From NCBI GenBank assembly GCA_040756905.1, contig JBFLYD010000009.1, forward strand, positions 4,854 through 68,853: a stretch of DNA of 64,000 nt, in the 5' to 3' direction. The notes under the pieces are model-generated. The model had not been told where the DNA came from and did no database searches. It saw only the letters and a list, made by a program, of their open reading frames with translations. This DNA is from Acidobacteriota bacterium (GTDB taxonomy: Bacteria > Acidobacteriota > Aminicenantia > JBFLYD01). Position numbers and translations under genes: made by a program. Every line of letters starts with the position of its first letter. Position 1 is the first letter of the stretch. This document shows, piece after piece, positions 1 through 64,000 of this stretch.

Positions 1-567
1 GTCAGCTGCATCTAAATCTAATCCAACGTAGAAAACTCTTGGTTCTGTTCCCATCTCGGGTTTTATAACATTAACCGGATTGGTGGAAATTGTTTGAGAT
101 ATTAAACTGTTTGGGTCGTTGATATCTCCAAAGATTCTTGCTCTTCCAATACAGGTTTCCACACAGGCAGGAACTAAGCCTACATCAACGCGATGGTGAC
201 AGAAAGTACACTTTTGAACGTATTTTTTTAGCGGGTTTACAAACCTTGCATCATATGGACATGAAGCAATACAATATTTACATCCTATGCATCTGTGCTG
301 ATCTATCATTACAATACCATCCTCTCGTTTCCATGTTGCCTTGACAGGACAGTTTGTAAGACATATAGGCTTTTCACAATTATTGCAGGATAACGGAAGA
401 AAAGAACGGGATACATGGGGAAATTTTCCCTTTTCTATTATTTTAACCCAGGATGCAAAAACTCCTACTGGAAAACTATTTTCAGCTTTACAGGCAACAG
501 AACATGTGTGACAACCGACACATTTTCTCAAATCTATAAGCATTGCATATCTTTTGTTATTTTTCAT
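1..567 (-). CDS. 4Fe-4S ferredoxin-type iron-sulfur subunit of a molybdopterin oxidoreductase (PsrB/HybA/NrfC-like). Partial: the C-terminus runs off the window start.
   Basis: Hand translation of the reverse strand gives MKNNKRYAMLIDLRKCVGCHTCSVACKAEN...CNNCEKPIC..CP...HRCIGCKYCIASCPYDARF...CTFCHHR...C. The four Cys clusters are typical of PsrB/HybA-type four-cluster Fe-S subunits. The start ATG overlaps the upstream gene's TGA (ATGA). The gene is missing from the ORF track because it runs off the edge. Confidence 0.7.
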   Translation of the reverse strand, partial: MKNNKRYAMLIDLRKCVGCHTCSVACKAENSFPVGVFASWVKIIEKGKFPHVSRSFLPLSCNNCEKPICLTNCPVKATWKREDGIVMIDQHRCIGCKYCIASCPYDARFVNPLKKYVQKCTFCHHRVDVGLVPACVETCIGRARIFGDINDPNSLISQTISTNPVNVIKPEMGTEPRVFYVGLDLDAAD

Positions 568-1433
568 TGCTTTCCGGATAAAGCTTCAAGATAAAATTCG
601 AATTCAGAAGACCAGAATGTTAGTTTAAGAAATACTCTCAAAATCACAAGCAATTGCATAATAAAGAAAGCAGACAAAATGGATAAAAATGTTGATGCCC
701 TGGAAATGGGGGATAAAAGATTATAGATAATGATAAAGATTGCGTTGATTAACCCAAGGGTAAAATAAAGATAAAAAGAAGAAAGGAGATTTTTAATTAA
801 AAATATCAATGTATCGAATAATTCTAATAAAATAATTTTCGAGTTATTGTAGACAATTTTTATTTTTGTCAGGTCGAATAAAAAATTGAGGAGAAAAAAT
901 GTTAGTAAGAATAGAATATCCATGCCAATTCTGAAGAAGAAAAATTGTTTCTCGTCCAATTTATAATTTTTTAAAATTAAATCAAAGAGCCATTTTCTTA
1001 TAAGAAAAAATGAGAATGCATAGAATGGAATTGAGATAAGAAAAACTTTAAAAAATCTCCAGAAATAATCATAACATCCTTCGAAAAAAGTTTTCAGGTT
1101 ATATCGTTCTTCTTCTCTAAGGAGAGTTTTTAAAATTCCGCCTGATAAAAATACATGGAATAATAGAAATACGATCCCAGAAATTATCAGGATATTTTTG
1201 TAGAGGGGAAAGAATTTTGGATAATTAAAGTTAAAGTCAATTAGAAATTCCATTGGAAAATCTCGAAGGAATAAATCGCTATAATGAGTTCTTGTTATAA
1301 GAGGTTTCATGATGTAATAAATTGGTGTGACTAAAAAAAGAGAAAACGAAAGATTAATTAAATAGAGCCAGAGTATAATTTTTTTTGACCTGAGACTCCT
1401 CTTAATTCCATAAAATATCGACCTGAAAATCAT
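564..1433 (-). CDS. Polytopic integral membrane protein, function unknown.
   Basis: 289-aa ORF that is very hydrophobic with multiple predicted TM segments. Its stop overlaps the Fe-S gene start by 4 nt, so it is co-operonic with SppA and the Fe-S subunit. It does not look NrfD-like. Confidence 0.5.
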   Translation of the reverse strand: MIFRSIFYGIKRSLRSKKIILWLYLINLSFSLFLVTPIYYIMKPLITRTHYSDLFLRDFPMEFLIDFNFNYPKFFPLYKNILIISGIVFLLFHVFLSGGILKTLLREEERYNLKTFFEGCYDYFWRFFKVFLISIPFYAFSFFLIRKWLFDLILKNYKLDEKQFFFFRIGMDILFLLTFFLLNFLFDLTKIKIVYNNSKIILLELFDTLIFLIKNLLSSFYLYFTLGLINAIFIIIYNLLSPISRASTFLSILSAFFIMQLLVILRVFLKLTFWSSEFEFYLEALSGKQ

Positions 1434-1436
1434 CGA

Positions 1437-3134
1437 TCAATTTATCGATATAATCCATGGCATTATCGCCAATGCTTTTGAATAAACATTCGATTTTAAA
1501 AATGGGATTGCAAAGAAATGTTTCAAATCTACATTGATTAGATGAGTCTCCCCCTCTGAAGAGTTGAAAATAAGCTGCCAGAGAGTTTTTCTTTTTGGAA
1601 AAAATTCAATAACTACCGATTCCTCTTTTGGGATCTTTGCTTTGGATTTTGCAATCTCAATGGCTTTCAAAACACCACCCACCTCATCTATCAATTTTAA
1701 TTTTTTTGCCTGTTCTCCTGTCCAGACTCTTCCCTTTCCAATTTTATCGATCTCATCTATTTTCATATTTCTTGATGTAGAGACCCTTTTCAGGAATGTT
1801 TCATAAATCCATTTCATTTCTTCGATTATTTTCCCTTTTTCTTCTGGTGAAAATTCCCTGTAATCAGAGAAAAGCTCTGCATATTTTCCTCTACTTATGA
1901 TTTCTTTTGTTATTCCTATTTTATCGTAGAATCCCTTCAGATTGAATTTCCCGTAGATAACCCCGATGGAACCGGTAAAAGACCAAGGCTGACTTATAAT
2001 GTAGTCAGAACCAAGCGATATCCAGTATCCTCCAGAGCCCGCTAAATCAGACATTGATACGATGAGAGGCTTTTTTTCTTTTAAAGTAAGCTCAGCCCTT
2101 AAAATTATATCAGAAGCAATGGCTGAGCCTCCTGGAGAGTCAATCCTTAATACTACTGCTTTTATGGATTTATCATCTTTTACCCTATTTAAAATCTTTG
2201 TCATAGTATCCGATCCAATAAGGGGGGCACCGAAAATAGAATCCTTTCCACTTTCTCCTATATCGATAGCACCAAGCCCATAAACAATTGCTATTTTCTT
2301 TTTTCCCGTTAGAGGAAATTTAACTTTTGAATATTTCTTTATATCAATGAAGTCAAACCCTTCTTTTTTTATTTCGTTCAGGATTTCATCCTCATAGGCT
2401 AATCTATCGATAAGTCCATTTTTTAATGTATCTTCAGGAAGATATGGTCCCTCCTCTATTATCTTTTTTATTTCTTTTAAGTCTTTTTTCCTTGAGTTAG
2501 ATATTTCCCTTAGGAATCTTTCATAATAATCATCTAAAAGAGAATTTGCCATTTCTCTATGGGCGTTGGTGAACTTATTTTCAGTAAAAGTATTGGATGC
2601 TGTTTTATAATCTCCTATGTGTTCGAGCTCTGCTTTTATTCCAAGCTTATCAAGAGTATTTTTGAAAAAGATGTATTCTGATGCGAATCCCTTTATCAGT
2701 AGCAATCCAGTGGGCAAAAGATTTACTTTTGAGCAAGAAGCTATAAAATATTCAAGATTTCCTCCTGTCTCGAGGAAAGTTACAATTTTTTTTCCAGAGC
2801 TTGAAAAATCTTCAAGATAATCTCTTATTTCCTGGGCTTTTGCCCATCCAATTCTTAAAGGATATATCTTTAGATAGATTCCTTTAATTTTTTTGTCATC
2901 CTTTGCTTTTTTTATGTTGACCAGTAAATCCTTTATTGTAAGAGGTTTTTCAAATATAGGAAATCCTCCATAATCGATTATTTCTTCAGGAATGTCACCG
3001 CCAATGCTTATAATAAGGTAGCTATCTTTTTTTACCGTTACCTCTTCCTTTAAGCCAATTATTATGAATGATGCGATTGTAGCAATTATTATGATAAAAA
3101 ATATCAAAAAAATTATTAAAATTGGTTTCCTCAT
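1437..3134 (-). CDS. sppA: Signal peptide peptidase SppA (protease IV, 67K type).
   Basis: 565 aa with an N-terminal TM segment and two ClpP/crotonase-like halves. Motifs include VLRIDSPGGSAIASD and SMSDLAGSGGYWISLGSDYIISQPWSFTGSIGV. Confidence 0.8.
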   Translation of the reverse strand: MRKPILIIFLIFFIIIIATIASFIIIGLKEEVTVKKDSYLIISIGGDIPEEIIDYGGFPIFEKPLTIKDLLVNIKKAKDDKKIKGIYLKIYPLRIGWAKAQEIRDYLEDFSSSGKKIVTFLETGGNLEYFIASCSKVNLLPTGLLLIKGFASEYIFFKNTLDKLGIKAELEHIGDYKTASNTFTENKFTNAHREMANSLLDDYYERFLREISNSRKKDLKEIKKIIEEGPYLPEDTLKNGLIDRLAYEDEILNEIKKEGFDFIDIKKYSKVKFPLTGKKKIAIVYGLGAIDIGESGKDSIFGAPLIGSDTMTKILNRVKDDKSIKAVVLRIDSPGGSAIASDIILRAELTLKEKKPLIVSMSDLAGSGGYWISLGSDYIISQPWSFTGSIGVIYGKFNLKGFYDKIGITKEIISRGKYAELFSDYREFSPEEKGKIIEEMKWIYETFLKRVSTSRNMKIDEIDKIGKGRVWTGEQAKKLKLIDEVGGVLKAIEIAKSKAKIPKEESVVIEFFPKRKTLWQLIFNSSEGETHLINVDLKHFFAIPFLKSNVYSKALAIMPWIISIN

Positions 3135-3396
3135 CCAATCCTCCTTTATAAAATATTTTTTAAAAGATAATTCACCAGCTTCCTCTTTTTTATTAGAGTT
3201 TTTAGCAATTAATTATTCTAATTTATTAATACGAATATTTCCATCAAAAGTTTTTCTTACTGACATGATTGAAAAGACTTAACTTCTTTTCTATTTGATT
3301 AATTTATTTATGCAATTAAGTTTATGATGTTAAAAATCAAAGCTGCATTATTTCATTTTCATTTGAGAAAACCCTCAAATAAGCCAGGCACAAGGG

Positions 3397-3514
3397 GGGT
3401 CAGATCTTCATTATTCATTATTTAAATATTTCATTAATCGGATTCAATGTATTTTCCAAAAAAATATGATAAAAAATAATAATTAATTTTAAACGAATAA
3501 TGAAGATCTGACCC
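3397..3514. repeat. 118-bp element bounded by a perfect 20-bp inverted repeat (gggtcagatcttcattattc / gaataatgaagatctgaccc) around a 78-bp AT-rich core.
   Basis: Arms read directly from the sequence at 3397-3416 and 3495-3514. Lies intergenic between sppA and ubiE. Confidence 0.5.
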
Positions 3515-3695
3515 TATAAACATTGGCCTCTTATGACCCTATAATAAACATAAACACCCAGATTGTCCTCTTATTTAAACCAGGGTTTTTGGTTTTCCCT
3601 TCCGGTTTAGAGAGACTGTTTTAATTTCTCCTGTTCGAATCTTTACTTGATTTATTGTAATTTGGTATCCTCTTAGTCTTTGTAAATTTAGAAAG

Positions 3696-4388
3696 ATGAG
3701 AAAGAAAAAAACTGATGAATTGTTTTCTCTAATTGCTGATAAGTATGACCTTTTAAACCATATCCTGAGTCTGAATGCTGATAGAAGGTGGAGAAAGAAA
3801 CTGGCAGAACTTTTAAGCTTTTCTAAATCTTACAAAATACTGGATGTTTGTGCAGGAACATGTGACTTAGCTATTACCCTTGCTAAAAAAGGTCCAAAAG
3901 CAAAGATTATAGGAATTGATATATCTGAAGATATGTTAAAAATAGGCTTGAGAAAGATAGACAACTTAAACCTTTGTCAAAATATAACCCTTCAGAGAAG
4001 TGATGCTTTTAATCTTCCTTTCAGAGATGAAACCTTTGATGCAGTGACCATTGGCTTTGGCTTGAGGAATTTTCTTGATGTAAAAAAAGGCATAGAAGAA
4101 ATGATACGAGTGCTAAAGAAAGGTGGCGTGCTTTTGATCCTTGAGCTCACACTTCCTGAACAAAGTTTTTTAGCAAAAGTTTATAAATTCTATCTTAAAA
4201 AGATTGTCCCATTAATAGGAGGTTTAATTTCTGGCTCAAAAGCTTCCTATGAATATCTTTCATCATCAATAATAGGTTTTTTCGATCGGGAAGAAATTAT
4301 TGAGTTATTAAAAGAAGAGAAATTAAAAAATATTTATTTAAAAAATTTAAGCTCTGGAATCGCCTGCATCCTTAAAGGCGAGAAATAA
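3696..4388 (+). CDS. ubiE: Demethylmenaquinone/ubiquinone C-methyltransferase (UbiE/MenG family, class I SAM methyltransferase).
   Basis: The N-terminal YDLLNHILSLNADRRWRKK signature is characteristic of UbiE/MenG. The SAM motif ILDVCAGTCDL follows, with a motif II/III region. Confidence 0.75.
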   Translation: MRKKKTDELFSLIADKYDLLNHILSLNADRRWRKKLAELLSFSKSYKILDVCAGTCDLAITLAKKGPKAKIIGIDISEDMLKIGLRKIDNLNLCQNITLQRSDAFNLPFRDETFDAVTIGFGLRNFLDVKKGIEEMIRVLKKGGVLLILELTLPEQSFLAKVYKFYLKKIVPLIGGLISGSKASYEYLSSSIIGFFDREEIIELLKEEKLKNIYLKNLSSGIACILKGEK

Positions 4389-4814
4389 ATTATTCATTTT
4401 ATTCAGTTTTGTATTTCTATTTTTTTATTTTTTCATCGTTTGCCTTACTTGTGACCCATTTTTACCTCACAAAAACATGATGCAATTTTCTTCTACATCT
4501 ATTAATTATTTTAAAAATATTTCTTTTCTGCTAAATTCCCTAAATTTATAGATATTGAGAAGGATTTTTCTATTCTTTTAAAAGCATATGAATATGCACA
4601 AAATTCCTATAATTTCTTATAAATTAAAGCTCAGATTATCAACAAAGTCTGTGGGTGCCTGAAAAATAAAGTTGTATTCAAAAATTATATTTTAGAGAGA
4701 ATATTGGAAAATGTTCTTCGCATTGCCAAATTCGGCGAAGAGAATTTTAATGATAGTGTTGCATCTAATAGCGTAAGATATTATCCCCGGCTTATTTTTA
4801 ATTCTTTAATTATA

Positions 4815-5369
4815 TCATCTCAACCTTTTTAATACCGCTTTTTGGATTACGGAAAATCTGTCTTTAGCCATAAAATCTTTGTATAAACTTTCTGTTAAGG
4901 AGCCTTCTGGATAATTGGTTTTCTCTTGTATAGCCATAAGCTCTGTCACGACAAGCAGGAATTCTACAGAAAATTCTCCCACTTTATCTAATTCTTTGAA
5001 TGGTTCGATATGCTCTGCTTTGAAAAACTGAAGGCTTGGTGGAAATGAATTTACAGGTTTTATTTGACTGAGCATTGCCAAGATATGGTCTTTAAGTTTC
5101 AAAGTTAATAAAGAACTATGAGCATGTTTGACATACATCTCTACAATTAAGTGAACATGAGCGGGGGTGCGTTCTCGTTTGTTTGGCTCTTGGAATTTTA
5201 CAATGAAATCGTAAGGGGATTCTGACTTTCTGCCAGGGTAAACTGCAATTTTAATATTTGTTTTTGTAGTATAAACGACTTCATCTTCTTGAAAGCGTCT
5301 AACTCTCCAAATTTTATAAGATGACTTTATGTAATAGTAAATTGCTACCAATAATTTAAATAATTTCAA
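4815..5369 (-). CDS. Hypothetical protein, last gene of the methyltransferase cassette; candidate nuclease.
   Basis: 184-aa ORF whose start overlaps the upstream stop by 4 nt. Possible PD-(D/E)xK-like pattern PYDFIV...HLIVEMYVKH. No firm family recognised. Confidence 0.4.
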   Translation of the reverse strand: MKLFKLLVAIYYYIKSSYKIWRVRRFQEDEVVYTTKTNIKIAVYPGRKSESPYDFIVKFQEPNKRERTPAHVHLIVEMYVKHAHSSLLTLKLKDHILAMLSQIKPVNSFPPSLQFFKAEHIEPFKELDKVGEFSVEFLLVVTELMAIQEKTNYPEGSLTESLYKDFMAKDRFSVIQKAVLKRLR

Positions 5370-5566
5370 TATTTTACCTCCTCTTGTACGGATGAGGGTG
5401 GACAGACCTCAATTTCTGCTCCACATTCATAACAAAACTCGACATTAAAAGTCATGCTACCAGGAATAGGGCACTCATCTAAGTCAATTCGAGATTTACA
5501 TACAGGGCATCTAATATACCATGTACCATTCTTCCTTTCTTTTGCCTTTGCTTTTCTTACTCTCAT
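5366..5566 (-). CDS. Small 4-Cys zinc-ribbon protein.
   Basis: 66 aa with CPVC...C...CYEC...C. Translationally coupled (4-nt overlaps) between the methyltransferase and the 184-aa ORF. Confidence 0.45.
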   Translation of the reverse strand: MRVRKAKAKERKNGTWYIRCPVCKSRIDLDECPIPGSMTFNVEFCYECGAEIEVCPPSSVQEEVKY

Positions 5567-7164
5567 TTTACCACCTCATAAATAAGTAGATATTGATGTG
5601 TTATTTTCAAATTATTATCTTTTTCTACTTCTTTGATTTCATTATCAGTTTTTTGTTCTTCTTGAGCTACAACTACAATTTCTTTTAACCATAAATTGTC
5701 AGAGACGATTAGATCTACTATTCTTTTGCCAAGAGGTTCAATAAATCCATCCATTCTTACATCCTGCGTTTGGACTACTAAAAATCCACCTTTGTTAACA
5801 TTAGGTAAGCTTTGTATCACGGTCTGTCTTATTTCTTCTAAATAGTGCTCAATGTTTGGCTTTAAAGGGTTATTGTTCAAAAATGTTGCTTTTATAAAAA
5901 GCAGGTCTATCTTCTTTTTCCCATCTTCTTTAGTAAAAGATGCCTGATTTTCAAAATTGACATTAAAATTTATAGTTGAGTATTTACCTCCAATTGAATA
6001 CCTATTAATTACATTTTTGTTTAAACGCTCTTCCAAATCTCTCTCAGGAAATAGCCATACCGTGGTAGTTTCAAGTTCATCTATTTTTTTCAAGGGTATT
6101 TTTTCAAATGCAGGAATAACACCTCCATAATCTAAGCTCTCTTCTCTTAAGGCTAAGGAGGGGGCAAGTGACTCGGGTTTTTCAAAAATTGGTAGATATT
6201 CGTGGGCCAAAAGGAGGAAATTATATTTTGTGCTTTTTTCATACCAAAATCCAGTAGTTTTACAATTATGCTGGCGTTTAATCACCAATTCCCTTATTTT
6301 AAACCCTGCTTCTAAAAAAACATTTATTGTTTGAAATCCTATGGGAATAACATGTTTATGTTTTCTGGTATCTCCGATAAGAATTGCGCATTTTCCGCTA
6401 GGTTTAAGGACACGGTAACTTTCACTTGCAACTTTTTTTATCTCCTTTAAAAAATCTTTAACACCAAGCTTTGATAAGTCACCTTCAACGCTAGAACTAT
6501 AATTAATGATTCCTGCATAAGGAGGGTGAGCACAAATAAGGTCAATACTATTATCTGATATATGAGAGAGAGACCTTGCATCACTTACTGAAACATCGGG
6601 TTCATAGATGGAGAAAGGAAATAGTGTTGTTGGAGGTGAAAATTTTAAATTTTCTAAGGTTAAACCTATACATGCTGGGTTGATGTCTCTAGCTATGCAT
6701 CTTCTACCAAGTAACTTCGCCTCTACTGCTGTAGTTCCACCTCCGACGAAATAATCCAAAACAATATCTCCAGGTTTTGAATATTTCAAGATTACATTCC
6801 TTGGTATGTACGGCGCCCAGTTTCCTCTATATCTTCCATCATGCGTTGCCCAATCTCCTCTTTGTTTAAAACTCCAAACAGTTGTAGTATCTTCTCTAAA
6901 ATTTTTAGGTTCCCAATATTTTATCTTCCTGAGTTTTGTGAGAACCGAAATATTGATTCCATATGCTTCGGTGATAATTTCTTCCAGTTGTCTGAAAGTA
7001 ATTCCAAACAATGTGCCAATTTCTGGATCTGGTATTCCTTTCTCTTTCGCCTTCAATACTGATTCCTTAAATTCTTTTTCACTATGTTGAGAACGTATAT
7101 GCTCCCCTAAATTTCCATAATGCGGCTTCTTGCATATAGGACATTCGCTTGTTAATTTTTGCAT
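5563..7164 (-). CDS. DNA methyltransferase of the N6-adenine/N4-cytosine family (PF01555-like) with an N-terminal zinc finger, an HTH region and a C-terminal degenerate methyltransferase-like module.
   Basis: The AdoMet motif VLDYFVGGGTTAVEAKLLGRRCIARDINP (FxGxG) is preceded by TTTVWSF...NWAPYIP. A catalytic-type IDLICAHPPYAG (xPPY) motif and VLKPSGKCAILIGD follow. The N-terminus carries a CPICKKPHYGNLGEHIRSQH C2H2-like finger. Confidence 0.75.
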   Translation of the reverse strand: MQKLTSECPICKKPHYGNLGEHIRSQHSEKEFKESVLKAKEKGIPDPEIGTLFGITFRQLEEIITEAYGINISVLTKLRKIKYWEPKNFREDTTTVWSFKQRGDWATHDGRYRGNWAPYIPRNVILKYSKPGDIVLDYFVGGGTTAVEAKLLGRRCIARDINPACIGLTLENLKFSPPTTLFPFSIYEPDVSVSDARSLSHISDNSIDLICAHPPYAGIINYSSSVEGDLSKLGVKDFLKEIKKVASESYRVLKPSGKCAILIGDTRKHKHVIPIGFQTINVFLEAGFKIRELVIKRQHNCKTTGFWYEKSTKYNFLLLAHEYLPIFEKPESLAPSLALREESLDYGGVIPAFEKIPLKKIDELETTTVWLFPERDLEERLNKNVINRYSIGGKYSTINFNVNFENQASFTKEDGKKKIDLLFIKATFLNNNPLKPNIEHYLEEIRQTVIQSLPNVNKGGFLVVQTQDVRMDGFIEPLGKRIVDLIVSDNLWLKEIVVVAQEEQKTDNEIKEVEKDNNLKITHQYLLIYEVVK

Positions 7165-7706
7165 TTTAATTATAAATATTGCGATTCTATTTAAATACTT
7201 TCATTGCTCGCTGTTTTACCCAATTTATTTATATTTAAACAATTTAGAATACATTTCTTTTTTATAAATATCCACATTAATTTTTTTACTAACTTTATCT
7301 CCCCATGCATCTTCTGCCATACCTTTTCTTTATTTTTATATAATTATTCCTGATTAAAAATCAATTTTTTCTCATTGTCGTTTTTTTAAATCTATTAGCT
7401 CTATCCTCTTTTCTTATACTAAACAGACTAATTAAAAATTAACTAGCCAGCACATTGTTTAAATCTATAGTATAATTACACTGAAGATTTATATTTTTGT
7501 TCTTATATAAATATAAAGCTCAGACATAAAATCATTGTTATAAATTTTACATAATTTTGTTGAAATTATGATAGATTGATACTAAACTCCTTAAAAAAAG
7601 AAAAAATAGTATTGAAGTGATTTTTCTATACTTTTTAAGTTCTTTTAAATTCCTTAAAATTCCTATGATTCCCTACAAATTAATCACACTCATTATGTAT
7701 ATGTCT

Positions 7707-7736
7707 TCGGGATAAAAGTAGTCCCGATATGTCGGG
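7707..7736 (-). terminator. Overlapping hairpins (tcggga-N9-tcccga and cccga-tatg-tcggg) downstream of the 7800-8315 gene; possible terminator.
   Basis: Stem-loops read directly from the sequence. On the minus strand there is only a weak U-rich segment (ACUUUUAU) after the stem. Confidence 0.3.
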
Positions 7737-7799
7737 ATTCGGGTAAATCTTCAATTTCTCTTTTATCCAATGTTAGCCACCGGCGAAATATTATTCCTA

Positions 7800-8315
7800 T
7801 CATGGCTTATTTGTTTCAATCAAAACCTTTCGATAAAGGTCATAAATAGCGTTAATTATAGGTTTCAATTCATATTTATCTCCTCTAAAAGTAAGCGCCC
7901 AAGTCGTATCTTCAAAATTACGAAGAAAATCCTCTGTATCTATTCCAGCTATCATGTTAGATAGACCAATATTTGAATCAACAAAATTATGTCTTTTAGA
8001 TGACATGATCCAAGTTTCTAATCTTTCATCAAAATGTTCAAAATGATTCCTAAAATTCCTTGGATGTATAGGAGAATTATCTTCGATACCTAAACTTTTT
8101 CTCAATTCTTCTCCCCTTTTTTGAGATTCTTTTTTTGATGGCCAAAAAATTTTAGATATATTACCAATAGCTACTAAGAAATTTTGTATCGCATACCAAA
8201 CTATATCGGAATTAATGTTTAATAATCCAGATTTTATTTCATCTATAGCAGTAATTGCAAATTTACATTGTCGCTCAATTTCTATCAGAAATATTTTTAA
8301 AACCATTTTTTCCAT
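7800..8315 (-). CDS. Hypothetical protein with a HEPN-like Rx4H motif (possible RNase, abortive-infection type).
   Basis: 171 aa. HPRNFRNHFEHFDERLE contains RNFRNH and RNHFEH, matching Rx4-6H. An isolated gene flanked by long AT-rich spacers. Confidence 0.4.
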   Translation of the reverse strand: MEKMVLKIFLIEIERQCKFAITAIDEIKSGLLNINSDIVWYAIQNFLVAIGNISKIFWPSKKESQKRGEELRKSLGIEDNSPIHPRNFRNHFEHFDERLETWIMSSKRHNFVDSNIGLSNMIAGIDTEDFLRNFEDTTWALTFRGDKYELKPIINAIYDLYRKVLIETNKP

Positions 8316-8422
8316 TTTAATTATTCCTTATTTTTCGCTATTGCATATCATGATCGGCATAAAAGAAGTTGGAAGAATTTGAGTGAGACTTTTGTGCCAT
8401 GCTAGATGCCGTTTCCGTTTAA

Positions 8423-9133
8423 CTAAAGAAGTTTTCCCAGATGCATTTCACTAGGATATTTAAATATTGGTTTAATTTTAAGTTCTAAAATAGGATGATC
8501 TGGACACGTAATTTCGATTATGCCCCCGGCACCTTGTGGCGTATCTATCTTCCCAAACGCTATGCCCTGACCATTTCCATCATAAAATTTTCCTTGGAAC
8601 TGAACGCGGTTGTCCTTAACTCTAATCTGTAAAACAATATCTCCTGTTTCATCCTTCACTTCTAAAGCATCCTTTGTAAAATTTCGATCAAATGCCTTTT
8701 CCTTTTTTATCTTCCATTCATTAGCTAGAAGTTCTGCAACCACCTCACCCTTTTTATTTCGGATTATGGTAGAAATCTTTAAATTCCCATTTTCTGTCCA
8801 GATAGTAAGACAATTATCTTCAAAGATTTTAAATAAAGGTGATCCCTCAGGGCCTCTATAGTCAAGAATTGCGCCTGAATCACCAAATTCAAATTGAGGG
8901 TATTGCTTTTCTTGCGGGTCTAATAAGATCGTTTTTGATTTATTTTCCAATTTGCCTGCATACTTTGAGATCTCTTTATCCATATATTCCTTTCTCTGAA
9001 TAACAAATTGAATAATTGCTCCTAAAATTATCAGGAATACCATAGCGATTGTGAGCCATGAAGGGATTACCCTCGGTTTAAGCCAGCCGATAATTGCAAT
9101 AATTGCCATGATTACTATTAATAAATATTTCAT
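8423..9133 (-). CDS. Membrane-anchored hypothetical protein.
   Basis: 236 aa with two N-terminal TM helices (LLIVIMAIIAIIGWL and LTIAMVFLIILGAIIQFVI) followed by a globular domain. No family recognised. Confidence 0.5.
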   Translation of the reverse strand: MKYLLIVIMAIIAIIGWLKPRVIPSWLTIAMVFLIILGAIIQFVIQRKEYMDKEISKYAGKLENKSKTILLDPQEKQYPQFEFGDSGAILDYRGPEGSPLFKIFEDNCLTIWTENGNLKISTIIRNKKGEVVAELLANEWKIKKEKAFDRNFTKDALEVKDETGDIVLQIRVKDNRVQFQGKFYDGNGQGIAFGKIDTPQGAGGIIEITCPDHPILELKIKPIFKYPSEMHLGKLL

Positions 9134-9641
9134 CTTGAACTCTTCATTTTTAGGAAATAGCTTTATCTGGGTTTATATTCGAAGTGGTTCAAACATTCCT
9201 CCATTTTTGTGTTATATCCGAATTACTTTGAACAAACATTATGTCTCTCCCTTTCAAGCTATCTTTTCTTTTTTATAATATATTATTCTTTGTTAAAAAA
9301 ATCAATTTTTTTTATCATTTTTTTCAATTTCTCAACTCCGCTCTAATATGTTAAATGTAAGTATCTCTGAGTAATTGACAAAGATTGGTGAGCTAAAAGT
9401 TTTTTTACACATCCTTAGAAATTAAATTTCCTAAAATACAGTGCGGCTTCAATATAACTTTGTATATAAGGAGAAATTTCATTTATATATTTTTGATTAC
9501 TTTGTTATTTTGGAGATGGTATTGTCCTTACATACTAAAAGACCTCCTATTATCCTCCTATTTAAACACGTTGTTTTGAAAATATTTTAAAACGACAATG
9601 ATAAAATAAGCATAATTTTACTTGGTTGAAAAAATATTAAG

Positions 9642-9714
9642 TGGAGCTGAGGGGATTTGAACCCCCGACCTCATGACTGCCAGTCATGCGCGCTCCCAGC
9701 TGCGCTACAGCCCC
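9642..9714 (-). tRNA. tRNA-Ala (anticodon GGC).
   Basis: The reverse complement GGGGCTGTAGCGCAGCTGGGAGCGCGCATGACTGGCAGTCATGAGGTCGGGGGTTCAAATCCCCTCAGCTCCA folds by hand into a cloverleaf. Acceptor 7 bp, D-arm GCGC/GCGC, anticodon stem CATGA/TCATG with loop CTGGCAG, T-arm GGGGG/CCCCT with TTCAAAT. The G3:U70 Ala identity pair is present. CCA is not encoded. Confidence 0.9.
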
Positions 9715-9725
9715 ATTTAATTTAT

Positions 9726-9731
9726 ATTATA
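9726..9731 (-). promoter_or_regulatory. Perfect TATAAT -10 hexamer about 12 nt upstream of the mature tRNA-Ala 5' end.
   Basis: attata on the plus strand is TATAAT on the minus strand. No convincing -35 at canonical spacing. Confidence 0.3.
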
Positions 9732-10031
9732 ATTTTTTTTATTTTTTGCAAATATATAATTCTTTCAAATTTTAATATGCAGCCCTTAAAAATTTGATAG
9801 GCATTAAATAATCCTTCCTTTATAAATGTAAAAGATGAATTTAGAAGATAATAATTGGGTGAAGCATTAAGATATCATTATCTGATGAGAAATCTGCCCT
9901 CTTAAAATTATCTATAAATTGAAAACTGGTGAAGAAGCCATCGTAAAATAGATTTTTGAAAAACTATTTTATGGAAAAATTGACATTTATAAGTTGAAAT
10001 GGATATTATTCAGTGAAAACTTTAAAGATAA

Positions 10032-10811
10032 ATGATTTATGAGTTTGAAGCTGAAATAATAGAGAAAAAAATCTGGTCAAATAAATATTGCTGCTTATCT
10101 TTAAAAATTCCTTTTGATAAAATCGAATTAAAACCAGGGCAATTTTTTATGGTAAAAGTGCAGGAGAATTTTCCTCTTTTAAGAAGACCTCTTGCAGTGA
10201 TGGATTTCGAAGAATCCTCCTTAAAGTTTTTTTTCCAGAGAGTTGGAATTGGAACTGAAATTTTATTTTTTAAAAAAGTAGGAGAAAGGGTTAGAATTCT
10301 CGGTCCATTTGGGAATGGGTTTTCTTATCCTGAAGAAAAGAAAAAGTCAGTTTTATTGATTGCAGGAGGAAGGGGCATATCTCCTATTTTCTATTTGGCT
10401 AAAAAGATGTATGAACATAGAATACCATTTGTGTTAATTTATGGCGGAAAAGCAAAGGAAGATATTCCCTTGATGGAGGAATTAGAAGAAAATAGCTTTA
10501 ATGTTGTCTATGTAACCGAGGACGGCTCCTTCGGGAAAAAAGGCATGGTAATAGATTTCATCGAAGAGATTGTTAAAAAGAAACAAATCTCCTCTATATA
10601 TTCATGTGGACCAGTAGAGATGCTCAAAAAGGTCTCTTATTTTTCTGAAAGAATTGACATAGAAAGCTTAATATCTCTTGAGATTATAATGGGGTGCGGG
10701 TTTGGAGCATGCTGGGGGTGTGCTGTAAGGATTAGAGAAAATGGAAAAGAGTGTTTTAAAAAAGCATGTGTTGATGGACCTGTGTTCAAATCAGAGGAGA
10801 TAGTATGGTAG
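10032..10811 (+). CDS. pyrK: Dihydroorotate dehydrogenase electron-transfer subunit PyrK (FAD/NAD-binding, 2Fe-2S).
   Basis: 259 aa with the C-terminal cluster motif CGFGACWGCAV...C. Overlaps pyrD by 7 nt. Confidence 0.85.
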   Translation: MIYEFEAEIIEKKIWSNKYCCLSLKIPFDKIELKPGQFFMVKVQENFPLLRRPLAVMDFEESSLKFFFQRVGIGTEILFFKKVGERVRILGPFGNGFSYPEEKKKSVLLIAGGRGISPIFYLAKKMYEHRIPFVLIYGGKAKEDIPLMEELEENSFNVVYVTEDGSFGKKGMVIDFIEEIVKKKQISSIYSCGPVEMLKKVSYFSERIDIESLISLEIIMGCGFGACWGCAVRIRENGKECFKKACVDGPVFKSEEIVW

Positions 10812-11728
10812 ATTTATCCGTAGATTTAAAATTTTTAAAGCTTAAAAATCCGATTTTAACTGCGAGTGGAACTTTTGGGTACGGAATCGAATTTTTACCT
10901 TTTTATGACCTCTCAATCCTTGGAGGAGTTATAGTCAAGGGGCTTTTTTTAAATGAAAAGAAAGGGAATCCTCCACCCCGGCTTTCTGAAACTCCCTCTG
11001 GACTTTTAAACTCGATAGGGCTTCAGGGGATTGGAGTCAAGAGATTTTATGAGGAAGTTTTTCCAGAATTAAAAAAATTTAACACAGAAATCCTGATAAA
11101 TGTCTGTGGTGATATTGATGAAGAGTATGCAGAAGTTGTGGATTTCTTTAAAAAAGAGGAAAGAATCTCAGGATTTGAATTGAACATATCATGTCCAAAT
11201 ATAAAAAAAGATGGGATGTGTCCTGCGATGGAACCAGATTGGACTTACAGGGTTGTAAAAATTGTAAGGGAGGTTACAGAAAAGCCAATCATTACAAAAT
11301 TATCACCCAATGCAGGGGATATAAAATCTGTTGCGATTTCCGCAGAGGAGGCTGGCTCTGATGGTATATCTCTTATCAACACAATCCTTGGGATGGCAGT
11401 TGATTGGAAAGAAAAAAAATCCAGGCTTGGCAGTTTATTTGGAGGTTTATCAGGCCCAGCGATTAAGCCAGTAGCTTTGAGGATGGTTTATCAGGTTATA
11501 AATGCAGTACAGATTCCTGTTATTGGTATAGGAGGAATCTTTTCCGGTGAGGATGTTATGGAGTTTTTATGTGTTGGAGCTAAAGCAGTTGAAATAGGAA
11601 CAGCAAACTTAGTAGATCCCTATGCCTGTAAGAGAATTATAGATGAGTTAAAGGAAATTTGTGAAAGAAATTCTGTAGAAAGAATAGAAAATTTCATCGG
11701 GAGTTTTAAAAGTGAAAGAATTGATTAA
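10805..11728 (+). CDS. pyrD: Dihydroorotate dehydrogenase catalytic subunit PyrD (class 1B).
   Basis: LKNPILTASGTFGYG, NISCPN and IGIGGI motifs in the TIM-barrel DHOD family layout. Confidence 0.9.
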   Translation: MVDLSVDLKFLKLKNPILTASGTFGYGIEFLPFYDLSILGGVIVKGLFLNEKKGNPPPRLSETPSGLLNSIGLQGIGVKRFYEEVFPELKKFNTEILINVCGDIDEEYAEVVDFFKKEERISGFELNISCPNIKKDGMCPAMEPDWTYRVVKIVREVTEKPIITKLSPNAGDIKSVAISAEEAGSDGISLINTILGMAVDWKEKKSRLGSLFGGLSGPAIKPVALRMVYQVINAVQIPVIGIGGIFSGEDVMEFLCVGAKAVEIGTANLVDPYACKRIIDELKEICERNSVERIENFIGSFKSERID

Positions 11729-12425
11729 AAGGGTAATCGTAGCTCTTGATGTTGAGAGAATTGAGAGAGCTTTAGAAATCGTTGATTTTCTTGAAGAAAT
11801 CGAAATTTTTAAGGTAGGTCCTGGATTATTCCTTTCCTCAAGAGGAAAAATTATTGAAAAGCTACAGAAAAAAAATAAGAAAATTTTTCTTGATTTGAAA
11901 TTTCATGACATACCAAACACAGTTTTTAATGCAGTAAAAGAAGCAACAAAAATGGGAGTTTCCATGATGACAGTTCATTCGCTCGGAGGAAAAGAAATGC
12001 TTATGAAAGCTTCAGAGGCAGCTCAGAATCAAGCTGAGATTTCAGGAATTCCCAGACCATTGATAATGGCAGTGACAATACTTACGAGCATGGAACAGAA
12101 AAACTTGAAAGAGATCGGAATAGAAAAAGATGTGGGGTCGATGGTTTTAAACCTTGCAAGGATTTCCAAAGAATCAGGTTCAGATGGAGTTATTTCATCA
12201 CCCCTGGAGATTGAAATTATAAAGAAAAATTTAGGAGATGATTTTTTAGTTGCCACCCCTGGGATAAGGATTGAGAAAGTTCCTCAAGATGACCAGAAAA
12301 GAGTTCTTTCTCCTCTTGAGGCAATAGAACTTGGTGCAGATTATATAATTATTGGTAGAACGATAATTGAAAAACCTGAAAAATCTTACAAAGATTTGCT
12401 GAAACTTTTTAATAAAACCTCTTAA
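11712..12425 (+). CDS. pyrF: Orotidine 5'-phosphate decarboxylase PyrF.
   Basis: VIVALDV...LDLKFHDIPNTV...PGI motifs. Overlaps pyrD. Confidence 0.85.
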   Translation: MKELIKRVIVALDVERIERALEIVDFLEEIEIFKVGPGLFLSSRGKIIEKLQKKNKKIFLDLKFHDIPNTVFNAVKEATKMGVSMMTVHSLGGKEMLMKASEAAQNQAEISGIPRPLIMAVTILTSMEQKNLKEIGIEKDVGSMVLNLARISKESGSDGVISSPLEIEIIKKNLGDDFLVATPGIRIEKVPQDDQKRVLSPLEAIELGADYIIIGRTIIEKPEKSYKDLLKLFNKTS

Positions 12426-13002
12426 CTGAGTAAAAAGAAGCGCCTATTGCTCCCACTACAATTCCTACAATTACAAAAACTACAATTGAAATTAGTATCA
12501 CAACAATTGTGTAACCAAGAGCTTTTTCTTTCGGAGTTTCCATAAGAGAAGGAATTCCTAAATATAGAAGATAAAGTCCATAAAGAGCTATAAGTAAACC
12601 AATGGGTGAAAGTTGAGGTATTATGTTAAAAATCCCTCCAATCCATGCGGGAGTGAATGAAAAAATTGCAATTTTCATTGCATTTAAACTATTCTGGATT
12701 GAGCTAAAACTTGGTGCCAGTAAGTTAATTATCGATCCGATTATGTAAACACCGATCAATCCTATTATGTAAGAGAAGATCATTATAAGAAAAGCTGAAC
12801 CTACAGGAACTCTGTATTTTAATCCCAGGAATGAATATCCGATCAATGAGGAACCTATAAAAGTTGCCACAGCCGGGATCGCAGCTAAAATAACCGCATA
12901 ACTTGTAAATAACTGTGATATAGTAATCTGCTCTTCTTTAATTTTTATCCATGTGTCTTTAGGCTTAAAAAGAACTTCCTGAACCCTATCTATCAAGTTC
13001 AT
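12409..13002 (-). CDS. Yip1-family integral membrane protein.
   Basis: 197 aa with five predicted TM helices after a 35-aa N-terminal cytoplasmic segment, in the bacterial Yip1/DUF1282-like layout. Confidence 0.55.
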   Translation of the reverse strand: MNLIDRVQEVLFKPKDTWIKIKEEQITISQLFTSYAVILAAIPAVATFIGSSLIGYSFLGLKYRVPVGSAFLIMIFSYIIGLIGVYIIGSIINLLAPSFSSIQNSLNAMKIAIFSFTPAWIGGIFNIIPQLSPIGLLIALYGLYLLYLGIPSLMETPKEKALGYTIVVILISIVVFVIVGIVVGAIGASFYSVKRFY

Positions 13003-13071
13003 TTTTACCTCCTAAAAAAGTTTTAAAGAGTATAAAAACATATTGCACTAATGTCAAGAAAAATTAAAAGC

Positions 13072-13107
13072 GATTTAGATGCTCGTCGATTTATCGCTCA
13101 AGGAACC
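13072..13107 (+). repeat. Fragment related to repeat family R1 (the internal segment tagatgctcgtcgatttatcgctca).
   Basis: 27-nt match with one mismatch to 44934-44960 inside the R1 copy at 44698-45013. Confidence 0.45.
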
Positions 13108-13118
13108 ATTGTCTCATT

Positions 13119-14027
13119 TTAAAAGACATAGGAGAGGGCAAAGCCTGTTTGGGCAAAGAACATCATCATATACATGTGTTTCCATGATATATGGTTTTCC
13201 TCGATGGCTAATTCTTCAGGTTTTTTAAGAATTAGATAATCTACATAAAATCCCCATAGGACAAGGGAAAACCCAAGAATAGTTAAAAGAAAAGGATTTC
13301 CTGTGAGTACCCTAAATTTTGCTCCGAGCGGGATTAAAAAGAAGGGAAGTATGAAGAAAGGCGATATCATCCATGCTGCCTTTTTAACGCCATATTTAAC
13401 TGGAAGAGTTATGCAGTTGTTTTTTTTATCCCCTTCGATATCAGCGAAGTCTTTTGTTGATGTTGCTCCTAACAAAAAAAGTCCAAATATAAGGCCTATG
13501 AACCAGGGTTCCACTCCAATTATCGATTTTACAGAGGACCAGCCAGCTACTTTAAGAAGGATTCCCCTCGGGAGAGCAATCGTTATGTTGGCTGGAATTC
13601 CCCATCTTTTTGTTCTGAATGGATAACCTGAATAAATATAAGTCATCGAAGCAGCAATTAAGACCAGGATAAAGCATTCTTTTCTGCCTTCAGGGGATAC
13701 GTACCATGCCATTATAAATGCAAGGATGTAAAGGAAAACTGAAAATACATAAGCTTCTTTTAATGATAGTCTTCCCGATGGGAGCGGTCTTTTTGGCTTG
13801 TTAATCCTGTCTATTTCTATATCAAAAATCTGATTCAACCCATTTGATGCTCCATTTAATATTGCTGCCATAAACGAGCCCAGAATTAAATAAAATAAAT
13901 AACTCCATTGAAAAGGAGTCTTAGGATAGGCTCCCCAGGAGCAAATTCCTCCAGAAAGAAAACCCAAAAATGGAGCTATTAAGGTAAAGGGTCTCATAAA
14001 CTCTAAGTAGAGTTTTATTTTTTTCAT
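13119..14027 (-). CDS. UbiA-family prenyltransferase (DGGGPS/chlorophyll-synthase-like).
   Basis: Two Asp-rich motifs, NQIFDIEIDRINKPKRPLPSG and DFADIEGDKK. About 8 TM segments. Confidence 0.8.
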   Translation of the reverse strand: MKKIKLYLEFMRPFTLIAPFLGFLSGGICSWGAYPKTPFQWSYLFYLILGSFMAAILNGASNGLNQIFDIEIDRINKPKRPLPSGRLSLKEAYVFSVFLYILAFIMAWYVSPEGRKECFILVLIAASMTYIYSGYPFRTKRWGIPANITIALPRGILLKVAGWSSVKSIIGVEPWFIGLIFGLFLLGATSTKDFADIEGDKKNNCITLPVKYGVKKAAWMISPFFILPFFLIPLGAKFRVLTGNPFLLTILGFSLVLWGFYVDYLILKKPEELAIEENHISWKHMYMMMFFAQTGFALSYVF

Positions 14028-15364
14028 TTGACAAGAGAGAAAATGAAAATTGAAATCAAACCACCAGAAAGTGTGTTTATAAAGTTTGTTATTTCATTTG
14101 AAATTATTCCCTTTACCTCAATGGTTGAGCTTATAATGTTTTCAAAAAAATTTGCTAAAAGACAGGATATAAGAACGATTAGAATTGAAATGCTATTGAT
14201 GAGTCCAATGTAAAAAGATACAAAAGAAATCAGTAAGGCAGAGAAAATTCCAAAGAGAGTCCCCTCCAATGAGAATCCTCCTGGTTCACCTGCCGTGACT
14301 TTTTTTAAACTTAAAATTGAATAGGTCTCTTTTCCAAATACTTTTCCGAGTTCAGATGATGCGGTATCAAAAGTCCCTGTGGCAAGAGATGATACAAATG
14401 CTATGGAAAACAGATCTTTTGAATAAGAAAATGCTAAATAACTGAAAAAAAGGGGAGCAAATCCCTTTCCGAAAACATTTTTGAAGGACCTTGCACCTTT
14501 TCTTTCTTCAGCTATGTGTAATTTTTCCTTTTTTTTAAGTCCTATCTTTGTTGATACTGTTCCGATAAGAAAAAATAAAAGGAGAATTAAAAACCCTGAA
14601 AAACCTAAAAATGTATAAATGCCAGTCCCAACAAAAATTCCAGATATAAAGCCGGAAATACTCACACCTCTGATTGCAATTCCTAAAATTGCGAAAATTA
14701 AATTAATGAATATCCCAGTTAAAAAATTAGAGATTAAAATGTCTTTCTTCAGAGAAAAAATAAAAGGGTCGGCTAAAAGCAGAACATACAGAAATATTCC
14801 AGATGAAATGGGTATCAGTAGGTTATCGTTAATTCTGATGGGAAGAGATTCAATGAATGAGGCAAAAATCGCCCCTAAAAAAGGAACAATGAACAAAGAA
14901 TAACTGTTTAAAACTCCTTCATATCTTGCTCCAACCCACCATATAAAAAAACTCATTCCAGCGAACCCGAATATAAAACAGATAATAGTTCCTAAATAGC
15001 TTTTCTCTTTATTCCAGGGGATTTTTTTCTTACCGAAGTGAATTCCAATTAAAGTGGCCATTCCATCCCCTAAAGCCATCATTGCCCATCCAGCTGCTGC
15101 TATGTGAAGATGATTTCTAAAAAGGATGATTAAGATAAACACCGAGAGAGGATAAAATATAATCCCTCCTATTCCTTTTAACTCTTCTTTTCTGAAAATT
15201 TTATCTTTTCCTATTTTTTTTAATATGGTGAGATTAAACCCTAAAGCGACCAGAGCAAGAAATGCTGCCTGATACCATTCCAGCCATCTTAGCAATAATG
15301 CGAAGCCTCCCATTGTTATGTGGATTATTTTTCTTAGATCTTCTGAAAATTTAGCGTTCATCAT
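14024..15364 (-). CDS. Fusion membrane protein with an N-terminal CTP-dependent polyprenol kinase-like domain (dolichol kinase/VTE5/CdsA superfamily) and a C-terminal DUF92 domain (TMEM19/VTE6-like).
   Basis: The N-terminal half has GDGMATLIGIHFGKKKIPWNKEKSYLGT, matching the GDxxAxxxGxxxGxxK signature. The C-terminal half has TGTFDTASSELGKVFGK, the DUF92 DTxxSExG signature. Overlaps UbiA by 4 nt. Confidence 0.6.
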   Translation of the reverse strand: MMNAKFSEDLRKIIHITMGGFALLLRWLEWYQAAFLALVALGFNLTILKKIGKDKIFRKEELKGIGGIIFYPLSVFILIILFRNHLHIAAAGWAMMALGDGMATLIGIHFGKKKIPWNKEKSYLGTIICFIFGFAGMSFFIWWVGARYEGVLNSYSLFIVPFLGAIFASFIESLPIRINDNLLIPISSGIFLYVLLLADPFIFSLKKDILISNFLTGIFINLIFAILGIAIRGVSISGFISGIFVGTGIYTFLGFSGFLILLLFFLIGTVSTKIGLKKKEKLHIAEERKGARSFKNVFGKGFAPLFFSYLAFSYSKDLFSIAFVSSLATGTFDTASSELGKVFGKETYSILSLKKVTAGEPGGFSLEGTLFGIFSALLISFVSFYIGLINSISILIVLISCLLANFFENIISSTIEVKGIISNEITNFINTLSGGLISIFIFSLVK

Positions 15365-16367
15365 TAAGTTTAATCACCTCGTCTTGAATCCATTCAATTG
15401 TATCTTTCAAGCCCTCTTCAAGCGATCTCCATTTATAGTCAAGCAATTTTTCAGCTTTTTCAGAAGAATAAGCCCAATTTTTTGTCAACAGTTTAACATC
15501 CCTGTGGATAAATTTTGGCTGTTTGTTTGTTATTTCTGAATAAAGATACTGAACGATACCAAAGGAATAGGCAATTGCTGGAGGAATTTTCAATTTAGGA
15601 GGTTTTATTCCTGTATATTTTTCTAATATTTCAAACACATTTTTATTTAACGTATTTTCTCCTCCCAGGATGAATTCTTCCCCAAATTTTTCCTTTTCCC
15701 ATGCTGAAATTATTCCCTCCACAACATCATCCACATAAACAAAGTTCCACAAATATTTGCCCTTTCCTATCATTCCAGGAAGATTTCCCTGTATATGGTC
15801 TAAAATCAGTTTTACGATAAAATTGCCGTCGGTAAGCTCTCCGGGTCCGTATATAATTCCAGGGAAAACAATGATTATTGGGTTTCCTTTTTTTTTATGT
15901 ATTTTTGAAATCTCATATCCCAGATATTTTGTTCTTTCATATTCGTTGAAAAATTTAACTCTTTCTTTGAAATCATCTTCATTGAAAATTTTATCTCCTG
16001 TTGGTCCGGATACGAAAAAAGTTGACACATAAAGGAACTTTAATTTTTTTTGTTCACAGATGTTCAATAAATTTTGCAATGCTTGGACATTTATTTCATA
16101 GTATTCCTTTTTGTTCTTTACCCAGCTCTTCACAAGAGCTGCGAGGTGTAATATCCCATCGATTCCATCGATTGTTTTATTTATTATTTCCCTATCCCGA
16201 ATATCTCCAAAAACAATTTCCAATTCTTCAGGAAAGTCTTTTATTTTTGTTATATCCCTAGCTACAATTCTTAATTTATATCCTTTTCTGTGTAAAGCAA
16301 AGCACAATCTTTTTCCTAAAAAACCAGTTCCTCCTGTGACGAGGAGTTTCACACTATAACTCGCCAC
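15351..16367 (-). CDS. NAD-dependent epimerase/dehydratase family protein (extended SDR).
   Basis: N-terminal LLVTGGTGFLGKRL, a YxxxK region and 338 aa overall. Confidence 0.7.
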   Translation of the reverse strand: MASYSVKLLVTGGTGFLGKRLCFALHRKGYKLRIVARDITKIKDFPEELEIVFGDIRDREIINKTIDGIDGILHLAALVKSWVKNKKEYYEINVQALQNLLNICEQKKLKFLYVSTFFVSGPTGDKIFNEDDFKERVKFFNEYERTKYLGYEISKIHKKKGNPIIIVFPGIIYGPGELTDGNFIVKLILDHIQGNLPGMIGKGKYLWNFVYVDDVVEGIISAWEKEKFGEEFILGGENTLNKNVFEILEKYTGIKPPKLKIPPAIAYSFGIVQYLYSEITNKQPKFIHRDVKLLTKNWAYSSEKAEKLLDYKWRSLEEGLKDTIEWIQDEVIKLNDER

Positions 16368-17293
16368 CAGTTGATTAAATCCAGTAATGTTTTTTCAATT
16401 GGAATTTCAGGTTTCCAGCCTGTATCTTTTCTCAATTTATTGAAATCCCCATGGAGAACAGGTATGTCATGCTTTCTCTTTTTCTTCGTGTCTTCTATTA
16501 TTCTTATTTTTTTATCTGTATAAGATAGGAGTATTTCAAGAATTTCTCTTATTCTGTAAGTTTTACCAGAGCATGTTTGGTAGATTTCTCCTCTTTTCCC
16601 TTTGGTGAGTATAAGATAGTAAGCTTTGATTACATCTCTAACATCAGAAAAATCTCTTTTAATTTCTAAATTTCCTGTTTTTATAACAGGAGGAGATAAT
16701 CCTTTCTCAATAAATATAATCTGTCTGGCAAGGTCAGAACAAACAAAATTTTCGCTCTGTCCAGGTCCTGTATAGTTAAATGATCTTACAAAATACACGT
16801 TGAGTCCTTCTCCATTAAGATAGAGTTTGCCAAGGAGTTCTTGGGCTGCTTTTGATGTGGCATATGGATTTACCGGATTTATCGGGAATTTTTCATTTAT
16901 GGGTTGTTTAACTTGTGGAACATTTCCATACATTTCTGCTGATCCAACAAGAAGAATCTTTGAATCAGGTGAAGTATGCTTGATTGCTTCGAGGAGGTTA
17001 AGGGTTCCAAAAAAATTGGTTTGAAAGGTTAACCTTTTATTCAGCCAGCTTTTACTTACATTTGATATGGCAGCAAAGTGGAATACAAGGTCTGGTTTTA
17101 AATCTTTAATAATTGCTTTTAAAGATTTAAATTTTCTGATATCAAGAACATAAATTCCCTTCTTGTCGGAGGGGAACTTTGGATCTGCAATTCCGAATAC
17201 ATCGATATATTTTTTTCTTAAAAATTCTTTTAAGTGGCCTCCAGCAAAGCCAGTAATCCCTGTGATAAGAGCTCTCAAATTCTTTCTCTCCAC
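16349..17293 (-). CDS. GDP-mannose 4,6-dehydratase/Rmd-like NDP-sugar dehydratase or reductase (extended SDR).
   Basis: ALITGITGFAGGHLKEFL, SKAAQELL and NYTGPGQSENFVCSDLARQI. A paralogue of the next gene. Confidence 0.7.
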   Translation of the reverse strand: MERKNLRALITGITGFAGGHLKEFLRKKYIDVFGIADPKFPSDKKGIYVLDIRKFKSLKAIIKDLKPDLVFHFAAISNVSKSWLNKRLTFQTNFFGTLNLLEAIKHTSPDSKILLVGSAEMYGNVPQVKQPINEKFPINPVNPYATSKAAQELLGKLYLNGEGLNVYFVRSFNYTGPGQSENFVCSDLARQIIFIEKGLSPPVIKTGNLEIKRDFSDVRDVIKAYYLILTKGKRGEIYQTCSGKTYRIREILEILLSYTDKKIRIIEDTKKKRKHDIPVLHGDFNKLRKDTGWKPEIPIEKTLLDLINWWRVIV

Positions 17294-18231
17294 CAGTTAA
17301 GCAGATCTTGAAGTGTCTGTTCAAATGGAATTTCTGGTTTCCATTTTGTTTTTTCTCTAAATTTTGTGCTATCCCCAATAAGAAGCATGACATCCGAAGG
17401 TCTTAATCTTTCCTCGTCCAGCTTAATTTCAATTTTTTTATTTGTGTATCTCAGAAGTATATTAAGCACCTCTTTTATTGAATAGGCCTTGCCAGAACTT
17501 ATGTTATAGACCTCTCCTTCATCTCCCTTTTCTAATGAAAGCCAGTAGGCTTTTACTGTGTCTCTTACATCAGTAAAATCTCTCCTTGCATCAAGATTTC
17601 CAGTGAATATTACAGGGTCTCTTTCTCCTCTTTCTATTTCAGCTATCTGTTTTGAAAAATTTGAAGTTACAAAAACTAAACCTCTACGAGGACCTGTGTG
17701 ATTGAATGCCCTGGTTCTTACTGTTCTTAACCTATAACTCTTAAAGTACTGATATGCGAGTAAATCCTGGGAAACTTTGCTAACTGCATAGGGACTCAGA
17801 GGTCTGAGAGGATTTGTTTCTTTTATCGGAATTTCTTCTTCATAAACTAATCCGTACTCTTCGCTGGAGCCTGCAATGTGAATTTTAGGATCCAATTTTA
17901 AATCTAAAATTGCTTCAAAGAGATTTATCTCGCCTATTACATTTATTGCGAATGTTTCTGCTGGTAATTTCCATGATGCTGGAACAAAGCTCTGGGCTGC
18001 TAAATGGAATATCCAGTCTGGTTTAACATTTTTCAGTACATGTTTAATGGAAGAGAGATCCTTCAAATCACCTTCAATTAGATTGATTTTATTTAAGATT
18101 CCCCTGATGTTATCTAAAGAACTCCTCCATCTTCCCAATCCCCATATTTCAACTCCAGGCTGATTGTTTAGCACATACTCTGCCAAATGACTTCCTACAA
18201 ACCCTGTGATGCCAGTAATTAGAATTCTCAT
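17275..18231 (-). CDS. GDP-mannose 4,6-dehydratase/Rmd-like NDP-sugar dehydratase or reductase (extended SDR).
   Basis: ILITGITGFVGSHLAEYVL, PYAVSKVSQDLL and FNHTGPRRGLVFVTSNFSKQIAEIE, resembling the Gmd/Rmd NHxxPRRG...FVTRKI signature. Confidence 0.7.
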   Translation of the reverse strand: MRILITGITGFVGSHLAEYVLNNQPGVEIWGLGRWRSSLDNIRGILNKINLIEGDLKDLSSIKHVLKNVKPDWIFHLAAQSFVPASWKLPAETFAINVIGEINLFEAILDLKLDPKIHIAGSSEEYGLVYEEEIPIKETNPLRPLSPYAVSKVSQDLLAYQYFKSYRLRTVRTRAFNHTGPRRGLVFVTSNFSKQIAEIERGERDPVIFTGNLDARRDFTDVRDTVKAYWLSLEKGDEGEVYNISSGKAYSIKEVLNILLRYTNKKIEIKLDEERLRPSDVMLLIGDSTKFREKTKWKPEIPFEQTLQDLLNWWRERI

Positions 18232-19271
18232 TTCACCTCCTCATAATAGCTTTTATAAAACTTCTTGAATTCATCAGACTCTTCTTTTATTTTTCTCCAC
18301 CAGGAAACGTTTTCTCTATACCACTTGATTGTCAGCTTTAATCCCTCATTTATAGAAATTTCAGGCTGCCAGCCCAATTTTTTTATCTTCTCCCATTTCA
18401 AAGAGTATCTTTTGTCGTGTCCTGGTCTGTCCTTTACGAATTTTATTAGAGAGTCAGGTTTATTGAGCAACTCTAAAATCTTATTTGCTATATAAACGTT
18501 TGGAAATTCCTGAGATGCAGCAATGTTATAAACTTCTCCTATTTCTCCTTTTTTTATTATAAGGTCTATCGCTCCACAGCAATCTGATACATACAGCCAA
18601 TCCCTTATGTTTTGTCCATCTCCGTAAAGCGGGAGCTCCCTGTCTTCTAAAGCATTGGTTATAAACAATGGAATTAGTTTTTCCGGGAATTGATGGGGGC
18701 CATAATTATTACATGGTCTTAAAATTATAACTGGAAGGTTAAAAGTTTTAAAGTAAGAATATGCCAACCTGTCACCTCCTGCCTTACTTGCTGAATAAGG
18801 AGATGAAGGCATTAAAGGGTCATCTTCGGAGAATGAACCATTTTCAATGCTTCCATACACTTCATCGGTTGATACATGGATGAATAATTTATCTTTAAAC
18901 TTTTTTAATTCATCCAGAAGGGTGAAAGTTCCAAGGACATCTGTAAGTATAAATTCTTCAGGGAAAAGTATCGATCTATCCACATGGGTTTCAGCAGCAA
19001 AATTTACTATGACATCAGATTCAGTCAATAATTTTCTTATTAATTCACGGTCTCTTATATCACCCTTGTAGAATTTGTATCTTTCATCGTTTTCAATTTC
19101 TTTCAGATTTTCTAAATTTCCTGCATAAGTTAATTTATCTATATTTAAAATCTTAATGTCAGGGTATTTTTTTAAAAGATGTTTTATAAAATTTGAGCCA
19201 ATGAATCCAGCTCCTCCTGTAATGAGAAATTTTTTACCCATCCTTTCTGCTCCAATCATATGGAATATCAT
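18228..19271 (-). CDS. rfbB: dTDP-glucose 4,6-dehydratase (RmlB).
   Basis: KFLITGGAGFIGSNFIKHLL, the STDEVYG region and PYSASKAGGD. Confidence 0.85.
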   Translation of the reverse strand: MIFHMIGAERMGKKFLITGGAGFIGSNFIKHLLKKYPDIKILNIDKLTYAGNLENLKEIENDERYKFYKGDIRDRELIRKLLTESDVIVNFAAETHVDRSILFPEEFILTDVLGTFTLLDELKKFKDKLFIHVSTDEVYGSIENGSFSEDDPLMPSSPYSASKAGGDRLAYSYFKTFNLPVIILRPCNNYGPHQFPEKLIPLFITNALEDRELPLYGDGQNIRDWLYVSDCCGAIDLIIKKGEIGEVYNIAASQEFPNVYIANKILELLNKPDSLIKFVKDRPGHDKRYSLKWEKIKKLGWQPEISINEGLKLTIKWYRENVSWWRKIKEESDEFKKFYKSYYEEVK

Positions 19272-19689
19272 TCTTATGGGGGTCTATCCTTATTTCATCA
19301 GGATTATCGTATTTGTAAGGCTCTGTGGGAATGTTCATTACAATTGCTTCCTCCTCTCCGATACATTTCCATCCATGGAAAACATTGGGTGGAATCTGAA
19401 CAAGTTGGGGGTTATAATTTCCAAGAAAAAACTCGTTTAATTCATTGAACGTGGGAGAGTTTTTTCTGCTGTCATAGAGAACCAGTTTTATCATTCCATA
19501 TAAACAAACAATGTTGTCGAACTGTTCTTCATGAAGATGCCATGCTTTTACAACTCCTGGATAAGTAGTTGATACATATACCTGCCCAAATTTTTTGAAT
19601 AATTTTTCATCACATCTGAGTATTTCCATAAGCCTTCCTCTCTCATCAGGGATTACCCTTAAATTCTTTATCTCAACTCCTTGTATCAT
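19234..19689 (-). CDS. rfbC: dTDP-4-dehydrorhamnose 3,5-epimerase-like cupin (RmlC family, short form).
   Basis: 151 aa with DERGRLMEI...KAWHLH...VPPNVFHGW, the cupin core of the RmlC family. Confidence 0.7.
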   Translation of the reverse strand: MIQGVEIKNLRVIPDERGRLMEILRCDEKLFKKFGQVYVSTTYPGVVKAWHLHEEQFDNIVCLYGMIKLVLYDSRKNSPTFNELNEFFLGNYNPQLVQIPPNVFHGWKCIGEEEAIVMNIPTEPYKYDNPDEIRIDPHKNDIPYDWSRKDG

Positions 19690-19697
19690 CTTCCCTC

Positions 19698-20762
19698 CTA
19701 TTTAATTCCGATTTCAGAATTTTCTCCGATCATAAATCTATATGCTTCTGGCTTTTTCAAATCTTTTTTTATTTTGGAAAATCTCCCGATGAGGCTTTCT
19801 TCAATTTTGCTCTTTATGCCATCGATTATACTTCCCTCCAAGACAATGCTATTTTCTATCTCGGTATCTTTTATGTATGAATTTTTTTCTATCGAGGTAA
19901 AAGGACCTATGTAGGAATTAATTATTTTGCATCTTTCACCGATTATTGCAGGACCCCTTATTACACTTTCTTTCAGTTCTACATCTTTTTCAATTTGCAC
20001 TCTTCCTTCTATTTTTGACTGATTTTCTATTTGAATTTCTATTTTACTTTCGATTGTCTCCAAAATAAGTCTGTTAGCTTCGAGTATATCCTCAAGTTTG
20101 CCCGTATCTTTCCACCATCCGCTAACAAGATGCGATTTTACGTTATACCCATTATCTATTAAATACTGAATTGCATCGGTAATTTCTAGTTCATTTCTCC
20201 ATGAAGGTTTTAGTGATTTAACAGCTTTGAAAATGTTTTCATCGAAAATATATACACCAACAAGGGCTAAATTTGATGGAGGAGTTTTAGGTTTTTCTAT
20301 AAGTCTTATGACTTTCTCTCCATCCAGCTCAGCCACTCCAAATTGTTCTGGATTAGGAACAGGACATAATAGTATGAGGGAATTTGGCTTTTCTTTTAAA
20401 AATTCTTCATAAAAAGATTTTATTCCACTCTTTAAAATGTTGTCCCCCAAATACATGATGAATGGCTCATTCTTTAAAAAACTCTCAGAAATCAATACAG
20501 CATGGGCAAGTCCCAATGGTTCTGGCTGATCAATGTATGTAACCTTAACATTCCATCTGGAACCATCTCCAAGAGCTTCGACTATATCCTTTTTTGTTTC
20601 TCCGACTATTATTCCGATTTCTTTTATTCCAACTTCTGAAAGAGCTTCCAAACCGTAGAAAAGAACAGGCTTGTTGGCAACTGGAACCAATTGTTTTGCC
20701 TGGCTGTAAGTTAAAGGTCTTAACCTTGTTCCCTTTCCCCCACTTAAAATCAATCCTTTCAT
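19698..20762 (-). CDS. rfbA: Glucose-1-phosphate thymidylyltransferase-like NDP-sugar pyrophosphorylase (RmlA, long form with a C-terminal left-handed beta-helix).
   Basis: MKGLILSGGKGTRLRPLT...AKQL nucleotidyltransferase motif. The C-terminal hexapeptide-repeat region gives 354 aa. Confidence 0.8.
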   Translation of the reverse strand: MKGLILSGGKGTRLRPLTYSQAKQLVPVANKPVLFYGLEALSEVGIKEIGIIVGETKKDIVEALGDGSRWNVKVTYIDQPEPLGLAHAVLISESFLKNEPFIMYLGDNILKSGIKSFYEEFLKEKPNSLILLCPVPNPEQFGVAELDGEKVIRLIEKPKTPPSNLALVGVYIFDENIFKAVKSLKPSWRNELEITDAIQYLIDNGYNVKSHLVSGWWKDTGKLEDILEANRLILETIESKIEIQIENQSKIEGRVQIEKDVELKESVIRGPAIIGERCKIINSYIGPFTSIEKNSYIKDTEIENSIVLEGSIIDGIKSKIEESLIGRFSKIKKDLKKPEAYRFMIGENSEIGIK

Positions 20763-22925
20763 TTAAAACCCCCTTCCACCGAGTAAATCCTGAGCTAAGC
20801 CCAGATTTGCTAATCCTATGTTAAACCTTATTTGGTGTTCTTTCCTGTTGATATATCTCGTCAAATCTATACGTAAATATTGAAATGAGAAATTGAGGCA
20901 CTGGTAATCAAAGCCGAATTTTATCGATGTGAACTGCCTTATTTTTAAGACAAAATCATAATCCACCTCACCGGTAAAATCAATTGGTGTATAGGGTATT
21001 TTTAAATGGGTGTAAATTCTCAGCTGGTTATAATATCTTTCAGATTTTGTTTCAGTTATTATATTGGAGATAGACCAGGAGATGTTCAAATCTGCATTCT
21101 TAGAAGGAGAATTAAACCCGACCCCAAGACTGACATCTTTAAATCTTCTGAGATAATCATAGTTTATTCTGAAATGGGCATTATAGTGTTGAGTTGGAGA
21201 GAATCTTAAATAAGAACCCCAGTTAGGTTTTAAGGGTTTTTTAGTTTTCATGTTTAAATATCTATATTGGTAAAGAGAAAACGAAAATATTTCGACGGGT
21301 GTCAATTGTTCTCCTCCGAGATTGCGCTTTGCCAAAATTCTATTTGTTAGCATGAACGATATTTGGTTTGGAATTGAATAATGAAAATAATACCAGTAAT
21401 ACCATGATTCACTGAAATCCACCTCTGGCACTCTATATATGATTTTTGACATCTCTTCGAACTGGAAAGTTTTATTATAAACAATTCTTGGTTCTATGAT
21501 GTGTTTAAATTTGGGCGAAAAGGAAAAATTCGGAGTGTTAAAGATTCTGTTGAAAATTGGCCCAACCACTTCAATACTAAATTGAGGCATTTTTATGTGG
21601 ATTGGATCATCGCTGAGTATCATCTTCCCTTTTTCTATTCTGTAACTTTTGAAATAAATTGAATTACTCATGTTAAACTCGGGAGAGACCGATAACCAGG
21701 GAAAAGGTGATAAGGGAAGGGAAAATGATGGATTAAAAATAAAACGATTTAAAAGCAGAGGTTGTCCACCAGGAATTTTTCTTTTTAACCTTCCGAATGA
21801 TGAATTTAAAGAGAAATAAAGGGGAAGAGAAAATACTCTTGATTTTGTTTTATAAAATTGAAACTCAGGTAATCTATAACCTGCGAAGGAATAATCCGAG
21901 CCTAAGAAAAAAGTTTCAGACCTGTCAGCTCTTAGATAAAAACTATAATTCTTATATGTTTTTGAAAGATAAAATATAGAGTTTAGAGTTCCTATTGTGA
22001 TGAGATTAAAATTGTTTTCAAAATTCTGAAGAAAATTAACTGTACTCTGGTAATTAACACTCGCTCTTGCATATATATCCCAGAATAATCTATGCCTTGC
22101 ATCTCCTATTATCAAATAATCACTCTGTCTGTTTAAGATCTGGTCTTTTTTGTAGAAAAAATTGTAGAGTTTAATGTTTCCGTAATTCCCATGGTTCAAA
22201 ACCCATCTTATCTCCGCTCCTTGTCCGTTCCCTTTCTTTGAATAGATATCGTAATTAAAAGTTATATCAGCGCTTCTCCCAAGGGCTAAGAAGAAAGATT
22301 GGTTTAGAATAGTTCCTTTAATGCTTGAATGTCCAATTTGAGGGATCAAGAATCCTGACTTGCGACCTTCTTTTGGGAGAGGATACCGGATATAGGGGAT
22401 GTAAAATACAGGAATTCCTTTTAACCAGAAAGTTGCATTCCACATATCCACATAATTTTCTCTTTTAATTTTTCCTCCAGAAGTGGAAATCTTCCATCGA
22501 GGGTTGGGTTGCAAACAGGAGGTGAAAGATGCCTTTTTAAACAGATAGACATCTTCATCTGTTTTTTTTGAATGCTTTGCTAAAAAGAAAAGACCTGGTT
22601 CAACGATGCCAAATGTATTCCACATTTCACCTCGTTCATTCTCCAGATTCATAACAATCTTTTCAGCTGAAATACTTTGATTTGTTAATTCTAAAACTAC
22701 ATTTCCTTCTGCTTTAAGGATAATATTTTTACTGTCGAACTCAATTCGGTCTGCAAAAATTTTTACATCTCTGAAAGCAATTTCCACATCTCCCCAGGCG
22801 ATATAGGTATCTTTTATTCTTTCATGGTTTTTCGCAATTATTTTTGGGAATTCGCTCACTGGAAATTCTTCCTGAGAGAAAAGGTTAAATGAAATCAATA
22901 AGATGAGAAAAATTTTATATTTCAT
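20763..22925 (-). CDS. lptD: LPS-assembly outer-membrane protein LptD (OstA family).
   Basis: Signal peptide, an N-terminal OstA-like beta-jellyroll (FADRIEFDSKNIILKAEGNVVL) and a large C-terminal beta-barrel region. 720 aa. Confidence 0.7.
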   Translation of the reverse strand: MKYKIFLILLISFNLFSQEEFPVSEFPKIIAKNHERIKDTYIAWGDVEIAFRDVKIFADRIEFDSKNIILKAEGNVVLELTNQSISAEKIVMNLENERGEMWNTFGIVEPGLFFLAKHSKKTDEDVYLFKKASFTSCLQPNPRWKISTSGGKIKRENYVDMWNATFWLKGIPVFYIPYIRYPLPKEGRKSGFLIPQIGHSSIKGTILNQSFFLALGRSADITFNYDIYSKKGNGQGAEIRWVLNHGNYGNIKLYNFFYKKDQILNRQSDYLIIGDARHRLFWDIYARASVNYQSTVNFLQNFENNFNLITIGTLNSIFYLSKTYKNYSFYLRADRSETFFLGSDYSFAGYRLPEFQFYKTKSRVFSLPLYFSLNSSFGRLKRKIPGGQPLLLNRFIFNPSFSLPLSPFPWLSVSPEFNMSNSIYFKSYRIEKGKMILSDDPIHIKMPQFSIEVVGPIFNRIFNTPNFSFSPKFKHIIEPRIVYNKTFQFEEMSKIIYRVPEVDFSESWYYWYYFHYSIPNQISFMLTNRILAKRNLGGEQLTPVEIFSFSLYQYRYLNMKTKKPLKPNWGSYLRFSPTQHYNAHFRINYDYLRRFKDVSLGVGFNSPSKNADLNISWSISNIITETKSERYYNQLRIYTHLKIPYTPIDFTGEVDYDFVLKIRQFTSIKFGFDYQCLNFSFQYLRIDLTRYINRKEHQIRFNIGLANLGLAQDLLGGRGF

Positions 22926-23000
22926 ACTTTAGAAAATCTAACACAAAAAATTTAGGTTATCAAGGAATCAGACTCTTTTCCTCTCTTTTTCTATCTAATT

Positions 23001-23061
23001 CTATGAGCAGAAAGGGTGGCGAGAAACCGAAGGTTCCTGAAAACCGTCACGAATGCGGAGC
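23001..23061 (-). repeat. Right-end fragment of repeat family R1 in inverted orientation.
   Basis: The reverse complement gctccgcattcgtgacggttttc[aggaaccttcggtt]tctcgccaccctttctgctca matches 41745-41797 and 42826-42867. Confidence 0.6.
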
Positions 23062-23070
23062 CCTATTTTG

Positions 23071-23829
23071 TTAAATACGTGATCTATCTTTTAATTCTGA
23101 AATTGTTATAGATCCATTTATTGTTGATAACTTTATAGGGATTCCTCCATCACCTAATGTAGCCCTCAGTTTTCTTGAATGGAAATAAAAGTCTTTCAAG
23201 GTTATTGAGAGATCTGATGAGATTTTTCCATTTATTGTATTTACTTCCAATTCGCCATCTATATTTAATGGGATGGATAAATCTATGCTTCCATTGACAG
23301 TATTAATATCTACATAATTTTTTATATAATTTAGAGATGCATCAATCGAACCATTTACAGTATTTGCTTTAAGGCTTCCACCGCAGTTTACAATCGATAT
23401 TCTTCCATTAACAGTGGCTGTTTCTATATCACCCTGGAGATTTTCTAAATGAATTTCCCCATTTACATTTTTTATACTCTTTAGGTCAAATTTTTGTGGA
23501 ACTTTTACTGAATAATCAACCCATGCTCTATCTCCATCTAAGAATAAAAATTTTTTTCTATATTCGGTTTTAATCTTTAGCAAATCTCCATCCACTTCCA
23601 TCACAACTTCTACTCTTTCAAGAGCTTCATGGTTCCATTTTGTTTTTTTTACAGCTAAGACTTCAATTTTATTTTTTTCCCAGGATTGGATAGAAATTTC
23701 TCCATTGACATTACTTAGCCTCATCCTGCTTATCTCAGGATAGTCAAAGGATTTTTTTATCTCCTGTTTAACTTCTGGATAAACAAAAAGGGGAAATATA
23801 GAAAATATTAAAATAAAAACCTTTCTCAT
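23071..23829 (-). CDS. Secreted DUF4097-like (putative adhesin, beta-helical repeat) protein.
   Basis: Signal peptide and repeated VNG(E/S)I..., TVNGSIDLS and TINGKISS beta-strand repeats. Confidence 0.55.
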   Translation of the reverse strand: MRKVFILIFSIFPLFVYPEVKQEIKKSFDYPEISRMRLSNVNGEISIQSWEKNKIEVLAVKKTKWNHEALERVEVVMEVDGDLLKIKTEYRKKFLFLDGDRAWVDYSVKVPQKFDLKSIKNVNGEIHLENLQGDIETATVNGRISIVNCGGSLKANTVNGSIDASLNYIKNYVDINTVNGSIDLSIPLNIDGELEVNTINGKISSDLSITLKDFYFHSRKLRATLGDGGIPIKLSTINGSITISELKDRSRI

Positions 23830-23889
23830 TTATTCCTCCTTAATTGTTAACGAAAATTTTTTTTTAAATGTTCCAAAAAAGAGCCTTAT

Positions 23890-24531
23890 TCAGAGGTAAA
23901 TTTCAAAATTAACTTTTACAGTATGCCAGCATGCTATATTTCTTTCTATTTCCTTTTTCCATTTCCATAAAATTTTCTTTTCAATTTTTTTAAAAGATAA
24001 TATTTCATCTCTTCTGACATCAAGACAATTTTTACCTTCAATTAGATGATCGGAATAATTTATTGAGGGTTTGATAAATTCATATCCATAGAATTGAATA
24101 GGAGGAATGGATTTGATCTGAGGAATCCGAGCTCCCGATTTTGAAAGAAAGCATATTTTAAAAATAAAAAAGAGTTTTTCATCCCTGGGTAGAATTATCC
24201 CCTCTTCAATTAATGGTGTTATTTCCTCTGAGACATCATTGATTTTTTCCCCTTTTTTTTGAGTAACTTTCCATGAAATTAATCTTTCTCCCATTTTACT
24301 ATTTTCTTCTTTGTGCCCCACCAATGAAAAATCTCCATTATCCTTTACCATCCATCCATTCCAGATCATATGGAGATAGTAATTTCCTGATTCAACAATA
24401 GAATTTTCATAGATTTTCCATTCTCCTTTGCATTCCATTTCTAAAGTCAAGTTCCATGTTGGTTCGTCTTTAACCTGTCCTGAGATAATAAAAAATTTTA
24501 AAAAAAGTATTAATAGAAGATTATCAAGCAT
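23890..24531 (-). CDS. Hypothetical secreted protein.
   Basis: 213-aa ORF with an N-terminal hydrophobic leader. No family recognised. Confidence 0.45.
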   Translation of the reverse strand: MLDNLLLILFLKFFIISGQVKDEPTWNLTLEMECKGEWKIYENSIVESGNYYLHMIWNGWMVKDNGDFSLVGHKEENSKMGERLISWKVTQKKGEKINDVSEEITPLIEEGIILPRDEKLFFIFKICFLSKSGARIPQIKSIPPIQFYGYEFIKPSINYSDHLIEGKNCLDVRRDEILSFKKIEKKILWKWKKEIERNIACWHTVKVNFEIYL

Positions 24532-24532
24532 C

Positions 24533-25633
24533 TTATTCCATAATCTGTATGAATATTTCCACAGTTTTAGGACAGAATTGAATTCTTGAATATTCTTTAA
24601 GAATATTTAGGGCAACTTTTTTTGAAAATGCCTTTCTATAAGGTCTATCTGTAGTAAGAGCATCAAAGGTATCAGCAACTGAAATTATTCTTGCCAGAAC
24701 TGGAATTTCTTCTTCTTTTAATCCTGATGGATATCCACTCCCATTATACCATTCATGGTGATGTTTTATTCCAATTACTGCATCTTCCAATCCTTTTATT
24801 TTTTCTAATATTTCAGCTCCGAATTGGGAATGTTTTTTTATAAACTCAAATTCTCCTTTGGTAAGCTTTCCTTTTTTTGTAAGAATTCTATCAGGGATAC
24901 CAATTTTCCCCACATCATGGAGGATTGATGCAATTCTTAAATTTTCATTTTCTTTTTTGGATAAATTCATTTTTTCAGAAATTTTAAGGGAATAATCAAG
25001 AACACGTTTTGTGTGTCCTCCAGTATACGGATCTCTCTTTTCTATAGCTGTTGCCAGAGCGAAAGAAGTTTGGATGAAGATATCTTTAATTTTTTGGTAA
25101 AGCCTTGCATTTTCAAGGGCTATTGAAATAGGTGAAGCTAAACCCATTATCTTTTCTTCATCGGAATGGGTAAAATTTTCACCACCTTTTTTATTAAGCA
25201 GTTGAAGAACTCCTATTAATTTTTCCTTAGCTATAAGGGGGACTGTGAGGATTGACTTCGTTATGAAATGGGATTCTCTGTCAAAATATTTATTCCATCT
25301 AAGATCTTTCTTTACATCCTCAACTATAAGAGGTTTTTTTGTGGAAGCAACCCATCCTGCTATTCCCTGTCCCATTTTTAACCTTTTTTTCTTGATTTTT
25401 TCTGCTTTTTCTCCTCTGACCATTCTAAAAAATAATTCATTTTCTTCCTCATCCAGTTCCCATATAGAGCTTGTCTCTGCATTCAGGGTTTTCTCTGCTA
25501 TCTCCATTGCTTTTTCAAGAACATCTTCAATTTCCAGCGATTTACCAAGAAGTTGAGCTGCGTTCAATAGATTTTTTAGTACTCTGTTTTCTTTTTCTAA
25601 TATCTTAAAAGAATTTTCCATTTCTCTAATCAT
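24533..25633 (-). CDS. GAF domain plus HD-GYP domain protein (putative c-di-GMP phosphodiesterase).
   Basis: HDVGKIGIPDRIL and HHEWYNGSGYP (HD...GYP) in the C-terminal half. The N-terminal GAF-like region is predicted from its position only; it is roughly 150 aa long. Confidence 0.8.
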   Translation of the reverse strand: MIREMENSFKILEKENRVLKNLLNAAQLLGKSLEIEDVLEKAMEIAEKTLNAETSSIWELDEEENELFFRMVRGEKAEKIKKKRLKMGQGIAGWVASTKKPLIVEDVKKDLRWNKYFDRESHFITKSILTVPLIAKEKLIGVLQLLNKKGGENFTHSDEEKIMGLASPISIALENARLYQKIKDIFIQTSFALATAIEKRDPYTGGHTKRVLDYSLKISEKMNLSKKENENLRIASILHDVGKIGIPDRILTKKGKLTKGEFEFIKKHSQFGAEILEKIKGLEDAVIGIKHHHEWYNGSGYPSGLKEEEIPVLARIISVADTFDALTTDRPYRKAFSKKVALNILKEYSRIQFCPKTVEIFIQIME

Positions 25634-26271
25634 TTAAAATACTCGTCAGCTTCTCTATCAAGAAGAACCATTTTTTCCTCTAATTCTTTTCTCAGTTCTT
25701 CTATTTGGGAGTCATTCAAATTATCTGGAACTTTAAATCTCTCTCCATAAAAAATTGCACATTTGTTAAAGGGTGAAAATATCAAATGTTTATCCCATCC
25801 CTTTAAGATTTTTTTTATTTTGCAGGAAAATGTTAATGGAATAATCGAAGAGCCTGTTTGCTTTGCTAAGTAAAGGGCTCCTGGTTTAAGTTTCCTCCCT
25901 GGACCTCGTGGGCCATCTGGAATTATAGCAATGATATTTTGAAATACTTTATCTTTCATCGCTTTAAAAGCTTCAATTCCCCCTCTTGAACTCGATCCTC
26001 TTATAGGAATATATCCAAATCTTTTTAAAACCACTGCAGCCAGATCTCCATCTTTACTGAGGCTAACAAGAGGCATTATGCTTTGTTTTCTGTGGACATA
26101 AATAGGAAGGATTATCCTTCCATGCCATAACAAAAGAATAACTTTTTCTCCACTTCTTTTTAAGTTTTCAAAATTCTCTCTTCTCACAAATTTTATTTTT
26201 GAAGTTTTTGAGATAAAAATAATGATAAAAAAAATCAACTCTTTCAGAATGAAAAGAAACAATTTCCTCAT
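25630..26271 (-). CDS. DUF374/lysophospholipid-acyltransferase-like protein.
   Basis: 213 aa with an N-terminal TM. LLWHGRIILP...SLSKDGDLAA...RGSSSRGG resembles the DUF374 family. Low certainty. Confidence 0.45.
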   Translation of the reverse strand: MRKLFLFILKELIFFIIIFISKTSKIKFVRRENFENLKRSGEKVILLLWHGRIILPIYVHRKQSIMPLVSLSKDGDLAAVVLKRFGYIPIRGSSSRGGIEAFKAMKDKVFQNIIAIIPDGPRGPGRKLKPGALYLAKQTGSSIIPLTFSCKIKKILKGWDKHLIFSPFNKCAIFYGERFKVPDNLNDSQIEELRKELEEKMVLLDREADEYFK

Positions 26272-26315
26272 TAATATAAATTTTCTATGATTTCCCCTTT
26301 TATTGTCAATTAATT

Positions 26316-26741
26316 CTAATCAGTAATTTTTATTCTTCCTGTAATAGCAAGGGTTATTTTTATCTGACCTGCTTTGTTGCTGAGAATTATGGTGCACATA
26401 CTGGTAATTTTTGCATCAGGATGGAAGACAGGGTTGTTGTTGGATTTTATGCTTACATTCTCTGTATGGTAAATTCTTCCATCGATTTCCCAGGTCTTTT
26501 TCTCGTTTATATATTTTTCAAGATAGTATGAATTATGTTGAAAGTTTATTCTGTATTTTGTCCCTGAAAAAATTGCCTTGCATTTTGCCAGGTTTAAGCT
26601 CATGGAGATTTGAGAAGAAGTAAACTTTAGCTGTTTTAAAGGAATCCAGGTTGAATAAACAGGAACTACTATAATAAGAGTTAACATAAAAATAGAAAGA
26701 GTAATGATTATTTCCAGAAGGTTGAAGCCCCTTTCTTTCAT
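26316..26741 (-). CDS. Prepilin-type N-terminal cleavage/methylation domain protein (pseudopilin).
   Basis: MKERGFNLLEIIITLSIFML: G|F-x-L-x-E class III signal followed by a hydrophobic helix. Confidence 0.6.
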   Translation of the reverse strand: MKERGFNLLEIIITLSIFMLTLIIVVPVYSTWIPLKQLKFTSSQISMSLNLAKCKAIFSGTKYRINFQHNSYYLEKYINEKKTWEIDGRIYHTENVSIKSNNNPVFHPDAKITSMCTIILSNKAGQIKITLAITGRIKITD

Positions 26742-28213
26742 ATTTGCGAATTCCTCCAGTATAAAAATTGAAAAGAAGATAAATATAACAATCTTTTTGG
26801 ACTTATTGGGAAGAATTTTGGATAATTCCTTGTTAAATCATAGGGAAAAATTTCAATTTTAAATGGAGAATTTATTTCATGCCCCTGAATGCTACCAATT
26901 AATTTGGTTTCATTTTCAAAAATGATTTTTTCAGATATTAAATTTGCATCTACAGTGGTCTTTCCTTTTTCATTCTCTATTTTTATAATACCCTCTTTCT
27001 TTTCGAAGTTAAAAAAGTCCCTTCCTGACACAAATATCCCCAGGATACCCTTACTCTTATCATAGAAAGGAAAATCCTTTTCCCATCTTAATCCTTTTCC
27101 CGTTATGTCGGATTTTATTGTAATTTTGTCAGAGGCAGCTATTGTAATATTTGAGTCCTGAGTTAAAGATTCTATTGGCTCGTCTTGATAAAAAACAGGA
27201 ATTCCTTGGGGATTTATGGTACCTCCACCCAGAGCATTTACTTTTCCATTAATTATGATTATTTCTTCAGGCACTCCATTTAATTCTGCCCTGGTTGCGG
27301 GTTCAGAAAAGATTGTTTTATTTTCCTTTTTACTGTATTTTAAAACCCAGATTTTATCTTTTTGAAAAAATCCTATTACCTGGAATGACTCGTCAATGGC
27401 AAGAATTATCGAATCAAGATCCCCTTCGCAGAATATTCCTCCCATTCCATCCTGATTTTCAATCAGATAAACTCCTTCCTCTGGAGGAGCATCTATTTCT
27501 TCCATTCCCAGGATCTTTCTTATCGTTCTATAATCTATGGATTCGGGAGAATTAATTTTTTTTATTTTAAGACAATTAAGGAGTTGAAAAGATGCATCTT
27601 CTGGTATAAATTTTTCTTCAAAATAAAATTTTTCTGTAAGAATTTTTTGAGGAGCTCTTATTGAAATGTTTTCATAATTTTGATGCAGATTTTTTGTGTC
27701 TTTTAAAGTAGAAAATGGAAGAAAGGAAAGAGGAATTTTTCCATCGAAAAGAATGAAAAAGCCTTTTGTCTCCCATTGAGCATTAAAGGAGAGATTCTTC
27801 CAGGATGATTTCGAGATCGATTTAAATTCGATTGTATATTGATTGAAAATCTCATTCCTTTCTTTATTTTTTGTTTTTAACTCTTGTGAACAATCCCACC
27901 TTCCCTCTCTCCATGCCTGGGAATTATGGTTTGGAAACTTTTCTCCTAAAATGCCCTCCAACAATATTACAGGATCATCGATCTCCGCTTGGTCATTTAG
28001 TTCATGGAGATTGATCTTTTCCAGATTTTGTATAAATTTATCCAGTGTATACTTCATTCCTGCTTCAGAAAGGAAATTTAAGATTGTTGAAGATTTTTTG
28101 AGAGAGGTGGCTTTAAACAATAAAAAAGAAGAGAATAGAGAGATTAAAATAATTGATGAAAAAAATAGAATGAATAATAAAATTAATATGTTTATCGATC
28201 CTCTTTCTCTCAT
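26738..28213 (-). CDS. Large membrane-anchored protein in the pseudopilin operon (GspK-like position).
   Basis: 491 aa with an N-terminal TM (ILILLFILFFSSIILISLF) and no cleavage motif. The gene overlaps both neighbouring pseudopilin genes. Confidence 0.45.
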   Translation of the reverse strand: MRERGSINILILLFILFFSSIILISLFSSFLLFKATSLKKSSTILNFLSEAGMKYTLDKFIQNLEKINLHELNDQAEIDDPVILLEGILGEKFPNHNSQAWREGRWDCSQELKTKNKERNEIFNQYTIEFKSISKSSWKNLSFNAQWETKGFFILFDGKIPLSFLPFSTLKDTKNLHQNYENISIRAPQKILTEKFYFEEKFIPEDASFQLLNCLKIKKINSPESIDYRTIRKILGMEEIDAPPEEGVYLIENQDGMGGIFCEGDLDSIILAIDESFQVIGFFQKDKIWVLKYSKKENKTIFSEPATRAELNGVPEEIIIINGKVNALGGGTINPQGIPVFYQDEPIESLTQDSNITIAASDKITIKSDITGKGLRWEKDFPFYDKSKGILGIFVSGRDFFNFEKKEGIIKIENEKGKTTVDANLISEKIIFENETKLIGSIQGHEINSPFKIEIFPYDLTRNYPKFFPISPKRLLYLSSFQFLYWRNSQI

Positions 28214-28905
28214 TAATATCTTTCCTTTGAAAGAAAAAGATTTTTTGCGAAGTAAGTAAATTTTAATGATTCTGAAGGATTGATAGTTATTTTTACACTT
28301 AACAATTTAAAATCTTCATTGAACTCAAAAATAGCCTCTTCAATGTTTTCTATAAGTGGTTGGAAATATCCACCATTTTCCGAATATTTCAAAACTTTCT
28401 GATCTTGATAAAATTTGTAATCTATCGTTTCAATGAGAAATATCTCCGCTGTGCTTTTTAAGTAAGTATTTTTCAAATTATCGTATAATATTAAAAAATT
28501 TTTTCCTTTTGATTTTATTTTATTTATTTCTCTATTGAGAAAATCATATATTAATATTTCTCTATTTTCTTTAAAAAATGATGAATCCTCCACGTAGATT
28601 ATGTTCTGACCTGAGAGAATTTCTCTGGAAGGAAAAGTAGAATATTCAGCAAATTTTATTTTTAATGATTTTTTTTCTACGGAGAGAGAACCATCGGAAT
28701 ATCTTAAATTCATTCCAGCCTTTGATACATCAAGTTTTATTTTTTCGAGGGAGAGAAATAAAGAAGAATTTTTTTCTTCATTCTTTTTTATCAAACTTAG
28801 ATTTTTTATGGAAAAATTAATGAAAGTTGAAAAAAGATAGAAAATGAAAATTGAGATTGAAAATGAGACTAAAAGCTCTAAGAGACTAAAACCTTTCTGT
28901 TTCAT
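28213..28905 (-). CDS. Prepilin-type N-terminal domain protein (minor pseudopilin).
   Basis: MKQKGFSLLELLVSFSISIFIF. Confidence 0.55.
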   Translation of the reverse strand: MKQKGFSLLELLVSFSISIFIFYLFSTFINFSIKNLSLIKKNEEKNSSLFLSLEKIKLDVSKAGMNLRYSDGSLSVEKKSLKIKFAEYSTFPSREILSGQNIIYVEDSSFFKENREILIYDFLNREINKIKSKGKNFLILYDNLKNTYLKSTAEIFLIETIDYKFYQDQKVLKYSENGGYFQPLIENIEEAIFEFNEDFKLLSVKITINPSESLKFTYFAKNLFLSKERY

Positions 28906-29310
28906 TTAGAATCCTATATTTTTTGAGATATATTTCATCAATAAAACTTTTCTTTCTTCTGATTTTTCTGGAAATGCCTCAACTTCTATCATTATTAGAT
29001 TTTCATCCAATTGTTTGATTTTTATCCTATTGATGATGGGACATTTAAATGAAAATATACTTAATTTTTCGATTTCTTCTGATTTTTCAAGTATGGGAGA
29101 GCCTATCTGTATTTCTTCAATTTTATTTCTTGCGCATTCTAAAAGAAAAAGATTTTCTTTTGAATTTTTTTCGATTAATTTGTTATGAGCAATTGTTCTT
29201 AAAAAAACGAGAAAACAGATGATAAATAAAGAAAATACCATAAGAGTTTCAATTAAACTAAATCCTTTCTTATTTCCCATCATATTTTTTAAAAGCAAAG
29301 AAGATGCCAT
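28906..29310 (-). CDS. Prepilin-type N-terminal domain protein (minor pseudopilin).
   Basis: KKGFSLIETLMVFSLFIICFLVFL. Confidence 0.6.
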   Translation of the reverse strand: MASSLLLKNMMGNKKGFSLIETLMVFSLFIICFLVFLRTIAHNKLIEKNSKENLFLLECARNKIEEIQIGSPILEKSEEIEKLSIFSFKCPIINRIKIKQLDENLIMIEVEAFPEKSEERKVLLMKYISKNIGF

Positions 29311-29383
29311 TTTGTAATTTGCTGATATATAAGTATTTATTAAATTAAGGTTAGAATTTTAAGTTAACTTTTGTTAACCTAGG

Positions 29384-29427
29384 GTCGTGTCACTTAGTCT
29401 CCTTTTGTTGCTCTTTTGTGACACGAC
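29384..29427 (-). terminator. Perfect 10-bp inverted repeat (gtcgtgtcac / gtgacacgac) with a 24-nt loop between convergent ends of adjacent minus-strand genes; possible terminator or regulatory hairpin.
   Basis: Read directly from the sequence. No clear U-tract follows. Confidence 0.3.
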
Positions 29428-29436
29428 ACTTGATTA

Positions 29437-29982
29437 TTATCTTATCCATCCCGGAAGTGCCCCAGCTTTTCTCGCCTTTTCCGGGAGTTCATCGAGTTCT
29501 TTTTTTGCTTTCGCTAAATCATCCTTTGCTTTTTCCAATTTTTCTGTTGTTTCCTGAATTCTGAATTGAACCTGTTCTCTCTGGTAAGGGTCGTCCAAAG
29601 CATAGAAATCCATCCAGAGGCTGTTCAACTTTGTTTGGAGTAAATCTGCATATTCTTGAGCTTTTCGATATTTTTCTTCAAGCTCTTTTTTCAGGTTTCT
29701 CCAGTAAGCTTCATCCTTTTTTTCCGATTGATTTTCTTGAGATTCTTTTGTTTCTTCTTTTATTCCATAAATTTCTAAATTCTGATAGATATTTTGAATT
29801 ATATTGATTTCCCTTTTTGATTCTCTCTTTAAAATTTCATTCGTGATTATTCTGGCTTTTTCTTTGACTTTCTCCCTTCGCTCTTTTTCATTTTTTGCCA
29901 CATCAACAATGCTTTGAGAAAAGAGGAGAGCTGGGGCTATAAAGCCAAAAAATATCCTTAAAGAAAAATTCTTAAATTTCAT
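29437..29982 (-). CDS. Secreted coiled-coil protein, function unknown.
   Basis: Signal peptide followed by K/E-rich heptad-like sequence. 181 aa. Confidence 0.5.
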   Translation of the reverse strand: MKFKNFSLRIFFGFIAPALLFSQSIVDVAKNEKERREKVKEKARIITNEILKRESKREINIIQNIYQNLEIYGIKEETKESQENQSEKKDEAYWRNLKKELEEKYRKAQEYADLLQTKLNSLWMDFYALDDPYQREQVQFRIQETTEKLEKAKDDLAKAKKELDELPEKARKAGALPGWIR

Positions 29983-30012
29983 TCAAAAGAATTATCCAAA
30001 AAATATTTTATC

Positions 30013-30255
30013 CTATTTAATATTCAGGAGTTCATCGAGTTTTTTTCTGTCAAATCCTATTATTGGCTGGCTATTAACAACAATAACGGGAACCCCCGTC
30101 TGGTTCGTCATTCTTATCATCTCCATTGCTCCATTTCTATCCCGGCTCACATCAACTTCTGTGAAAGAAATGTTATTTTTCTTAAGATAATCCTTGGCCG
30201 CTGTACAAAAAGGGCATGTTGGAGTTGTGTATATCTTTACATTCTTTTCACCCAT
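30013..30255 (-). CDS. Glutaredoxin-like protein.
   Basis: 80 aa with YTTPTCPFCTAAKDYL, a CPFC thioredoxin-fold active site. Confidence 0.75.
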   Translation of the reverse strand: MGEKNVKIYTTPTCPFCTAAKDYLKKNNISFTEVDVSRDRNGAMEMIRMTNQTGVPVIVVNSQPIIGFDRKKLDELLNIK

Positions 30256-30315
30256 TTCTTCTCCTCTTATTATTTTACATTTTTATCTGGGATTTTCAAA
30301 TAGATTATTGTTATT

Positions 30316-32187
30316 TCATGGCGATAATTTATAAAGGGCTAAGAAATCTGAAATTGCCTTTTCCTTTATTTCTTCTAAAAGATCTATTCTTTCTTTATTT
30401 TCATTCGTTGATTTTAGAAATAAGATTTCATGATTAAGATAATAAATAGCCTCCTGAAATGCTGAATGATAATTTTCTCCTCTTAAATGGTCTAAAAAAG
30501 TCGATGAAACATTTCGAAGTTCAGGTTTGACAGAAGGATTCAGAAGAGAATGTAAATATTCACTCTTTGGTATTTCGTAGGCTACAATTTTATGGGTAAA
30601 TTCTGGAAATCCATCTGTTTCAAAACCCCACAAGATTCTTATCCTGTCAAAGAGGTTATTGTTTTTTATCCTTTCAAAAGCCTCAGTCCCTGGATATGGG
30701 ATAAGGAACGGGCTATTCGGGAGAATGAAAAAAGTCTCTTTAAATCTCAGTTTCATTTTCAGGATGAAGTGAAATTCTTGAAGGAATTCCCCCCAATCCG
30801 ATTCCATGTCTGAAAGTATCCAGTAATGATAATTAAGGATTTTTTTTCTATCGAGATGATTAAGAAGCCCTTCGATAATTTTTTGATTTCTTATGGATTT
30901 ATTAAGTCTTTTTGCCCGACTTTCAATAAACACATCTGTTCCAATCCACAAAAGAGGATTTTCTTTAAAATATAATTTTTTATCTGAAAGAATTTCAATC
31001 AGTTTTTTATCTGGTTCATGTCTTCTTATTAATGAGCTGATTGAAGTCTGGATCCCCCAGAGAGAAAACCCTCTTTTTTTTATTTCTTCTATAACATTTA
31101 GGAAATGGTCTAAATTCAAAAGGATGTCATCATCGTTAATGTTAACTGTGAATGCCTGAGGGTTTACTATATTCATTTTTTTTAGTCTTTCTAAAAAATT
31201 GTCGATCCATCTTCCAACTTTTTCTGTAGTAATTGGCTTAAATTTTTTTCCATGGACATGGCTGCAGAAAATGCAGCTTCTCGGGCATCCTCTTGAAGTA
31301 TTGAGCTCAAGCCCATAATTTAAAAGTTCCTCTGGGATTTCCTCCACAGATATATCAACATTTTTCAGGTTTGGTTTGTTTATTTCGGAGAATGAGGATG
31401 AGATTAAGAGGTTTTCATTCCTGTAGAGATAACCCTTTAAATTTAAAAGATTTGATGCATTCTCCTCAGGATAGTCTAAAAATGATAGAACCTCAGGAAA
31501 TGCTTCCTCTGCTTCTCCTCTTATGATTAAATTTGCTTCTTGAAGATGGGAAGACACTGCTAAGGGAGAAAGAGTTGCCATAGGTCCTCCAACAGCGATT
31601 TTATTTTTAAATCTTCTCTTTAAATGGGAAATTGCTTTTGAGACAGGAAAAAAAAGGTCATCGTAAAGAGGAAAACCTATCCAGTCAAAATTATTGAGTG
31701 TATCCTCTTCGATTGAAAATCTGGGATAGGGTTCGTATAAAATCTCTGAAAGAGTGATTTTTACATTGTGCCCTTTTTTGTTCAGAGAATCTGCTAAAAA
31801 AAGAAGTCCAGGAGGAGCACTCATCGACCTCCATCTAAAATCAGTTTTTAGATAAGGAAAAATTAATAGGATGTTTTTGTTTGTCTTAATTGGACTGTTA
31901 GTTTTAAAAATATCATTTTCAATTTTTTCTGTTTTTATAGAAAGTTCATTAACAAATTGAGTTAATTTGTTTAGAGGTAATCTGGCACGCTCAAGAGGGA
32001 TTTTTAATCTTATAAATTTTTGAGATGAAATTACTTCTGGAGAATCCTTTTCACATATAATGATATTCCCATGGACAGGAAGATTTTCTTTGAATATGTT
32101 GTTTAAAGCTAAAAGTATCCTTAATGGAATACAATGGTGAACTCTGATTTTTTCCCATTTTATAATCCATTTTCCATGGAATGCCAT
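30316..32187 (-). CDS. B12-binding domain radical SAM protein.
   Basis: Radical SAM cluster motif TSRGCPRSCIFCSH (CxxxCxxC) and an upstream B12-binding-like region (ILLIFPY...SAPPGLLFLADSL). 623 aa. Confidence 0.7.
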   Translation of the reverse strand: MAFHGKWIIKWEKIRVHHCIPLRILLALNNIFKENLPVHGNIIICEKDSPEVISSQKFIRLKIPLERARLPLNKLTQFVNELSIKTEKIENDIFKTNSPIKTNKNILLIFPYLKTDFRWRSMSAPPGLLFLADSLNKKGHNVKITLSEILYEPYPRFSIEEDTLNNFDWIGFPLYDDLFFPVSKAISHLKRRFKNKIAVGGPMATLSPLAVSSHLQEANLIIRGEAEEAFPEVLSFLDYPEENASNLLNLKGYLYRNENLLISSSFSEINKPNLKNVDISVEEIPEELLNYGLELNTSRGCPRSCIFCSHVHGKKFKPITTEKVGRWIDNFLERLKKMNIVNPQAFTVNINDDDILLNLDHFLNVIEEIKKRGFSLWGIQTSISSLIRRHEPDKKLIEILSDKKLYFKENPLLWIGTDVFIESRAKRLNKSIRNQKIIEGLLNHLDRKKILNYHYWILSDMESDWGEFLQEFHFILKMKLRFKETFFILPNSPFLIPYPGTEAFERIKNNNLFDRIRILWGFETDGFPEFTHKIVAYEIPKSEYLHSLLNPSVKPELRNVSSTFLDHLRGENYHSAFQEAIYYLNHEILFLKSTNENKERIDLLEEIKEKAISDFLALYKLSP

Positions 32188-33236
32188 TAATTTTTAATGA
32201 TGTATTCAATAATAGCATCTGTCATTTCTTCTGTTCCAACGAAATTCTCTGGGTTTATATCTTTTGTTACCTTTTTACCCTCTTTCAATACTGATAAAAC
32301 AGCATTTTCAATTTTTTTTGATGCTTCAATTTCACCTAAATATTCCAGCATCATCGATGATGCCAAAATCATTGCACATGGGTTTGCGATATTTTTCCCG
32401 GCTATGTCAGGAGCACTTCCATGGGCTGTCTCAAAAATAGCAATTTCATATCCAATGTTAGCTCCAGGTGCAAAACCCAGGCCTCCGATCAGGCCAGCAG
32501 CTAAATCAGAGAGAATATCTCCGAAAAGATTTGTGGTAACTATGACATCAAATTGATTCGGGTTCAAAACCATCTGCATACACATGTTGTCAATAATTTT
32601 ATCTTCGCATTCGATTTCTGGGTAGTCTTTGCAAATGTTTTTAGCTATCTCGAGGAAAAGTCCGCTTGTAAATTTAAGTATGTTTGCCTTATGGACAATC
32701 GTTACTTTTTTTCTTTGTTTTTTTCTTGCGTAATCATAAGCAGCTTTTATGATTCTTTCTGAGCCTGTTCTTGTTACAATTCCAATTGTTTCTGCAGCGC
32801 TTCGAGCTGCATCGATGTAATGTTCAACTCCACTGTAAAACTCTTCTGTATTCTCCCGGAATATGACAAGGTCAACATTTTCATACCTGCTTTTTACTCC
32901 CTGAAATGATTTAACAGGCCTCAAATTAATAAAGAGGTCAAGTTCTTTTCTTAAAGCTACATTGGCGCTTCTAAACCCTGAACCAACCGGAGTTGTAAGA
33001 GGTCCTTTCAGAGCTACTTTGTTTCTTTTAATGGATTCAAGTGTTTCTTCTGGTAATGGGTCTTTATGTCTTTCTATTCCTTGAATTCCTGCTTCAACTA
33101 CTTCCCAGTCTATCTTAACACCAGTGGCTTCAATAACTCTCTTTGCTGCATCGGTTATACTCGGTCCGATGCCATCTCCCGGGATTAAAGTAACAATAGT
33201 CATCTTCTCTCCTTTTTCAAATTTTATAGCTTCCAA
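32187..33236 (-). CDS. Isocitrate/homoisocitrate/3-isopropylmalate dehydrogenase family enzyme (NAD-dependent beta-decarboxylating dehydrogenase).
   Basis: IPGDGIGPSI, NLFGDILSDLAAGLIGGLGFAPGANIG and the HGSAPDIAGK signature motifs. Confidence 0.8.
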   Translation of the reverse strand: MEAIKFEKGEKMTIVTLIPGDGIGPSITDAAKRVIEATGVKIDWEVVEAGIQGIERHKDPLPEETLESIKRNKVALKGPLTTPVGSGFRSANVALRKELDLFINLRPVKSFQGVKSRYENVDLVIFRENTEEFYSGVEHYIDAARSAAETIGIVTRTGSERIIKAAYDYARKKQRKKVTIVHKANILKFTSGLFLEIAKNICKDYPEIECEDKIIDNMCMQMVLNPNQFDVIVTTNLFGDILSDLAAGLIGGLGFAPGANIGYEIAIFETAHGSAPDIAGKNIANPCAMILASSMMLEYLGEIEASKKIENAVLSVLKEGKKVTKDINPENFVGTEEMTDAIIEYIIKN

Positions 33237-33329
33237 ATGTATTTATCAATTATTTAGGATTGGTTGACCATCTATTATTTTTATGTTAATGGACTATTTA
33301 GAGGAAAATTAAAGAGAAAAAAATAGAAA

Positions 33330-34982
33330 ATGGATAAAAATTTCAATTCAGAGAAGAGAAAATCCTTAAATTTTCTTTTAAATAAAAAATACAAACATAA
33401 AATTGTAATAATTCTTTCAATCCTTTGCTTTCTTTATTTTTGCCCTGGAATTATCTACTCAGAAGAGAAGAAAACCCTTCCACCAAAATACAAAAAATGG
33501 CTCGATGAGGAAGTAGTTTACATTATAACACCAAAGGAGAGGGAGATATTTTTAAAACTTGAATCTGATGAAATGAGGGATAAATTTATTGAGGAGTTCT
33601 GGAGACAGAGAGACCCAACATCTGGAACTCCAAAGAATGAATTTAAAGAGGAACATTACAGAAGAATAGATTATGCAAATAAATGGTTTGGAAGGCACGC
33701 CTCAAGACCTGGATGGATGACTGACCAGGGAAGAATATATATAATATTGGGAGAACCAATTGAGAGGAAAAGGTTCGATGCAGAACAAGAGGTTTATCCG
33801 TGCGAGTTATGGTTTTACTCTGGAGATGTAAGACTTGGTCTTGAACCTTTCTTTTATATACTTTTTTATAGAAGATTTGGAGCAGGAGAATATAAACTTT
33901 ACAGCCCAACGGTCGATGGAAGAGAAAGATTGATTAAAGATGAAATCTTGTTAACAGAACCGGTTCTAACAAAGTTAAAACGCGATTTCGATCCCTTACA
34001 TAAAATAGATTATGACCTCTATTTAGCATCACTATCTCTTATACCACAACCAGGAGGAAAGATAAAAAGTCCTATGGAATCGGATAAATTGCTAGCAAAC
34101 ATTCCACTTTATCCTCATAAGCTCATAAAAGATGAATATGTAGATGAATTCTTAAAGACTGAAGGAAAGGTGGAGGTAGATTACTCAGTAAATTTAATCT
34201 CAGGAACACTTCAAACAGAAATGATAGAAGATGAAAAAGGAAACTATTTTCTCCACTACTCATTTTCCCCAAAATCCCTCTCTTTAATCTCCTATGAGGA
34301 TAAATACTCCGCCCACTGGAGAGTAAACGGAACAATTAAAACTCAGGATGGAAAAACAACATACCAGATAGATGAAGAATCTTCAATTGAGCTTACAAAA
34401 AAAGACATAAAAATAGCAAGAACACATCCTTTCTCCTATGAAAGTTTTCTGCCCCTTTCTCCGGGAAAATATATACTGAATATTCTCTTTCAGAACACAG
34501 TCTCAAAAGAATTTGTTCCCTTTGAAAGGGTAATCCTCATAGAGGATAAAGAAGAAAGAATAAACAACTTGGTATTAGGATATGATATAAAAAAAGATAC
34601 TGAAAAGGATGTAAAAAAACCATTTAAAATAGATAATCAGAGAATCTATCCTTCAATTGAAAATTTATTTTCAGAGAAAGATAAACTCATCATATTCACC
34701 CAGCTAAGGAAAAAAGAAGGATATGAGGAGAACTTGAAATTAGTGCTTAAGATAAACAAATCTGATGAGGCTTTATGGAGAAAAGATTTAGAGATCTGGG
34801 ATACTCCTTCTCTTTTAAATGTATTTGAATCGCTCTCTCTTGAGAAATTCTCTCCTGGAAAATACACAATAATTGTAACTTTTTTTAAAAAAGAAAAGGT
34901 AATTGATTCAAAGGAGGAGGAGTTTTCAATACAGAAAGAAAGAGTTCCCAGACAGTGGATAATTTCAAAAATCTGGAAATAA
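33330..34982 (+). CDS. GWxTD domain-containing protein.
   Basis: N-terminal TM/signal, then WRQRDP...RPGWMTDQGRIYIILGEP containing the GWxTD motif. 550 aa. Confidence 0.65.
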   Translation: MDKNFNSEKRKSLNFLLNKKYKHKIVIILSILCFLYFCPGIIYSEEKKTLPPKYKKWLDEEVVYIITPKEREIFLKLESDEMRDKFIEEFWRQRDPTSGTPKNEFKEEHYRRIDYANKWFGRHASRPGWMTDQGRIYIILGEPIERKRFDAEQEVYPCELWFYSGDVRLGLEPFFYILFYRRFGAGEYKLYSPTVDGRERLIKDEILLTEPVLTKLKRDFDPLHKIDYDLYLASLSLIPQPGGKIKSPMESDKLLANIPLYPHKLIKDEYVDEFLKTEGKVEVDYSVNLISGTLQTEMIEDEKGNYFLHYSFSPKSLSLISYEDKYSAHWRVNGTIKTQDGKTTYQIDEESSIELTKKDIKIARTHPFSYESFLPLSPGKYILNILFQNTVSKEFVPFERVILIEDKEERINNLVLGYDIKKDTEKDVKKPFKIDNQRIYPSIENLFSEKDKLIIFTQLRKKEGYEENLKLVLKINKSDEALWRKDLEIWDTPSLLNVFESLSLEKFSPGKYTIIVTFFKKEKVIDSKEEEFSIQKERVPRQWIISKIWK

Positions 34983-35057
34983 ATTCTTAAATTTTCTTTA
35001 AATGTGTGATACTATTTTATTGCGTTATGAAATGACAGAGGAACAAGACAAAACAAA

Positions 35058-35453
35058 TTATTTTTTGTGAACGGAGACATAAACTTTTCTTGTGCGTGGA
35101 CCATCGAATTCGCAAAGAAAAATTCCCTGCCATGTTCCAAGCGCCAGCTTGCCATCTTTGACCAAAATAATTTCAGATTGACCTAGAATGCTTGCTTTTA
35201 TATGGGCTGGAGAATTTCCTTCTCCATGGCTGTATGGAGCATTGTCAGGAACAATTTTTCTAAGACCATAGAGAATATCCCTTACAACATCAGGGTCAGC
35301 ATTTTCATTTATCGTAATCCCTGCAGTTGTATGAGGTATAAATACTATACAGAGTCCTTCCTTAACCTCATCTTCTGAAATTGCTTTCTGGACAAGAGGA
35401 GTTATATCCACAAACTCTTCTTTTGCCCTTGTTTTGACTTCAAGTATTTTCAT
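35058..35453 (-). CDS. YjbQ-family protein (UPF0047; secondary thiamine-phosphate synthase-like).
   Basis: 131 aa with CIVFIPHTTAGITINENADPDV...HIKASILGQS, typical of YjbQ. Confidence 0.8.
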   Translation of the reverse strand: MKILEVKTRAKEEFVDITPLVQKAISEDEVKEGLCIVFIPHTTAGITINENADPDVVRDILYGLRKIVPDNAPYSHGEGNSPAHIKASILGQSEIILVKDGKLALGTWQGIFLCEFDGPRTRKVYVSVHKK

Positions 35454-35587
35454 CTGTCAATAATTTTAATTTTTTTCACTTCATTAATAAATTATATCTC
35501 CTGAAATACAATTAAGTACCCTTTGATAAAAAAATTTTATATGAATATTTCTAAAAAATGAAGTTTTAATTAATATTTTTATGTTTA

Positions 35588-35616
35588 TTGACATCAATTT
35601 TTTGCTTTGATAAAGA
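35588..35616 (+). promoter_or_regulatory. Candidate sigma70-type promoter for the aldehyde dehydrogenase gene.
   Basis: TTGACA, 17 nt spacer, TAAAGA. A GGAGGAGGA RBS sits before the ATG at 35653. Confidence 0.3.
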
Positions 35617-35652
35617 CTAAATATGTAATCTCCCTTTAGAGGAGGAGGATAA

Positions 35653-37017
35653 ATGATCCTGCAATCTATTAATCCTGCTAATGGAAAATTAATTGCTACC
35701 TTTGAGGAACATTCTTTAGATGAGATAAGAGAAAGTACAGGAAAGACCTGGGAGGCATTTCTTCTATGGAAAGAAACATCTTTCAGGGAGCGAAGCAATT
35801 TAATGAAAAAAGTTGCGTATCAATTAAGAACACATGGGGAGCATTATGGAAGAATTATAACCGAGGAGATGGGTAAACCCATTATCCAGTCCATTGCTGA
35901 GGTAGAAAAATGCGCCTGGGTGTGTGAGTACTATGCAGAGAATGCAGAAAGATTTTTAAAGGATGAACTGATAGAAACTGATGCGAGCAAGAGTTACGTT
36001 TGTTTTGAACCCCTGGGTGTTATTCTTGCTATAATGCCATGGAATTTCCCTTTCTGGCAGGTATTCAGGTTCGCAGCGCCGGCATTGATGGCTGGCAATG
36101 TGGCCCTTTTAAAGCATTCTTCTAACGTCCCGCGTTGTTCTTTAGCCATAGAAGAAGTATTCCAGAAAGCTGGCTTTCCACCCCATCTCTTTACAACTTT
36201 GTTGATAAGTTCAGAGAAGGTAGGAGATGTCATAAAGGATGATAAGATCAAAGCAGTAACTCTTACTGGCAGTGAAGATGCTGGAAGTAAGGTAGCAGAA
36301 ATAGCAGGCAGGGAGATTAAGAAAACTGTTCTGGAATTAGGGGGAAGCGATCCGTTCATAATCCTTCATGATGCAGATGTTAATGTTTGTGCCAGTGTAG
36401 GGACTCAGGCCAGAACGACCAATACAGGACAGAGTTGCATCGCTGCCAAGAGATTTATTGTAGTTGAAGAACAGGCCAAAGAGTTTGAAAGACTACTTAC
36501 CGAGAATATTGAAAAGTTAAAGGTTGGTGACCCTCTGGATAAAAATACTCAGATTGGACCCCTTGCCCGGAAAGACCTGCTACTGGAGTTAGATAAACAA
36601 GTCCAGGATTCCATAGCTCAAGGAGCAAAACTCCTGACCGGAGGAAAAAGGTTGGATAGACCTGGATTCTATTATGCTCCTACAGTTCTGACAGATGTAA
36701 GGGAAGGTATGCCGGTTTATAGAGAGGAAACCTTCGGTCCAGTTGCGGCTGTTATCAAGGTAAGGGATGAAGAGGAAGCTATCAGGATAGCTAACGCCAC
36801 ACGGTTTGGCCTGGGAGCCAGTCTATGGACAAAAGACTTGAAAAAGGCTGAAGAGTTAGCAAGGAAGATTGATTCAGGAATGGTTTTTATTAATGCTATG
36901 GTAAAATCAGACCCACGCCTGCCCTTTGGTGGAGTTAAGAAATCAGGCTATGGCCGGGAATTGTCCCATTATGGGATTAAAGAATTTGTAAACATTAAGT
37001 CAGTATGGATTGCTTAA
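35653..37017 (+). CDS. NAD(P)-dependent succinate-semialdehyde dehydrogenase (Sad/YneI-type aldehyde dehydrogenase).
   Basis: 454 aa collinear with E. coli YneI as recalled: MPWNFPFWQV, VLELGGSDPFI, catalytic Cys in QSCIAAKRF, and EETFGPVAAV. Also NTGQSC and GGVKKSGYGRELS. Confidence 0.85.
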   Translation: MILQSINPANGKLIATFEEHSLDEIRESTGKTWEAFLLWKETSFRERSNLMKKVAYQLRTHGEHYGRIITEEMGKPIIQSIAEVEKCAWVCEYYAENAERFLKDELIETDASKSYVCFEPLGVILAIMPWNFPFWQVFRFAAPALMAGNVALLKHSSNVPRCSLAIEEVFQKAGFPPHLFTTLLISSEKVGDVIKDDKIKAVTLTGSEDAGSKVAEIAGREIKKTVLELGGSDPFIILHDADVNVCASVGTQARTTNTGQSCIAAKRFIVVEEQAKEFERLLTENIEKLKVGDPLDKNTQIGPLARKDLLLELDKQVQDSIAQGAKLLTGGKRLDRPGFYYAPTVLTDVREGMPVYREETFGPVAAVIKVRDEEEAIRIANATRFGLGASLWTKDLKKAEELARKIDSGMVFINAMVKSDPRLPFGGVKKSGYGRELSHYGIKEFVNIKSVWIA

Positions 37018-37043
37018 CCTTTATACCTTATCGTCAACTTTTT

Positions 37044-37092
37044 TGACAATGAGCCGATGATTCCTTGACAATGAATTTTATCAGGTTATATC
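37044..37092 (+). promoter_or_regulatory. Candidate promoter with duplicated TTGACAATGA boxes upstream of the amidohydrolase operon.
   Basis: ttgacaatga at 37044 and at 37065, then a 16-nt spacer and TATATC. RBS AAGGAGGGGG before the ATG at 37146. Confidence 0.35.
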
Positions 37093-37145
37093 ATTATTTT
37101 TTTTCATACTTTATATTTAATGCAAAATCTTAAGAAGGAGGGGGT

Positions 37146-38897
37146 ATGAAGATTCCTTCATATATAAAAATGTTAGTTCTTTTGTGTATTTGTTTTTTTA
37201 TTTTAGTTAATGGCTATTCAGCCCGAGCAGACGAGGTAATAGCTATTAAAGGTGGAAAAATTTTTACTGTGACAAAAGGAATATTAGAAGATGGAACTGT
37301 AATTTTGAAGAATGGGTTGATTGAAGCTGTTGGAAAGGACATTCCTATCCCTGCTGGAGCCAAAATAATAGAAGCAAAAGATTTATACGTATATCCAGGA
37401 TTGATTGATTCCCATTCCACAATTGGAATCTCAGAGATAAAACCAAAGGCAGAAGAGGTTCCACCTTCTGGTCAGCCAATTGAAGAGAGAGAAAAAATAG
37501 AACCTTTGAATGCAGATAAGTTTGTAATTGACAGTTTGAACCCAAAAGCTCCGAACATATCAACAGCAAGAAATTTAGGTATTACAACAACGTTGTCAGC
37601 ATTAGCCCAGGGAGTTTTCACGGGTCAGAGCGCGATAATAAATTTAGCTGGAGAAACTCCTGGAGAAATGCTTCTAAAATCTCCTGCAGGTATTAATCTT
37701 GAATTTAACATGTTAAGAGGGGCGTACCCTTCAACATTGATGGGTGTTTTAGCTTTTATCAGACAGACTTTTATTGATGCTGATTATTATCAGAAAGAAT
37801 GGGAGTATTACAACAAATACAAAAAAGGGATAAGAAGACCTGTTTATAACAAACCTCTTGAGTCTCTTCAATCAGCTTTAAACAGAAAAATGCCAATAAT
37901 TTTTTCAGTAAACAAAGAAAATGACATAAAAAGATCTATCAAAATTGCGAAGGAATTCAATTTAAACTATCTATTGAGCGGAGTTACAGAGGGGTGGAGA
38001 GTTTTAGATTTATTAAAGAAAGAGAAAAGACCTGTATTGTTAAGCCTTAATTTTCCAGAACCAAAAGATACAACTGGATACAGTTTTCTTTTGAAGGTTG
38101 ACCTTCCGATTGAAAAAGAGGAAAAGCCAAAAGAAGAAAAAAAGCCTTCCATAAAGAAAGAGGCAAAGGAGGAGAAAAAAGAAGAGGAGAAGAAAGAAGA
38201 CGAGGAAATTTGGAAGCTTATTTATGGAAATGCAGCTTCCCTTCACAAAGCAGGGATTAAGTTCGCCTTTACTGGATATGGGTTAAAACAGTACGGAGAT
38301 ATCATGAAGAATGTGTCAAAGGCAATCGAGAATGGATTGCCTGCGGAAGAAGCTCTTAAAGCATTTACAATTTATCCAGCTGAGATATTCGGAATCTCTG
38401 ACCAGGTTGGAAGCATTGAAAAAGGGAAGATAGCAAACATAGTGGTTACAAAGGGAGAGTTGTTTCAAAAAGATACAACTTTAAAATATTTATTTATCGA
38501 TGGAAAAGAGATTGAAGTTAAAGAAGCCGTGAAAAAAGAGGGAATCAAGCCACCCACGGTTGATGTAACAGGAACATGGAATGTTTCAATAATGTCCCCA
38601 GGGGGTGAGATGTCTGCTACGATGACTCTTACTCAATCAGGGTCTGATGTATCAGGAGAGTTTAAAAGTCAGATGGGAATAACACAGATAAGTAATGGAG
38701 TTGTGAGCGGAAATGAAATCAGTTTTTCAATACTTATTCCAACGACTGACCCACCGATGGAAGTTTTTTTCTCTGGAAAAGTAGAGGGAAATTCTATAAC
38801 TGGGACGATAGACCTTGGACCAATGGGCACTGCAGAATGGAAAGCAACCCGTCCAGGCAATTTAAATTTACTTTTTGAAAGTGCTGGAAATAATTAA
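37146..38897 (+). CDS. Secreted amidohydrolase-family protein with an internal K/E-rich insertion and an extra C-terminal domain.
   Basis: Signal peptide, then IKGGKIFTVTKG...ILKNGLIEAVGKD...PGLIDSHS (metal-binding HxH region). [32 protein letters not shown] insertion. The C-terminal roughly 130 aa are not present in the two paralogues. Confidence 0.7.
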   Translation: MKIPSYIKMLVLLCICFFILVNGYSARADEVIAIKGGKIFTVTKGILEDGTVILKNGLIEAVGKDIPIPAGAKIIEAKDLYVYPGLIDSHSTIGISEIKPKAEEVPPSGQPIEEREKIEPLNADKFVIDSLNPKAPNISTARNLGITTTLSALAQGVFTGQSAIINLAGETPGEMLLKSPAGINLEFNMLRGAYPSTLMGVLAFIRQTFIDADYYQKEWEYYNKYKKGIRRPVYNKPLESLQSALNRKMPIIFSVNKENDIKRSIKIAKEFNLNYLLSGVTEGWRVLDLLKKEKRPVLLSLNFPEPKDTTGYSFLLKVDLPIEKEEKPKEEKKPSIKKEAKEEKKEEEKKEDEEIWKLIYGNAASLHKAGIKFAFTGYGLKQYGDIMKNVSKAIENGLPAEEALKAFTIYPAEIFGISDQVGSIEKGKIANIVVTKGELFQKDTTLKYLFIDGKEIEVKEAVKKEGIKPPTVDVTGTWNVSIMSPGGEMSATMTLTQSGSDVSGEFKSQMGITQISNGVVSGNEISFSILIPTTDPPMEVFFSGKVEGNSITGTIDLGPMGTAEWKATRPGNLNLLFESAGNN

Positions 38898-38905
38898 AAG
38901 GAGAG

Positions 38906-40237
38906 ATGAAAATGGGAAAAAATAAATCAAAATATATTTTATTTATTGTATTTATTTTATTTTCATTTTTTTGGGTAAGAGCAGAAGAAAAATCAGCCGG
39001 TGATAACCTTTTTATTTCTAAGGGGACTATTCTTACGATTACAAAGGGAAAGATTGAAGGTGGTTCTATTTTGATAAAGAATGGAAAAATCTTTGCAGTT
39101 GGTAAAGATTTAAAGCCACCTGAGGGAATTAAAATTATCGATGCAACAGGTAAGTATGTAATGCCAGGCATAATCGATTCCCATTCTCACATGGCAATCG
39201 ACAGAGGAATAAATGAATCAACTTCTCAGGTAACTCCCCAGGTAAACATTCAGGATGTGATAAAACATGATGACATTGCGATATACAGAGCACTGGCAGG
39301 AGGAACCACCTGCGTTCAACCTCTTCATGGAAGTGCAAATGTAATTGGAGGACATAATGCTGTTATAAAACTAAAATGGGGGAAGCCGCCTGAAGAACTT
39401 TTAGTTAAAGATTCAATGCAGGGAATAAAATTTGCCCTCGGAGAAAATCCAAAGAAGTCTAATTTTCCTATGCCCAGAGGCCCTGAATTTCCCAATACAA
39501 GAATGGGGATAGAATTTGTTATAAGAGATTCTTTCAATCATGCTTTAGAGTACATGAAAAAATGGGATGAATACCAGAAGAAAAAGTCATCTTTAAAGAA
39601 GGGAGAAATTCCACCCCTTCCCCCAAAAAGAGATTTAAAATTAGAAGCACTGGCTGATATATTAAAAAGAAACCTTGGGATCGTTTGCCATGGATACAGA
39701 GCTGATGAACTTTTGATGATGCTTAAAACTGCAGATGAGTATGGAGCAAAGGTTGTCTCTTTTGAACATTGTCTTGAAGGATACAAAGTTGCCGATGAGA
39801 TTGCAAAACATGGAACAGTTGCCTCGATATTTGCTGATAACTGGGCTTATAAAATCGAAGCTTTTGATGCAATTCCCTTCAATGCAGCCATTCTTACAGA
39901 AAGAGGAGTTGCTGTAACAGTTAATTCAGATTCAGATGAAAGAGTGAGGAGACTCTATCAGGATGCGGCAAAAACCATGAAGTATGGAGGATTAAGTGAA
40001 GAAGAGGCTCTCAAAACAATTACAATAAATCCTGCAAAGATGCTCGGAATTGACCACAGATGTGGAAGTATTGAGGTTGGGAAAGATGGAGATTTGGCTA
40101 TTTTTAATGGACATCCCTTGAGCGTCTATTCAAAAGTTTTGATGACGATAATTGAGGGAGAGGTTTATTTTGACATAGAAAAAGCTATAACCGCTGAAAA
40201 AGCCCTTGCGATGGCTAAAGAAAAAGAGAAAAAGTGA
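38906..40237 (+). CDS. Secreted amidohydrolase-family protein (paralogue).
   Basis: KGTILTITKGKIEGGSILIKNGKIFAVGKDL...PGIIDSHSHMAIDRG. 443 aa. Confidence 0.75.
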   Translation: MKMGKNKSKYILFIVFILFSFFWVRAEEKSAGDNLFISKGTILTITKGKIEGGSILIKNGKIFAVGKDLKPPEGIKIIDATGKYVMPGIIDSHSHMAIDRGINESTSQVTPQVNIQDVIKHDDIAIYRALAGGTTCVQPLHGSANVIGGHNAVIKLKWGKPPEELLVKDSMQGIKFALGENPKKSNFPMPRGPEFPNTRMGIEFVIRDSFNHALEYMKKWDEYQKKKSSLKKGEIPPLPPKRDLKLEALADILKRNLGIVCHGYRADELLMMLKTADEYGAKVVSFEHCLEGYKVADEIAKHGTVASIFADNWAYKIEAFDAIPFNAAILTERGVAVTVNSDSDERVRRLYQDAAKTMKYGGLSEEEALKTITINPAKMLGIDHRCGSIEVGKDGDLAIFNGHPLSVYSKVLMTIIEGEVYFDIEKAITAEKALAMAKEKEKK

Positions 40238-41559
40238 GGTGGAAGATGAAAGGAAAAATTTCTATTAAATTCATTGGATTATTATGCTTTCTTTTAATAC
40301 TGATAAATTATGTTTATTCGGAAGGCAATAAGGGATATGCGATTGTAAATGCATATATTTTCCCGGTGACATCGGCTCCGATTGAAAATGGTATATTGCT
40401 TATTAAAGACGACAAAATTGAAGCAATAGGAAAGGATTTGGAAGTTCCAGAAGGGTATGAAATAATAAATGCAAAAGGTCTATATGTTTATCCAGGGCTA
40501 ATTGATTCCTCCTCTTTTCTCGGTCTTTCTGAAATAGGTTCTGTTCGAGCAACAGTTGATACCTTTGAAATTGGAAATTTTAAGCCCCATATAAAAGCTG
40601 AGGTTGCGATAAATCCCCATAGTGAGTTAATTCCAGTTACAAGGGTTAATGGAATTGCAACTGTTCTTGTTTCTCCGAGAGGAGGCACGATAGCAGGACA
40701 GAGCGCTCTTGTAAACTTAATAGGCTGGACTCCTGAAGAGATGGTGTTGAAATCTCCAGCTGCCATTCACATTTCATATCCAAGAGTTATTGAGAGAAGG
40801 AGATTCGGAGCTCCAGGAGAAAAGCCCCAGGACGAAGCAGTGGCTCAAAAGCAATTGAAAGAATTGAAAGAATTTCTGGATAGAACAAAAAGATACATTG
40901 AAATCTGGGAAGCATACAATAAGGATAAAAAAGGCTCAATTCCTGAAAAAGACTTGATCCTGGAAGCTATGGCTCCTGCGTTAAAAGGAGAAATTCCTGT
41001 TGTAATTTCTGCAGATAAAGTAAAGGAGATAAAAGGAGCAATAGAACTTGCTGATGGATATAAAATGAAGCTCATTCTGAGTGGGGCATCTGAAGGCTGG
41101 AAGTGTGCAAAATTTATAGGAGAAAAAGGTGTTCCGGTGATACTCAGCTCTCTATTTTCTCTTCCGGGAGAAAAGGAACCTTATGATGCAATATACGCCA
41201 ATGCATCAATTCTTAATAAAGCAGGGGTAAAGGTAGTATTTTCCACTGAAAGCGCAAGCGATGTAAGAAATCTTCCCTATCAGGCTGGAACTGCCTCTGC
41301 CTATGGGCTTCCAAAAGAAGAAGCCCTGAAGGGCATAACGATATATCCTGCTGAAATTTTCGGGGTTCAGGATAAAATTGGGAGCTTGGAGAAAGGGAAA
41401 ATAGCCAACATAATTTTGACAGATGGAGACCCTCTGGAGATGAGAACACAAACAAAACATCTTTTTATAAAAGGGCAGAAACTTCCTCTTACAAGCAAGC
41501 ATATCGAACTGTATGAGAAATTCAGAAAAAGACCTTCCATAAAGTTTTTTAGCCGATAA
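40234..41559 (+). CDS. Secreted amidohydrolase-family protein (paralogue).
   Basis: AYIFPVTSAPIENGILLIKDDKIEAIGKDL...PGLIDSSS. 441 aa. Overlaps the previous gene by 4 nt. Confidence 0.7.
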   Translation: MRWKMKGKISIKFIGLLCFLLILINYVYSEGNKGYAIVNAYIFPVTSAPIENGILLIKDDKIEAIGKDLEVPEGYEIINAKGLYVYPGLIDSSSFLGLSEIGSVRATVDTFEIGNFKPHIKAEVAINPHSELIPVTRVNGIATVLVSPRGGTIAGQSALVNLIGWTPEEMVLKSPAAIHISYPRVIERRRFGAPGEKPQDEAVAQKQLKELKEFLDRTKRYIEIWEAYNKDKKGSIPEKDLILEAMAPALKGEIPVVISADKVKEIKGAIELADGYKMKLILSGASEGWKCAKFIGEKGVPVILSSLFSLPGEKEPYDAIYANASILNKAGVKVVFSTESASDVRNLPYQAGTASAYGLPKEEALKGITIYPAEIFGVQDKIGSLEKGKIANIILTDGDPLEMRTQTKHLFIKGQKLPLTSKHIELYEKFRKRPSIKFFSR

Positions 41560-41797
41560 AAAATTTGAGCAGCAAGAGTGACTTCGAAAACACGCTGTAT
41601 TTTCCCCAGTCCCGCACTAACTTATTATTACCTAAGTTAAGGAATTCATAATATCTCTACTCCCATCACTTAATTTTTTTGGAATAAATACAGTTAGTGC
41701 GGGAGCATTCATGCTTCGCTCTTCTCCTGAGTAAACTCAGGAGAAACCATGCCCGCTCCACATTCGTGACGGTTTTCTCGCCACCCTTGCTGCTCAG
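41560..41797 (+). mobile_element. Repeat family R1, full copy (about 238 bp), MITE-like, with roughly 25-bp imperfect terminal inverted repeats (GCAGCAAGRGTGACTTCGAAAAC ... GTTTTCTCGCCACCCTTGCTGC) and internal palindromes.
   Basis: Left end aaaaatttgagcagcaagagtgacttcgaaaacac and right end cgtgacggttttctcgccacccttgctgctca. Internal cccgcactaact/agttagtgcggg and ctcctgagtaaactcaggag palindromes. Copies and fragments at 44698-45013, 42826-42867, 23001-23061 and 13072-13107. Confidence 0.6.
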
Positions 41798-41899
41798 TAA
41801 AATTAGAGTAATTTCTGGTATATAATGAAATAATTGATTCCATTTTTTTATCATAAAATAAAATTGACGGAGGGAAGATAACACAGGTAAAATTGCAGG

Positions 41900-42817
41900 A
41901 TGGGAGAATGGCTGAGAGGAGATTTATTAGCTGAAGAAATTAAGGCAGAAATTCAGAGAGGATTAGAATCCTATAAGGAAAAAATCAAAAGGCCTCCTTA
42001 TTTAGTTGGAATTTTAATAGGTGAGAACCCCTCATCAAAAATTTATCTTAACATAAAAAAAAGGGAATGCGAGAAAATTGGAATCAAGTCAGAGATTGTA
42101 AAATTTTCTGAAGATGAAACAAGGGAAAATATATTAAATAAAATCAATGAATTGAATGATAATAGAGCGATAGATGGAATTCTGGTTCAGCTTCCAATCC
42201 CTTCTCATCTTGATACCCTTGAAATAATAAGTGCTTTAAGCCCTGATAAAGATGTGGATGGTTTTCACCCTGATAATGTTAGTAGAATATTCTATGCAAA
42301 GCCAGGGTTCAGACCTTGCACTCCTTTTGGAATTTTAGAGCTATTGAAAAGAAACAACATAAAGATAGAAGGAAAGAGGGCAGTTATAATAGGAAGGAGC
42401 TTTATCGTTGGAAAACCTTTAGGGTTGATGTTACTAAATGAGAACGCCACTTTGACTTTCTGCCATTCAAAGACAGAGAACTTAAAAGATGTGACAAGTT
42501 CTGCTGATATATTAATTGTGGCAATCGGGAAACCATGCTTTGTCAGAAAAGATTTTGTTAAACAGGGTGCTGTTGTTGTAGATGTCGGAATTAATCAGAT
42601 AACAGATTTGGCTGAGTTTAAAAGAATTTGTGGAGATAATGAGAAAAAAGAAGTTCAGATTAAAGAAAAAGGCAGCACTCTTGTTGGAGATGTTCACCCT
42701 GAGGTGATAGAAAAAGCTTCATTCCTTACCCCTGTTCCAGGAGGAGTTGGACCTTTAACAGTTGCAATGCTTTTAAAAAATACCTGGGAATCCTTTAGAA
42801 AAAGAGAAAATTTATAA
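41900..42817 (+). CDS. folD: Bifunctional methylenetetrahydrofolate dehydrogenase/methenyl-THF cyclohydrolase FolD.
   Basis: N-terminal YLVGILIGENPSSKIY, GILVQLPIP and PVPGGVGPLTVAMLL. Confidence 0.85.
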   Translation: MGEWLRGDLLAEEIKAEIQRGLESYKEKIKRPPYLVGILIGENPSSKIYLNIKKRECEKIGIKSEIVKFSEDETRENILNKINELNDNRAIDGILVQLPIPSHLDTLEIISALSPDKDVDGFHPDNVSRIFYAKPGFRPCTPFGILELLKRNNIKIEGKRAVIIGRSFIVGKPLGLMLLNENATLTFCHSKTENLKDVTSSADILIVAIGKPCFVRKDFVKQGAVVVDVGINQITDLAEFKRICGDNEKKEVQIKEKGSTLVGDVHPEVIEKASFLTPVPGGVGPLTVAMLLKNTWESFRKRENL

Positions 42818-42825
42818 ATTCTGAA

Positions 42826-42867
42826 GTGGCGGTTCTCAGGAACCTTCGGTTTCTCCGCCACCCTTCC
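42826..42867 (+). repeat. Repeat family R1 right-end fragment (hairpin gtggcgg-N22-ccgccac) immediately after the folD stop.
   Basis: gtggcggttctcaggaaccttcggtttctccgccacccttcc matches 23001-23061 (reverse complement) and the R1 right ends. Confidence 0.55.
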
Positions 42868-42878
42868 TTCTCACCTAA

Positions 42879-43028
42879 TACAAACGCAATAAATAATTTG
42901 TAGGGCAACCCTTCAGAGCCTGCCCCAAACCTTGCCCTGAACTTGTTTCATGGGTTGATTCGGGGGTTGCTTAATGCAAGGTTAAAGCCTTGCCCTACAT
43001 GTCAATTTATTTAATTCGTTTGTATTAA
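42879..43028 (+). mobile_element. Repeat family R2, longest copy (about 150 bp), MITE-like, with roughly 30-bp terminal inverted repeats (TACAAACGCAATAAATAATTTGTAGGGCAA ... TTGCCCTACATGTCAATTTATTTAATTCGTTTGTA).
   Basis: Shorter copies at 59447-59533 and 58652-58724 share the tgtagggcaa...ttgccctacatg palindromic core. Confidence 0.6.
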
Positions 43029-43054
43029 TAATTGTAGGAGAAAAGAGAGGGCAT

Positions 43055-43912
43055 TTAGATTCTCGGATTGGCGTAGCAATAAATACATGCATTCGGGCAT
43101 GGTTGAGTATAGCTACCTATGTCTATTGAAACAGTACAACCGCATTCTTTTCTTTGAGATGGGTCTTTTTTCGTAATAGCCTGTTTTTTTTCAGGGTGGA
43201 TTTTGCTAAGAAAATTTCCATCGATGCAGGAAGATTTTTTTATAAAAGAGATTTTTTCCAAAAATGGTTGGGAACAGGAGAAAATATTAATATTGTATTT
43301 ATATACTGTTTCCTCAATTTCATAGATGTCCTTTAACTTTTCTTCTTCAGGAGGATCTACATAATCTAAATTTAATTTTTTAGCTCTTTTGATACACTTT
43401 GGATAATATTGAACAAAACTCAGTCTTATATCTTTTATTCCAAATTTTGAAATTTCAGATATAATTTTTTCAAAATAAGTAAGATTGCTTTTTACTCCTC
43501 CATCTTCTCTCCAGTAAATTATCGGGTCGAACCTTATAGATATTCTTTCAGGAAGCTGAGAAATTTCTACCAATCTATCAATCTGGGCTAAAGCTTCACA
43601 CAAAGGAATAACTCCAGGTTCAATTCTGGTGCCTCCAAGACCAGTAATTGTAAAAAGAAAATACAGTTGGGCATATTCTTTTAATAAATCTAATAAGTTA
43701 TGCCTATTTTCGATAAGATTTTTAAAATTTTTGCTCCAGAGAACTATTGTATGGGTATTCGAGGGATTTAGATCTACAACATAAGAGTATTTGTAGGGTC
43801 CTATTACAATCGCTTTTCTATTTTTTAATGAATTTACTAACCAATCAGGGAAATGAGCAATTAAATCAGTTCTTCTTGAAGCGCTTATAATTCTATGTTC
43901 CTTGACTTTCAT
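43055..43912 (-). CDS. DUF1848-like protein.
   Basis: 285 aa. N-terminal IISASRRTDLIAHFPDWL and a C-terminal Cys cluster (CPNACIYC) resemble the DUF1848 family. Low certainty. Confidence 0.5.
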   Translation of the reverse strand: MKVKEHRIISASRRTDLIAHFPDWLVNSLKNRKAIVIGPYKYSYVVDLNPSNTHTIVLWSKNFKNLIENRHNLLDLLKEYAQLYFLFTITGLGGTRIEPGVIPLCEALAQIDRLVEISQLPERISIRFDPIIYWREDGGVKSNLTYFEKIISEISKFGIKDIRLSFVQYYPKCIKRAKKLNLDYVDPPEEEKLKDIYEIEETVYKYNINIFSCSQPFLEKISFIKKSSCIDGNFLSKIHPEKKQAITKKDPSQRKECGCTVSIDIGSYTQPCPNACIYCYANPRI

Positions 43913-43956
43913 TCTACTTCTTCTTATGATTTTAGATTATAAAGTAAAGGTTTTCA

Positions 43957-44691
43957 ATGTCAAAGCTTAATGCAAAAAATTTAGTTAAGAATTTTTCTGG
44001 CAGAAGGGTTGTCAACAATGTAAGCTTAGAGATAAATTCAGGTGAGGTTGTAGGGTTTTTAGGAAGAAACGGAGCAGGTAAAACAACTGTATTTCAAATT
44101 ATTGTCGGGCTGATAAAGCCCGATTTTGGGAAGATTTATGTGGATGAAGAAGATTATACTTATCTTCCATCGAGTTTGAGAGCAAGAAAGGGATTGGTTT
44201 ATCTTCCCCAGGAACATTCTGTTTTTTTAAAAGCAACAGTGGAAGAAAATCTTGAAATGATATTTCAAACAGTTAAACTTTCTTACATATCAAAGATTGA
44301 GAAGAAAAAAAATCTGATAAGAGATTTTAATTTAGGAGATATTTTACAACAGCCTGCTTTTACTCTTTCTGGTGGGGAAAAGAGAAGACTTGAGACAGCA
44401 AGAGCATTAATATTGAACCCTGTTTTTCTCTTTCTTGATGAGCCATTTTCAGGTATAGATCCCCTTACAGTTACAGAGATCCAGAAAATTATTCTTTTTC
44501 TAAAGGAGAAAGGAATAGGGGTGATTATTTCTGACCATAACGTGAGAGATACATTTGAAGTTACTGATAGAGCTTATATTATTCATGAGGGAGAGGTTGT
44601 AGTTTCAGGAATGCCTGAAGAACTATCCAAGAATAAAGAAGCAAAGAAAATATTTCTCGGCGAAAATTTCAAACTCGGCCAGGAAATATAA
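43957..44691 (+). CDS. lptB: LPS export ABC transporter ATP-binding protein LptB-like.
   Basis: Walker A GRNGAGKTT, LSGGEKRRLETARAL signature and Walker B LFLDEPFSGIDP. 244 aa. The RARKGLVYLPQE region is typical of LptB. Confidence 0.7.
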   Translation: MSKLNAKNLVKNFSGRRVVNNVSLEINSGEVVGFLGRNGAGKTTVFQIIVGLIKPDFGKIYVDEEDYTYLPSSLRARKGLVYLPQEHSVFLKATVEENLEMIFQTVKLSYISKIEKKKNLIRDFNLGDILQQPAFTLSGGEKRRLETARALILNPVFLFLDEPFSGIDPLTVTEIQKIILFLKEKGIGVIISDHNVRDTFEVTDRAYIIHEGEVVVSGMPEELSKNKEAKKIFLGENFKLGQEI

Positions 44692-44697
44692 ATCGTT

Positions 44698-45013
44698 TAA
44701 AAATTTGGGCAGCAAGGGTGACTTCGAAAACACTTATTAAGAAGGCAACCATCCCCTTCGCTCAGGATCTCCTCGCATCAAAATCTAAGCTCGTTCGCTC
44801 AAATAATCTCCTATCCCTTAGAGTCTTATCTTCTCTCATCTTTTAAATCCTCTCTCGCTCCCGTTCATTTCATCATTTCTCTTCCATTGATCTAAAATAT
44901 AGGAGATTATTCTCACTCACTTCGCAGATTTTTAGATGCTCGTCGATATATCGCTCAGAAGATGGTTGCCTTCTTTTTTTAATTAAGTTTTCTTCGCCAC
45001 CCTTGCTGCCCAT
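44698..45013 (+). mobile_element. Repeat family R1, second full copy (about 316 bp), inserted immediately after the lptB stop codon.
   Basis: Left end aaaaatttgggcagcaagggtgacttcgaaaacac and right end ttttcttcgccacccttgctgccca. Internal 13-bp perfect inverted repeat gaaggcaaccatc (44748) / gatggttgccttc (44961). Confidence 0.6.
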
Positions 45014-45041
45014 AATTATACTTGGTTAATCTTTTCTAATG

Positions 45042-45758
45042 CTAACTGTATATTTTGAAGGAAAGAATTGTTGTGATACTCAAAATTGCCAGTCTTAAAA
45101 GAAAAATTATCCCGAGAATTATCAGGGATTTTTTAAGAGAAAATTTCGTAAATTTAGAAACCCCAAAAGAGAGCACTATATATGACCATATTGTAAAAAA
45201 ATCTATAAAGGTTAAAACATGATAGATGGGGTCTTTGTATGTAAGTGCTGGGAAAAAAATCGAAATTCCTGTTGAAACAGTGAGATAAGTTTTCTTTAGC
45301 ATGACGAGAGCAGATTTAACCCCGCTTCCTAAAAAGTAGTCTATATAACTGGAATAAAGAGTAGCACACCAGAATTCTTTAAAACTTCCCTCACCTCCAA
45401 GCATCTTAATTATTATCGTTAATGTACCTGTGAAGATTAGAAATGGAAATATTAAAGCTATAAGTGAATTTATCAGAGTTTGAATGATTCTACTTTTCTC
45501 TCCTGGATTTGCTATCTTTTCCAGCTGTTCCTCAGTAATTCTTTGCGATAGTTTTGTGCTACTTTTTATCATTTCTACCCTGTCTTTAACCTGGATGGGA
45601 AAGGTGATGTAAGCAAAAATAATTGAAGTAATCAAGATTACTATAAATGGTTCATACCAGGGTGATTTTTCATGAAGTCTCTGCATTGTTTTTACAGGTT
45701 CAAAAAAAATTCCCATAAATCGAGAGAATCCATTGTTCATTCTTTTTTTTCTCCTCAA
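45042..45758 (-). CDS. Yip1-like polytopic membrane protein, last gene of the HlyD-ABC operon.
   Basis: 238 aa with six predicted TM helices after a roughly 38-aa N-terminal region. Confidence 0.5.
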   Translation of the reverse strand: MRRKKRMNNGFSRFMGIFFEPVKTMQRLHEKSPWYEPFIVILITSIIFAYITFPIQVKDRVEMIKSSTKLSQRITEEQLEKIANPGEKSRIIQTLINSLIALIFPFLIFTGTLTIIIKMLGGEGSFKEFWCATLYSSYIDYFLGSGVKSALVMLKKTYLTVSTGISIFFPALTYKDPIYHVLTFIDFFTIWSYIVLSFGVSKFTKFSLKKSLIILGIIFLLRLAILSITTILSFKIYS

Positions 45759-45763
45759 TATAT

Positions 45764-46456
45764 TTAAATTTGATTGAGAACTTCTTTTTCTATTTTTCCG
45801 TCTCTTATATATACGATTCTTTGGGCCTCAGAGGCAACATAATTTTCATGGGTGACTACAATGATTGTGTTCCCAATCTGGTGAAGCTTTTTGAATACTT
45901 TCAGTATTTCTTGACCCGAAACTGAATCTAAATTTCCTGTTGGTTCATCAGCCAGGATGATAGACGGATTGTTAACGAGTGCCCTTGCTATTGCTACTTT
46001 TTGTCTCTGTCCTCCTGAGAGTTCTGAAGGTCTGTGATTTTTTCTATCAAGTAAATCAACCATTTTTAATGCGTTGATGACTTTTTCCGTTCTTTCTTTT
46101 TTTGGTGTTCCATTGTAGATAAGAGGCAATTCTACATTATGAAATGCGTTTGCATTTGGAAGAAGATTAAAAACCTGAAATACAAATCCAATTTCTTTAT
46201 TTCTTATTAATGCAAGTTCTTCCTCATTTAATGAGCTTACTAACTTTCCATTCAGGTAATATTCACCTTTTGTTGGTCTGTCGAGACATCCAAGAATGTT
46301 CATAAGAGTTGATTTACCAGAACCAGAAGGTCCAATAACTGCTATGTATTCATTTCTTTTGATATTTAAGGAAATTCCCCTTAAAGCCTGGACCTCTTCT
46401 TTTCCGATTTTATAAATCTTCCATATGTTCTCTGTGGTTATTAAATGATCATTCAT
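45764..46456 (-). CDS. ABC transporter ATP-binding protein (MacB/LolD/FtsE-type ATPase).
   Basis: Walker [25 protein letters not shown] and Walker [12 protein letters not shown]. 230 aa. Confidence 0.85.
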
Positions 46457-46469
46457 ACCTGATAATTCT

Positions 46470-47645
46470 TTATTTTTTCTTGATTTTTACTCTATCTCCA
46501 TCTTTCAATTCTCTTAAAGATTTATAAGGTCCCACAACTATTGTATCTCCTTCTCTAAGCCCGGATAAAATCTCAACTCTCATTTCTCCCATTACACCCC
46601 TTTCTGCTTTCTGGAAAAAAACTTGAGAATCTTTAATAACAAAAATGCCTTCCTCCTCTTTTTTTTCTTCTTTTTTTTCTCTTACCACAACAGAGGATAT
46701 AGGGATCGTCAGCACTCCATTTCTAATGGCAGTGATTATATCAACCGATGAGGAGAGGCCGGGTTTTAATTGTTCGGGAGGATTTTTTAAAGTTATAACT
46801 ACCTTGAAATCTTTTGCCTCTTTTGTGGAAGTGCCCAATCCTTTCTCGATTGCAGAGCTTCCAATTTCTGTGACAAATCCCCTTAATTTTTTATCCGGCA
46901 AAGCATCAACTGTGATTTCGGTCTCATGACCTGCTCTTATTCCAACTATATCAGTTTCATCAACTTCAACTTCAACCTCCATTTCTGAAAGGTCTGCTAT
47001 TGTTAAAAGAACTGTTCCTGGGTTGTTCATGGTTCCTATAACTGCCACTTCTCCCTCTTCTACTTTGAGACTTGTTACCACACCGTTCAAAGGAGATTTG
47101 ATTATCGTTTTTTCAAAATTATCTTTTGAGCTTTTAAGGGAAGCCCTTGCCTGTTCAATTTTATATTTTAAGCTTTTTACCTGGGCAAGGTTCATTTCAT
47201 ACTGAGCTTTTGCATTTTCTAATTGTTCATCTGAGATAAGTTTTTCTTTGTGAAGTTGAGTGTACCTTTCAAAGGTATTTTTAGTTTTTTCCAGATTAAT
47301 CATTGTCTGGCGAAGGTCTTCTTCAAAGGAAAGAATGAGAGCTTTGTCCCGTTCAACATTTGCCTCGTACTGAGTTGAGTCGAGTTTCATCAGAATAGAA
47401 TTTTCACTTACCTTCTCTCCCTCTTTTACGTAGATTTTTTCAATCCTCCCTGGAATATGGGCAGAAATGTTAACATATTTTTTAGGTTTGATGGTTCCAG
47501 AAGCAGATACTTTTGAGATAAGGTTACTCTTTGTTACTTTCTCTGTTTCCACCTCAATAGGAGGTTTTCCCCGCCTAATGTTTAATAAAATTATGACAGA
47601 TATAACGACCATTACTACTGCAATGATTATTGTTTTCTTCTTCAT
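46470..47645 (-). CDS. HlyD/MacA-family periplasmic adaptor (membrane fusion protein).
   Basis: N-terminal TM, a coiled-coil hairpin region ([12 protein letters not shown]...[14 protein letters not shown]), then beta-barrel/lipoyl-like segments. 391 aa. Confidence 0.8.
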
Positions 47646-47714
47646 TTCTTTTCTCCGTTATCTTTCACTAAGATTATACGATATAATGTATTAAAAGTTT
47701 AAGATTATTTATTT

Positions 47715-47741
47715 TTGACAAAATTTTAGATAGAATATAAA
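47715..47741 (+). promoter_or_regulatory. Candidate promoter for the DUF465 gene.
   Basis: TTGACA, a spacer of 15-16 nt, then TATAAA. GGGGGT RBS before the ATG at 47822. Confidence 0.3.
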
Positions 47742-47821
47742 ATTCGATAAGTGAAAGAAATCTTAAACTTAGACAAGAGAAACAGGAAATTTCAAAATCA
47801 ATTGATAAATAAGGGGGTAAA

Positions 47822-48049
47822 ATGAAAGAAGAAGAAATTAAGAAGGTTCTTTTGAGTGAAAATGAAGAATTTAAAAAGCTGTATGACTCTCATCAAAAAT
47901 ATGAGAAAGAATTACAAGAATTATCATCAAAAAAATTTTTAACCGATGATGAGAGATTAGAGATTAAAAGGATTAAAAAAGAAAAATTGATCTTAAAAGA
48001 TAAAATGCAGTTGATTATGGAGCAATATCAAACATCGCTTAAAAAATAA
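47822..48049 (+). CDS. DUF465 (YdcH-like) small protein.
   Basis: 75 aa with EEFKKLYDSHQKYEKELQEL...LTDDERLEIKRIKKEKLILKD, typical of DUF465. Confidence 0.6.
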   Translation: MKEEEIKKVLLSENEEFKKLYDSHQKYEKELQELSSKKFLTDDERLEIKRIKKEKLILKDKMQLIMEQYQTSLKK

Positions 48050-48058
48050 GAATAAAAA

Positions 48059-48682
48059 ATGGCAAAAGAAGGCATCTTTATCATCATAATTCTAATGCTA
48101 ATTGCGTCTATATTTATTTTGATTTTCAACAAATTAACTATTTTAATAATTTTTATTCTCATTGCAGCTTTTGTCGGGTTTTTCTTCAGAGATCCAGAAA
48201 GAATTCCTTTTTTAGAAAAAGGTGTGATACTTTCTCCTGCAGATGGAAAAATGATAAAGGTTGAAAAAATAAATGACAATTCTTTTGCAAATGAAAATTC
48301 TATTAAAATAAGCATATTTTTATCTTTGTATGATGTTCATGTAAACAGGTCTCCTGTAGAAGGAATAGTGGAAAAAATAGTCTATAAAAAAGGAAAGTTT
48401 TTTCCAGCGTATAAGGGTAATGCCTCAGATTTAAATGAACAGAATGTTATACATATAAAGGGTGAAAAAGAGAGGATAATTCTGAAACAGATTGCAGGAA
48501 TATTAGCAAGAAGAATAAAGTGTTATTTAAAGGAAAATCAGAAAGTTTTACCAGGGGAGAGAATAGGTCTTATCATGTTCGGATCAAGGGTGGAACTTTT
48601 CCTTCCTGCGAGTGTCAACCTGCTTGTAAAAGAGGGGGATAAAGTTAAAGGAGGAAAGACAATAATAGGGAGATTTGAATGA
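48059..48682 (+). CDS. psd: Phosphatidylserine decarboxylase proenzyme (short archaeal-type Psd).
   Basis: N-terminal TM, then RSPVEGIV and LIMFGSRVELFLP, the self-cleavage GS(T/R) region. Confidence 0.8.
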   Translation: MAKEGIFIIIILMLIASIFILIFNKLTILIIFILIAAFVGFFFRDPERIPFLEKGVILSPADGKMIKVEKINDNSFANENSIKISIFLSLYDVHVNRSPVEGIVEKIVYKKGKFFPAYKGNASDLNEQNVIHIKGEKERIILKQIAGILARRIKCYLKENQKVLPGERIGLIMFGSRVELFLPASVNLLVKEGDKVKGGKTIIGRFE

Positions 48683-49461
48683 TAAGAAAACGCATCAGAA
48701 GAAAAAGAACAAAACTAAGAAAAAGAATTGAAGGACTCCATCTTATTCCTGCAGTACTTACAATTGCCAATTTATTTTTTGGCTTTCTCGCAATAAAAAA
48801 TGTCATTTCTGAAAAATTTAAAATAGCTGCTCTAATGATTATTATTTCATGGATTCTGGATATACTCGATGGAAGAATTGCGAGGATTACAAAATCCGCA
48901 TCACACTTTGGAATTCAGATTGATTCTCTTGCAGATGCAATTTCCTTTGGCATAGCTCCTTCTTTACTGATTTATTACTGGGCTTTGAAAAACTTTTATC
49001 ATATTGGATGGGTGTTTGGATTTATATATTTAATGGCAGGAGTTTTGAGACTTGCAAGGTTTAATATAACTGCAGTTCCAGGAGAGGAGAAGAAGTATTT
49101 TATCGGATTACCAATCCCTGCCGCAGCAGTCTCAATTGCTGGCTTTGTTCTGTATAACAACAAAGTTGTGGAAGACAAACTGATTTTAATTCTACTAACA
49201 ATTTACATTCTATTTATTTCTTTGTTGATGATAAGCAATCTGAAATATACAAGCTATGAAAAATTGAATTTTAAGATTACAAAAAATTTCTGGATATTTT
49301 TGGTCTTGGCTATGTTTTTTGGGGTGTTTTATTTTTACTCTCAAATATCTGTTCTTTTAATCATTGTGCCATATATTTTTTATGCTCCATTTTTGTTGCT
49401 TCGGAAAAAGATGTTGACATTAATTAAAAAGAGAGAAAGAGAAGTTCTCGATGCCCAATAG
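48679..49461 (+). CDS. pssA: CDP-diacylglycerol--serine O-phosphatidyltransferase (PssA, CDP-alcohol phosphatidyltransferase family).
   Basis: DILDGRIARITKSASHFGIQIDSLADAISFG, matching DxxDGxxAR...GxxxDxxxD. Multi-TM. Confidence 0.8.
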   Translation: MIRKRIRRKRTKLRKRIEGLHLIPAVLTIANLFFGFLAIKNVISEKFKIAALMIIISWILDILDGRIARITKSASHFGIQIDSLADAISFGIAPSLLIYYWALKNFYHIGWVFGFIYLMAGVLRLARFNITAVPGEEKKYFIGLPIPAAAVSIAGFVLYNNKVVEDKLILILLTIYILFISLLMISNLKYTSYEKLNFKITKNFWIFLVLAMFFGVFYFYSQISVLLIIVPYIFYAPFLLLRKKMLTLIKKREREVLDAQ

Positions 49462-50464
49462 AAATTACAATTTAGCCATCCTTGGAGCAAATTCGTTTAG
49501 AGGCAAAGAGATTAAGAATCTGATAGAAAAGGCGGCTTTTCCATTGCGAAATATTGAATTTTTTGATTTCTCAGTAAAAGAGGAATGGAGCTTGTTAACA
49601 GAATTCAAAAATGAGGCAAAAATTGTAAGATATCCAGATGAAAATTATTTAGAGGATATCGATCTAATTTTTTTAGTCTCGGATACAGAATTCAATAAAG
49701 AATGGGGCAAGAAGGCAAAAAAAAAGAAAATTTTCGCAATCGACCTTGAATTTACCTTTAATGAAGAAGAGAACATTCCTTTAATAGTTGATGGAGTTAA
49801 CGAAGAACTATTGAAATTTGATGATTATATAGTTGCTAATCCCCATCCTATTGCTATTATTCTAAGCCTGGTTTTTAATTTTTTTGAAAAAAATTTTAAG
49901 ATAAAAAAAGCAATATCCATTTTTTATCAACCAGTATCAGAGTATCAGGATGAAGGAATAAAAGAATTTATTTCTCAAACGGTGGGAGTCTTAAACCTTA
50001 CTCAAATTCCTAAATCGATCTTTAAAGAACAGGTCGCCTTCAACATTATATCTCAGGTAGGGAAAGTTTCAGAGGATGGTATCACAGATCTCGAAAAAAA
50101 GATAATAAAAGAGACTGAAAGAATTTTGAGAAGAAGCGAGTTCTTTTCTCTTTCAATCATTCAAGTTCCAGTTTTTCATTCTTATTCTTCAATGATTTAT
50201 GTTGAATTTCCAGAAGAGATCCCATTTGAAGAAATTGAAAACCGGATGAAAAAAGTTCCCTTTTTTAAAATATTTCCATTAAAATCCGATCCTCCCACTC
50301 CTGTATCAGCATCAGGAGAAGATCGTATCTTTATCAAACTGAAGAAGGACCCTAATTTTCCTAATTGTTATTGGATATGGCTTGTTGCTGATAATTTAAG
50401 AAGAGGATGCACCTTAAATGCAATTCAAATTGCAAAAAATTTGTTGAATAGATTTCTTGTATGA
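49451..50464 (+). CDS. Asd/ArgC-like semialdehyde dehydrogenase-fold protein; the catalytic Cys and the GxxGxxG motif appear to be absent.
   Basis: Collinear with aspartate-semialdehyde dehydrogenase as recalled. ILGANSFRG occupies the Rossmann position, IVANPHPIAIILSLV replaces ANPNCSTI, and QVPVFHSYSSMIYVEF resembles RVPVFxGHSEAVxVEF. Confidence 0.5.
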   Translation: MPNRNYNLAILGANSFRGKEIKNLIEKAAFPLRNIEFFDFSVKEEWSLLTEFKNEAKIVRYPDENYLEDIDLIFLVSDTEFNKEWGKKAKKKKIFAIDLEFTFNEEENIPLIVDGVNEELLKFDDYIVANPHPIAIILSLVFNFFEKNFKIKKAISIFYQPVSEYQDEGIKEFISQTVGVLNLTQIPKSIFKEQVAFNIISQVGKVSEDGITDLEKKIIKETERILRRSEFFSLSIIQVPVFHSYSSMIYVEFPEEIPFEEIENRMKKVPFFKIFPLKSDPPTPVSASGEDRIFIKLKKDPNFPNCYWIWLVADNLRRGCTLNAIQIAKNLLNRFLV

Positions 50465-52266
50465 ATGATTATATAAAATTATTTTCCCTTATAAGCAAAA
50501 ACTGGAAAAAGATCGGTATCGCAATTTTTTCAATGGCGATGGTTGCTTTTTTTACAGCTACATTTACCCTCCTCATTCAACCAATCATGGATCATCTCTT
50601 TTTAAAAGGTTCAAAGGAAGCCCCTGTTGCATTTATTCCAAGAGATTTATTTTTGAAAATATTCCACATTCAAGAAACTCAACTTGAAGGTCTTCTACCA
50701 TTCCTTTTAGTTATGGTTTTTCTTGGAAAAGGATTTTTTACATTTTTATCCTCGTACAAAATGACTTCAATAGGCTTGACTGTTGTAAAATCCCTTAGAG
50801 ATAAACTTTATTCTCATCTCATAGATCAACCGATAAATTTTTTTATCAATAGGCCCACAGGAGAATTAATATCAAGGGTTACCAATGATATTGATAGAAT
50901 TCAGACAGCTCTTTCTGAAACTCTTGGAGATCTAATAAGAGAATCTTTTACTTTGATAGGTCTTCTATTTGTAATATTTTATCAGGACTGGAAATTAGCT
51001 TTCATATCATTACTTTTAATTCCAATGGCATCGATTCCCATAATCGGATTCGGTAAGAAGCTTAAGAGAAAAGGGCTTCTCGGTCAGAAAAAGATGGCTG
51101 ATATTTCAAATATTATTTTTGAAACTGTTAAAGGAAACAGAATAGTCAAAGCTTTTAACATGGAGAAGTTTGAAAAGAAAAAGTTTTTAAAATTAACAGA
51201 TGATCATTTCAAAGTTCATCTGAAAATGTCTCGAATTAGCTCATTTAACTCACCTTTCATGGAGTTTTTAGGAGCCTTCGTTGCTGCGTTTATTCTTTGG
51301 GTGGGAACGAGGAAGATAGTATCAGGAGCTGTAACCCCTGGACAATTTACTTCTTTTCTCACGGCGATGTTTTTAATGTATGCTCCAGTAAAAAGGTTAA
51401 GCAAGGTTAATTTTAATATTCAACAAGCTCTTGTTGGATTGGAAAGAATAGAAGAAATTATGAAAGAGCAACCCGAAGTTAAAGAAAGGGGTGGATTATT
51501 AACTCTTCCAAGAGTTAAAGGTTTACTGGAGTTTAGAAATGTAAGCTTTTCATATAGCGATAAAAATTTTGTTCTGAAAGATGTGAGTTTTAAAGCTGAA
51601 CCTGGTGAGTTAGTAGCAATTGTTGGATTGAGTGGAGCAGGTAAAACAACTTTGATAAACCTCATTCCGAGATTTTATGAAATGAACTTGGGTGAGATAA
51701 CGATTGATAATTATGATATAAGAAGTATTACTCTAAGTTCTTTAAGAGCTCAGATTGGGTTGGTTACCCAGGATATAATTCTTTTTAACGATACAGTTAA
51801 GAACAATATTGTCTATGGATTAGAGAACATATCCGAAGTAAAGATTGTTGAATCCGCAAAAGCAGCGATGGCTCATGATTTTATAATGAATCTTTCAGAT
51901 GGATATGAAACTGTGATAGGCGAGGGTGGCCAGATTCTTTCCCTTGGACAAAGACAGAGAATAGCAATTGCAAGGGCGATATTAAAAGACCCTCCAATTC
52001 TTATCCTTGATGAAGCCACATCCCAGCTTGATTCTGAATCTGAGAGAGCTATCCAGATGGCCCTTGAAAATTTAATGAAGAATCGAACAACCATTGTTAT
52101 AGCTCATAGACTTTCCACGATTAGGAAAGCTGACAAGATATTGGTAATAGATAAAGGAACTATCGTTGAGCAAGGCACTCATGAAAGTTTATTGAAAAAG
52201 AGGGGAATATATGCCCATCTTTATGTCCTGCAATTTCCTGAATTACTCAACGAGCAACAGGCATGA
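50461..52266 (+). CDS. msbA: Lipid A/lipid export ABC transporter, fused permease-ATPase (MsbA-like).
   Basis: Six-TM N-terminal domain. Walker A GLSGAGKTT, LSLGQRQRIAIARAIL, Walker B ILILDEATSQLD and the H-loop IAHRLST. Confidence 0.85.
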   Translation: MNDYIKLFSLISKNWKKIGIAIFSMAMVAFFTATFTLLIQPIMDHLFLKGSKEAPVAFIPRDLFLKIFHIQETQLEGLLPFLLVMVFLGKGFFTFLSSYKMTSIGLTVVKSLRDKLYSHLIDQPINFFINRPTGELISRVTNDIDRIQTALSETLGDLIRESFTLIGLLFVIFYQDWKLAFISLLLIPMASIPIIGFGKKLKRKGLLGQKKMADISNIIFETVKGNRIVKAFNMEKFEKKKFLKLTDDHFKVHLKMSRISSFNSPFMEFLGAFVAAFILWVGTRKIVSGAVTPGQFTSFLTAMFLMYAPVKRLSKVNFNIQQALVGLERIEEIMKEQPEVKERGGLLTLPRVKGLLEFRNVSFSYSDKNFVLKDVSFKAEPGELVAIVGLSGAGKTTLINLIPRFYEMNLGEITIDNYDIRSITLSSLRAQIGLVTQDIILFNDTVKNNIVYGLENISEVKIVESAKAAMAHDFIMNLSDGYETVIGEGGQILSLGQRQRIAIARAILKDPPILILDEATSQLDSESERAIQMALENLMKNRTTIVIAHRLSTIRKADKILVIDKGTIVEQGTHESLLKKRGIYAHLYVLQFPELLNEQQA

Positions 52267-53117
52267 TAAACAGTATGACAGGTTATGCTCAAAAGAGGTT
52301 TTTTTATCCTGGTCTCGACTTTTTTATTTCGTTGAAATCAGAAAATCATAGATATTTTGAATGGGAGTTTAGATCCAATCCTCAAATTGTTGAACTTGAA
52401 AAGAGAATTTTAAAAATAGTAAAAAAGGAGATTTTTAGAGGAAAGATATATATAAATTTTGAAATAAATTTTTTAAATTCAGATAGATGGAAAATTAATT
52501 TTAACGCATTTCTTTTTGATAAAATTTTGAATCACTATCCATTGCTGAAAAATGAGGTCATCAAGTTCCCAGAGATATTTTCTCTTAAGCTAAATGAGTC
52601 AGCTATATCTAATGAAGACTGGAGAAAATTCGAGAAAGGATTCAGAGAAGTCCTGAATATGATCCTCAAGGAAAGAAAAAAGGAGGGGAAGTTTATCGAA
52701 AAAAATTTGAAAGCCTCCATAGGGAAAATTGAATTTTCTTTAAACAATATAGAAAAAAATGTCTCATGGCATTCAGAAGAAGTAAAAAGAAATCTCAGTT
52801 CAAAGATAGAAAAAATGCTTGATCGATCACCCGAAGATAAAGGTAGATTTTTTGAGGAAATTGCGTATTTATCCCAGAGAATGGATATTTCTGAAGAAAT
52901 AACAAGGATAAAATCGCATGTAAATGCTTTAAGAAAAATTATCGAAATAAAAAACAAAATTTCTAAGGGTAAAAACATGGATTTTCTGGTTCAGGAGATT
53001 CTAAGAGAAGTAAACACAATAAATTCAAAGACTGAAAATATTAAGATAATAAGGGAAGGATTGAAGATAAAGGCAGAGGTTGATAAAATTAGAGAACAGG
53101 CAAGGAATGTAGAATGA
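52263..53117 (+). CDS. yicC: YicC-family protein.
   Basis: N-terminal MINSMTGYAQ (the MTGFG-like start). 284 aa with a C-terminal DUF1732-like coiled region. Confidence 0.7.
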   Translation: MINSMTGYAQKRFFYPGLDFFISLKSENHRYFEWEFRSNPQIVELEKRILKIVKKEIFRGKIYINFEINFLNSDRWKINFNAFLFDKILNHYPLLKNEVIKFPEIFSLKLNESAISNEDWRKFEKGFREVLNMILKERKKEGKFIEKNLKASIGKIEFSLNNIEKNVSWHSEEVKRNLSSKIEKMLDRSPEDKGRFFEEIAYLSQRMDISEEITRIKSHVNALRKIIEIKNKISKGKNMDFLVQEILREVNTINSKTENIKIIREGLKIKAEVDKIREQARNVE

Positions 53118-53725
53118 AAGGTTCGATTGTATTTGTAATTACAGGACCATCTGGTTCAGGAAAGTCCACCCTTGTTAAACTATTACTGAATTCTATCCCG
53201 GATATTTATTTTACAGTTTCTCATACCACCAGAGAATCTCGGCCGAATGAATTGAATGGAACCGATTATTATTTTGTTTCAGAAGAAAAATTTAAAAAAA
53301 TGATAAATCAGGAAAAATTTCTGGAATGGGCTATAGTTCATGGAAATTATTATGGCACCTCTCATTCAGAGATAAACAGGGGTATTAAAAAAGGGATTGA
53401 CCTCCTGTTAGATCTTGATATACAGGGTGCTATGAATATAAGGAAGAAACTCAAGAATTGTGTATTTATATTTGTAGTTCCACCTTCAATCAATGAGATA
53501 AAAAAAAGGATTATTTTAAGGGGTACTGAAGATGAATCAGAGATTGGAAAAAGATTAAAGAATGCAAAGAATGAGATTAAAAAATGGAAATCATTTGAAT
53601 ACATTGTAATTAATGATAGCCTTAAAAGAGCGGTTTATGAACTCCAATCAATAATAAATGCGGAAAGGGCAAAAAGATTTAGAAGGGAAGAAAAAATAAA
53701 AGAGCTATTCTTAAATTTTTATTAA
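53114..53725 (+). CDS. gmk: Guanylate kinase.
   Basis: [29 protein letters not shown](L)NGTDYYFVS and WAIVHGNYYGTS. Confidence 0.9.
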   Translation: MKGSIVFVITGPSGSGKSTLVKLLLNSIPDIYFTVSHTTRESRPNELNGTDYYFVSEEKFKKMINQEKFLEWAIVHGNYYGTSHSEINRGIKKGIDLLLDLDIQGAMNIRKKLKNCVFIFVVPPSINEIKKRIILRGTEDESEIGKRLKNAKNEIKKWKSFEYIVINDSLKRAVYELQSIINAERAKRFRREEKIKELFLNFY

Positions 53726-53728
53726 AAA

Positions 53729-54907
53729 ATGAAGATTGCATTAGGAGTTTGTTCATCAATCAGTGCTTATAAATCTGTGGAGATAATGCGGGAATTTCAA
53801 AAAAAGAATGTCGAAGTAGAGGTTATAATGACAAAGAATGCTACTAAGCTGATTTCGCCCCTTACCTTTCAGGTTCTCTCCAGAAAAAAAGTCTATGTGG
53901 AACAGTTTGATGAAATAGAAACAGAAGTAGCCCACATAAAACTTTCTAAGGAAATTTCCCTTTTGGTGGTTGCTCCTGCCACTGCTAACATTATTTCAAA
54001 ATTTGCTTCTGGAATAGCAGATGATTTTTTAAGCACACTATTCATTTCAGTTAAATGCCCTGTTCTTATAGCTCCAGCCATGCATTCAGAGATGTATAAT
54101 AACCCTATAATACAGCAGAATATGGAGAAGCTGAAATTGATGGGTGTTCATTTTGTAGAGCCATCATTTGGATATCTTGCCTCTGGAGATGAAGGCATTG
54201 GAAGGCTGGCTGATCCTCATTGTATAGTTGATAAGGCCATGGAAATTTTAAACATCAAGCAATCTTTAAAAGGAAAGAAAATAATGGTGACTGCAGGACC
54301 AACTCAGGAAAGTATAGACCCTGTGAGGATAATCACTAATAGGTCTTCTGGAAAAATGGGGATTTTTCTTGCTGAAGAGGCAGAAAAAAGGGGTGCTGCA
54401 GTAAAGTTAATATTGGGTCCTACATTGCAAAAGGCCAACATAAGAGGTGAATTGATAAATGTGGAAACAACATTAGATATGGAAAAAGAATGTCTCAAAC
54501 ATTGGAATGAAACTGATATAGGAATAATGGCAGCCGCACCTTCTGATTATAGACCAACTGAATATTTTAGAGATAAGATAAAAAAGGAGAATGAAAAAAT
54601 AAGTTTAGAGTTCCTACGAAATCCGGATATATTAAAACAGATGGGCGAGAAAAAGGGTGATAAAATTCTCATTGGATTTGCTGCAGAATCAGAAAATAAA
54701 ATAAATAATGCAAAGAAGAAATTGATGGAAAAAAATTTGGATTTTATAGTTTTAAACGATATTACTAAAAAGGGGATAGGGTTTGGGTCTGATTTTAATG
54801 AGATATCGATAATCCATAGAAATGGAAGAATATTAAAATCCGGAAGGAAAACTAAAAGAGAAATTGCATCACTTATAATCGATGAAATAGAAAAAATCAT
54901 AAAATAA
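53729..54907 (+). CDS. coaBC: Bifunctional phosphopantothenoylcysteine decarboxylase/phosphopantothenate--cysteine ligase CoaBC.
   Basis: N-terminal flavoprotein region (IALGVCSSISAYKSVEIMR...PAMHSEMY) and a C-terminal ligase region (KIMVTAGPTQE...NRSSGKMG). 392 aa. Confidence 0.9.
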   Translation: MKIALGVCSSISAYKSVEIMREFQKKNVEVEVIMTKNATKLISPLTFQVLSRKKVYVEQFDEIETEVAHIKLSKEISLLVVAPATANIISKFASGIADDFLSTLFISVKCPVLIAPAMHSEMYNNPIIQQNMEKLKLMGVHFVEPSFGYLASGDEGIGRLADPHCIVDKAMEILNIKQSLKGKKIMVTAGPTQESIDPVRIITNRSSGKMGIFLAEEAEKRGAAVKLILGPTLQKANIRGELINVETTLDMEKECLKHWNETDIGIMAAAPSDYRPTEYFRDKIKKENEKISLEFLRNPDILKQMGEKKGDKILIGFAAESENKINNAKKKLMEKNLDFIVLNDITKKGIGFGSDFNEISIIHRNGRILKSGRKTKREIASLIIDEIEKIIK

Positions 54908-54927
54908 TTCTTTTCCCATTCTTCAAA

Positions 54928-55572
54928 ATGAAAAAAGAGATTTTAAACTGGCTTAAATTTTTTCAGGAAATTGATGTGGAAAATTTAAATTTAAAAAAAA
55001 ATCTAAAGAAGGAAAAACTATGGGAGTTGGAAAAAGATGTTTTGAATTGCAAAGCATGCCCTCTTCATGAAGTAAAAATTAACTATGTTTTTGGTGAAGG
55101 AAATCCTGGTGCAGAAATTTTATTTGTTGGAGAAGCTCCTGGTGAAGATGAAGATATACAGGGAAGACCTTTTGTGGGAGAGGCTGGAAAACTATTAACG
55201 AAGATAATAGAAGGGATGAAATTCAACAGAGATGATGTTTACATTGCAAATGTTCTCAAATGCAGACCACCGAATAATAGAAATCCAAAAGCTCCAGAGA
55301 TTGAACAATGTAAAAAATATTTAATAAAGCAGATAGAGATTATAAATCCAAAAGTTATCATAGCTTTGGGAAAAATAGCGTCGAGTACACTTTCGGGAGA
55401 AAACATTTCAATTTTATCAAGAAGGGGGGAAATACTCTATTTTAAAAACATTCCATTGATTCCTACCTTTCATCCTGCATTCATTCTAAGAAATAGACAT
55501 CAGGAGAAAATGCTCAAAAAACTTGTTTGGAAAGATATAAAAACAGCTTTGAAAATAATCAACAGGGTCTAA
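54928..55572 (+). CDS. Uracil-DNA glycosylase, family 4 (Fe-S containing).
   Basis: CKACPLHE, GEGNPGAEILFVGEAPGEDEDIQGRPFVGEAGKLL and ANVLKCRPPNNRNP. Confidence 0.85.
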   Translation: MKKEILNWLKFFQEIDVENLNLKKNLKKEKLWELEKDVLNCKACPLHEVKINYVFGEGNPGAEILFVGEAPGEDEDIQGRPFVGEAGKLLTKIIEGMKFNRDDVYIANVLKCRPPNNRNPKAPEIEQCKKYLIKQIEIINPKVIIALGKIASSTLSGENISILSRRGEILYFKNIPLIPTFHPAFILRNRHQEKMLKKLVWKDIKTALKIINRV

Positions 55573-57465
55573 ATGAATAATCAACTCGTTGAAGTTGCCC
55601 TTCCTTTACCAATAATAAATAATTTCATATATAAAGTGCCTGAAGATTTAAGGGATAAAGTTTCAACAGGAAAAAGGGTGAGGGTTTCTTTTAAGAACAG
55701 GCATTATACAGGATTCATAGTGAATTCCTCACCAGAACAGACCATCTCAGGAGAAATAAAAGAAGTGGAAGAAATCATAGATGATGAGGTATTGATAACA
55801 GAGGATGTTTTTCTTATGTGTAAAAAAGTTTCAGAGTATTTTTTTTGCAGCTTAGGAGAATTGTTATCTTCGATACCTTTGTCTAATAGAAAGGCAGAGT
55901 TTAAAGACCTTTCCAGATCAGAAAATCTCGAACTTAAAAGAATTCCAGATATTTTAATAGAATTTCTTAAGGAAAAAAAACCTTTATTAATAAAGGGGTC
56001 TCGGGATGAAAGAATAAATATGTATATAGCCCTTGCAATTAATGAAGTAGAAAAAGGGAAAAATGTCTTGATCCTATTTCCTGAGGTTTCTGATCTTGAA
56101 TACTTTGAAGAAATAATTAGACCTCAAAGACTCAAGACTTCATTTATTTCCGGAAAATTAAGCAAGAGGAAAAAAGAAATTGAATGGGTTGAGATAAAAA
56201 ATGGAATGAGAACCATTATTTCAGGAACATTTCCTGTTCTTTTTTATTCTATCCCAAATTTATCTCTGATAATAATCGATGGAGAAGAGGGTCTTTCTTA
56301 CATAAAACAGAACAGTCCAAAATATAATATAAAAGAAGTTGCTTTTATTAAAGCTCAGCTTATGAACTCCTCAATTATCCTCGGCTCTGATTCACCTTCT
56401 GTGGAATCCATTTTTAAAGTAAAAAGAAAAGATTTTTCTTTCTACGAGCTTGACAATGACAGAAAGAAATCTTTAAGGGTCAAATTTTTGAGGTCTAAAA
56501 AAGTAATATCTGATGAATTAAAAAACGAAATAGATAAAAATCTTAAGCAAAAAAATAAGATGATTTTTTTTGTTAACAGGAAGGGCTTGGGAAGTTTTTT
56601 GGTCTGCAATAATTGTGGTTTCATAAAGAATTGTAAAAATTGTAATATTCCCCTTCGTTTTCATCAGGAGAATTTATTAATATGTCATTTTTGTGGATAT
56701 TCAGAAAATGTGGAGAGATTATGTCCTGGATGTAAATCAAAATTGAGAGCAGTTGGATGGTTTGGAACTGAGAGGGTCTACCATGAATTGAAATCAATTT
56801 ATCCGGAAAAGAAAATAGAAATTTTAGACCTCGAAAGATGTAGAAGTAAGAAAGCTCAGAACAAGATATGGCAAGAATTTCTTTACAATAATACAGAGAT
56901 AATGATTGGAACTCAATTAATTTTAAGTTATAAGCATTTTGATAGGATTAGAATTCCTCTATTAGTGCTCCTGAATCCTGAATCAAGTCTATCTTTTCCA
57001 GATTATAGGTTTTCAGAAAATACTTTTCATATAATTGATAAATTACTTCTTTCAGTTGAAGATGAAGGAAAGGTAATAGTCCAGAGCAGTGGACATCTTC
57101 ATTACAGTATAATTTCTCCTCTTTCATTCAACAATGATTTATTTTATAAAGAAGAGTTATTATATAGAGAAATTATGCAGTATCCTCCCTTTTTCTCAAT
57201 TGTCAAATTATTAATTCCAGGAAGGAAAAGGAGAAGTATTGGCACAAAAGCCAGAAAAATATTGGAAACAATAAAAATACATGAAAATGGGTTTAAAGTT
57301 TATGGTCCAAATTTCGCTCCGATTTCCAAATTAAAAGGATTATGGAGGGTTCAGCTGATTTTAAAAGGAGATATAACTGAGATAAGGAAATTTCTCAGAG
57401 AGAACATCGATGTATTCTTAAAGGAAAAAATCAACATCGAGATAAATCCTCTCTCCACTCTCTGA
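55573..57465 (+). CDS. priA: Primosomal protein N' (PriA) homologue with degenerate ATPase/helicase motifs.
   Basis: Collinear with PriA. N-terminal 3' DNA-binding-like region and an intact Cys-rich zinc motif (CNNCGFIKNCKNCNIP...CHFCGY...CPGCKS). Walker A GVTGSGKT is replaced by IKGSRDER, DEEH by DGEE, SAT by SDS, and QxxGRAGR by QSSGHLH. Confidence 0.7.
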   Translation: MNNQLVEVALPLPIINNFIYKVPEDLRDKVSTGKRVRVSFKNRHYTGFIVNSSPEQTISGEIKEVEEIIDDEVLITEDVFLMCKKVSEYFFCSLGELLSSIPLSNRKAEFKDLSRSENLELKRIPDILIEFLKEKKPLLIKGSRDERINMYIALAINEVEKGKNVLILFPEVSDLEYFEEIIRPQRLKTSFISGKLSKRKKEIEWVEIKNGMRTIISGTFPVLFYSIPNLSLIIIDGEEGLSYIKQNSPKYNIKEVAFIKAQLMNSSIILGSDSPSVESIFKVKRKDFSFYELDNDRKKSLRVKFLRSKKVISDELKNEIDKNLKQKNKMIFFVNRKGLGSFLVCNNCGFIKNCKNCNIPLRFHQENLLICHFCGYSENVERLCPGCKSKLRAVGWFGTERVYHELKSIYPEKKIEILDLERCRSKKAQNKIWQEFLYNNTEIMIGTQLILSYKHFDRIRIPLLVLLNPESSLSFPDYRFSENTFHIIDKLLLSVEDEGKVIVQSSGHLHYSIISPLSFNNDLFYKEELLYREIMQYPPFFSIVKLLIPGRKRRSIGTKARKILETIKIHENGFKVYGPNFAPISKLKGLWRVQLILKGDITEIRKFLRENIDVFLKEKINIEINPLSTL

Positions 57466-57494
57466 TACACTTTTTTCAGATAAAATTTTTAAAT

Positions 57495-58565
57495 TTAGGT
57501 TTTAGATAATTTTATTTGTATTTCCTCTGATATTTTTTTCCATACCTCTAAATCTACGGATAAGAAAGCTTCAATAATTTTAGGGTCAAATTGAGTTCCG
57601 GAGTTTTTCTTAATTTCCTCTCTGGCATATTCAAAAGAGTAAGCCTTTCTGTAGGGCCTATCCGAAGTTAATGCATCTAAAGCATCGGCTACAGCAAAAA
57701 TTCTCGCCCCTAAGGGAATTTCATCGTTTTTCTTTCCATAAGGATACCCTGTTCCATCATAATTTTCATGATGGTAAAGAACTATGATCGAAGCGGGTTG
57801 AAGGAATTTAACTTTCCTCATCATGTTATAACCAATCTCTGAGTGTGTTTTCATTGTTTCCCATTCTTCCGGGGATAACTTCTCTGGCTTTCTGAGGATA
57901 TAATCTGGAATCGCAATCTTACCAATGTCGTGCAATAAAGCTGCTCTTCGAAGAGTGATAAGTTCATCTTTATCTTCAATACCATAAGATTCAGCTATTT
58001 TTATTGCATATTCAGTTACTCTATTGGAATGACCATGGGTCTCAGTATCTCTGAAATCAAGAGCAAGTATCAAGGAATTTAAAGTTTCATTGTATGTCTC
58101 GTTTAGTTCCTCTAACGCTTTTTTTAATTCATTTGTTCTCTCCTCAACCATCTCCTCCAGATGTTTCTGGTATCTTAGATTCTCCAGAACAAGCCTTCTT
58201 TTTTCAAGACCTCTTTTTACATTTATTACAACTTCTGAGAGTTTAAATGGTTTTATCACGTAATCATAAGCACCAAGAGTCATTGCATCTATAGCAATGT
58301 TGATATCTTTAAGAGCTGACATCATAATAATTCCCATGTGAGGGTCAATCTCCTTTAGCTCTTTGAGCAGTTCAAGGCCGCTTTTGCCTGGCATTCTTAT
58401 ATCAGTAATTAGTAAAGAAAAATTATTTTCTCCCTTAAAAATTTTTAGAGCCTCTTCAGCATTAGATGCTGTAACACATTCATAACCTTGGCCTTCAAGA
58501 AATTCTAAAAGTAACTCTCTTATTGTTTCTTCATCATCAACTATCAAGATTTTTTCTTTCTCCAT
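57495..58565 (-). CDS. Response-regulator receiver plus HD-GYP domain protein (RpfG-like c-di-GMP phosphodiesterase).
   Basis: Receiver ILIVDDEETIRELL...D(54-like)IRMPGKSGLEL. HD-GYP HDIGKIAIPD...HHENYDGTGYP. Confidence 0.85.
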   Translation of the reverse strand: MEKEKILIVDDEETIRELLLEFLEGQGYECVTASNAEEALKIFKGENNFSLLITDIRMPGKSGLELLKELKEIDPHMGIIMMSALKDINIAIDAMTLGAYDYVIKPFKLSEVVINVKRGLEKRRLVLENLRYQKHLEEMVEERTNELKKALEELNETYNETLNSLILALDFRDTETHGHSNRVTEYAIKIAESYGIEDKDELITLRRAALLHDIGKIAIPDYILRKPEKLSPEEWETMKTHSEIGYNMMRKVKFLQPASIIVLYHHENYDGTGYPYGKKNDEIPLGARIFAVADALDALTSDRPYRKAYSFEYAREEIKKNSGTQFDPKIIEAFLSVDLEVWKKISEEIQIKLSKT

Positions 58566-58651
58566 AGGACAGATATTATATTTATTTTATTTTTATTTGT
58601 AAATTAATATGATTATCATTAGTGTTTATTATACTTATACCAATAATTAAT

Positions 58652-58724
58652 ATGTAGGGCAAGCCTTTAGGCTTGCTTATTTTGCAGGGCTAAAGCCCTG
58701 CCCTACATGAGTTTATTTATTGCC
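58652..58724 (+). repeat. Repeat family R2, short copy (about 73 bp).
   Basis: atgtagggcaagcctttaggcttgc...gcagggctaaagccctgccctacatga, a nested palindrome. Confidence 0.55.
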
Positions 58725-58756
58725 ATTAGTATAATAAAAAAGATAAACGTTATAAT

Positions 58757-59440
58757 TCAATTGGTTAATATATTCAAAATTTCAAAAGGGGTGTTAAAAA
58801 GATAATCAGGGTTTGCTTCCATTAATTTTTTCTTGCTCATAGTTCCCCATAAGGCTCCTCCTGTCACGACTCCTGCTAATCTTCCTGATGTAATGTCTAA
58901 AAAAGAATCTCCAACATGAAGCACATTTGAGGGAGAAATTTGAAGTTCTTTACATAATTTCAAAACTCCCTCAGGGCTTGGTTTTGGATTTTTTAAATCT
59001 TCACTTGAAACAAGAGAATCTATGTGTTCAGCTAATCCCTTCTCTTTGATTAAAAATAAGGAAAGCTCCCTTCCCCTTCCTGTAAATATTCCAATTTTCT
59101 TGTTTCTCCTCTTTATTTCAATGATTGTATCTGGGAATCCATCATATAAGTTTATTTCATCCAATCTATCCATAAACATTTTGAGATATTCATTGAAGCA
59201 TTTTTCTAAATCATCTTTTCTTACAAAATCTGAAAATATTTTCTTCTCAGAAGGTCCGAGGAGAAGATATATTTCATCGGGAGTGAAATCCCGCTTTCCC
59301 CATTTCTTTAAAACTTTTATAAAGGCATCTATCGTCACAGGGTAAGAATCAATTATGGTTCCATCGAGGTCAAATATAATTCCTTCAAATTTCATAGAGA
59401 AATATTTATTAAATATATAGTGCTCCTCATATAAAAACAA
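58757..59440 (-). CDS. HAD-superfamily hydrolase (subfamily IA, phosphatase-like).
   Basis: Motif I IIFDLDGTIIDS, motif II-like FTGRGRE, and a VGDS...D C-terminal motif. Confidence 0.75.
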   Translation of the reverse strand: MFLYEEHYIFNKYFSMKFEGIIFDLDGTIIDSYPVTIDAFIKVLKKWGKRDFTPDEIYLLLGPSEKKIFSDFVRKDDLEKCFNEYLKMFMDRLDEINLYDGFPDTIIEIKRRNKKIGIFTGRGRELSLFLIKEKGLAEHIDSLVSSEDLKNPKPSPEGVLKLCKELQISPSNVLHVGDSFLDITSGRLAGVVTGGALWGTMSKKKLMEANPDYLFNTPFEILNILTN

Positions 59441-59446
59441 TAAATA

Positions 59447-59533
59447 ATTTGTAGGGCAACCCTTTAGGGTTGCTTAATGCAAGGCTAAAGCCATGCCCTA
59501 CATGTCAACTTATTTAATTCGTTTGTATTAAAT
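59447..59533 (+). repeat. Repeat family R2, short copy (about 87 bp).
   Basis: acaataaataatttgtagggcaaccctttagggttgcttaatgcaaggctaaagccatgccctacatgtcaacttatttaattcgtttgtatta matches R2 at 42879-43028 with the central segment deleted. Confidence 0.6.
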
Positions 59534-59536
59534 AAT

Positions 59537-60376
59537 TTAATATCCAAATCCGAACAATATAACTCCTATGAGGAGTCCTATAATTATATTAAAAAATTTA
59601 ATATAAAAGAAATCTTTTATTGAATACGATAACATCGGAAGCATGCCATGACCATCCTGCGCAAAAGCACTTACAAAGAGAACTGAGAAAGGTATCATTC
59701 CCTTTGAGAACATCATAACAAATATTAAATGGGGTCCAGATTCAGGTAGTATTGCAAGAGCTGCAGCAAATAGAAATACAAGTAATAGATTATTTTTTAC
59801 AAATGTCTCAAGATTCCAGAATTTCATAAGAAACTCAATCGACAGAAGAGTTAAGAATGTCCAGATAAATAATTTCCACAGATGCTTTTTTAACAGATGG
59901 TCCCAAACGTGGACTTTTAGATAATGAGAAAAAGAAAAATCCTCAGCATGATATTCTTGAAGAACACATTCAGTGCAGGGCTTTATCTTAAATAGGGGGT
60001 AGATATAATCTATGAGAATTCCAAAGATAATCCCAGAAATAAATAAAAGTAGAAATAAAAAAAGAGCTTTTTTGGGAAATAATGAAATCATTACAAATGC
60101 TTCATCTCCTGATGAGGCAATCATTCCTCCAGTAATCGCTCCAAAACTTATAAGTCTGTGTATATAAAGGGAAACATTCGTAAATCCACCAAAACATCCA
60201 GGTATAGTTCCCAGAAAAGAGGCTGTAACATATTGCATGTATTTTTTATTTTTTAAAAATTCATCAAGCTTTCCTTTCGTAAACACTGAAACAACATCTA
60301 TGGTAATCATCGTCAATAAAACCAGGAATGTGATCTCCAGTGTTTCTTTAATTACTTCAGGGAAAAGTTCACTCAT
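59537..60376 (-). CDS. Polytopic membrane protein, function unknown (possible small-molecule transporter).
   Basis: 279 aa with eight predicted TM helices; the roughly 40-aa central loop carries a CxxC pair (CTEC). Confidence 0.5.
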   Translation of the reverse strand: MSELFPEVIKETLEITFLVLLTMITIDVVSVFTKGKLDEFLKNKKYMQYVTASFLGTIPGCFGGFTNVSLYIHRLISFGAITGGMIASSGDEAFVMISLFPKKALFLFLLLFISGIIFGILIDYIYPLFKIKPCTECVLQEYHAEDFSFSHYLKVHVWDHLLKKHLWKLFIWTFLTLLSIEFLMKFWNLETFVKNNLLLVFLFAAALAILPESGPHLIFVMMFSKGMIPFSVLFVSAFAQDGHGMLPMLSYSIKDFFYIKFFNIIIGLLIGVILFGFGY

Positions 60377-61347
60377 CTCCCTGACCTCACATAATTTGCA
60401 ATCGTCTCATGGGTTGCAAACCATACATTTTGAAAAGAGATTATATACTGAATAAGTTTCTCAAGCATTAAAATCCTTGACCTGTGTCCGATTATTTGAG
60501 GATGCATGGTTAGAACAAAAGTGATTCCTTCATCATATGCCTTTGCAAATTCTCCTTTCCAAATTGAAAGAACATCATCAGGGGTAGAATGGGGTCTTAT
60601 AGGGGAGAATCTGTCCATTCCAAAATAGGGATAATCATCCAGAATCCATTCAACAGGAATCTCTACTATTCCAGAAGACTTCCCTTCATAAAGAATCTCA
60701 TAGGGCTTGTCATCAGCCATTAAACTGCTGTCATAGATCAATCCCAATTCCATTATTATTTTAAGTGTTGATGGGCTGAAATCCCATGAAGGAGTTCTTA
60801 TACCAGAAGGAGCTTTTCCAGTTATTTCCTTCAAGGTTTCATAAGCTTTTTTCATCACTTCTCTTTCATCTTCCTCGGATAGTAAGGAATTTCTTTCATG
60901 AATCCATCCATGCATTCCAATCTCATGCCTTTTTTTATTCATTATAGCTTTTATTTCCGTCGGATGTAGTTTTGCACTTATGGCAGGTATAAAAAAAGAT
61001 ACAGGAATTCCGTATTTATCCAAGAGATTAAGAATTCGATAAATCCCTGTTCTTGCTCCATATTCTCCCTGGGAAAGAAGAGAGGGAGAGGTTCTATTAT
61101 CCCTTAAAGCTATTGTTTCAGTGTCAAAATCAAAAGATAATGCCACAGCTACTTTAGCTCCATTCGGCCAGTATTTCGGGTTTAAATCCTTGCCGGCTCT
61201 TACTTTGTTGACTATATTCTGAACTTTATCGAATGGAAATTTCCATGGAATTTCCTCCTGTTGAGCTGAAACTTTAATAAAAGCAAAGAAGATTATAAAA
61301 ATAATACTCAGAATTAAGAGAAAATTTTTTAAAGTTAAATATTTCAT
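60373..61347 (-). CDS. Secreted polysaccharide deacetylase (NodB-homology domain).
   Basis: Signal peptide. VALSFDFDTET...FFIPA...HEIGMHGWIHE (the TFDDG-like and H-x-H motif regions of PF01522). Confidence 0.8.
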   Translation of the reverse strand: MKYLTLKNFLLILSIIFIIFFAFIKVSAQQEEIPWKFPFDKVQNIVNKVRAGKDLNPKYWPNGAKVAVALSFDFDTETIALRDNRTSPSLLSQGEYGARTGIYRILNLLDKYGIPVSFFIPAISAKLHPTEIKAIMNKKRHEIGMHGWIHERNSLLSEEDEREVMKKAYETLKEITGKAPSGIRTPSWDFSPSTLKIIMELGLIYDSSLMADDKPYEILYEGKSSGIVEIPVEWILDDYPYFGMDRFSPIRPHSTPDDVLSIWKGEFAKAYDEGITFVLTMHPQIIGHRSRILMLEKLIQYIISFQNVWFATHETIANYVRSGR

Positions 61348-61556
61348 TTATTCCTCCAGATTAATTAGATTTTAAGATTGGATTTTATATAAGATTTGTA
61401 AACGATGCAACAAATGGTTGGTTTTTATATTTTTCAAAAAGATTTAGTTTAATTTTGATGAGAAAAATTAGATAAAATTATTTTTATATATTGTATAATT
61501 TTTAAAGTTTAATTAAATTATCCAATATATGGAATTAATAGCAATGCGAGGAAAGG

Positions 61557-62906
61557 ATGATTAGAAAAGTTAAAAATAAAATAATTTTTACAAGTGCTTT
61601 GATATTCATAGTAAGTATTTGTATTTTAGTTTTAGTCGCATTTGCAAGCAAGAATATAAAAAACGTGGTTGTTTCAGAGAAACAAAAAAGAGTAAAACCT
61701 GGAGTGGAAGTTTTTCTTGAGAACAATTTAGCTCTTGTTAAAGGTAAAAAAGTGGGGTTGATAACAAATCCAACTGGAGTGGATAGTAATTTACAAAGTA
61801 TAATTGAGCTTTTTTACAATAACCCAGAAATTAATCTTGTGGCTTTGTATGGCCCTGAGCACGGAGTAAGAGGAAATGCCCAGGCTGGAGAATATGTTCC
61901 TTTTTACATGGATGAAAAATATAAACTCCCTGTATTCAGCCTTTACGGACAATCCATGAAACCTGAGCCAGGAATGCTAAAAAATATAGATGAATACATG
62001 CGCTCGTTCGATACCACAAAGACAGGGAAGATTCCTGAAAGTTCAATGGTTAAAAGAATAGATGTGATGATTTTTGACATTCAGGATGTAGGTACGAGAG
62101 TTTATACATACATTGCAACGATGGCTTATTGCATGCAGGCCTGCGCTGAAAATGGGATTGATTTTATAGTTTTAGATAGACCAAATCCTATAAATGGGTT
62201 AAATATTGAAGGCCCAATACTGGAGTATCCAGAATTTAGTTCTTTTGTGGGTCTTTATCCGATACCTGTAAGACATGGAATGACTGTCGGAGAATTGGCA
62301 AAATTTTTCAACGATAAATTTTTTGAAAAAAAGGTAAATTTAACGGTTATTCCAATGAAAGGATGGAGAAGGGAGATGTGGTATGATGATACATCTCTTC
62401 CCTGGGTGATTCCATCCCCAAACATGCCCACACTTGATACAGCAACTGTCTACCCTGGTCAGGTTTTCTTGGAAGGTACAAACATATCTGAAGGTAGAGG
62501 AACAACAAAGCCCTTTGAAATTTTTGGTGCTCCATGGATTGATGGATATGAGCTAATTAAAAAACTCAATGAGCTAAATCTTTCAGGAATAAAGTTCAGG
62601 GAAGCTTGGTTTAAACCTACATTTTCAAAGTATCAAGGAGAATTATGCGGAGGAGCACAGATATATGTAACTGACAGAAATCAATATAAACCGTTTGAAT
62701 CCACACTTTACATAATAAAAACAATAATGGATATGTATCCGAATAATTTCAGATTCCATAAGGACTACTTTGATAAAATAATGGGAAACCCAAAGATAGG
62801 AGAAGCTCTTGAAAAAGGTATTGATGTAAAAGAGATGATAAAAAGTTATAAAAAAGATTTAGATAATTTTTATAAGCTGAGGGAATCTTATTTACTGTAT
62901 GAATGA
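61557..62906 (+). CDS. DUF1343 domain protein (NamZ/YbbC-like exo-beta-N-acetylmuramidase family).
   Basis: N-terminal TM, then GLITNPTGVDSNLQSIIELF...LVALYGPEHGVRG, typical of DUF1343. Confidence 0.7.
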   Translation: MIRKVKNKIIFTSALIFIVSICILVLVAFASKNIKNVVVSEKQKRVKPGVEVFLENNLALVKGKKVGLITNPTGVDSNLQSIIELFYNNPEINLVALYGPEHGVRGNAQAGEYVPFYMDEKYKLPVFSLYGQSMKPEPGMLKNIDEYMRSFDTTKTGKIPESSMVKRIDVMIFDIQDVGTRVYTYIATMAYCMQACAENGIDFIVLDRPNPINGLNIEGPILEYPEFSSFVGLYPIPVRHGMTVGELAKFFNDKFFEKKVNLTVIPMKGWRREMWYDDTSLPWVIPSPNMPTLDTATVYPGQVFLEGTNISEGRGTTKPFEIFGAPWIDGYELIKKLNELNLSGIKFREAWFKPTFSKYQGELCGGAQIYVTDRNQYKPFESTLYIIKTIMDMYPNNFRFHKDYFDKIMGNPKIGEALEKGIDVKEMIKSYKKDLDNFYKLRESYLLYE

Positions 62907-63071
62907 GGTGAAAAATTGTTAAAAAATAAATCCATAAGATTTAGCTTTATAACTTTTCTTATTTTTTTATCGATTTTAGTGGGTTATTTCATGAATATCT
63001 TCCCAGCCAATCAACTTTTTCTAAATCCTATTATCTTGTCAAAATTTTATTTTAAGAGGAGTTTTAGGGAT

Positions 63072-64000
63072 ATGGCACTAACGTCTTCAAAAGGGAAGGA
63101 GAGCTATATTTTAAAATTGCTTAGAATAAAACCTTCAGAACAATCTTTAGACTATGTTAAAAATAAAAAGGAATTTCATCTCCATAACCTCATTACAGAA
63201 CAGAGGCATCCTAAAACCTGGAGTTTAAGCTTTAGGATAAAATCCGATACCTCAGCTGGGCTGGAAATGCTTTTCTCTGTGGATAAAGATATATCTGCGA
63301 AGATCCTTGAGCTTTCTGAAAACAGTGAGAAAATTGAGCAAGCAGTTGAAGCTGTAGAAAAAGCAATTATTGAAAAAAGAAAAATATATATTTATGGATG
63401 TGGAGCAACAGGAAGGTTAGCCAAGCAAATGGAGAGTACTTTCTGGAGGCCATTCTGGAGAAAACTTAAATCAAGCCCTCTATGGGAAAAAATAAAAATT
63501 CATTTGGCTGAGGGTGTTGAAGAGCAGCTTATAGGTGAGATGACAGGGGGGGACAGGGCATTGATTAGCTCTTTAGAGGGATTTGAAGATTTACAATTGA
63601 TAGGATATCTTCAGTTAAAAGACAGGGGTATTGAGAAAGGAGATGTTGTTTTCTGTGTAACAGAAGGAGGGGAAACTTCCTCTGTGATAGGTACAATACT
63701 TGCTGCCCTCAATCAGTATGGAAAATTGGATAAAGAGAAAATAGAAGTTGCGAGAAAAAATCTTTATTTTATTTACAATAACCCTGATGAAGTTTTGATT
63801 CCTTTTGAAAGAAGCAGGGCTGTGATTGAAAATCCGGCCATAACAAAGATAAATTTAGCTACAGGACATCAGGCAATTACCGGCTCCACCCGAATGCAGG
63901 CAACTACCATCGAGACTTTTGTAATGGGTATTATACTGGAAGAGGCTATCTATCTCGTATTACAAAGATTTCTGACTGAATCAGAGATGTTTCAGCTCGG
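63072..64000 (+). CDS. murQ: N-acetylmuramic acid 6-phosphate etherase MurQ (SIS domain). Partial: the 3' end runs off the window.
   Basis: AGGAG RBS 10 nt upstream of the ATG at 63072 (an in-frame alternative ATG lies at 62991). LITEQRHPKTWSL, ATGHQAITGSTRMQATT (the GSTRMK SIS motif) and IYIYGCGATGRLA. Not in the ORF track because no stop falls within the window. Confidence 0.8.
   Translation, partial: MALTSSKGKESYILKLLRIKPSEQSLDYVKNKKEFHLHNLITEQRHPKTWSLSFRIKSDTSAGLEMLFSVDKDISAKILELSENSEKIEQAVEAVEKAIIEKRKIYIYGCGATGRLAKQMESTFWRPFWRKLKSSPLWEKIKIHLAEGVEEQLIGEMTGGDRALISSLEGFEDLQLIGYLQLKDRGIEKGDVVFCVTEGGETSSVIGTILAALNQYGKLDKEKIEVARKNLYFIYNNPDEVLIPFERSRAVIENPAITKINLATGHQAITGSTRMQATTIETFVMGIILEEAIYLVLQRFLTESEMFQL

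What the first reader, a model, noticed from the sequence alone, without database searches (positions are those of the whole stretch)
7800..8315. Orphan HEPN-like (Rx4H) ORF isolated by long AT-rich spacers
HPRNFRNHFEHFDERLE contains two overlapping Rx4H arrangements (RNFRNH and RNHFEH), the catalytic signature of HEPN RNases (Abi, toxin and Cas13-type). The gene has no visible partner such as an MNT antitoxin and sits between about 640 bp and about 110 bp of non-coding DNA. A small hairpin cluster lies just downstream (7707-7736). It may be an abortive-infection RNase, or there may be an unannotated small antitoxin or sRNA in the spacers.
Basis: partly seen in the sequence, partly recalled or inferred. 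Interest (0 to 1): 0.5.

Follow-up and report, generated by a model that had tools for sequence, protein, structure and literature searches.

The report
HEPN-like gene in fossil integron cassette

Summary

The new result concerns the flanks. The window's clade is carried on integron gene cassettes. A covariance model built only from relatives' attC sites finds two significant sites in 64 kb, 7697-7778 and 8343-8407, bracketing the ORF. Both have lost the R' box, and the window holds no integrase, so these are fossil cassettes. No partner gene or conserved small RNA was found.

Best reading: a solitary cassette-borne HEPN-like RNase toxin or abortive-infection gene. This is a new variant of a known kind, of moderate interest.

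The parts
7800..8315 (-). Protein-coding gene, 171 aa, of an unannotated family with a HEPN-like signature. It is the cargo of a fossil integron cassette.
   Evidence: ORF. More than 371 close homologues and 3,067 representative clusters. dN/dS is 0.14-0.22 against relatives. AF2 model has pLDDT 90.6.
8025..8051 (-). Codons for R89-N90-H91-F92-E93-H94-F95-D96-E97, the conserved RNxxEHxDE signature and candidate catalytic site.
   Evidence: R89, N90, E93, H94 and D96 are invariant in A1 and at least 90% conserved in A2. E93 and D96 are invariant in A6 and A9, where R89, H94 and E97 are at least 90% conserved. In the better model the motif sits in helix 87-93 with a break at H94.
7697..7778 (-). 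Degenerate attC site at the 3' end of the cassette. R'' is GGCTAAC, L'' is GGATAAAAG and L' is CTTTTATCC. The R' box is lost (CATATAC in place of GTTRRRY).
   Evidence: Covariance model R1, built only from relatives' attC sites, scores 34 bits, E 4.3e-6. This is the best hit in the 64-kb window. Alignment to relatives' attCs. Folding.
7722..7737 (-). Inner hairpin TCCCGA-CATA-TCGGGA followed by CTACTTTTAT. It is the variable centre of the attC remnant and may double as an intrinsic terminator.
   Evidence: Terminator-like pattern: 1 found against 0.5 +/- 0.7 in shuffles. It lies within the attC match.
8343..8407 (-). Second degenerate attC site. It belongs to the upstream cassette and marks the 5' boundary of the HEPN-like cassette. 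The R' box has decayed to GATATGC.
   Evidence: Model R1 scores 21.9 bits, E 0.0044, the second-best hit in the window. The next hit has E 4.8. Alignment.
8325..8329 (-). Shine-Dalgarno-like AAGGA, 9 nt upstream of the ATG, inside the short 5' leader conserved with relatives (GACAGCGAAAAATAAGGAGG).
   Evidence: Sequence and alignment of upstream flanks.
8423..9133 (-). Upstream ORF, 236 aa with N-terminal membrane helices and no family match. It is probably the cargo of a neighbouring fossil cassette and a likely source of read-through transcription.
   Evidence: ORF. Only sub-threshold Pfam matches. It is followed by the attC remnant 8343-8407.
9641..9714 (-). tRNA-Ala(GGC) flanking the two-cassette remnant.
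   Evidence: ARAGORN. Rfam tRNA 66.7 bits.
7619..7683 (+). One copy of a 65-nt direct repeat (the other is at 4563-4627). The pair brackets the restriction-modification-like module 4815-7164 and accounts for part of the long 'spacer'.
   Evidence: the repeat finder family D1, 74% identity.

Best explanation
The ORF encodes a functional member of a large, widely transferred and so far unannotated protein family. The fold is a helical bundle plus a small beta-hairpin subdomain. It carries a near-invariant R-N-x-x-E-H-x-D-E signature just after the third helix.

The gene entered this Acidobacteriota genome as a promoterless integron gene cassette: a 32-nt leader, the ORF and an attC site. It sits next to a second cassette near tRNA-Ala. 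Both attC sites have since lost their R' boxes and no integrase is present, so the cassette is now immobile (shown).

Most likely the protein acts as a solitary, probably dimeric, metal-independent HEPN-type endoribonuclease. R89, N90 and H94 would form the active site, kept in check until a trigger such as phage infection. Its effect would be abortive-infection defence or growth arrest, as for other single-gene HEPN cassettes (inferred).

Its transcription here probably depends on read-through from the upstream cassette gene (inferred).
For: Gene reality:
- More than 371 homologues at 53-81% identity and 3,067 clusters at E<=1e-3.
- 258 species in GTDB representatives, including archaea.
- dN/dS 0.14-0.22.

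Motif:
- R89, N90, E93, H94 and D96 are invariant or at least 90% conserved in three independent alignments, down to 20-30% identity.
- RNx3H is the canonical HEPN form according to PMC3710099 and is rare by chance: 1 of 54 long ORFs here.

Structure:
- The AF2 model has pLDDT 90.6, with helices 3-32, 36-57, 62-75, 87-93/95-104 and 150-168 plus a 4-strand beta unit.
- In lactococcal AbiV the motif 91-RNHKSKH-97 likewise lies in a flexible segment after helix 3, with a beta-hairpin downstream.
- One UniRef entry for a family member is named 'AbiV family abortive infection protein'.

Cassette:
- Nucleotide identity to relatives from other phyla (75-84%) ends about 30 nt upstream and 30-65 nt downstream of the ORF.
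- Relatives carry GTTAGGC about 32 nt before the ATG, and an R''-L''...L'-R' palindrome after the stop with compensatory L''/L' changes.
- CM R1 finds further same-strand sites forming arrays in L001, L004, L006, L020, L021 and L022.
- L031 has at least 10 attC sites.
- L004 has a tyrosine-recombinase fragment directly upstream whose best PDB match is IntI4.
- In the window, R1 hits exactly the two sites flanking the ORF.

Defence association:
- A neighbouring type II methyltransferase in the window.
- AbiJ-like and Mrr_cat/ATPase genes next to the Petrotoga copy.
- A LA2681-HEPN gene, a polymorphic toxin and a PD-(D/E)XK gene on the Alteromonas plasmid.
- Prophage-borne copies.
- Literature showing integron cassettes are enriched in single-gene defence systems, including AbiV and the HEPN-like Esos.
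Against: - No sequence-profile method links the family to any HEPN family or any known family.
- hhalign against single LA2681 and AbiJ sequences gave nothing.
- The motif lies in a short helix after the third helix, not clearly at the end of bundle helix 3 as in textbook HEPN.
- E93 and D96 are even more conserved than R and H, and they persist in a homologue that has lost R, N and H (L014). The segment may therefore be partly structural, or may bind a metal.
- Most distant family members are not in recognisable cassettes. R' and R'' boxes are only modestly enriched over all 90 loci: 13/90 against 4.4% expected, and 10/90 against 5.6%.
- No activity, toxicity or defence data exist for any member that I could find.
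Confidence: 0.55

Rival explanations
1. The gene is cassette cargo of unknown, non-HEPN function. The protein would be a helical-bundle enzyme or binding protein whose RNxxEHxDE segment serves another chemistry, for example metal or nucleotide binding through E93, H94 and D96, or serves mainly a structural role. The resemblance to Rx4H would be coincidental.
For: - No profile or fold search gives a significant HEPN link.
- E93 and D96 are the only strictly invariant motif residues in the widest alignments, and they survive where R, N and H are lost.
- The extra beta subdomain carries conserved D113 and R132 and is not a canonical HEPN feature.
Against: - R89, N90 and H94 are conserved in at least 90% of very diverse members, with the polar residue after R exactly as in HEPN.
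- The match covering most residues is a HEPN protein that is also integron-borne.
- AbiV shows that HEPN motifs can sit in flexible non-helical segments with a beta-hairpin nearby.
Confidence: 0.3
2. [quoted passage not shown]
For: - AbiV needs an RNA (abiV2) that inhibits it, and it binds a small hairpin RNA.
- A structured hairpin region lies immediately 3' of the ORF.
- One family member carries a UniRef 'AbiV family' name.
Against: - No match to Pfam or PADLOC models, AbiV included.
- Relatives have only about 100-130 nt downstream, and this is accounted for by attC. Nothing beyond the attC is conserved.
- No tandem repeats or Rfam family were found in the spacers.
- The remainder of the 635-bp gap is a direct-repeat copy plus the upstream region of the methyltransferase.
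- The attC sequence varies freely between relatives while the protein stays at 75-80% identity.
Confidence: 0.07
3. The gene is the toxin half of a HEPN-MNT type II toxin-antitoxin pair whose nucleotidyltransferase partner was lost or lies elsewhere in the genome.
For: Small HEPN proteins are most often paired with MNT (PMC3710099).
Against: - No MNT or any conserved neighbour appears in about 20 independent genomic contexts.
- The cassette has room for one gene only.
- No match to HEPN (PF05168) or DUF86 models.
Confidence: 0.03
4. The ORF is a chance open reading frame or a decaying pseudogene in AT-rich intergenic DNA.
For: The flanking recombination sites have decayed, the locus has no integrase, and the region is AT-rich.
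Against: The ORF is full length, with every conserved residue intact. dN/dS is 0.14-0.22. There is a good SD sequence. The AF2 model is high-confidence.
Confidence: 0.02

Closest known systems
Integron-cassette HEPN family (Vpc_cass2, PDB 3JRT; Anantharaman et al. 2013, PMC3710099; Sureshan et al. 2013, PMC3548836)
Lactococcal AbiV (HEPN_AbiV; bioRxiv 10.1101/2024.05.05.592566)
   Same: It is a small single protein (201 aa) with an RNH... motif at almost the same position: 91-RNHKSKH-97 against 89-RNHFEH-94. The motif lies in a flexible segment after helix 3, with a beta-hairpin downstream. AbiV is common in integron cassettes. A UniRef entry for one family member uses the AbiV name.
Esos and other single-gene defence cassettes of sedentary chromosomal integrons (Darracq et al., bioRxiv 10.1101/2024.07.02.601686)
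   Same: These are single-ORF integron cassettes. Esos has only a HEPN-like domain and shows a growth-arrest or abortive phenotype. The context is promoterless cassette arrays.
   Different: Those systems come from Vibrio arrays with an active integrase. The window copy is a degenerate two-cassette remnant without an integrase in an Acidobacteriota MAG.
CALIN (clusters of attC sites lacking an integron integrase) and solitary cassettes
   Same: There are two same-strand attC-class sites, each following one ORF, with no integrase within 64 kb.
   Different: Both sites have lost the R' box, so they would probably fail IntegronFinder criteria and are unlikely to recombine.
HEPN-MNT toxin-antitoxin modules
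   Same: A small protein with an RNx3H signature and a helical bundle.
   Different: There is no MNT partner in any context and no match to the HEPN or DUF86 models.

Membership tests
HEPN superfamily | Conserved Rx4-6H motif with a polar residue (N/D/H) immediately after R | tested here: met
   R89-N90-x3-H94 is invariant in 41 close homologues and at least 90% conserved in 58 diverse representatives. R89 and H94 stay at least 90% conserved in wider alignments down to about 20% identity, where N90 is sometimes D. The definition is taken from PMC3710099.
HEPN superfamily | Up-down four-helix bundle core with the motif at the C-terminal end of helix 3 or the start of the following loop | tested here: inconclusive
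   AF2 models (pLDDT 87 and 90.6) give a bundle of helices 3-32, 36-57, 62-75 and 150-168. The motif lies in a separate short helix 87-93, broken at H94. Coordinates could not be inspected, so the spatial position relative to the bundle is unknown.
HEPN superfamily | Significant profile or structural similarity to an established HEPN family | tested here: inconclusive
HEPN superfamily | Homodimer juxtaposing two Rx4-6H motifs; metal-independent RNase activity | not testable with these tools
   There is no multimer prediction and no biochemistry.
AbiV family (Pfam HEPN_AbiV / PADLOC AbiV) | Match to the family HMM | tested here: not met
   No AbiV hit for the window protein, 41 close members, 13 diverse members or the consensus sequence at E<=10.
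AbiV family (type III TA-like) | Adjacent non-coding RNA antitoxin (abiV2) | tested here: not met
   Flank conservation ends at the attC. There is no Rfam hit apart from the tRNA gene at 9642-9714, and there are no repeats. Expression could not be tested.
Integron gene cassette | attC site 3' of the ORF with R''(RYYYAAC)-L''...L'-R'(GTTRRRY) imperfect palindrome | tested here: met
   Intact in relatives L001, L022 and L031, and near-intact in L020 and L021. The window copy 7697-7778 keeps R'', L'' and L' but not R'. CM R1, built without window sequences, scores it 34 bits, E 4.3e-6. The feature is therefore met for the clade and degenerate in the window.
Integron gene cassette | 5' boundary at the R' core (G|TTRRRY) of the preceding site; short leader; single ORF; no own promoter | tested here: met
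   GTTAGGC lies about 32 nt upstream of the ATG in L001, L020 and L022 (GTTAAGC in L004). The window has the decayed form GATATGC inside the attC remnant 8343-8407. Homology with relatives begins there.
Integron gene cassette | Occurrence in same-orientation arrays of cassettes | tested here: met
   Multiple same-strand attC hits in L001 (2), L004 (4), L006 (3), L020 (2), L021 (2) and L022 (3 at E<0.001, plus two weak ones). L031 has at least 10. The window has 2.
Integron (complete) | Integron integrase (IntI) adjacent to the array | tested here: not met
   The window has no relative of the L004 recombinase in 64 kb (tblastn). In relative L004 a truncated tyrosine recombinase lies directly upstream, and its best PDB match is IntI4 (2A3V, E 1.4e-17). 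The IntI-specific insertion could not be checked.
HEPN-MNT toxin-antitoxin | Adjacent minimal nucleotidyltransferase gene | tested here: not met
   None in the window or in any relative's neighbourhood.

The most novel reading that the evidence does not exclude
This family would be a previously unrecognised single-protein HEPN-like RNase toxin or antiphage system. It is one of the more widespread unannotated ones: over 3,000 clusters at 50% identity, in bacteria, archaea, plasmids and prophages. One clade would be shuttled between distant phyla, and apparently across the bacteria-archaea divide, at 75-80% protein identity on cassettes that share one distinctive attC class with a conserved CCCAAAT core. 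That would imply a common integron recombination system operating across thermophilic and anaerobic lineages.
Probability: 0.3. Interest if true: 0.65.

Novelty: new variant of a known kind. Interest (0 to 1): 0.5.

Why it matters
If the HEPN reading holds, this adds a large, taxonomically very broad family to the set of solitary RNase toxins and abortive-infection genes. Current defence-finder tools (PADLOC, Pfam, NCBIfam) miss it completely.

The locus also shows how integron cassettes end up as "orphan genes between odd spacers" in genomes without integrons. That is useful for annotating MAGs from poorly studied phyla.

The shared attC class in Thermotogota, Stahlbacteria, TA06, Acidobacteriota and an archaeal MAG gives a concrete, testable case of cross-phylum, possibly cross-domain, cassette traffic.

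It is not a new principle. HEPN toxins, defence cassettes in integrons and attC remnants are all known.

Tried and rejected
- Family libraries. Pfam, PADLOC, NCBIfam and PHROGs scans found nothing. I scanned the protein, 41 close members, 13 diverse members, the family consensus and six remote plasmid homologues.
- PDB sequence-profile searches with three alignments returned only chance hits: FADD, FliM and AsnRS.
- Fusion partners. Longer homologues carry no informative domains and are probably gene-call artefacts.
- A second homologue search seeded with remote members, to reach annotated relatives, returned only 'hypothetical' proteins with no Pfam domain.
- hhalign of the family against single LA2681-HEPN and AbiJ sequences gave no signal. 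This test is too weak to count against HEPN.
- The supplement of the HEPN paper (PMC3710099) is held only as an HTML pointer, so no alignments were available.
- The AFDB Foldseek library was unavailable.
- A simple regex-plus-folding attC finder was poorly calibrated: 6/91 downstream windows against 23/546 controls. I replaced it with a covariance model.
- The strict R'/R'' box count over all 90 loci shows only modest enrichment. I therefore do not claim that the whole family is cassette-borne.
- The conserved-neighbour hypothesis (antitoxin, MNT) is rejected after inspecting about 20 contexts.
- The small-RNA hypothesis for the spacers is rejected on present evidence.

Full report

The window has an ATG-initiated ORF at 7800-8315 on the minus strand. 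It encodes 171 aa and contains ...SPIHPRNFRNHFEHFDERLETW.... The neighbouring same-strand ORFs are a 533-aa DNA methyltransferase (5563-7164) and a 236-aa membrane protein (8423-9133). The gaps are therefore 635 bp and 107 bp.

A 6-bp hairpin, TCCCGA-CATA-TCGGGA, followed by CTACTTTTAT, lies at 7722-7737(-). It was the only terminator-like site in 7100-8500.

An Rx4H motif alone means little. In this window 12 of 54 ORFs of at least 150 aa carry one, whereas RNx3H occurs in only one. The region is 27-38% GC throughout, so the spacers are barely more AT-rich than the genes.

**2. The gene and its family**

The exact protein is on record as a hypothetical protein of an Acidobacteriota MAG. It has more than 371 close homologues at 53-81% identity, from Petrotoga, candidate division TA06, LCP-89, Phorcysia and many metagenomes.

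A profile search of 1.84 billion representatives found 3,067 clusters at E<=1e-3 and 2,057 at E<=1e-10. A scan of one genome per GTDB species found 258 species encoding a relative. These span most bacterial phyla and several archaeal MAGs: Hydrothermarchaeota at 77% identity, plus Thermoplasmata, Nitrosocosmicus and Nitrososphaerales.

Relatives also occur on 12 plasmids and in 25 IMG/VR viral contigs. In one prophage the gene sits between a serine recombinase and the large terminase.

Against its closest relatives the window gene shows dN/dS of 0.14-0.22 at 80-84% nucleotide identity. It is a real gene under selection.

**3. What is conserved**

- In 41 close homologues E12, Q16, W40, Q44, W58, R67, R86, R89, N90, E93, H94, F95 and D96 are invariant.
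- In 58 diverse representatives (33-56% identity) the positions at least 90% conserved are E12, Q16, L47, S54, W58, L71, R72, S81, R89, N90, E93, H94, D96, W102, D113 and R132.
- At 20-30% identity, E93 and D96 remain invariant and R89, H94 and E97 are at least 90% conserved.

R86 and H91 are clade-specific. One plasmid homologue (Rubrobacter, L014) has lost R, N and H but keeps E and D.

**4. Is it HEPN?**

The motif has the canonical form, with a polar residue after R (PMC3710099). However, no sequence method connects the family to any known family.

- Pfam, PADLOC, NCBIfam and PHROGs gave nothing for the window protein, 41 close members, 13 diverse members, the consensus or six remote plasmid homologues.
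- PDB sequence profiles gave only chance hits.
- A second homologue search seeded with remote members returned only unannotated proteins.

AlphaFold with 41 close sequences gave pLDDT 87, with the motif in a low-confidence coil. With a more diverse 52-sequence alignment it gave pLDDT 90.6 and pTM 0.86. That model has helices 3-32, 36-57, 62-75, 87-93, 95-104 and 150-168, and four short strands at 111-149. The motif is now helical, with a break at H94.

My verdict is that HEPN-superfamily membership is plausible, roughly 55-60%, and unproven.

**5. Partner genes and small RNAs**

I inspected about 20 independent contexts. No neighbour is conserved, and there is no MNT or other antitoxin candidate.

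Neighbourhoods are frequently conflict-related:
- an R-M methyltransferase in the window;
- AbiJ_NTD4 and AAA/Mrr_cat genes in Petrotoga;
- a polymorphic toxin with its immunity gene, LA2681-HEPN, WYL and PD-(D/E)XK genes on an Alteromonas plasmid;
- transposases and partition genes on other plasmids.

Rfam found only tRNA-Ala(GGC) at 9641-9714.

**6. What the flanks really are**

BLASTN of the region against relatives' loci showed 75-84% nucleotide identity. This identity stops about 30 nt upstream of the ATG and 30-65 nt downstream of the stop, even though the hosts belong to different phyla.

Aligning the flanks revealed two features:
- a conserved GCCTAAC just after the stop codon, which is the attC R'' consensus RYYYAAC;
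- GTTAGGC, which is the R' consensus GTTRRRY, about 32 nt before the ATG.

In L001 the downstream site is a textbook imperfect palindrome: GCCTAAC-A-GCGGACAT...ATGTCCGC-AGCC-GTTAGGC, 85 nt. L020, L021 and L022 have the same architecture with compensatory arm changes: GGATAAAAG with CTTTTATCC, and GGTAT with ATACC. All share a conserved central CCCAAAT.

L031, from a gammaproteobacterial MAG, carries its homologue inside an array of at least 10 attC sites of another class.

L004 starts with a truncated tyrosine recombinase whose best PDB match is the integron integrase IntI4 (2A3V, E 1.4e-17). The HEPN-like gene follows it as the first of several small same-strand cassettes.

I built a covariance model (R1) from nine attC sites of relatives only and searched the whole 64-kb window on both strands with filters off. 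Exactly two sites were significant:
- 7697-7778(-), 34 bits, E 4.3e-6;
- 8343-8407(-), 21.9 bits, E 0.0044.

The next hit had E 4.8. These two sites bracket the ORF.

Searched over 91 loci, the same model found additional non-training sites, always on the gene strand. They form arrays in L001, L004, L006, L012 and L020-L022. One follows the AbiJ-like gene of Petrotoga.

In the window both sites keep R'', L'' and L' but have lost the R' box: CATATAC and GATATGC replace GTTRRRY. No recombinase related to the L004 one exists in the window.

The locus is therefore a two-cassette fossil (membrane-protein cassette plus HEPN-like cassette) next to tRNA-Ala. The 107-bp 'spacer' is essentially the other attC remnant plus the 32-nt leader with its SD sequence.

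The rest of the 635-bp gap contains one copy of a 65-nt direct repeat (7619-7683; its mate is at 4563-4627). This pair brackets the methyltransferase module. The remainder is that module's upstream region.

**7. Limits of the cassette claim**

Across all 90 non-redundant loci, strict R' and R'' boxes at the expected positions are only modestly enriched: 13/90 against 4.4% expected (p=1.6e-4), and 10/90 against 5.6% (p=0.03). My first crude attC finder showed no enrichment at all. The cassette lifestyle is therefore demonstrated for the window's clade and a few other members, not for the family as a whole.

**8. Mechanism**

Shown:
- a selected gene with a conserved RNxxEHxDE site;
- a helical bundle plus a beta unit;
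- cassette origin with decayed attC sites;
- no partner gene.

Inferred:
- The protein is a dimeric metal-independent HEPN-type endoribonuclease.
- Its activity is latent until triggered, giving abortive infection or growth arrest. This would match AbiV and the HEPN-like cassette system Esos, consistent with integron arrays being enriched in single-gene defence systems.
- Being promoterless, it is probably transcribed by read-through from the upstream cassette gene and terminated at or near the attC hairpin.

**9. Novelty and score**

HEPN toxins, defence cassettes and attC remnants are all known. Three things are new:
- a large family invisible to current annotation and defence-finder resources;
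- its distinctive signature;
- evidence that one clade moves between distant phyla, and perhaps into archaea, on cassettes sharing one attC class.

I rate this a new variant of a known kind, with interest 0.5.

Noticed in passing
window 4563-4627 and 7619-7683: A 65-nt direct repeat (74% identity) brackets a 3-kb segment. The segment holds the 184-aa ORF (4815-5369), a 66-aa zinc-ribbon ORF (5366-5566) and the N4/N6 DNA methyltransferase (5563-7164). This suggests the R-M-like module is itself an insertion next to the cassette remnant.
   Followed up: no
window 8423-9133 (-) and 8343-8407 (-): The upstream 236-aa ORF has N-terminal membrane helices and no family match. It is followed by its own degenerate attC site, so it looks like a second fossil cassette.
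   Followed up: partly
window 9641-9714 (-); L001 5816-5906: tRNA-Ala(GGC) flanks the window's cassette pair. In relative L001 a two-cassette insertion (HEPN-like plus DUF429) begins 60 nt 3' of a tRNA-Ser gene. This hints at cassette insertion near tRNA genes.
   Followed up: partly
L006 8523-8613 and 9818-9899 (Petrotoga miotherma): The AbiJ_NTD4 gene, and a small gene before it, are each followed by an attC site of the same class (60 and 26.5 bits). The Petrotoga locus is therefore a cassette array carrying at least two HEPN-type candidates.
   Followed up: partly
L014 4983-5531 (Rubrobacter indicoceani plasmid): This family member has lost R, N and H of the signature (GIVEKFENFD in place of RNHFEHFD) but keeps E and D. 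It may be an inactivated or repurposed version.
   Followed up: no
L101 3986-4498 (IMG/VR prophage contig): A homologue (43% identity) sits with a serine recombinase between the small- and large-terminase genes of a prophage, like a moron insertion.
   Followed up: partly
L020 (MAG labelled Candidatus Hydrothermarchaeota) 4891-5621: A 77%-identical copy is flanked by two attC sites of the same class as in the bacterial relatives. This is either cross-domain cassette transfer or a mis-binned contig.
   Followed up: no
L004 1-498: A contig-truncated tyrosine recombinase has the integron integrase IntI4 (2A3V) as its best PDB match. It lies on the same strand directly upstream of the HEPN-like cassette, the arrangement expected of an 'inverted-integrase' integron.
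   Followed up: partly
window 7330-7370 and 9265-9311: Similar AT-rich stretches (AAAAATCAATTTTTT, TTTCTTTTTTATAA) recur about 100-200 nt upstream of both the methyltransferase gene and the membrane-protein gene. They may be related promoter regions.
   Followed up: no

What the first reader, a model, noticed from the sequence alone, without database searches (positions are those of the whole stretch)
14024..15364. Fusion of a CTP-dependent polyprenol-kinase-like domain with a DUF92 (VTE6-like) domain
The N-terminal half carries the GDxxAxxxGxxxGxxK signature of the dolichol kinase/phytol kinase (VTE5)/CdsA superfamily. The C-terminal half carries the DUF92 DTASSELG signature; plant VTE6 (phytyl-phosphate kinase) is a DUF92 protein. 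In plants these two activities convert phytol to phytyl-P to phytyl-PP as separate proteins. A single-polypeptide fusion of both, placed directly upstream of a UbiA prenyltransferase, is a neat Rosetta-stone linkage. It is also a candidate two-step polyprenol salvage kinase feeding the adjacent transferase.
Basis: partly seen in the sequence, partly recalled or inferred. Interest (0 to 1): 0.65.

Follow-up and report, generated by a model that had tools for sequence, protein, structure and literature searches.

The report
Fused two-step polyprenol kinase candidate
This membrane protein joins a dolichol/phytol-kinase-like domain to a VTE6-like (DUF92) domain, probably converting a free isoprenoid alcohol to its diphosphate in two steps; the fusion is real and widespread but was already described in archaea in 2015, so it is a useful but not new kind of enzyme.

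Summary
ORF 14024-15364 (minus strand, 446 aa) has a full-length DUF92/PF01940 C-terminal half (E 2.6e-41). Its ~208-aa N-terminal half carries the stated GD..A...G...G..K motif.

Pfam and NCBIfam miss the N-half. Four things place it in the kinase branch of the CdsA/CarS/dolichol-kinase superfamily rather than CdsA proper:
- sub-threshold PF01148 hits in 7 of 29 homologues;
- an invariant R-K-x-x-H "clamp" like that of validated prenol kinases;
- absence of the CdsA signature.

The architecture recurs in at least 568 genome loci, mostly Acidobacteriota, with some Planctomycetota and Nitrospinota. Standalone N-domain genes also exist.

The same fusion was published for archaea (Makarova 2015). 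The UbiA link is frequent (58 of 76 loci, ATGA overlap here) but absent in all five closer relatives examined. The near-universal partner is an upstream string of NDP-deoxysugar/extended-SDR genes.

The adjacent UbiA is closest to archaeal DGGGP synthase and chlorophyll synthase, which use C20 donors.

Verdict: a new bacterial member of a known fusion type. The two-step CTP-dependent kinase function is plausible, but its physiological product is unresolved.

The parts
14024..15364 (-). Complete fusion ORF, 446 aa: an N-terminal prenol-kinase-like domain plus a C-terminal DUF92 domain.
   Evidence: ORF listing. 100% identical to NCBI MAG protein P0001. AlphaFold pLDDT 95.6, pTM 0.92, 14 helices.
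14741..15364 (-). N-terminal half, residues 1-208: a seven-helix domain of the CdsA/CarS/dolichol-kinase superfamily, kinase-like.
15320..15334 (-). R11-K12-I-I-H15, a putative CTP-phosphate 'charged clamp'.
   Evidence: R11 and H15 are invariant in 70 sequences. The same R-K-x-x-H clamp is described for the validated prenol kinase PfPolK (PMC10849223). Coordinates verified.
14987..15070 (-). GDGMATLIGIHFGKKK-IPWNKEKSYLGT: the core motif at the end of helix 4 plus the following K-rich loop.
   Evidence: G99, D100, G107, N118 and G125 are invariant; A103, P116, W117 and K121 are at least 90% conserved. Coordinates verified.
14810..14851 (-). E172-S...N-D180-N181...P185: the second acidic motif of the N-half.
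   Evidence: E172, D180 and N181 are invariant. Coordinates verified.
14063..14707 (-). DUF92 (PF01940) match, residues 220-434.
   Evidence: E 2.6e-41, profile positions 2-250 of 251. TIGR00297 169 bits, below cutoff.
14345..14368 (-). DTASSELG, the DUF92 signature in helix 11. It is positionally equivalent to the GDG motif of the N-half.
   Evidence: D333, T334, E338 and G340 are invariant. hhalign aligns it in register with GDGmA..G. Coordinates verified.
13119..14027 (-). UbiA-family prenyltransferase, closest to DGGGP synthase and chlorophyll synthase, translationally coupled to the fusion by an ATGA overlap.
   Evidence: PF01040 E 2e-39. All NCBIfam matches are below cutoff. Nearest PDB sequences: 6m31 DGGGPS at 1.1e-23 and ChlG at 1.7e-17. 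Junction verified. Adjacent in 58 of 76 loci.
15351..16367 (-). HpnA-like extended SDR. Its last 14 nt overlap the start of the fusion gene.
   Evidence: PF01370 E 1e-35. TIGR03466 HpnA 196 bits, below cutoff. Nearest PDB sequence 3wj7 at 2.2e-39. Junction verified. An SDR gene precedes the fusion in 76 of 78 loci.
16349..20762 (-). Upstream co-directional string with overlapping junctions: RmlA-type nucleotidyltransferase, FdtA/RmlC-like isomerase, RmlB-like dehydratase and two GDP-mannose-dehydratase-family SDRs.
   Evidence: Pfam. Same order in relatives L083-L087 and in most of L001-L080.

Best explanation
The gene encodes one 14-helix inner-membrane enzyme made of two distantly related phosphotransferase domains of the CTP-dependent CdsA/CarS/dolichol-kinase superfamily.

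**Proposed mechanism (inferred)**
- The N-half works like dolichol kinase, VTE5 or PolK. It would phosphorylate a free polyprenol using CTP. R11-K12-x-x-H15 would hold the triphosphate, and D100 and D180 would bind metal.
- The C-half (DUF92) works like VTE6. It would add the second phosphate to give the polyprenyl diphosphate, with D333 and E338 at the equivalent site.
- Fusion would hand the lipid monophosphate from one site to the other within the membrane.
- In this genome the product most likely feeds the translationally coupled UbiA prenyltransferase. That enzyme's nearest relatives use C20 diphosphates (GGPP or phytyl-PP). All of this sits within a cell-envelope operon that also makes NDP-deoxysugars.

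**Shown:** domain identities, conservation, fold, fusion and synteny.

**Inferred:** kinase rather than cytidylyltransferase chemistry, the order of the two steps, the substrate chain length, and the link to UbiA.
For: - The C-half is a full-length PF01940 match. That family contains the experimentally characterised phytyl-P kinase VTE6.
- PF01148 is the only recurrent family for the N-halves (7 of 29).
- The CdsA signature is absent, and PF01148 matches end before its C-terminal ~50 positions.
- The R-K-x-x-H clamp has the same pattern as that of the validated prenol kinase PfPolK. R11 and H15 are invariant.
- Both halves are equally conserved (0.56 each), and each has its own near-invariant polar residues.
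- The two halves have parallel secondary structure and motif placement and align in register at the motifs.
- The same two-domain architecture was classified by HHpred as Sec59-like plus COG1836 in archaea.
- UbiA overlaps by ATGA, is adjacent in 58 of 76 loci, and is nearest to DGGGPS and ChlG. In plants, VTE5 and VTE6 feed UbiA-family enzymes.
Against: - There is no biochemical data for any member of this fused family.
- No solved dolichol-kinase-type structure turned up in the PDB sequence or fold searches, so kinase and cytidylyltransferase chemistry cannot be told apart by structure.
- UbiA is not adjacent in the five closer relatives examined or in Planctomycetota.
- The constant neighbours are sugar-nucleotide-type SDRs. 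This fits a carrier-lipid role at least as well as a prenyl-donor role.
- A free-prenol source in these bacteria is unknown.
Confidence: 0.5

Rival explanations
1. Carrier-lipid kinase. The protein's job is to make or recycle polyprenyl monophosphate (undecaprenyl-P-like), the carrier for an envelope glycan built from the deoxysugars encoded upstream. This would mirror dolichol kinase in glycosylation. The DUF92 half would have an accessory or different lipid-phosphate role, and UbiA would be a secondary association.
For: - An extended-SDR/NDP-sugar gene directly precedes the fusion in 76 of 78 loci.
- The full string LptD, RmlA, FdtA/RmlC (or RmlD), RmlB, GMD, GMD, SDR, fusion is kept in relatives that lack UbiA downstream.
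- Outer-membrane biogenesis genes lie next to it in L084.
- BacA/UppP lies two genes downstream in a Brocadia locus.
- Makarova 2015 linked the archaeal family to UppS and to glycosylation/isoprenoid metabolism.
Against: - A carrier needs only the monophosphate, yet the VTE6-like half is as conserved as the N-half.
- No glycosyltransferase, phosphoglycosyl transferase or flippase is part of the conserved module.
- UbiA adjacency in 58 of 76 loci with overlapping start and stop codons is unexplained.
Confidence: 0.25
2. Cytidylyltransferase reading. One or both halves act like CarS or CdsA, using CTP to convert a lipid phosphate into a CDP-activated lipid for head-group attachment. The substrate could be the phosphorylated product of the DGGGPS-like UbiA.
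For: - The only curated families touched are cytidylyltransferase models.
- In archaea CarS acts directly after DGGGPS, and the neighbouring UbiA is most similar to DGGGPS.
Against: - The CdsA signature is absent, and neither the window's N-half nor its 28 homologues match any other Pfam family recurrently.
- The characterised DUF92 member is a kinase.
- The R-K-x-x-H clamp is described for prenol kinases.
- The fusion occurs without an adjacent UbiA in many genomes.
Confidence: 0.1
3. Lipid-linked sugar pathway analogous to mycobacterial decaprenyl-phospho-arabinose synthesis. The kinase would supply polyprenyl-P. The UbiA-fold enzyme would attach an activated sugar phosphate to it, as DPPR synthase does. 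The membrane-proximal SDR would then remodel the lipid-linked sugar, as DprE2 does.
For: SDR, kinase and UbiA co-occur in one overlapping-gene module in most Acidobacteriota loci. The precedent of a UbiA-family enzyme using polyprenyl-P as acceptor comes from general knowledge and was not tested here.
Against: - The UbiA is closest to DGGGPS and ChlG. The only other PDB sequence hit at E <= 1e-3 is an archaeal 4-hydroxybenzoate prenyltransferase homologue, so no phosphoribosyltransferase-type UbiA appears.
- No DPPR-synthase model is among its top 25 NCBIfam matches.
- The role of the DUF92 half is unexplained.
Confidence: 0.08
4. The N-half is a non-catalytic membrane scaffold, or the ORF is an artefactual merger of two genes.
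For: No curated family recognises the window's N-half.
Against: - There are invariant polar residues inside helices: R11, H15, N44, D100, N118, E172, D180 and N181.
- Complete standalone genes of this domain exist.
- The length of ~446-465 aa is uniform across hundreds of genomes.
- The window ORF is uninterrupted, and the two-domain model is confident and compact.
Confidence: 0.03

Closest known systems
Archaeal two-domain arCOG02245 proteins (e.g. Mbar_A3310 of Methanosarcina barkeri), Makarova et al. 2015, PMC5898192
   Same: Same architecture: an N-terminal ~210-aa Sec59/dolichol-kinase-like domain fused to a C-terminal COG1836/pfam01940 domain. Both domains were recognised as remote members of the cytidylyltransferase (pfam01148) superfamily with conserved acidic residues, and were predicted to act in an isoprenoid step requiring kinase activity.
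   Different: The present family is bacterial: Acidobacteriota, some Planctomycetota and Nitrospinota. Its conserved context is NDP-sugar/SDR genes and often a UbiA, not UppS. Whether the bacterial and archaeal fusions share one origin was not tested.
Plant and cyanobacterial VTE5 (phytol kinase) plus VTE6 (phytyl-phosphate kinase)
   Same: The same two protein families act in sequence with CTP to make a prenyl diphosphate, which UbiA-family prenyltransferases then use.
   Different: They are separate polypeptides. The review literature states that the salvage pathway is composed of two independent enzymes (PMC9782597). Here they are fused, and the N-half is too divergent to reach PF01148. The substrate is unknown, and most of these hosts are not known phototrophs, so phytol is not an obvious substrate.
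Dolichol kinase Sec59/DOLK, farnesol kinase FOLK and Plasmodium PolK (COG0170 kinases)
   Same: A multi-helix membrane domain with an N-terminal R-K-x-x-H clamp, a GD..A...G motif and a later acidic motif. It lacks the CdsA C-terminal signature.
   Different: No curated model detects the window's N-half. PfPolK is modelled with eight helices, against seven here. Activity is untested.
CdsA (4q2e) and CarS (5guf) CTP:lipid-phosphate cytidylyltransferases
   Different: Identity over the aligned residues is only 14-17%. There is no sequence-level hit even with family profiles. The CdsA signature is absent. They transfer CMP, not phosphate.
Archaeal digeranylgeranylglyceryl phosphate synthase (MjDGGGPS, 6m31), for the neighbouring UbiA
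   Same: E 1.1e-23, with both Asp-rich motif blocks nearly identical. Bacterial DGGGPS homologues of unknown role are known.
   Different: It scores below every NCBIfam equivalog cutoff. No GGGPS or G1P dehydrogenase was seen in the module. The acceptor is unknown.

Membership tests
DUF92 / COG1836 / VTE6 family (PF01940) | Significant full-length match to the PF01940 profile above the gathering score. | tested here: met
   E 2.6e-41, 142.1 bits against 27.5, profile positions 2-250 of 251.
DUF92 / COG1836 / VTE6 family (PF01940) | Score above the TIGR00297 hypothetical-equivalog cutoff. | tested here: not met
   169.1 bits against a cutoff of 205.85, although model positions 4-233 of 237 are covered. 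It is therefore a family member but not a trusted equivalog.
DUF92 / COG1836 / VTE6 family (PF01940) | Conserved DT[x][AS]SE[x]G motif. | tested here: met
   DTASSELG at residues 333-340. D333, T334, E338 and G340 are invariant in 70 sequences.
DUF92 / COG1836 / VTE6 family (PF01940) | CTP-dependent prenyl-phosphate kinase activity. | not testable with these tools
   Known only for VTE6 (PMC5745509).
Polyprenol kinases (COG0170: Sec59/DOLK, VTE5, FOLK, PolK), classified in Pfam under PF01148 | Match to PF01148 above the gathering score. | tested here: not met
   The window's N-half gives no hit even at E 10. 7 of 29 homologues hit, best 1.7e-5. The three inspected score 15.5-17.3 bits against a cutoff of 24.
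Polyprenol kinases (COG0170: Sec59/DOLK, VTE5, FOLK, PolK), classified in Pfam under PF01148 | N-terminal R-K-x-x-H charged clamp at the CTP pocket. | tested here: met
   R11-K12-I-I-H15, with R11 and H15 invariant. The clamp is described for PfPolK.
Polyprenol kinases (COG0170: Sec59/DOLK, VTE5, FOLK, PolK), classified in Pfam under PF01148 | GD..A...G core motif, a following K..G, and a later acidic motif. | tested here: met
   G99, D100, G107, N118, G125, E172, D180 and N181 are invariant; A103 and K121 are at least 90% conserved. That this motif set is typical of COG0170 rests on my own knowledge and on the HHpred result reported for the archaeal counterpart.
Polyprenol kinases (COG0170: Sec59/DOLK, VTE5, FOLK, PolK), classified in Pfam under PF01148 | Profile-profile or phylogenetic placement with COG0170 rather than with CdsA or CarS. 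| not tested
CdsA proper (phosphatidate cytidylyltransferase) | C-terminal signature S..KR....KD.......HGG..DR.D. | tested here: not met
   Neither the full pattern nor the relaxed HGG..DR pattern is present. PF01148 matches stop at profile position ~215 of 264.
CdsA proper (phosphatidate cytidylyltransferase) | Match to the NCBIfam CdsA model. | tested here: not met
   Only 2 of 29 N-halves hit, best E 1.7e-4, and the window protein does not.
CarS (CDP-archaeol synthase) | Sequence membership in the CarS family. | tested here: not met
DGGGP synthase (for the neighbouring UbiA) | Score above the equivalog cutoff, and the two Asp-rich motifs. | tested here: inconclusive
   The motifs are present and nearly identical to 6m31. 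The scores of 95.9 and 90.6 bits are far below the cutoffs of 296 and 353.

The most novel reading that the evidence does not exclude
The conserved module of NDP-deoxysugar/SDR genes, the bifunctional prenol kinase and (in most lineages) a DGGGPS-like UbiA encodes an undescribed envelope isoprenoid lipid or glycolipid pathway of Acidobacteriota. In it a free or remodelled polyprenol, rather than a de novo diphosphate, is activated by one fused enzyme and attached by an archaeal-type ether-lipid prenyltransferase. If so, these would be the first gene-assigned bacterial geranylgeraniol and geranylgeranyl-phosphate kinase activities.
Probability: 0.15. Interest if true: 0.7.

Novelty: new member of a known kind. 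Interest (0 to 1): 0.38.

Why it matters
**Gene assignment.** Two-step phosphorylation of free prenols (farnesol, geranylgeraniol, phytol) is biochemically documented from archaea to humans. [quoted passage not shown] The archaeal geranylgeraniol and geranylgeranyl-phosphate kinase activities reported in 1996 are still cited only as activities, without genes (PMC9385802).

**A tractable test system.** A compact bacterial single-polypeptide candidate with two separable active sites could be used to test three things:
- whether DUF92 proteins are general prenyl-phosphate kinases;
- what distinguishes kinase from cytidylyltransferase chemistry in the CdsA superfamily;
- whether fusion channels the monophosphate intermediate.

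It could also serve as a one-gene module for feeding prenols into engineered isoprenoid pathways.

**The operon.** Its tight, cross-phylum linkage to sugar-nucleotide SDRs, and often to a DGGGPS-like UbiA, points to an uncharacterised envelope lipid in Acidobacteriota.

**Annotation.** Public annotation labels these proteins only 'DUF92' and misses the N-terminal catalytic domain.

Tried and rejected
- **Sequence searches against solved structures.** The protein, the N-half profile and the full-length profile all found nothing.
- **Curated families for the N-half.** Pfam at E 10 found nothing. NCBIfam has no kinase-type model.
- **Fold searches.** Foldseek against PDB with the full model gave only a weak CdsA hit among transporter noise. 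The afdb50 library, which would have named dolichol or phytol kinase models, was not available.
- **Internal homology.** hhalign of N-half against C-half was weak (probability 10%, P 0.003). I use it only as in-register support.
- **Neighbourhood analysis.** Single-linkage clustering of all ORFs in the GC-rich loci was swamped by shadow ORFs. A first adjacency count with first-ATG starts under-counted UbiA. Both were replaced by tblastn-projected coordinates.
- **P0159 and P0211.** I suspected reversed-order fusions. P0159 has no DUF92 domain and is not on record for a context look-up. P0211 is an SDR C-terminus joined to the kinase domain, possibly a frameshift across the overlapping gene boundary. 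Neither was pursued further.
- **Literature gaps.** The vom Dorp 2015 VTE6 paper is not held. My recollection that 3wj7 is the aldehyde reductase Gox2253 could not be verified; only the paper's existence was confirmed. It is not used as evidence.
- **Downstream of UbiA.** No universally conserved gene was found there, and no GGGPS-like partner turned up.
- **Promoter and terminator scan.** Uninformative: fewer promoter-like sites than in shuffles.
Full report
**1. What is there.**

Window 14024..15364 (minus strand) is an uninterrupted ATG-started ORF of 446 aa. It is identical to a protein deposited from an Acidobacteriota MAG and named only 'DUF92 domain-containing protein'. The window has ~32% G+C. 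The closest relatives, at 54-57% identity, include one labelled Candidatus Aminicenantia.

GDGMATLIGIHFGKKK is at residues 99-114 and DTASSELG at 333-340.

**2. C-terminal half.**

Pfam gives a full-length DUF92/PF01940 match: residues 220-434, profile positions 2-250 of 251, E 2.6e-41, 142 bits against a 27.5-bit cutoff. NCBIfam TIGR00297 covers the same region but scores 169 bits, below its 205.85 equivalog cutoff.

The link to VTE6 is documented in three steps:
- pfam01940 = COG1836 (PMC5898192).
- COG1836 includes At1g78620 and was predicted to act in 'phytol-phosphate metabolism' (PMC3223725).
- AT1G78620 is VTE6, which converts phytyl-P plus CTP to phytyl-PP (PMC5745509).

**3. N-terminal half.**

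No curated model recognises it in this protein, and public annotations ignore it. It is nevertheless a conserved domain. In a 70-sequence alignment R11, H15, N44, G67, Y71, W93, G99, D100, G107, N118, G125, E172, D180 and N181 are invariant. The N-half is as conserved as the DUF92 half, with a mean top-residue frequency of 0.56 for each.

Evidence for its family:
- (a) PF01148 (CTP_transf_1) is the only family hit repeatedly by homologous N-halves: 7 of 29, best E 1.7e-5. The hits inspected individually score 15.5-17.3 bits, below the 24-bit gathering score. They span profile positions ~62-215 of 264, stopping short of the C-terminal part of the model.
- (b) The CdsA signature is absent.
- (d) The N-terminus carries R11-K12-x-x-H15. 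The paper that validated the Plasmodium prenol kinase PolK describes an Arg29-Lys30-x-x-His33 'charged clamp' closing the CTP pocket (PMC10849223).
- (e) Makarova et al. reported that the first 210 aa of archaeal two-domain COG1836 proteins match COG0170/Sec59 dolichol kinase with 99.85% HHpred probability.

I could not run the equivalent profile-profile test because afdb50 was unavailable. The kinase-branch assignment is therefore well supported but not formally tested.

**4. The two halves resemble each other.**

The DSSP strings of the two halves are parallel: four helices, a K-rich loop with short strands, then three helices. The conserved motifs occupy equivalent places:
- GDG (99-101) in helix 4 and DT.SSE (333-338) in helix 11.
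- KS-YLGT (121-126) and FS-LEGT (364-369), spanning the start of the next helix.
- E172-S at the end of helix 6 and E408-N inside helix 13.
- D180-N and N423-E opening the last helix of each half.

hhalign of the two halves aligns exactly these segments in register, but weakly (P 0.003, probability 10%). This agrees with the published finding that DUF92 is itself a remote pfam01148 relative (HHpred 97.6%). The protein is best seen as a tandem of two anciently diverged paralogous phosphotransferase domains.

**5. Fused versus split.**

The best 80 loci all contain both halves in one ORF. Of these, 75 are Acidobacteriota (Vicinamibacteria, Thermoanaerobaculia, Polarisedimenticolia, Solibacteraceae and others), 4 are Planctomycetota/Brocadia and 1 is Nitrospinota.
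- *N-half reach.* An exhaustive HMM search with the N-half profile found 8,758 representatives at E <= 1e-3 and 453 at E <= 1e-30.
- *Split.* Among the best 150 representatives, lengths are bimodal at ~440-480 aa and ~180-220 aa. Many short ones end 15-20 residues after the DDN..VP motif. One of them, P0126 (199 aa), is a complete gene with its own stop codon inside a contig. It is preceded by a GMD-like SDR and followed by an unrelated gene.

The N-domain therefore also exists on its own, as expected for an autonomous catalytic module. In plants and cyanobacteria the two families are separate proteins.

**6. Genomic context.**

In the window every junction from RmlA to UbiA is an overlap or a gap of at most 8 nt. 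The gene order is:
- RmlA-type nucleotidyltransferase
- FdtA/RmlC-like isomerase
- RmlB
- two GDP-mannose-dehydratase-family SDRs
- HpnA-like SDR
- the fusion
- UbiA

The fusion's ATG lies 14 nt inside the SDR gene, and its stop overlaps UbiA's start as ATGA. LptD lies immediately upstream of RmlA. A 116-nt gap with the best promoter-like site of the region separates UbiA from a Yip1-domain gene.

Across the 80 related loci, using tblastn-projected coordinates:
- UbiA (48-64% identical) is directly downstream on the same strand in 58 of the 76 loci with room. It lies 1.6-3.5 kb away in 3 more and is absent in 15.
- An extended-SDR gene is directly upstream in 76 of 78 (51 HpnA-like, 25 GMD-like).

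However, five relatives examined with precomputed gene calls lack UbiA downstream. These are the four closest (L083, L085, L086, L087; 54-57% identity) and one at 38% (L084). All keep the full upstream string, and convergent unrelated genes follow the fusion. In the Planctomycetota loci the SDR-fusion pair is kept and the next gene is an RlmI-like methyltransferase. One Brocadia locus has BacA/UppP two genes downstream. Nothing beyond UbiA is universally conserved.

The constant partner is therefore the sugar-nucleotide/SDR string, and UbiA is a frequent partner.

**7. The UbiA.**

It has both Asp-rich motifs. Its nearest solved relatives are:
- Methanocaldococcus DGGGP synthase (6m31, E 1.1e-23), with motif blocks almost identical: IFDIEIDRINKP.RPLPSG and KDF.D.EGDKK....LP.KYG.
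- Chlorophyll synthase (E 1.7e-17).
- A 4-hydroxybenzoate prenyltransferase homologue, only at 8e-5.

Its best NCBIfam matches are ChlG, an archaeal-type prenyltransferase, BchG, DGGGPS and homogentisate phytyltransferase. All are far below their cutoffs. These relatives use C20 diphosphate donors (general knowledge), which fits a geranylgeraniol- or phytol-type kinase pair. The acceptor is unknown. Bacterial DGGGPS homologues of unknown function have been noted before.

**8. How it most likely works.**

- *Shown.* A two-domain membrane protein. The C-half belongs to the VTE6 family. The N-half belongs to the CdsA/CarS/DolK superfamily, has kinase-type features and lacks the CdsA signature. 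Both halves are under equal constraint. Synteny with SDRs is tight and synteny with UbiA is frequent.
- *Inferred.* The N-half phosphorylates a free polyprenol with CTP. The C-half phosphorylates the monophosphate. The diphosphate is used by a membrane prenyltransferase, here the coupled UbiA.
- *Confidence.* I put this at about 0.5.
- *Main rival (0.25).* The relevant product is the monophosphate carrier lipid for a glycan made from the upstream deoxysugars. This explains the universal SDR context but not the equally conserved second domain, nor the lack of any glycosyltransferase in the module.
- *CarS-like cytidylyltransferase reading (0.1).* It is kept because structure cannot separate the two chemistries.
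- *DPPR-synthase-like lipid-sugar pathway (0.08).* Speculative.
- *Scaffold or gene-merger artefact (0.03).* Essentially excluded.

**9. Comparison with what is known, and novelty.**

COG1836 was predicted to act on phytol phosphate by comparative genomics in 2011, and VTE6 has since been characterised as the phytyl-phosphate kinase. The very fusion of a Sec59-like domain to COG1836 was described for archaea in 2015.

What appears to be undescribed, in the literature I could search, is twofold:
- the large bacterial family;
- its operon with NDP-sugar SDRs and a DGGGPS-like UbiA.

I therefore class it as a new member of a known kind, with moderate interest (0.38). It is a good experimental handle on the still poorly gene-assigned prenol salvage kinases, and it points to an uncharacterised acidobacterial envelope-lipid module. 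It is not a surprise to a specialist.

Noticed in passing
window 15351-22925 (minus strand); also L083, L084, L085-L087: The co-directional string LptD, RmlA-type nucleotidyltransferase, FdtA/RmlC-like isomerase, RmlB, two GDP-mannose-dehydratase-family SDRs and an HpnA-like SDR always ends in the kinase fusion. The gene order is kept from 55% down to 38% identity relatives. No glycosyltransferase or flippase is part of it.
   Followed up: partly
window 13119-14027 (minus strand): The UbiA neighbour has Asp-rich motif blocks almost identical to Methanocaldococcus DGGGP synthase (6m31). Across the same loci it is much better conserved (48-64% identity) than the fusion protein (30-40%). This suggests stronger constraint or a separate history.
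   Followed up: partly
L081 939-1538 (protein P0126); other ~190-200 aa representatives such as P0149, P0180, P0206, P0208: Complete standalone genes of the N-terminal kinase-like domain exist. At least one still sits behind a GMD-like SDR, but with no DUF92 or UbiA gene after it.
   Followed up: partly
protein P0211 (474 aa): One representative joins the C-terminal part of an Epimerase/SDR domain (residues 2-139) to the kinase-like domain (residues 257-403). It is either a second Rosetta-stone link between SDR and kinase, or a frameshift across the overlapping SDR/fusion gene boundary.
   Followed up: no
L018 8944-9723 (Candidatus Brocadia): BacA/UppP undecaprenyl-diphosphatase lies two genes downstream of the fusion. 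This is another polyprenyl-phosphate recycling enzyme in the neighbourhood, but it may be coincidental.
   Followed up: no
window 12409-13002 (minus strand): A Yip1-domain membrane protein follows UbiA after a 116-nt gap that holds the best sigma-70-like match in the region (13057..13029, 11 of 12). Its 3' end overlaps the end of the convergent ORF 11712-12425 by 17 nt. It is not conserved next to the module in other loci.
   Followed up: partly
window 15351-16367 (minus strand): The HpnA-like SDR's nearest solved relative is 3wj7 ('putative oxidoreductase', E 2.2e-39), far ahead of the sugar-nucleotide epimerases. I recall this entry as an aliphatic aldehyde reductase (Gox2253) but could not verify it. 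If that is right, the SDR might act on a lipid aldehyde or alcohol rather than on a sugar nucleotide.
   Followed up: partly
whole window (composition): G+C is only ~28-39% (mostly ~32%) for a contig attributed to Acidobacteriota. Most related loci from that phylum are G+C-rich enough to produce long shadow ORFs.
   Followed up: no
window 24533-25633, 25630-26271 and 30316-32187 (minus strand): Further upstream on the same strand lie a GAF-HD(-GYP-like) protein, a DUF374 protein and a 623-aa protein with a B12-binding domain. All appear unrelated to the finding.
   Followed up: no

Follow-up and report, generated by a model that had tools for sequence, protein, structure and literature searches.

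The locus comprises three genes, here called A, B and C, which are real open reading frames running in the same direction between positions 37146 and 41559 of the window (the whole stretch of 64,000 nucleotides that was analysed), as judged from the window's list of open reading frames:

37146..38897, plus strand: gene A, 583 aa, putative exported pseudo-amidohydrolase with a degenerate amidohydrolase core and a C-terminal beta-barrel
38906..40237, plus strand: gene B, 443 aa (441 aa from the ATG at 38912), putative exported amidohydrolase, predicted to be catalytically competent
40234..41559, plus strand: gene C, 441 aa from the GTG at 40234 or 437 aa from the ATG at 40246, putative exported pseudo-amidohydrolase without extra domains

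The original prediction of three co-directional, overlapping genes holds as far as the direction is concerned; in the window A and B are separated by a gap of 8 nt, and a 4-nt overlap between B and C exists only with the GTG at 40234 as the start of C. For B, the start at ATG 38912 is favoured by the spacing to the ribosome-binding site and by the NCBI gene models, and for C the ATG at 40246 is favoured by the ribosome-binding site GAGGTGGA and likewise by the NCBI models; the A-B and B-C spacers in the window amount to 8–14 nt, with a ribosome-binding site in each. The three proteins share 29–34% pairwise identity, and a common N-terminal beta-sandwich and PG(L/I)IDS region, as first proposed, are seen in their alignment. 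Protein A is 100% identical to an NCBI protein from an Acidobacteriota MAG. The region around the start of A has the following elements, the first two lying 3' of the stop (37017) of an upstream aldehyde dehydrogenase ORF:

37043..37052, plus strand: first TTGACAATGA box, exact match, with a weaker promoter-like site TTGACA-18-GACAAT (10/12)
37065..37094, plus strand: second TTGACAATGA box plus TATCAT, giving TTGACA-18-TATCAT (11/12 of the consensus), the best sigma-70-like candidate
37135..37144, plus strand: Shine-Dalgarno-like AAGGAGGGGG, read from the sequence directly 5' of the ATG of A
37146..37229, plus strand: predicted signal peptide of A, MKIPSYIKMLVLLCICFFILVNGYSARA followed by DEV, with a maximal 11-aa hydropathy of 3.58 and the cleavage site proposed from the AxA-like SARA motif

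The duplicated promoter box described earlier is confirmed by the two copies of TTGACAATGA at 37043 and 37065, and the whole window holds three copies versus 0.23 expected by chance. TTGACA-18-TATCAT is the top promoter-like site within 35400–42200; by its match to the consensus, the site at 37065 is a candidate promoter of an A-B-C operon, which would probably be transcribed from a promoter of its own. The N-termini of all three proteins display basic residues, a hydrophobic stretch (maximal 11-aa hydropathy 3.3–3.6) and a small-x-small motif, and on the same hydropathy basis a hydrophobic N-terminus is found in 86–100% of the orthologues of A, B and C, including all of those of A. The signal-like N-termini noted before are thereby borne out, and the three proteins are presumably periplasmic.

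Family membership and metal sites

All three proteins belong to the amidohydrolase superfamily, as had been anticipated, with scores above threshold for Amidohydro_1 (PF01979; 51.1, 64.4 and 51.1 bits for A, B and C, cut-off 25) and for Amidohydro_3 (PF07969; 41.1, 74.3 and 35.3 bits, cut-off 29.7). By sequence, each of the three matches one PDB entry best, 3OOQ, an amidohydrolase from Thermotoga maritima MSB8 deposited by structural genomics, with phmmer E-values of 1.9e-33 for A (in two segments), 1.1e-61 for B (residues 36–422) and 1e-47 for C (residues 38–416, full length). Foldseek with the modelled B half of an orthologous A-B fusion also gave 3OOQ as the best match (TM 0.89, 36% identity), and A, B and C belong to the 3OOQ-like branch of the superfamily. 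The subfamilies suggested earlier (Xaa-Pro dipeptidases, imidazolonepropionase, deaminases) were not recovered at any curated NCBIfam cut-off. For the Xaa-Pro dipeptidase/Cc2672-type carboxypeptidase model (NF051886), A, B and C reached 47–55 bits versus a cut-off of 500; for imidazolonepropionase HutI (TIGR01224), B reached 60 bits and A and C 37 bits versus 298; for D-hydantoinase/dihydropyrimidinase (TIGR02033), B was best with 62 bits versus 393, and for dihydroorotase, allantoinase, adenine and other deaminases all three remained far under the curated cut-offs. Matches to the deaminase/hydantoinase-type models were limited to the N-terminal beta-sandwich or to the C-terminal segment.

The special feature of the middle gene is its metal site, which can be compared copy by copy:

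37407..37421, plus strand: altered HxH site of A, D88-S-H90-S-T92, with Thr in place of the second His (alignment with B and 3OOQ)
39176..39190, plus strand: intact HxH metal-binding motif of B, D-S-H93-S-H95 (alignment with the paralogues, 3OOQ and orthologues)
39425..39937, plus strand: further ligands of B, K175 (IKFALGENPK), H262 (VCHGYRADE), H288 (FEHCLEGYK) and D342 (NSDSD), aligned to K, H, H and D of 3OOQ
40504..40518, plus strand: altered HxH site of C, D-S-S93-S-F95, with neither His left (alignment)

The motif is D-x-H-x-H (DSHSH in B), such that the original prediction had read its register one position out. The site had been thought impaired in the third copy alone, by replacement of the second His; C indeed appears non-catalytic, with both His lost (DSSSF), and the first copy (DSHST), where the loss had been missed, appears non-catalytic too. 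Inspection of the remaining ligands, which had been recommended at the time, gave the full set in B, whereas its columns K175, H262, H288 and D342 read E/S, S/S, G/G and Y/E in A/C. B possesses the complete set of the binuclear subtype, i.e. the bridging Lys after beta4, the beta5 His, the beta6 His and the beta8 Asp, and H93, H95, H141, K175, H262, H288 and D342 are invariant across 79 B orthologues. Furthermore, B alone covers the Amidohydro_1 model end to end (1–343 of 345), and its orthologues are better conserved than those of A and C (mean pairwise identity 55.5%). The HxH/Lys/His/His/Asp set is kept only by B, which is predicted to be catalytically competent and would be the sole enzyme of the triad.

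In a set of 120 homologues of A and in a set of 78 orthologues, no residue at the ligand positions is conserved, except for Gly at the beta6 His position, and the same holds for the six canonical positions in 75 C orthologues. This Gly occurs in nearly all of the 78 A orthologues and in 71 of the 75 C orthologues. At the HxH motif, A orthologues have F/Y/N/T/H in the first and S/D/N/T in the second position, and the His kept in the window protein is F/Y/N/T in most of them. By fold and sequence A and C can be classed as members of the superfamily, though as predicted non-catalytic ones. The identity between A and C is 33%, versus 24–26% for either to B, and this closer relationship of A to C fits an active site that was lost once, before the gene was duplicated.

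The insertion and the C-terminal barrel of gene A

Both additions to the first copy that had been read from the sequence are present:

38106..38207, plus strand: K/E-rich low-complexity insertion of A, aa 321–354 (34 residues, 79% K+E), in the loop that follows strand LLSLNFP of the barrel
38541..38894, plus strand: C-terminal domain of A, an eight-stranded antiparallel beta-barrel of the calycin/streptavidin type (barrel ≈ aa 476–568)

The segment from LNFP to LHKAG measures 47–93 aa in the closest clade (P0002–P0024) versus 31–33 aa in the other A orthologues compared. The insertion is in frame, has variable-length counterparts in the sister clade, and its equivalent in the AF2 model of the orthologue P0029 comes after strand E313–316. 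As the segment varies in both length and sequence, a disordered loop is likely, and it is best described, from the alignments, as a variable, clade-specific loop.

The C-terminal extension, ≈ 110 aa long and absent from B and C, forms eight antiparallel up-and-down strands (pLDDT 89), with the calycin feature of a G-x-W in the first strand that packs onto a basic side chain close to the C-terminal end; no Pfam family scored above threshold for this domain. The barrel is kept in most A orthologues, and its absence from four of them (L037, L045, L057 and L067) indicates that it is dispensable. The same type of module is found in tandem arrays, in M16 peptidases (at the C-terminus of P0469, for example) and in proteins without an amidohydrolase part. 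It is a soluble, widespread module, and the role of a cell-wall anchor once considered for it is unsupported. Identity to the Cap15 effector barrel (7N34), avidins, FABPs and the cathepsin C exclusion domain amounts to 10–22% only, and the ligand-binding residues of calycin/streptavidin-like barrels are not transferable to the barrel of A.

A conserved operon and its interpretation

The order A-B-C is held in every locus that can be judged given the contig ends (80 genome loci). Separate genes for all three are present in 73 of the 80, and an A-B fusion with C behind it in two; a contig end truncates four more, and in the last one the sequence stops 852 nt past B. The triad was found in Acidobacteriota, in Gemmatimonadota and in MAGs labelled Xenobia and KSB1, phylum labels that may be unreliable for such assemblies. 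Outside the triad, no gene recurs as a neighbour in more than 11 of the 80 loci, and A-B-C is a widely conserved, self-contained operon. At 35 of 77 junctions from A to B and at 42 of 75 from B to C, a start codon exists that overlaps the preceding stop by 4 nt, which suggests coupled translation and balanced subunit amounts. Natural A-B fusions occur in several lineages and consist of the core of A, a low-complexity linker and the mature part of B; they are represented by P0029, P0032, P0035, P0120, L044 and L074, and by nine further end-truncated proteins with differing linkers; the linker stands in place of the signal region of B. No fusion to anything was detected among the C orthologues, which measure ≈ 420–490 aa throughout. 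The AF2 model of the fusion P0029 has a pTM of 0.79, with 119 of 959 residues disordered, from which we infer that the two halves are placed confidently with respect to each other, although the alignment behind it held only 13 covalently paired rows, such that the docking may merely reproduce a learned homodimer interface.

The interpretation we favour, with moderate confidence, is that A, B and C form a periplasmic hetero-oligomer, in which B would be the catalytic subunit hydrolysing an amide bond, and A and C pseudoenzyme subunits with a structural or substrate-handling function. A and C would share an ancestor with B, their metal site having been lost long ago, and the assembly would derive from an ancestral homo-oligomer. 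The tethered calycin-like barrel of A may serve as a binding, gating or partner-docking module. In place of the three enzymes originally envisaged, the comparison yields one conserved module with a fixed gene order, natural A-B fusions and a single catalytic gene; this arrangement of one live and two dead paralogues, presumably exported, seems to have been undescribed so far.

On the other hand, the loss of ligands and the synteny would also fit if A and C were non-catalytic but did not enter a stable complex, acting instead as periplasmic binders of substrate or product, as chaperones for the maturation of B or its metal insertion, or as regulators or inhibitors of B. Along these lines C is never fused to B, and the barrel of A is mobile and occurs without an amidohydrolase part, which would suit a generic binding role. 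The repeated natural A-B fusions and the two-domain AF2 model, however, point to a fixed association of at least A and B, and the 4-nt overlaps to balanced subunit amounts, so that this alternative is considered possible but rather unlikely.

That three secreted enzymes act on different substrates, A and C by means of unusual metal ligands or without any metal, appears very improbable. All three proteins exceed the Amidohydro_1/3 thresholds of Pfam, A retains one His of the HxH motif in this genome, and both A and C are under selection; against this, none of the six canonical ligand positions is conserved across the orthologues of A or C, that of the retained His included, and the Pfam match of A and C is confined to the last 80–110 positions of the Amidohydro_1 model. 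Moreover, the near-invariant positions of A (40) and C (43) are mostly Gly, Pro and Ala, as opposed to dozens of invariant polar residues in B. Decaying duplicates, with the C-terminal extension an assembly or frameshift artefact, might account for the missing catalytic residues and the low-complexity insertion, but this reading is effectively refuted by the comparative data, i.e. intact A and C frames at every locus where the contig permits, in several phyla and at mean orthologue identities of 41% (A) and 47% (C), a well-modelled barrel kept in most A orthologues, and an in-frame insertion with counterparts in the sister clade. The recent duplicates with identical active sites and the frameshifted extension that would have spoken against the original prediction are clearly not what is seen. 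The paralogues are old duplicates with differing active sites, the barrel is conserved, and A and C are ancient non-catalytic relatives of B, under purifying selection and not decaying.

Returning to the proposed hetero-oligomer, an oligomeric precedent is provided by 3OOQ, whose entry contains 10 chains and gives the assembly as a homo-oligomer of dihedral symmetry. It carries the same HxH/K/H/H/D set as B; in contrast to its one catalytic chain, A-B-C consists of three diverged chains with signal-like N-termini, two of them without the metal site and one with a beta-barrel. Since 3OOQ has no assigned function, it gives no substrate for B. The next-best structural neighbours of the B half, 3FEQ/3N2C, 3MKV, 3MTW and 2QS8, show 16–20% identity and TM ≈ 0.56–0.62 and come from the cog1228/MEROPS M38 amidohydrolases. 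This group (the prolidases Sgx9260b and Sgx9260c, the L-Arg/Lys carboxypeptidase Cc2672, aminoacylases and ochratoxinase) shares the superfamily and the binuclear ligands with B; its enzymes cleave dipeptides or N-acyl amino acids and assemble into octamers or dodecamers (PMC11511702). Unlike A-B-C, they are homo-oligomers without pseudoenzyme partners, and together with the low identity, TM and NCBIfam scores this means that neither membership in this group nor a substrate can be transferred to B. By analogy with these distant relatives (16–20% identity, TM ≈ 0.6), our guess is that B might act on a small peptide or on an N-acyl amino acid or N-acyl-amino-acid amide.

With regard to the dead subunits, heterodimeric M16B peptidases combine active and inactive paralogues of adjacent genes in one particle; the likeness to A-B-C is one of logic only, an analogy, as fold and chemistry are unrelated. 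Non-catalytic amidohydrolase folds serve as structural partners in the dihydroorotase-like PyrC' of Pseudomonas aspartate transcarbamoylase and in the CRMP/dihydropyrimidinase-like proteins. As in A and C, the fold has been kept, the metal ligands have been lost, and selection has acted on a non-catalytic role; PyrC' and CRMP, however, work with non-homologous partners or alone, whereas A and C adjoin a live paralogue of their own within an operon of fixed order, and A is fused to it in some lineages. Sequence comparison gave no link of PyrC' or CRMP to A and C beyond common membership of the superfamily; CRMP chains are among the weak PDB matches of A and B.

Gene layout, metal sites and conservation of the triad

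The three neighbouring amidohydrolase-superfamily genes, here termed A, B and C, and the decamer associated with them are compiled in the following list.

Features of the operon region and copies of the upstream decamer (coordinates of the window)
37146-38897, + strand: gene A, ORF of 583 aa
38906-40237, + strand: gene B, ORF of 443 aa; 441 aa from ATG 38912
40234-41559, + strand: gene C, ORF of 441 aa from a GTG start; 437 aa from ATG 40246
37043 and 37065, upstream of A: TTGACAATGA decamer, exact match
56450-56459, inside the 630-aa ORF 55573-57465: third exact TTGACAATGA

All three products are matched at 100% by NCBI entries from an Acidobacteriota MAG that bear the name "amidohydrolase family protein". 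The first ATG of B lies 8 nt past the end of A; the spacing of the ribosome-binding sites and the NCBI gene models point to ATG 38912 for B and ATG 40246 for C, unlike the mechanical ORF starts, and with these downstream ATGs the apparent overlap of B and C, part of the original prediction, gives way to a gap of 8 nt in this genome. The duplicated TTGACAATGA proposed upstream of A was found in both copies, and the one at 37065 leads into TTGACA-18-TATCAT, by consensus match the best-scoring sigma-70-like site in this region, which is followed by AAGGAGGGGG and then by the ATG of A. The window holds three copies of the decamer versus 0.23 expected by chance; the third falls within a long ORF, probably a chance occurrence and not a shared regulatory box. 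The GC content of the operon region (36001-42000) is 0.37-0.39 versus 0.28-0.36 over most of the window, with positive GC skew, both of which may be ordinary coding-strand composition.

A, B and C pass the Pfam thresholds of Amidohydro_1 and Amidohydro_3, with the whole model matched by B only, whereas A and C cover just its last 80-110 positions; none of the three approaches the cut-off of any NCBIfam equivalog (best scores 47-70 bits, cut-offs 225-700). Their pairwise identity of 29-34% identifies them as old paralogues. The metal motif of the superfamily is D-x-H-x-H, a register backed by alignment to 3OOQ, the closest solved structure (an amidohydrolase from Thermotoga maritima MSB8 with no function assigned), which reads PGFVDAHSHIGL; the earlier reading of "DSHS" as the metal motif was thus out of register. 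In this alignment B carries DSHSH, A carries DSHST and C carries DSSSF. The remaining ligands of B, K175, H262, H288 and D342, align with Lys, His, His and Asp of 3OOQ, and the same columns hold E, S, G and Y in A and S, S, G and E in C.

This pattern extends to the homologues. Among 79 B orthologues from the 80 loci described below, all seven positions compared (H93, H95, H141, K175, H262, H288 and D342) are invariant. The orthologues of A (n = 78) and of C (n = 75) vary freely there save for a near-universal Gly. None of the ligand columns is conserved across 120 homologues of A from the databases, and every one of these has Gly in place of the beta6 His. An active B beside canonically inactive A and C is therefore highly probable; the original prediction that C is non-catalytic holds, and the same applies to A, which had been missed, so that by the ligand columns two of the three copies are non-catalytic. 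Mean orthologue identity is 55.5% for B, 47% for C and 41% for A, with 73 near-invariant positions in B, many of them polar, and 40 and 43 in A and C, mostly Gly, Pro and Ala. Judged by this residual conservation, A and C are still under constraint, and it is concluded from the alignments that A and C are ancient pseudoenzymes and B a competent metallo-amidohydrolase. Amidohydrolase-fold pseudoenzymes are already known, e.g. PyrC' and CRMPs. Within genomes, A and C share 33% identity, and either shares 24-26% with B; the closer relation of A and C fits a single loss of the site that preceded the A/C duplication. The alternative of simple recent duplicates with identical active sites fails on the low identity of the three proteins and on the ligand set, which is retained as a whole in B only.

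A degenerate-pattern scan of 185,579 species genomes, one genome per species, yielded at least 530 related loci, the best 80 of which were analysed in detail. A, B and C are separate genes in that order in 73 of the 80, and an A-B fusion followed by C occurs in two (L044 and L074); four loci are cut by a contig end, and one ends 852 nt after B. Start codons that would overlap the preceding stop by 4 nt exist at 35 of the 77 junctions between A and B and at 42 of the 75 between B and C. By their order across genomes, the three genes are one conserved unit. Most carriers are Acidobacteriota and Gemmatimonadota, the former comprising, by record title, Blastocatellia, Pyrinomonadaceae, Thermoanaerobaculia, Aminicenantes, Terriglobia and Acidoferrum; a few further MAGs carry other labels, some of them doubtful-looking. 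The same triad is present in MAGs labelled Xenobia and KSB1 (558/459/439 aa and 562/439/431 aa). Six typical triads (L006, L012, L026, L028, L030 and L045) belong to MAGs from co-assemblies that bear the labels Heliobacteriaceae, Heliomicrobium or Eubacteriales; they resemble those of Acidobacteriota, and the taxonomic labels may therefore be wrong. In a search for conserved neighbours that might point to a pathway, none, apart from spurious antisense ORFs inside the triad, recurred in more than 11 of the 80 loci; those found are lineage-specific housekeeping genes (MutS2, Ada, HAD, AsmA, acyl-CoA dehydrogenase, histidine kinase).

A-B fusions and probable quaternary arrangement

In four full-length database homologues (P0029, P0032, P0035 and P0120) and at two genome loci, an A core is joined by a low-complexity linker of 30-70 aa to a mature B that lacks the signal region; nine more proteins, cut short by contig ends, have this A/B junction too, with different linkers. 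Such natural fusions are Rosetta-stone evidence, in the classical sense, for a joint function of A and B. The fusion P0029 was modelled from an alignment in which truncated A cores were placed on the N-terminal half and 12 B orthologues on the C-terminal half, the placement being checked, and in which only 13 rows were truly paired. The model reached a mean pLDDT of 82 and a pTM of 0.79; its disordered parts are the linker (449-514) and the termini. Since a pTM near 0.5 is expected for two independently placed halves of ~430 residues, we infer from the predicted structure a confident arrangement of A against B in this fusion. The best structural neighbour in Foldseek was 3OOQ (TM 0.89), followed by cog1228 prolidases and carboxypeptidases (TM ~0.56-0.62).

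With ten chains in its entry, 3OOQ is catalogued as an assembly of dihedral type, and relatives of the cog1228/M38 group are octamers or dodecamers (PMC11511702). From these homo-oligomers, the simplest reading is that a homo-oligomeric ancestor gave rise to a hetero-oligomer, and a physical A-B complex, perhaps including C, is somewhat favoured.

The K/E loop and the beta-barrel of A

The K/E-rich insertion noticed originally in A proved to be real and in frame, with 34 aa (residues 321-354, 79% K+E) between LNFP and LHKAG. In members of the closest clade 47-93 aa separate these motifs, in every other A orthologue of the comparison 31-33 aa, and on this basis the stretch is a genuine in-frame, clade-specific loop of variable length. 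Placed by homology with the P0029 model, it comes after a barrel strand, on what would be the active-site face.

The additional C-terminal domain of A (residues 466-583, 38541-38894 in the window) likewise withstood scrutiny: it is kept in most A orthologues, with a Gly/Pro-rich linker before it in other lineages, and this comparison rules out a frameshift artefact as its origin. Modelled alone, it forms eight antiparallel strands (pLDDT 89), in agreement with Foldseek. An invariant G-x-W at its start and GT(K/R)xP at its end constitute what we take to be a calycin signature; the domain has no significant match to a Pfam family. The suggestion that it anchors A to the cell wall was dropped, since neither an anchor motif nor an anchor family was found and the fold is that of a soluble barrel.

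In a set of 1.84 billion cluster representatives, a profile search detected this barrel in 10,729 proteins at E<=1e-3 and in 161 at 1e-30 (members noted here, P0361-P0509), and no Pfam model reaches threshold for the family. The top matches consist of 2-8 tandem copies, and many members contain nothing else; elsewhere, the barrel is found in an M16 peptidase (P0469), in TPR proteins (P0413, P0440), beside a penicillin-amidase fragment (P0365) and in other amidohydrolases. The A-B fusions have lost it, as have a few A orthologues that are not fused (L037, L045, L057, L067), and others carry two tandem copies (P0073; L016, 7869-10139). Its loss, duplication and occurrence elsewhere argue for an accessory, mobile, extracytoplasmic module, which may plausibly serve in binding, gating or docking.

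Function, annotation and other features of the window

Signal-like N-termini in A, B, C and their orthologues indicate that the system is probably periplasmic. The characterised relatives of B, all of them distant, hydrolyse dipeptides or N-acyl amino acids; by analogy, and with low confidence, the most likely substrate class of B would be a small peptide or N-acyl-amino-acid amide. Tentatively, the triad may form a phylum-spanning periplasmic hydrolase particle, a pseudo-symmetric hetero-oligomer of one live and two dead paralogues, in which the dead subunits and the A barrel control access to a single type of active site; the barrel would define a large extracytoplasmic repeat-domain family of more than 10,000 cluster representatives. 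A and C, with the tethered barrel, would then select the substrates that reach this site, in the manner of the cathepsin C exclusion domain or of the inactive subunit of M16B peptidases. Paralogous pairs of active and inactive subunits are already known in other peptidases.

No paper on the A-B-C triad was found in the literature collection searched. Where a source name exists, the proteins are labelled "amidohydrolase family protein", "imidazolonepropionase-like amidohydrolase" or "D-hydantoinase", names which hide that two of the three genes apparently cannot encode enzymes of that kind. Recognition of the triad corrects how a gene set is annotated at 530 or more loci in 185,579 species genomes, adds a clear bacterial case of pseudoenzyme paralogues kept beside a catalytic sibling in a well-studied superfamily, and flags a widespread beta-barrel module without a Pfam model. 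For a substrate hunt in this uncharacterised 3OOQ-like branch, the unit to be expressed is B with A and C, not B alone. Acidobacteriota and Gemmatimonadota are abundant, poorly cultured soil groups, and it may be speculated that an exported hydrolase conserved among them has some influence on the turnover of organic nitrogen.

Between the stop of C and the start of a folD-like ORF at 41900, a GC-richer intergenic stretch (41565-41797, + strand) contains nested inverted repeats, with a closing stem of 15 nt, a perfect pair of 13 nt and a hairpin of 11 nt. Its folding energy is -77.7 kcal/mol (z = -7.1 versus shuffles). The stretch has neither an Rfam match nor a second copy in the window, and might represent a structured RNA missing from the annotation, the leader of the gene that follows or a terminator of elaborate form. 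Across the window, only one sequence reaches an Rfam gathering threshold, a tRNA gene (9642-9714, - strand). Finally, an ORF of 550 aa (33330-34982, + strand) with a hydrophobic N-terminus contains RPGWMTDQGR, presumably the signature of a GWxTD domain.
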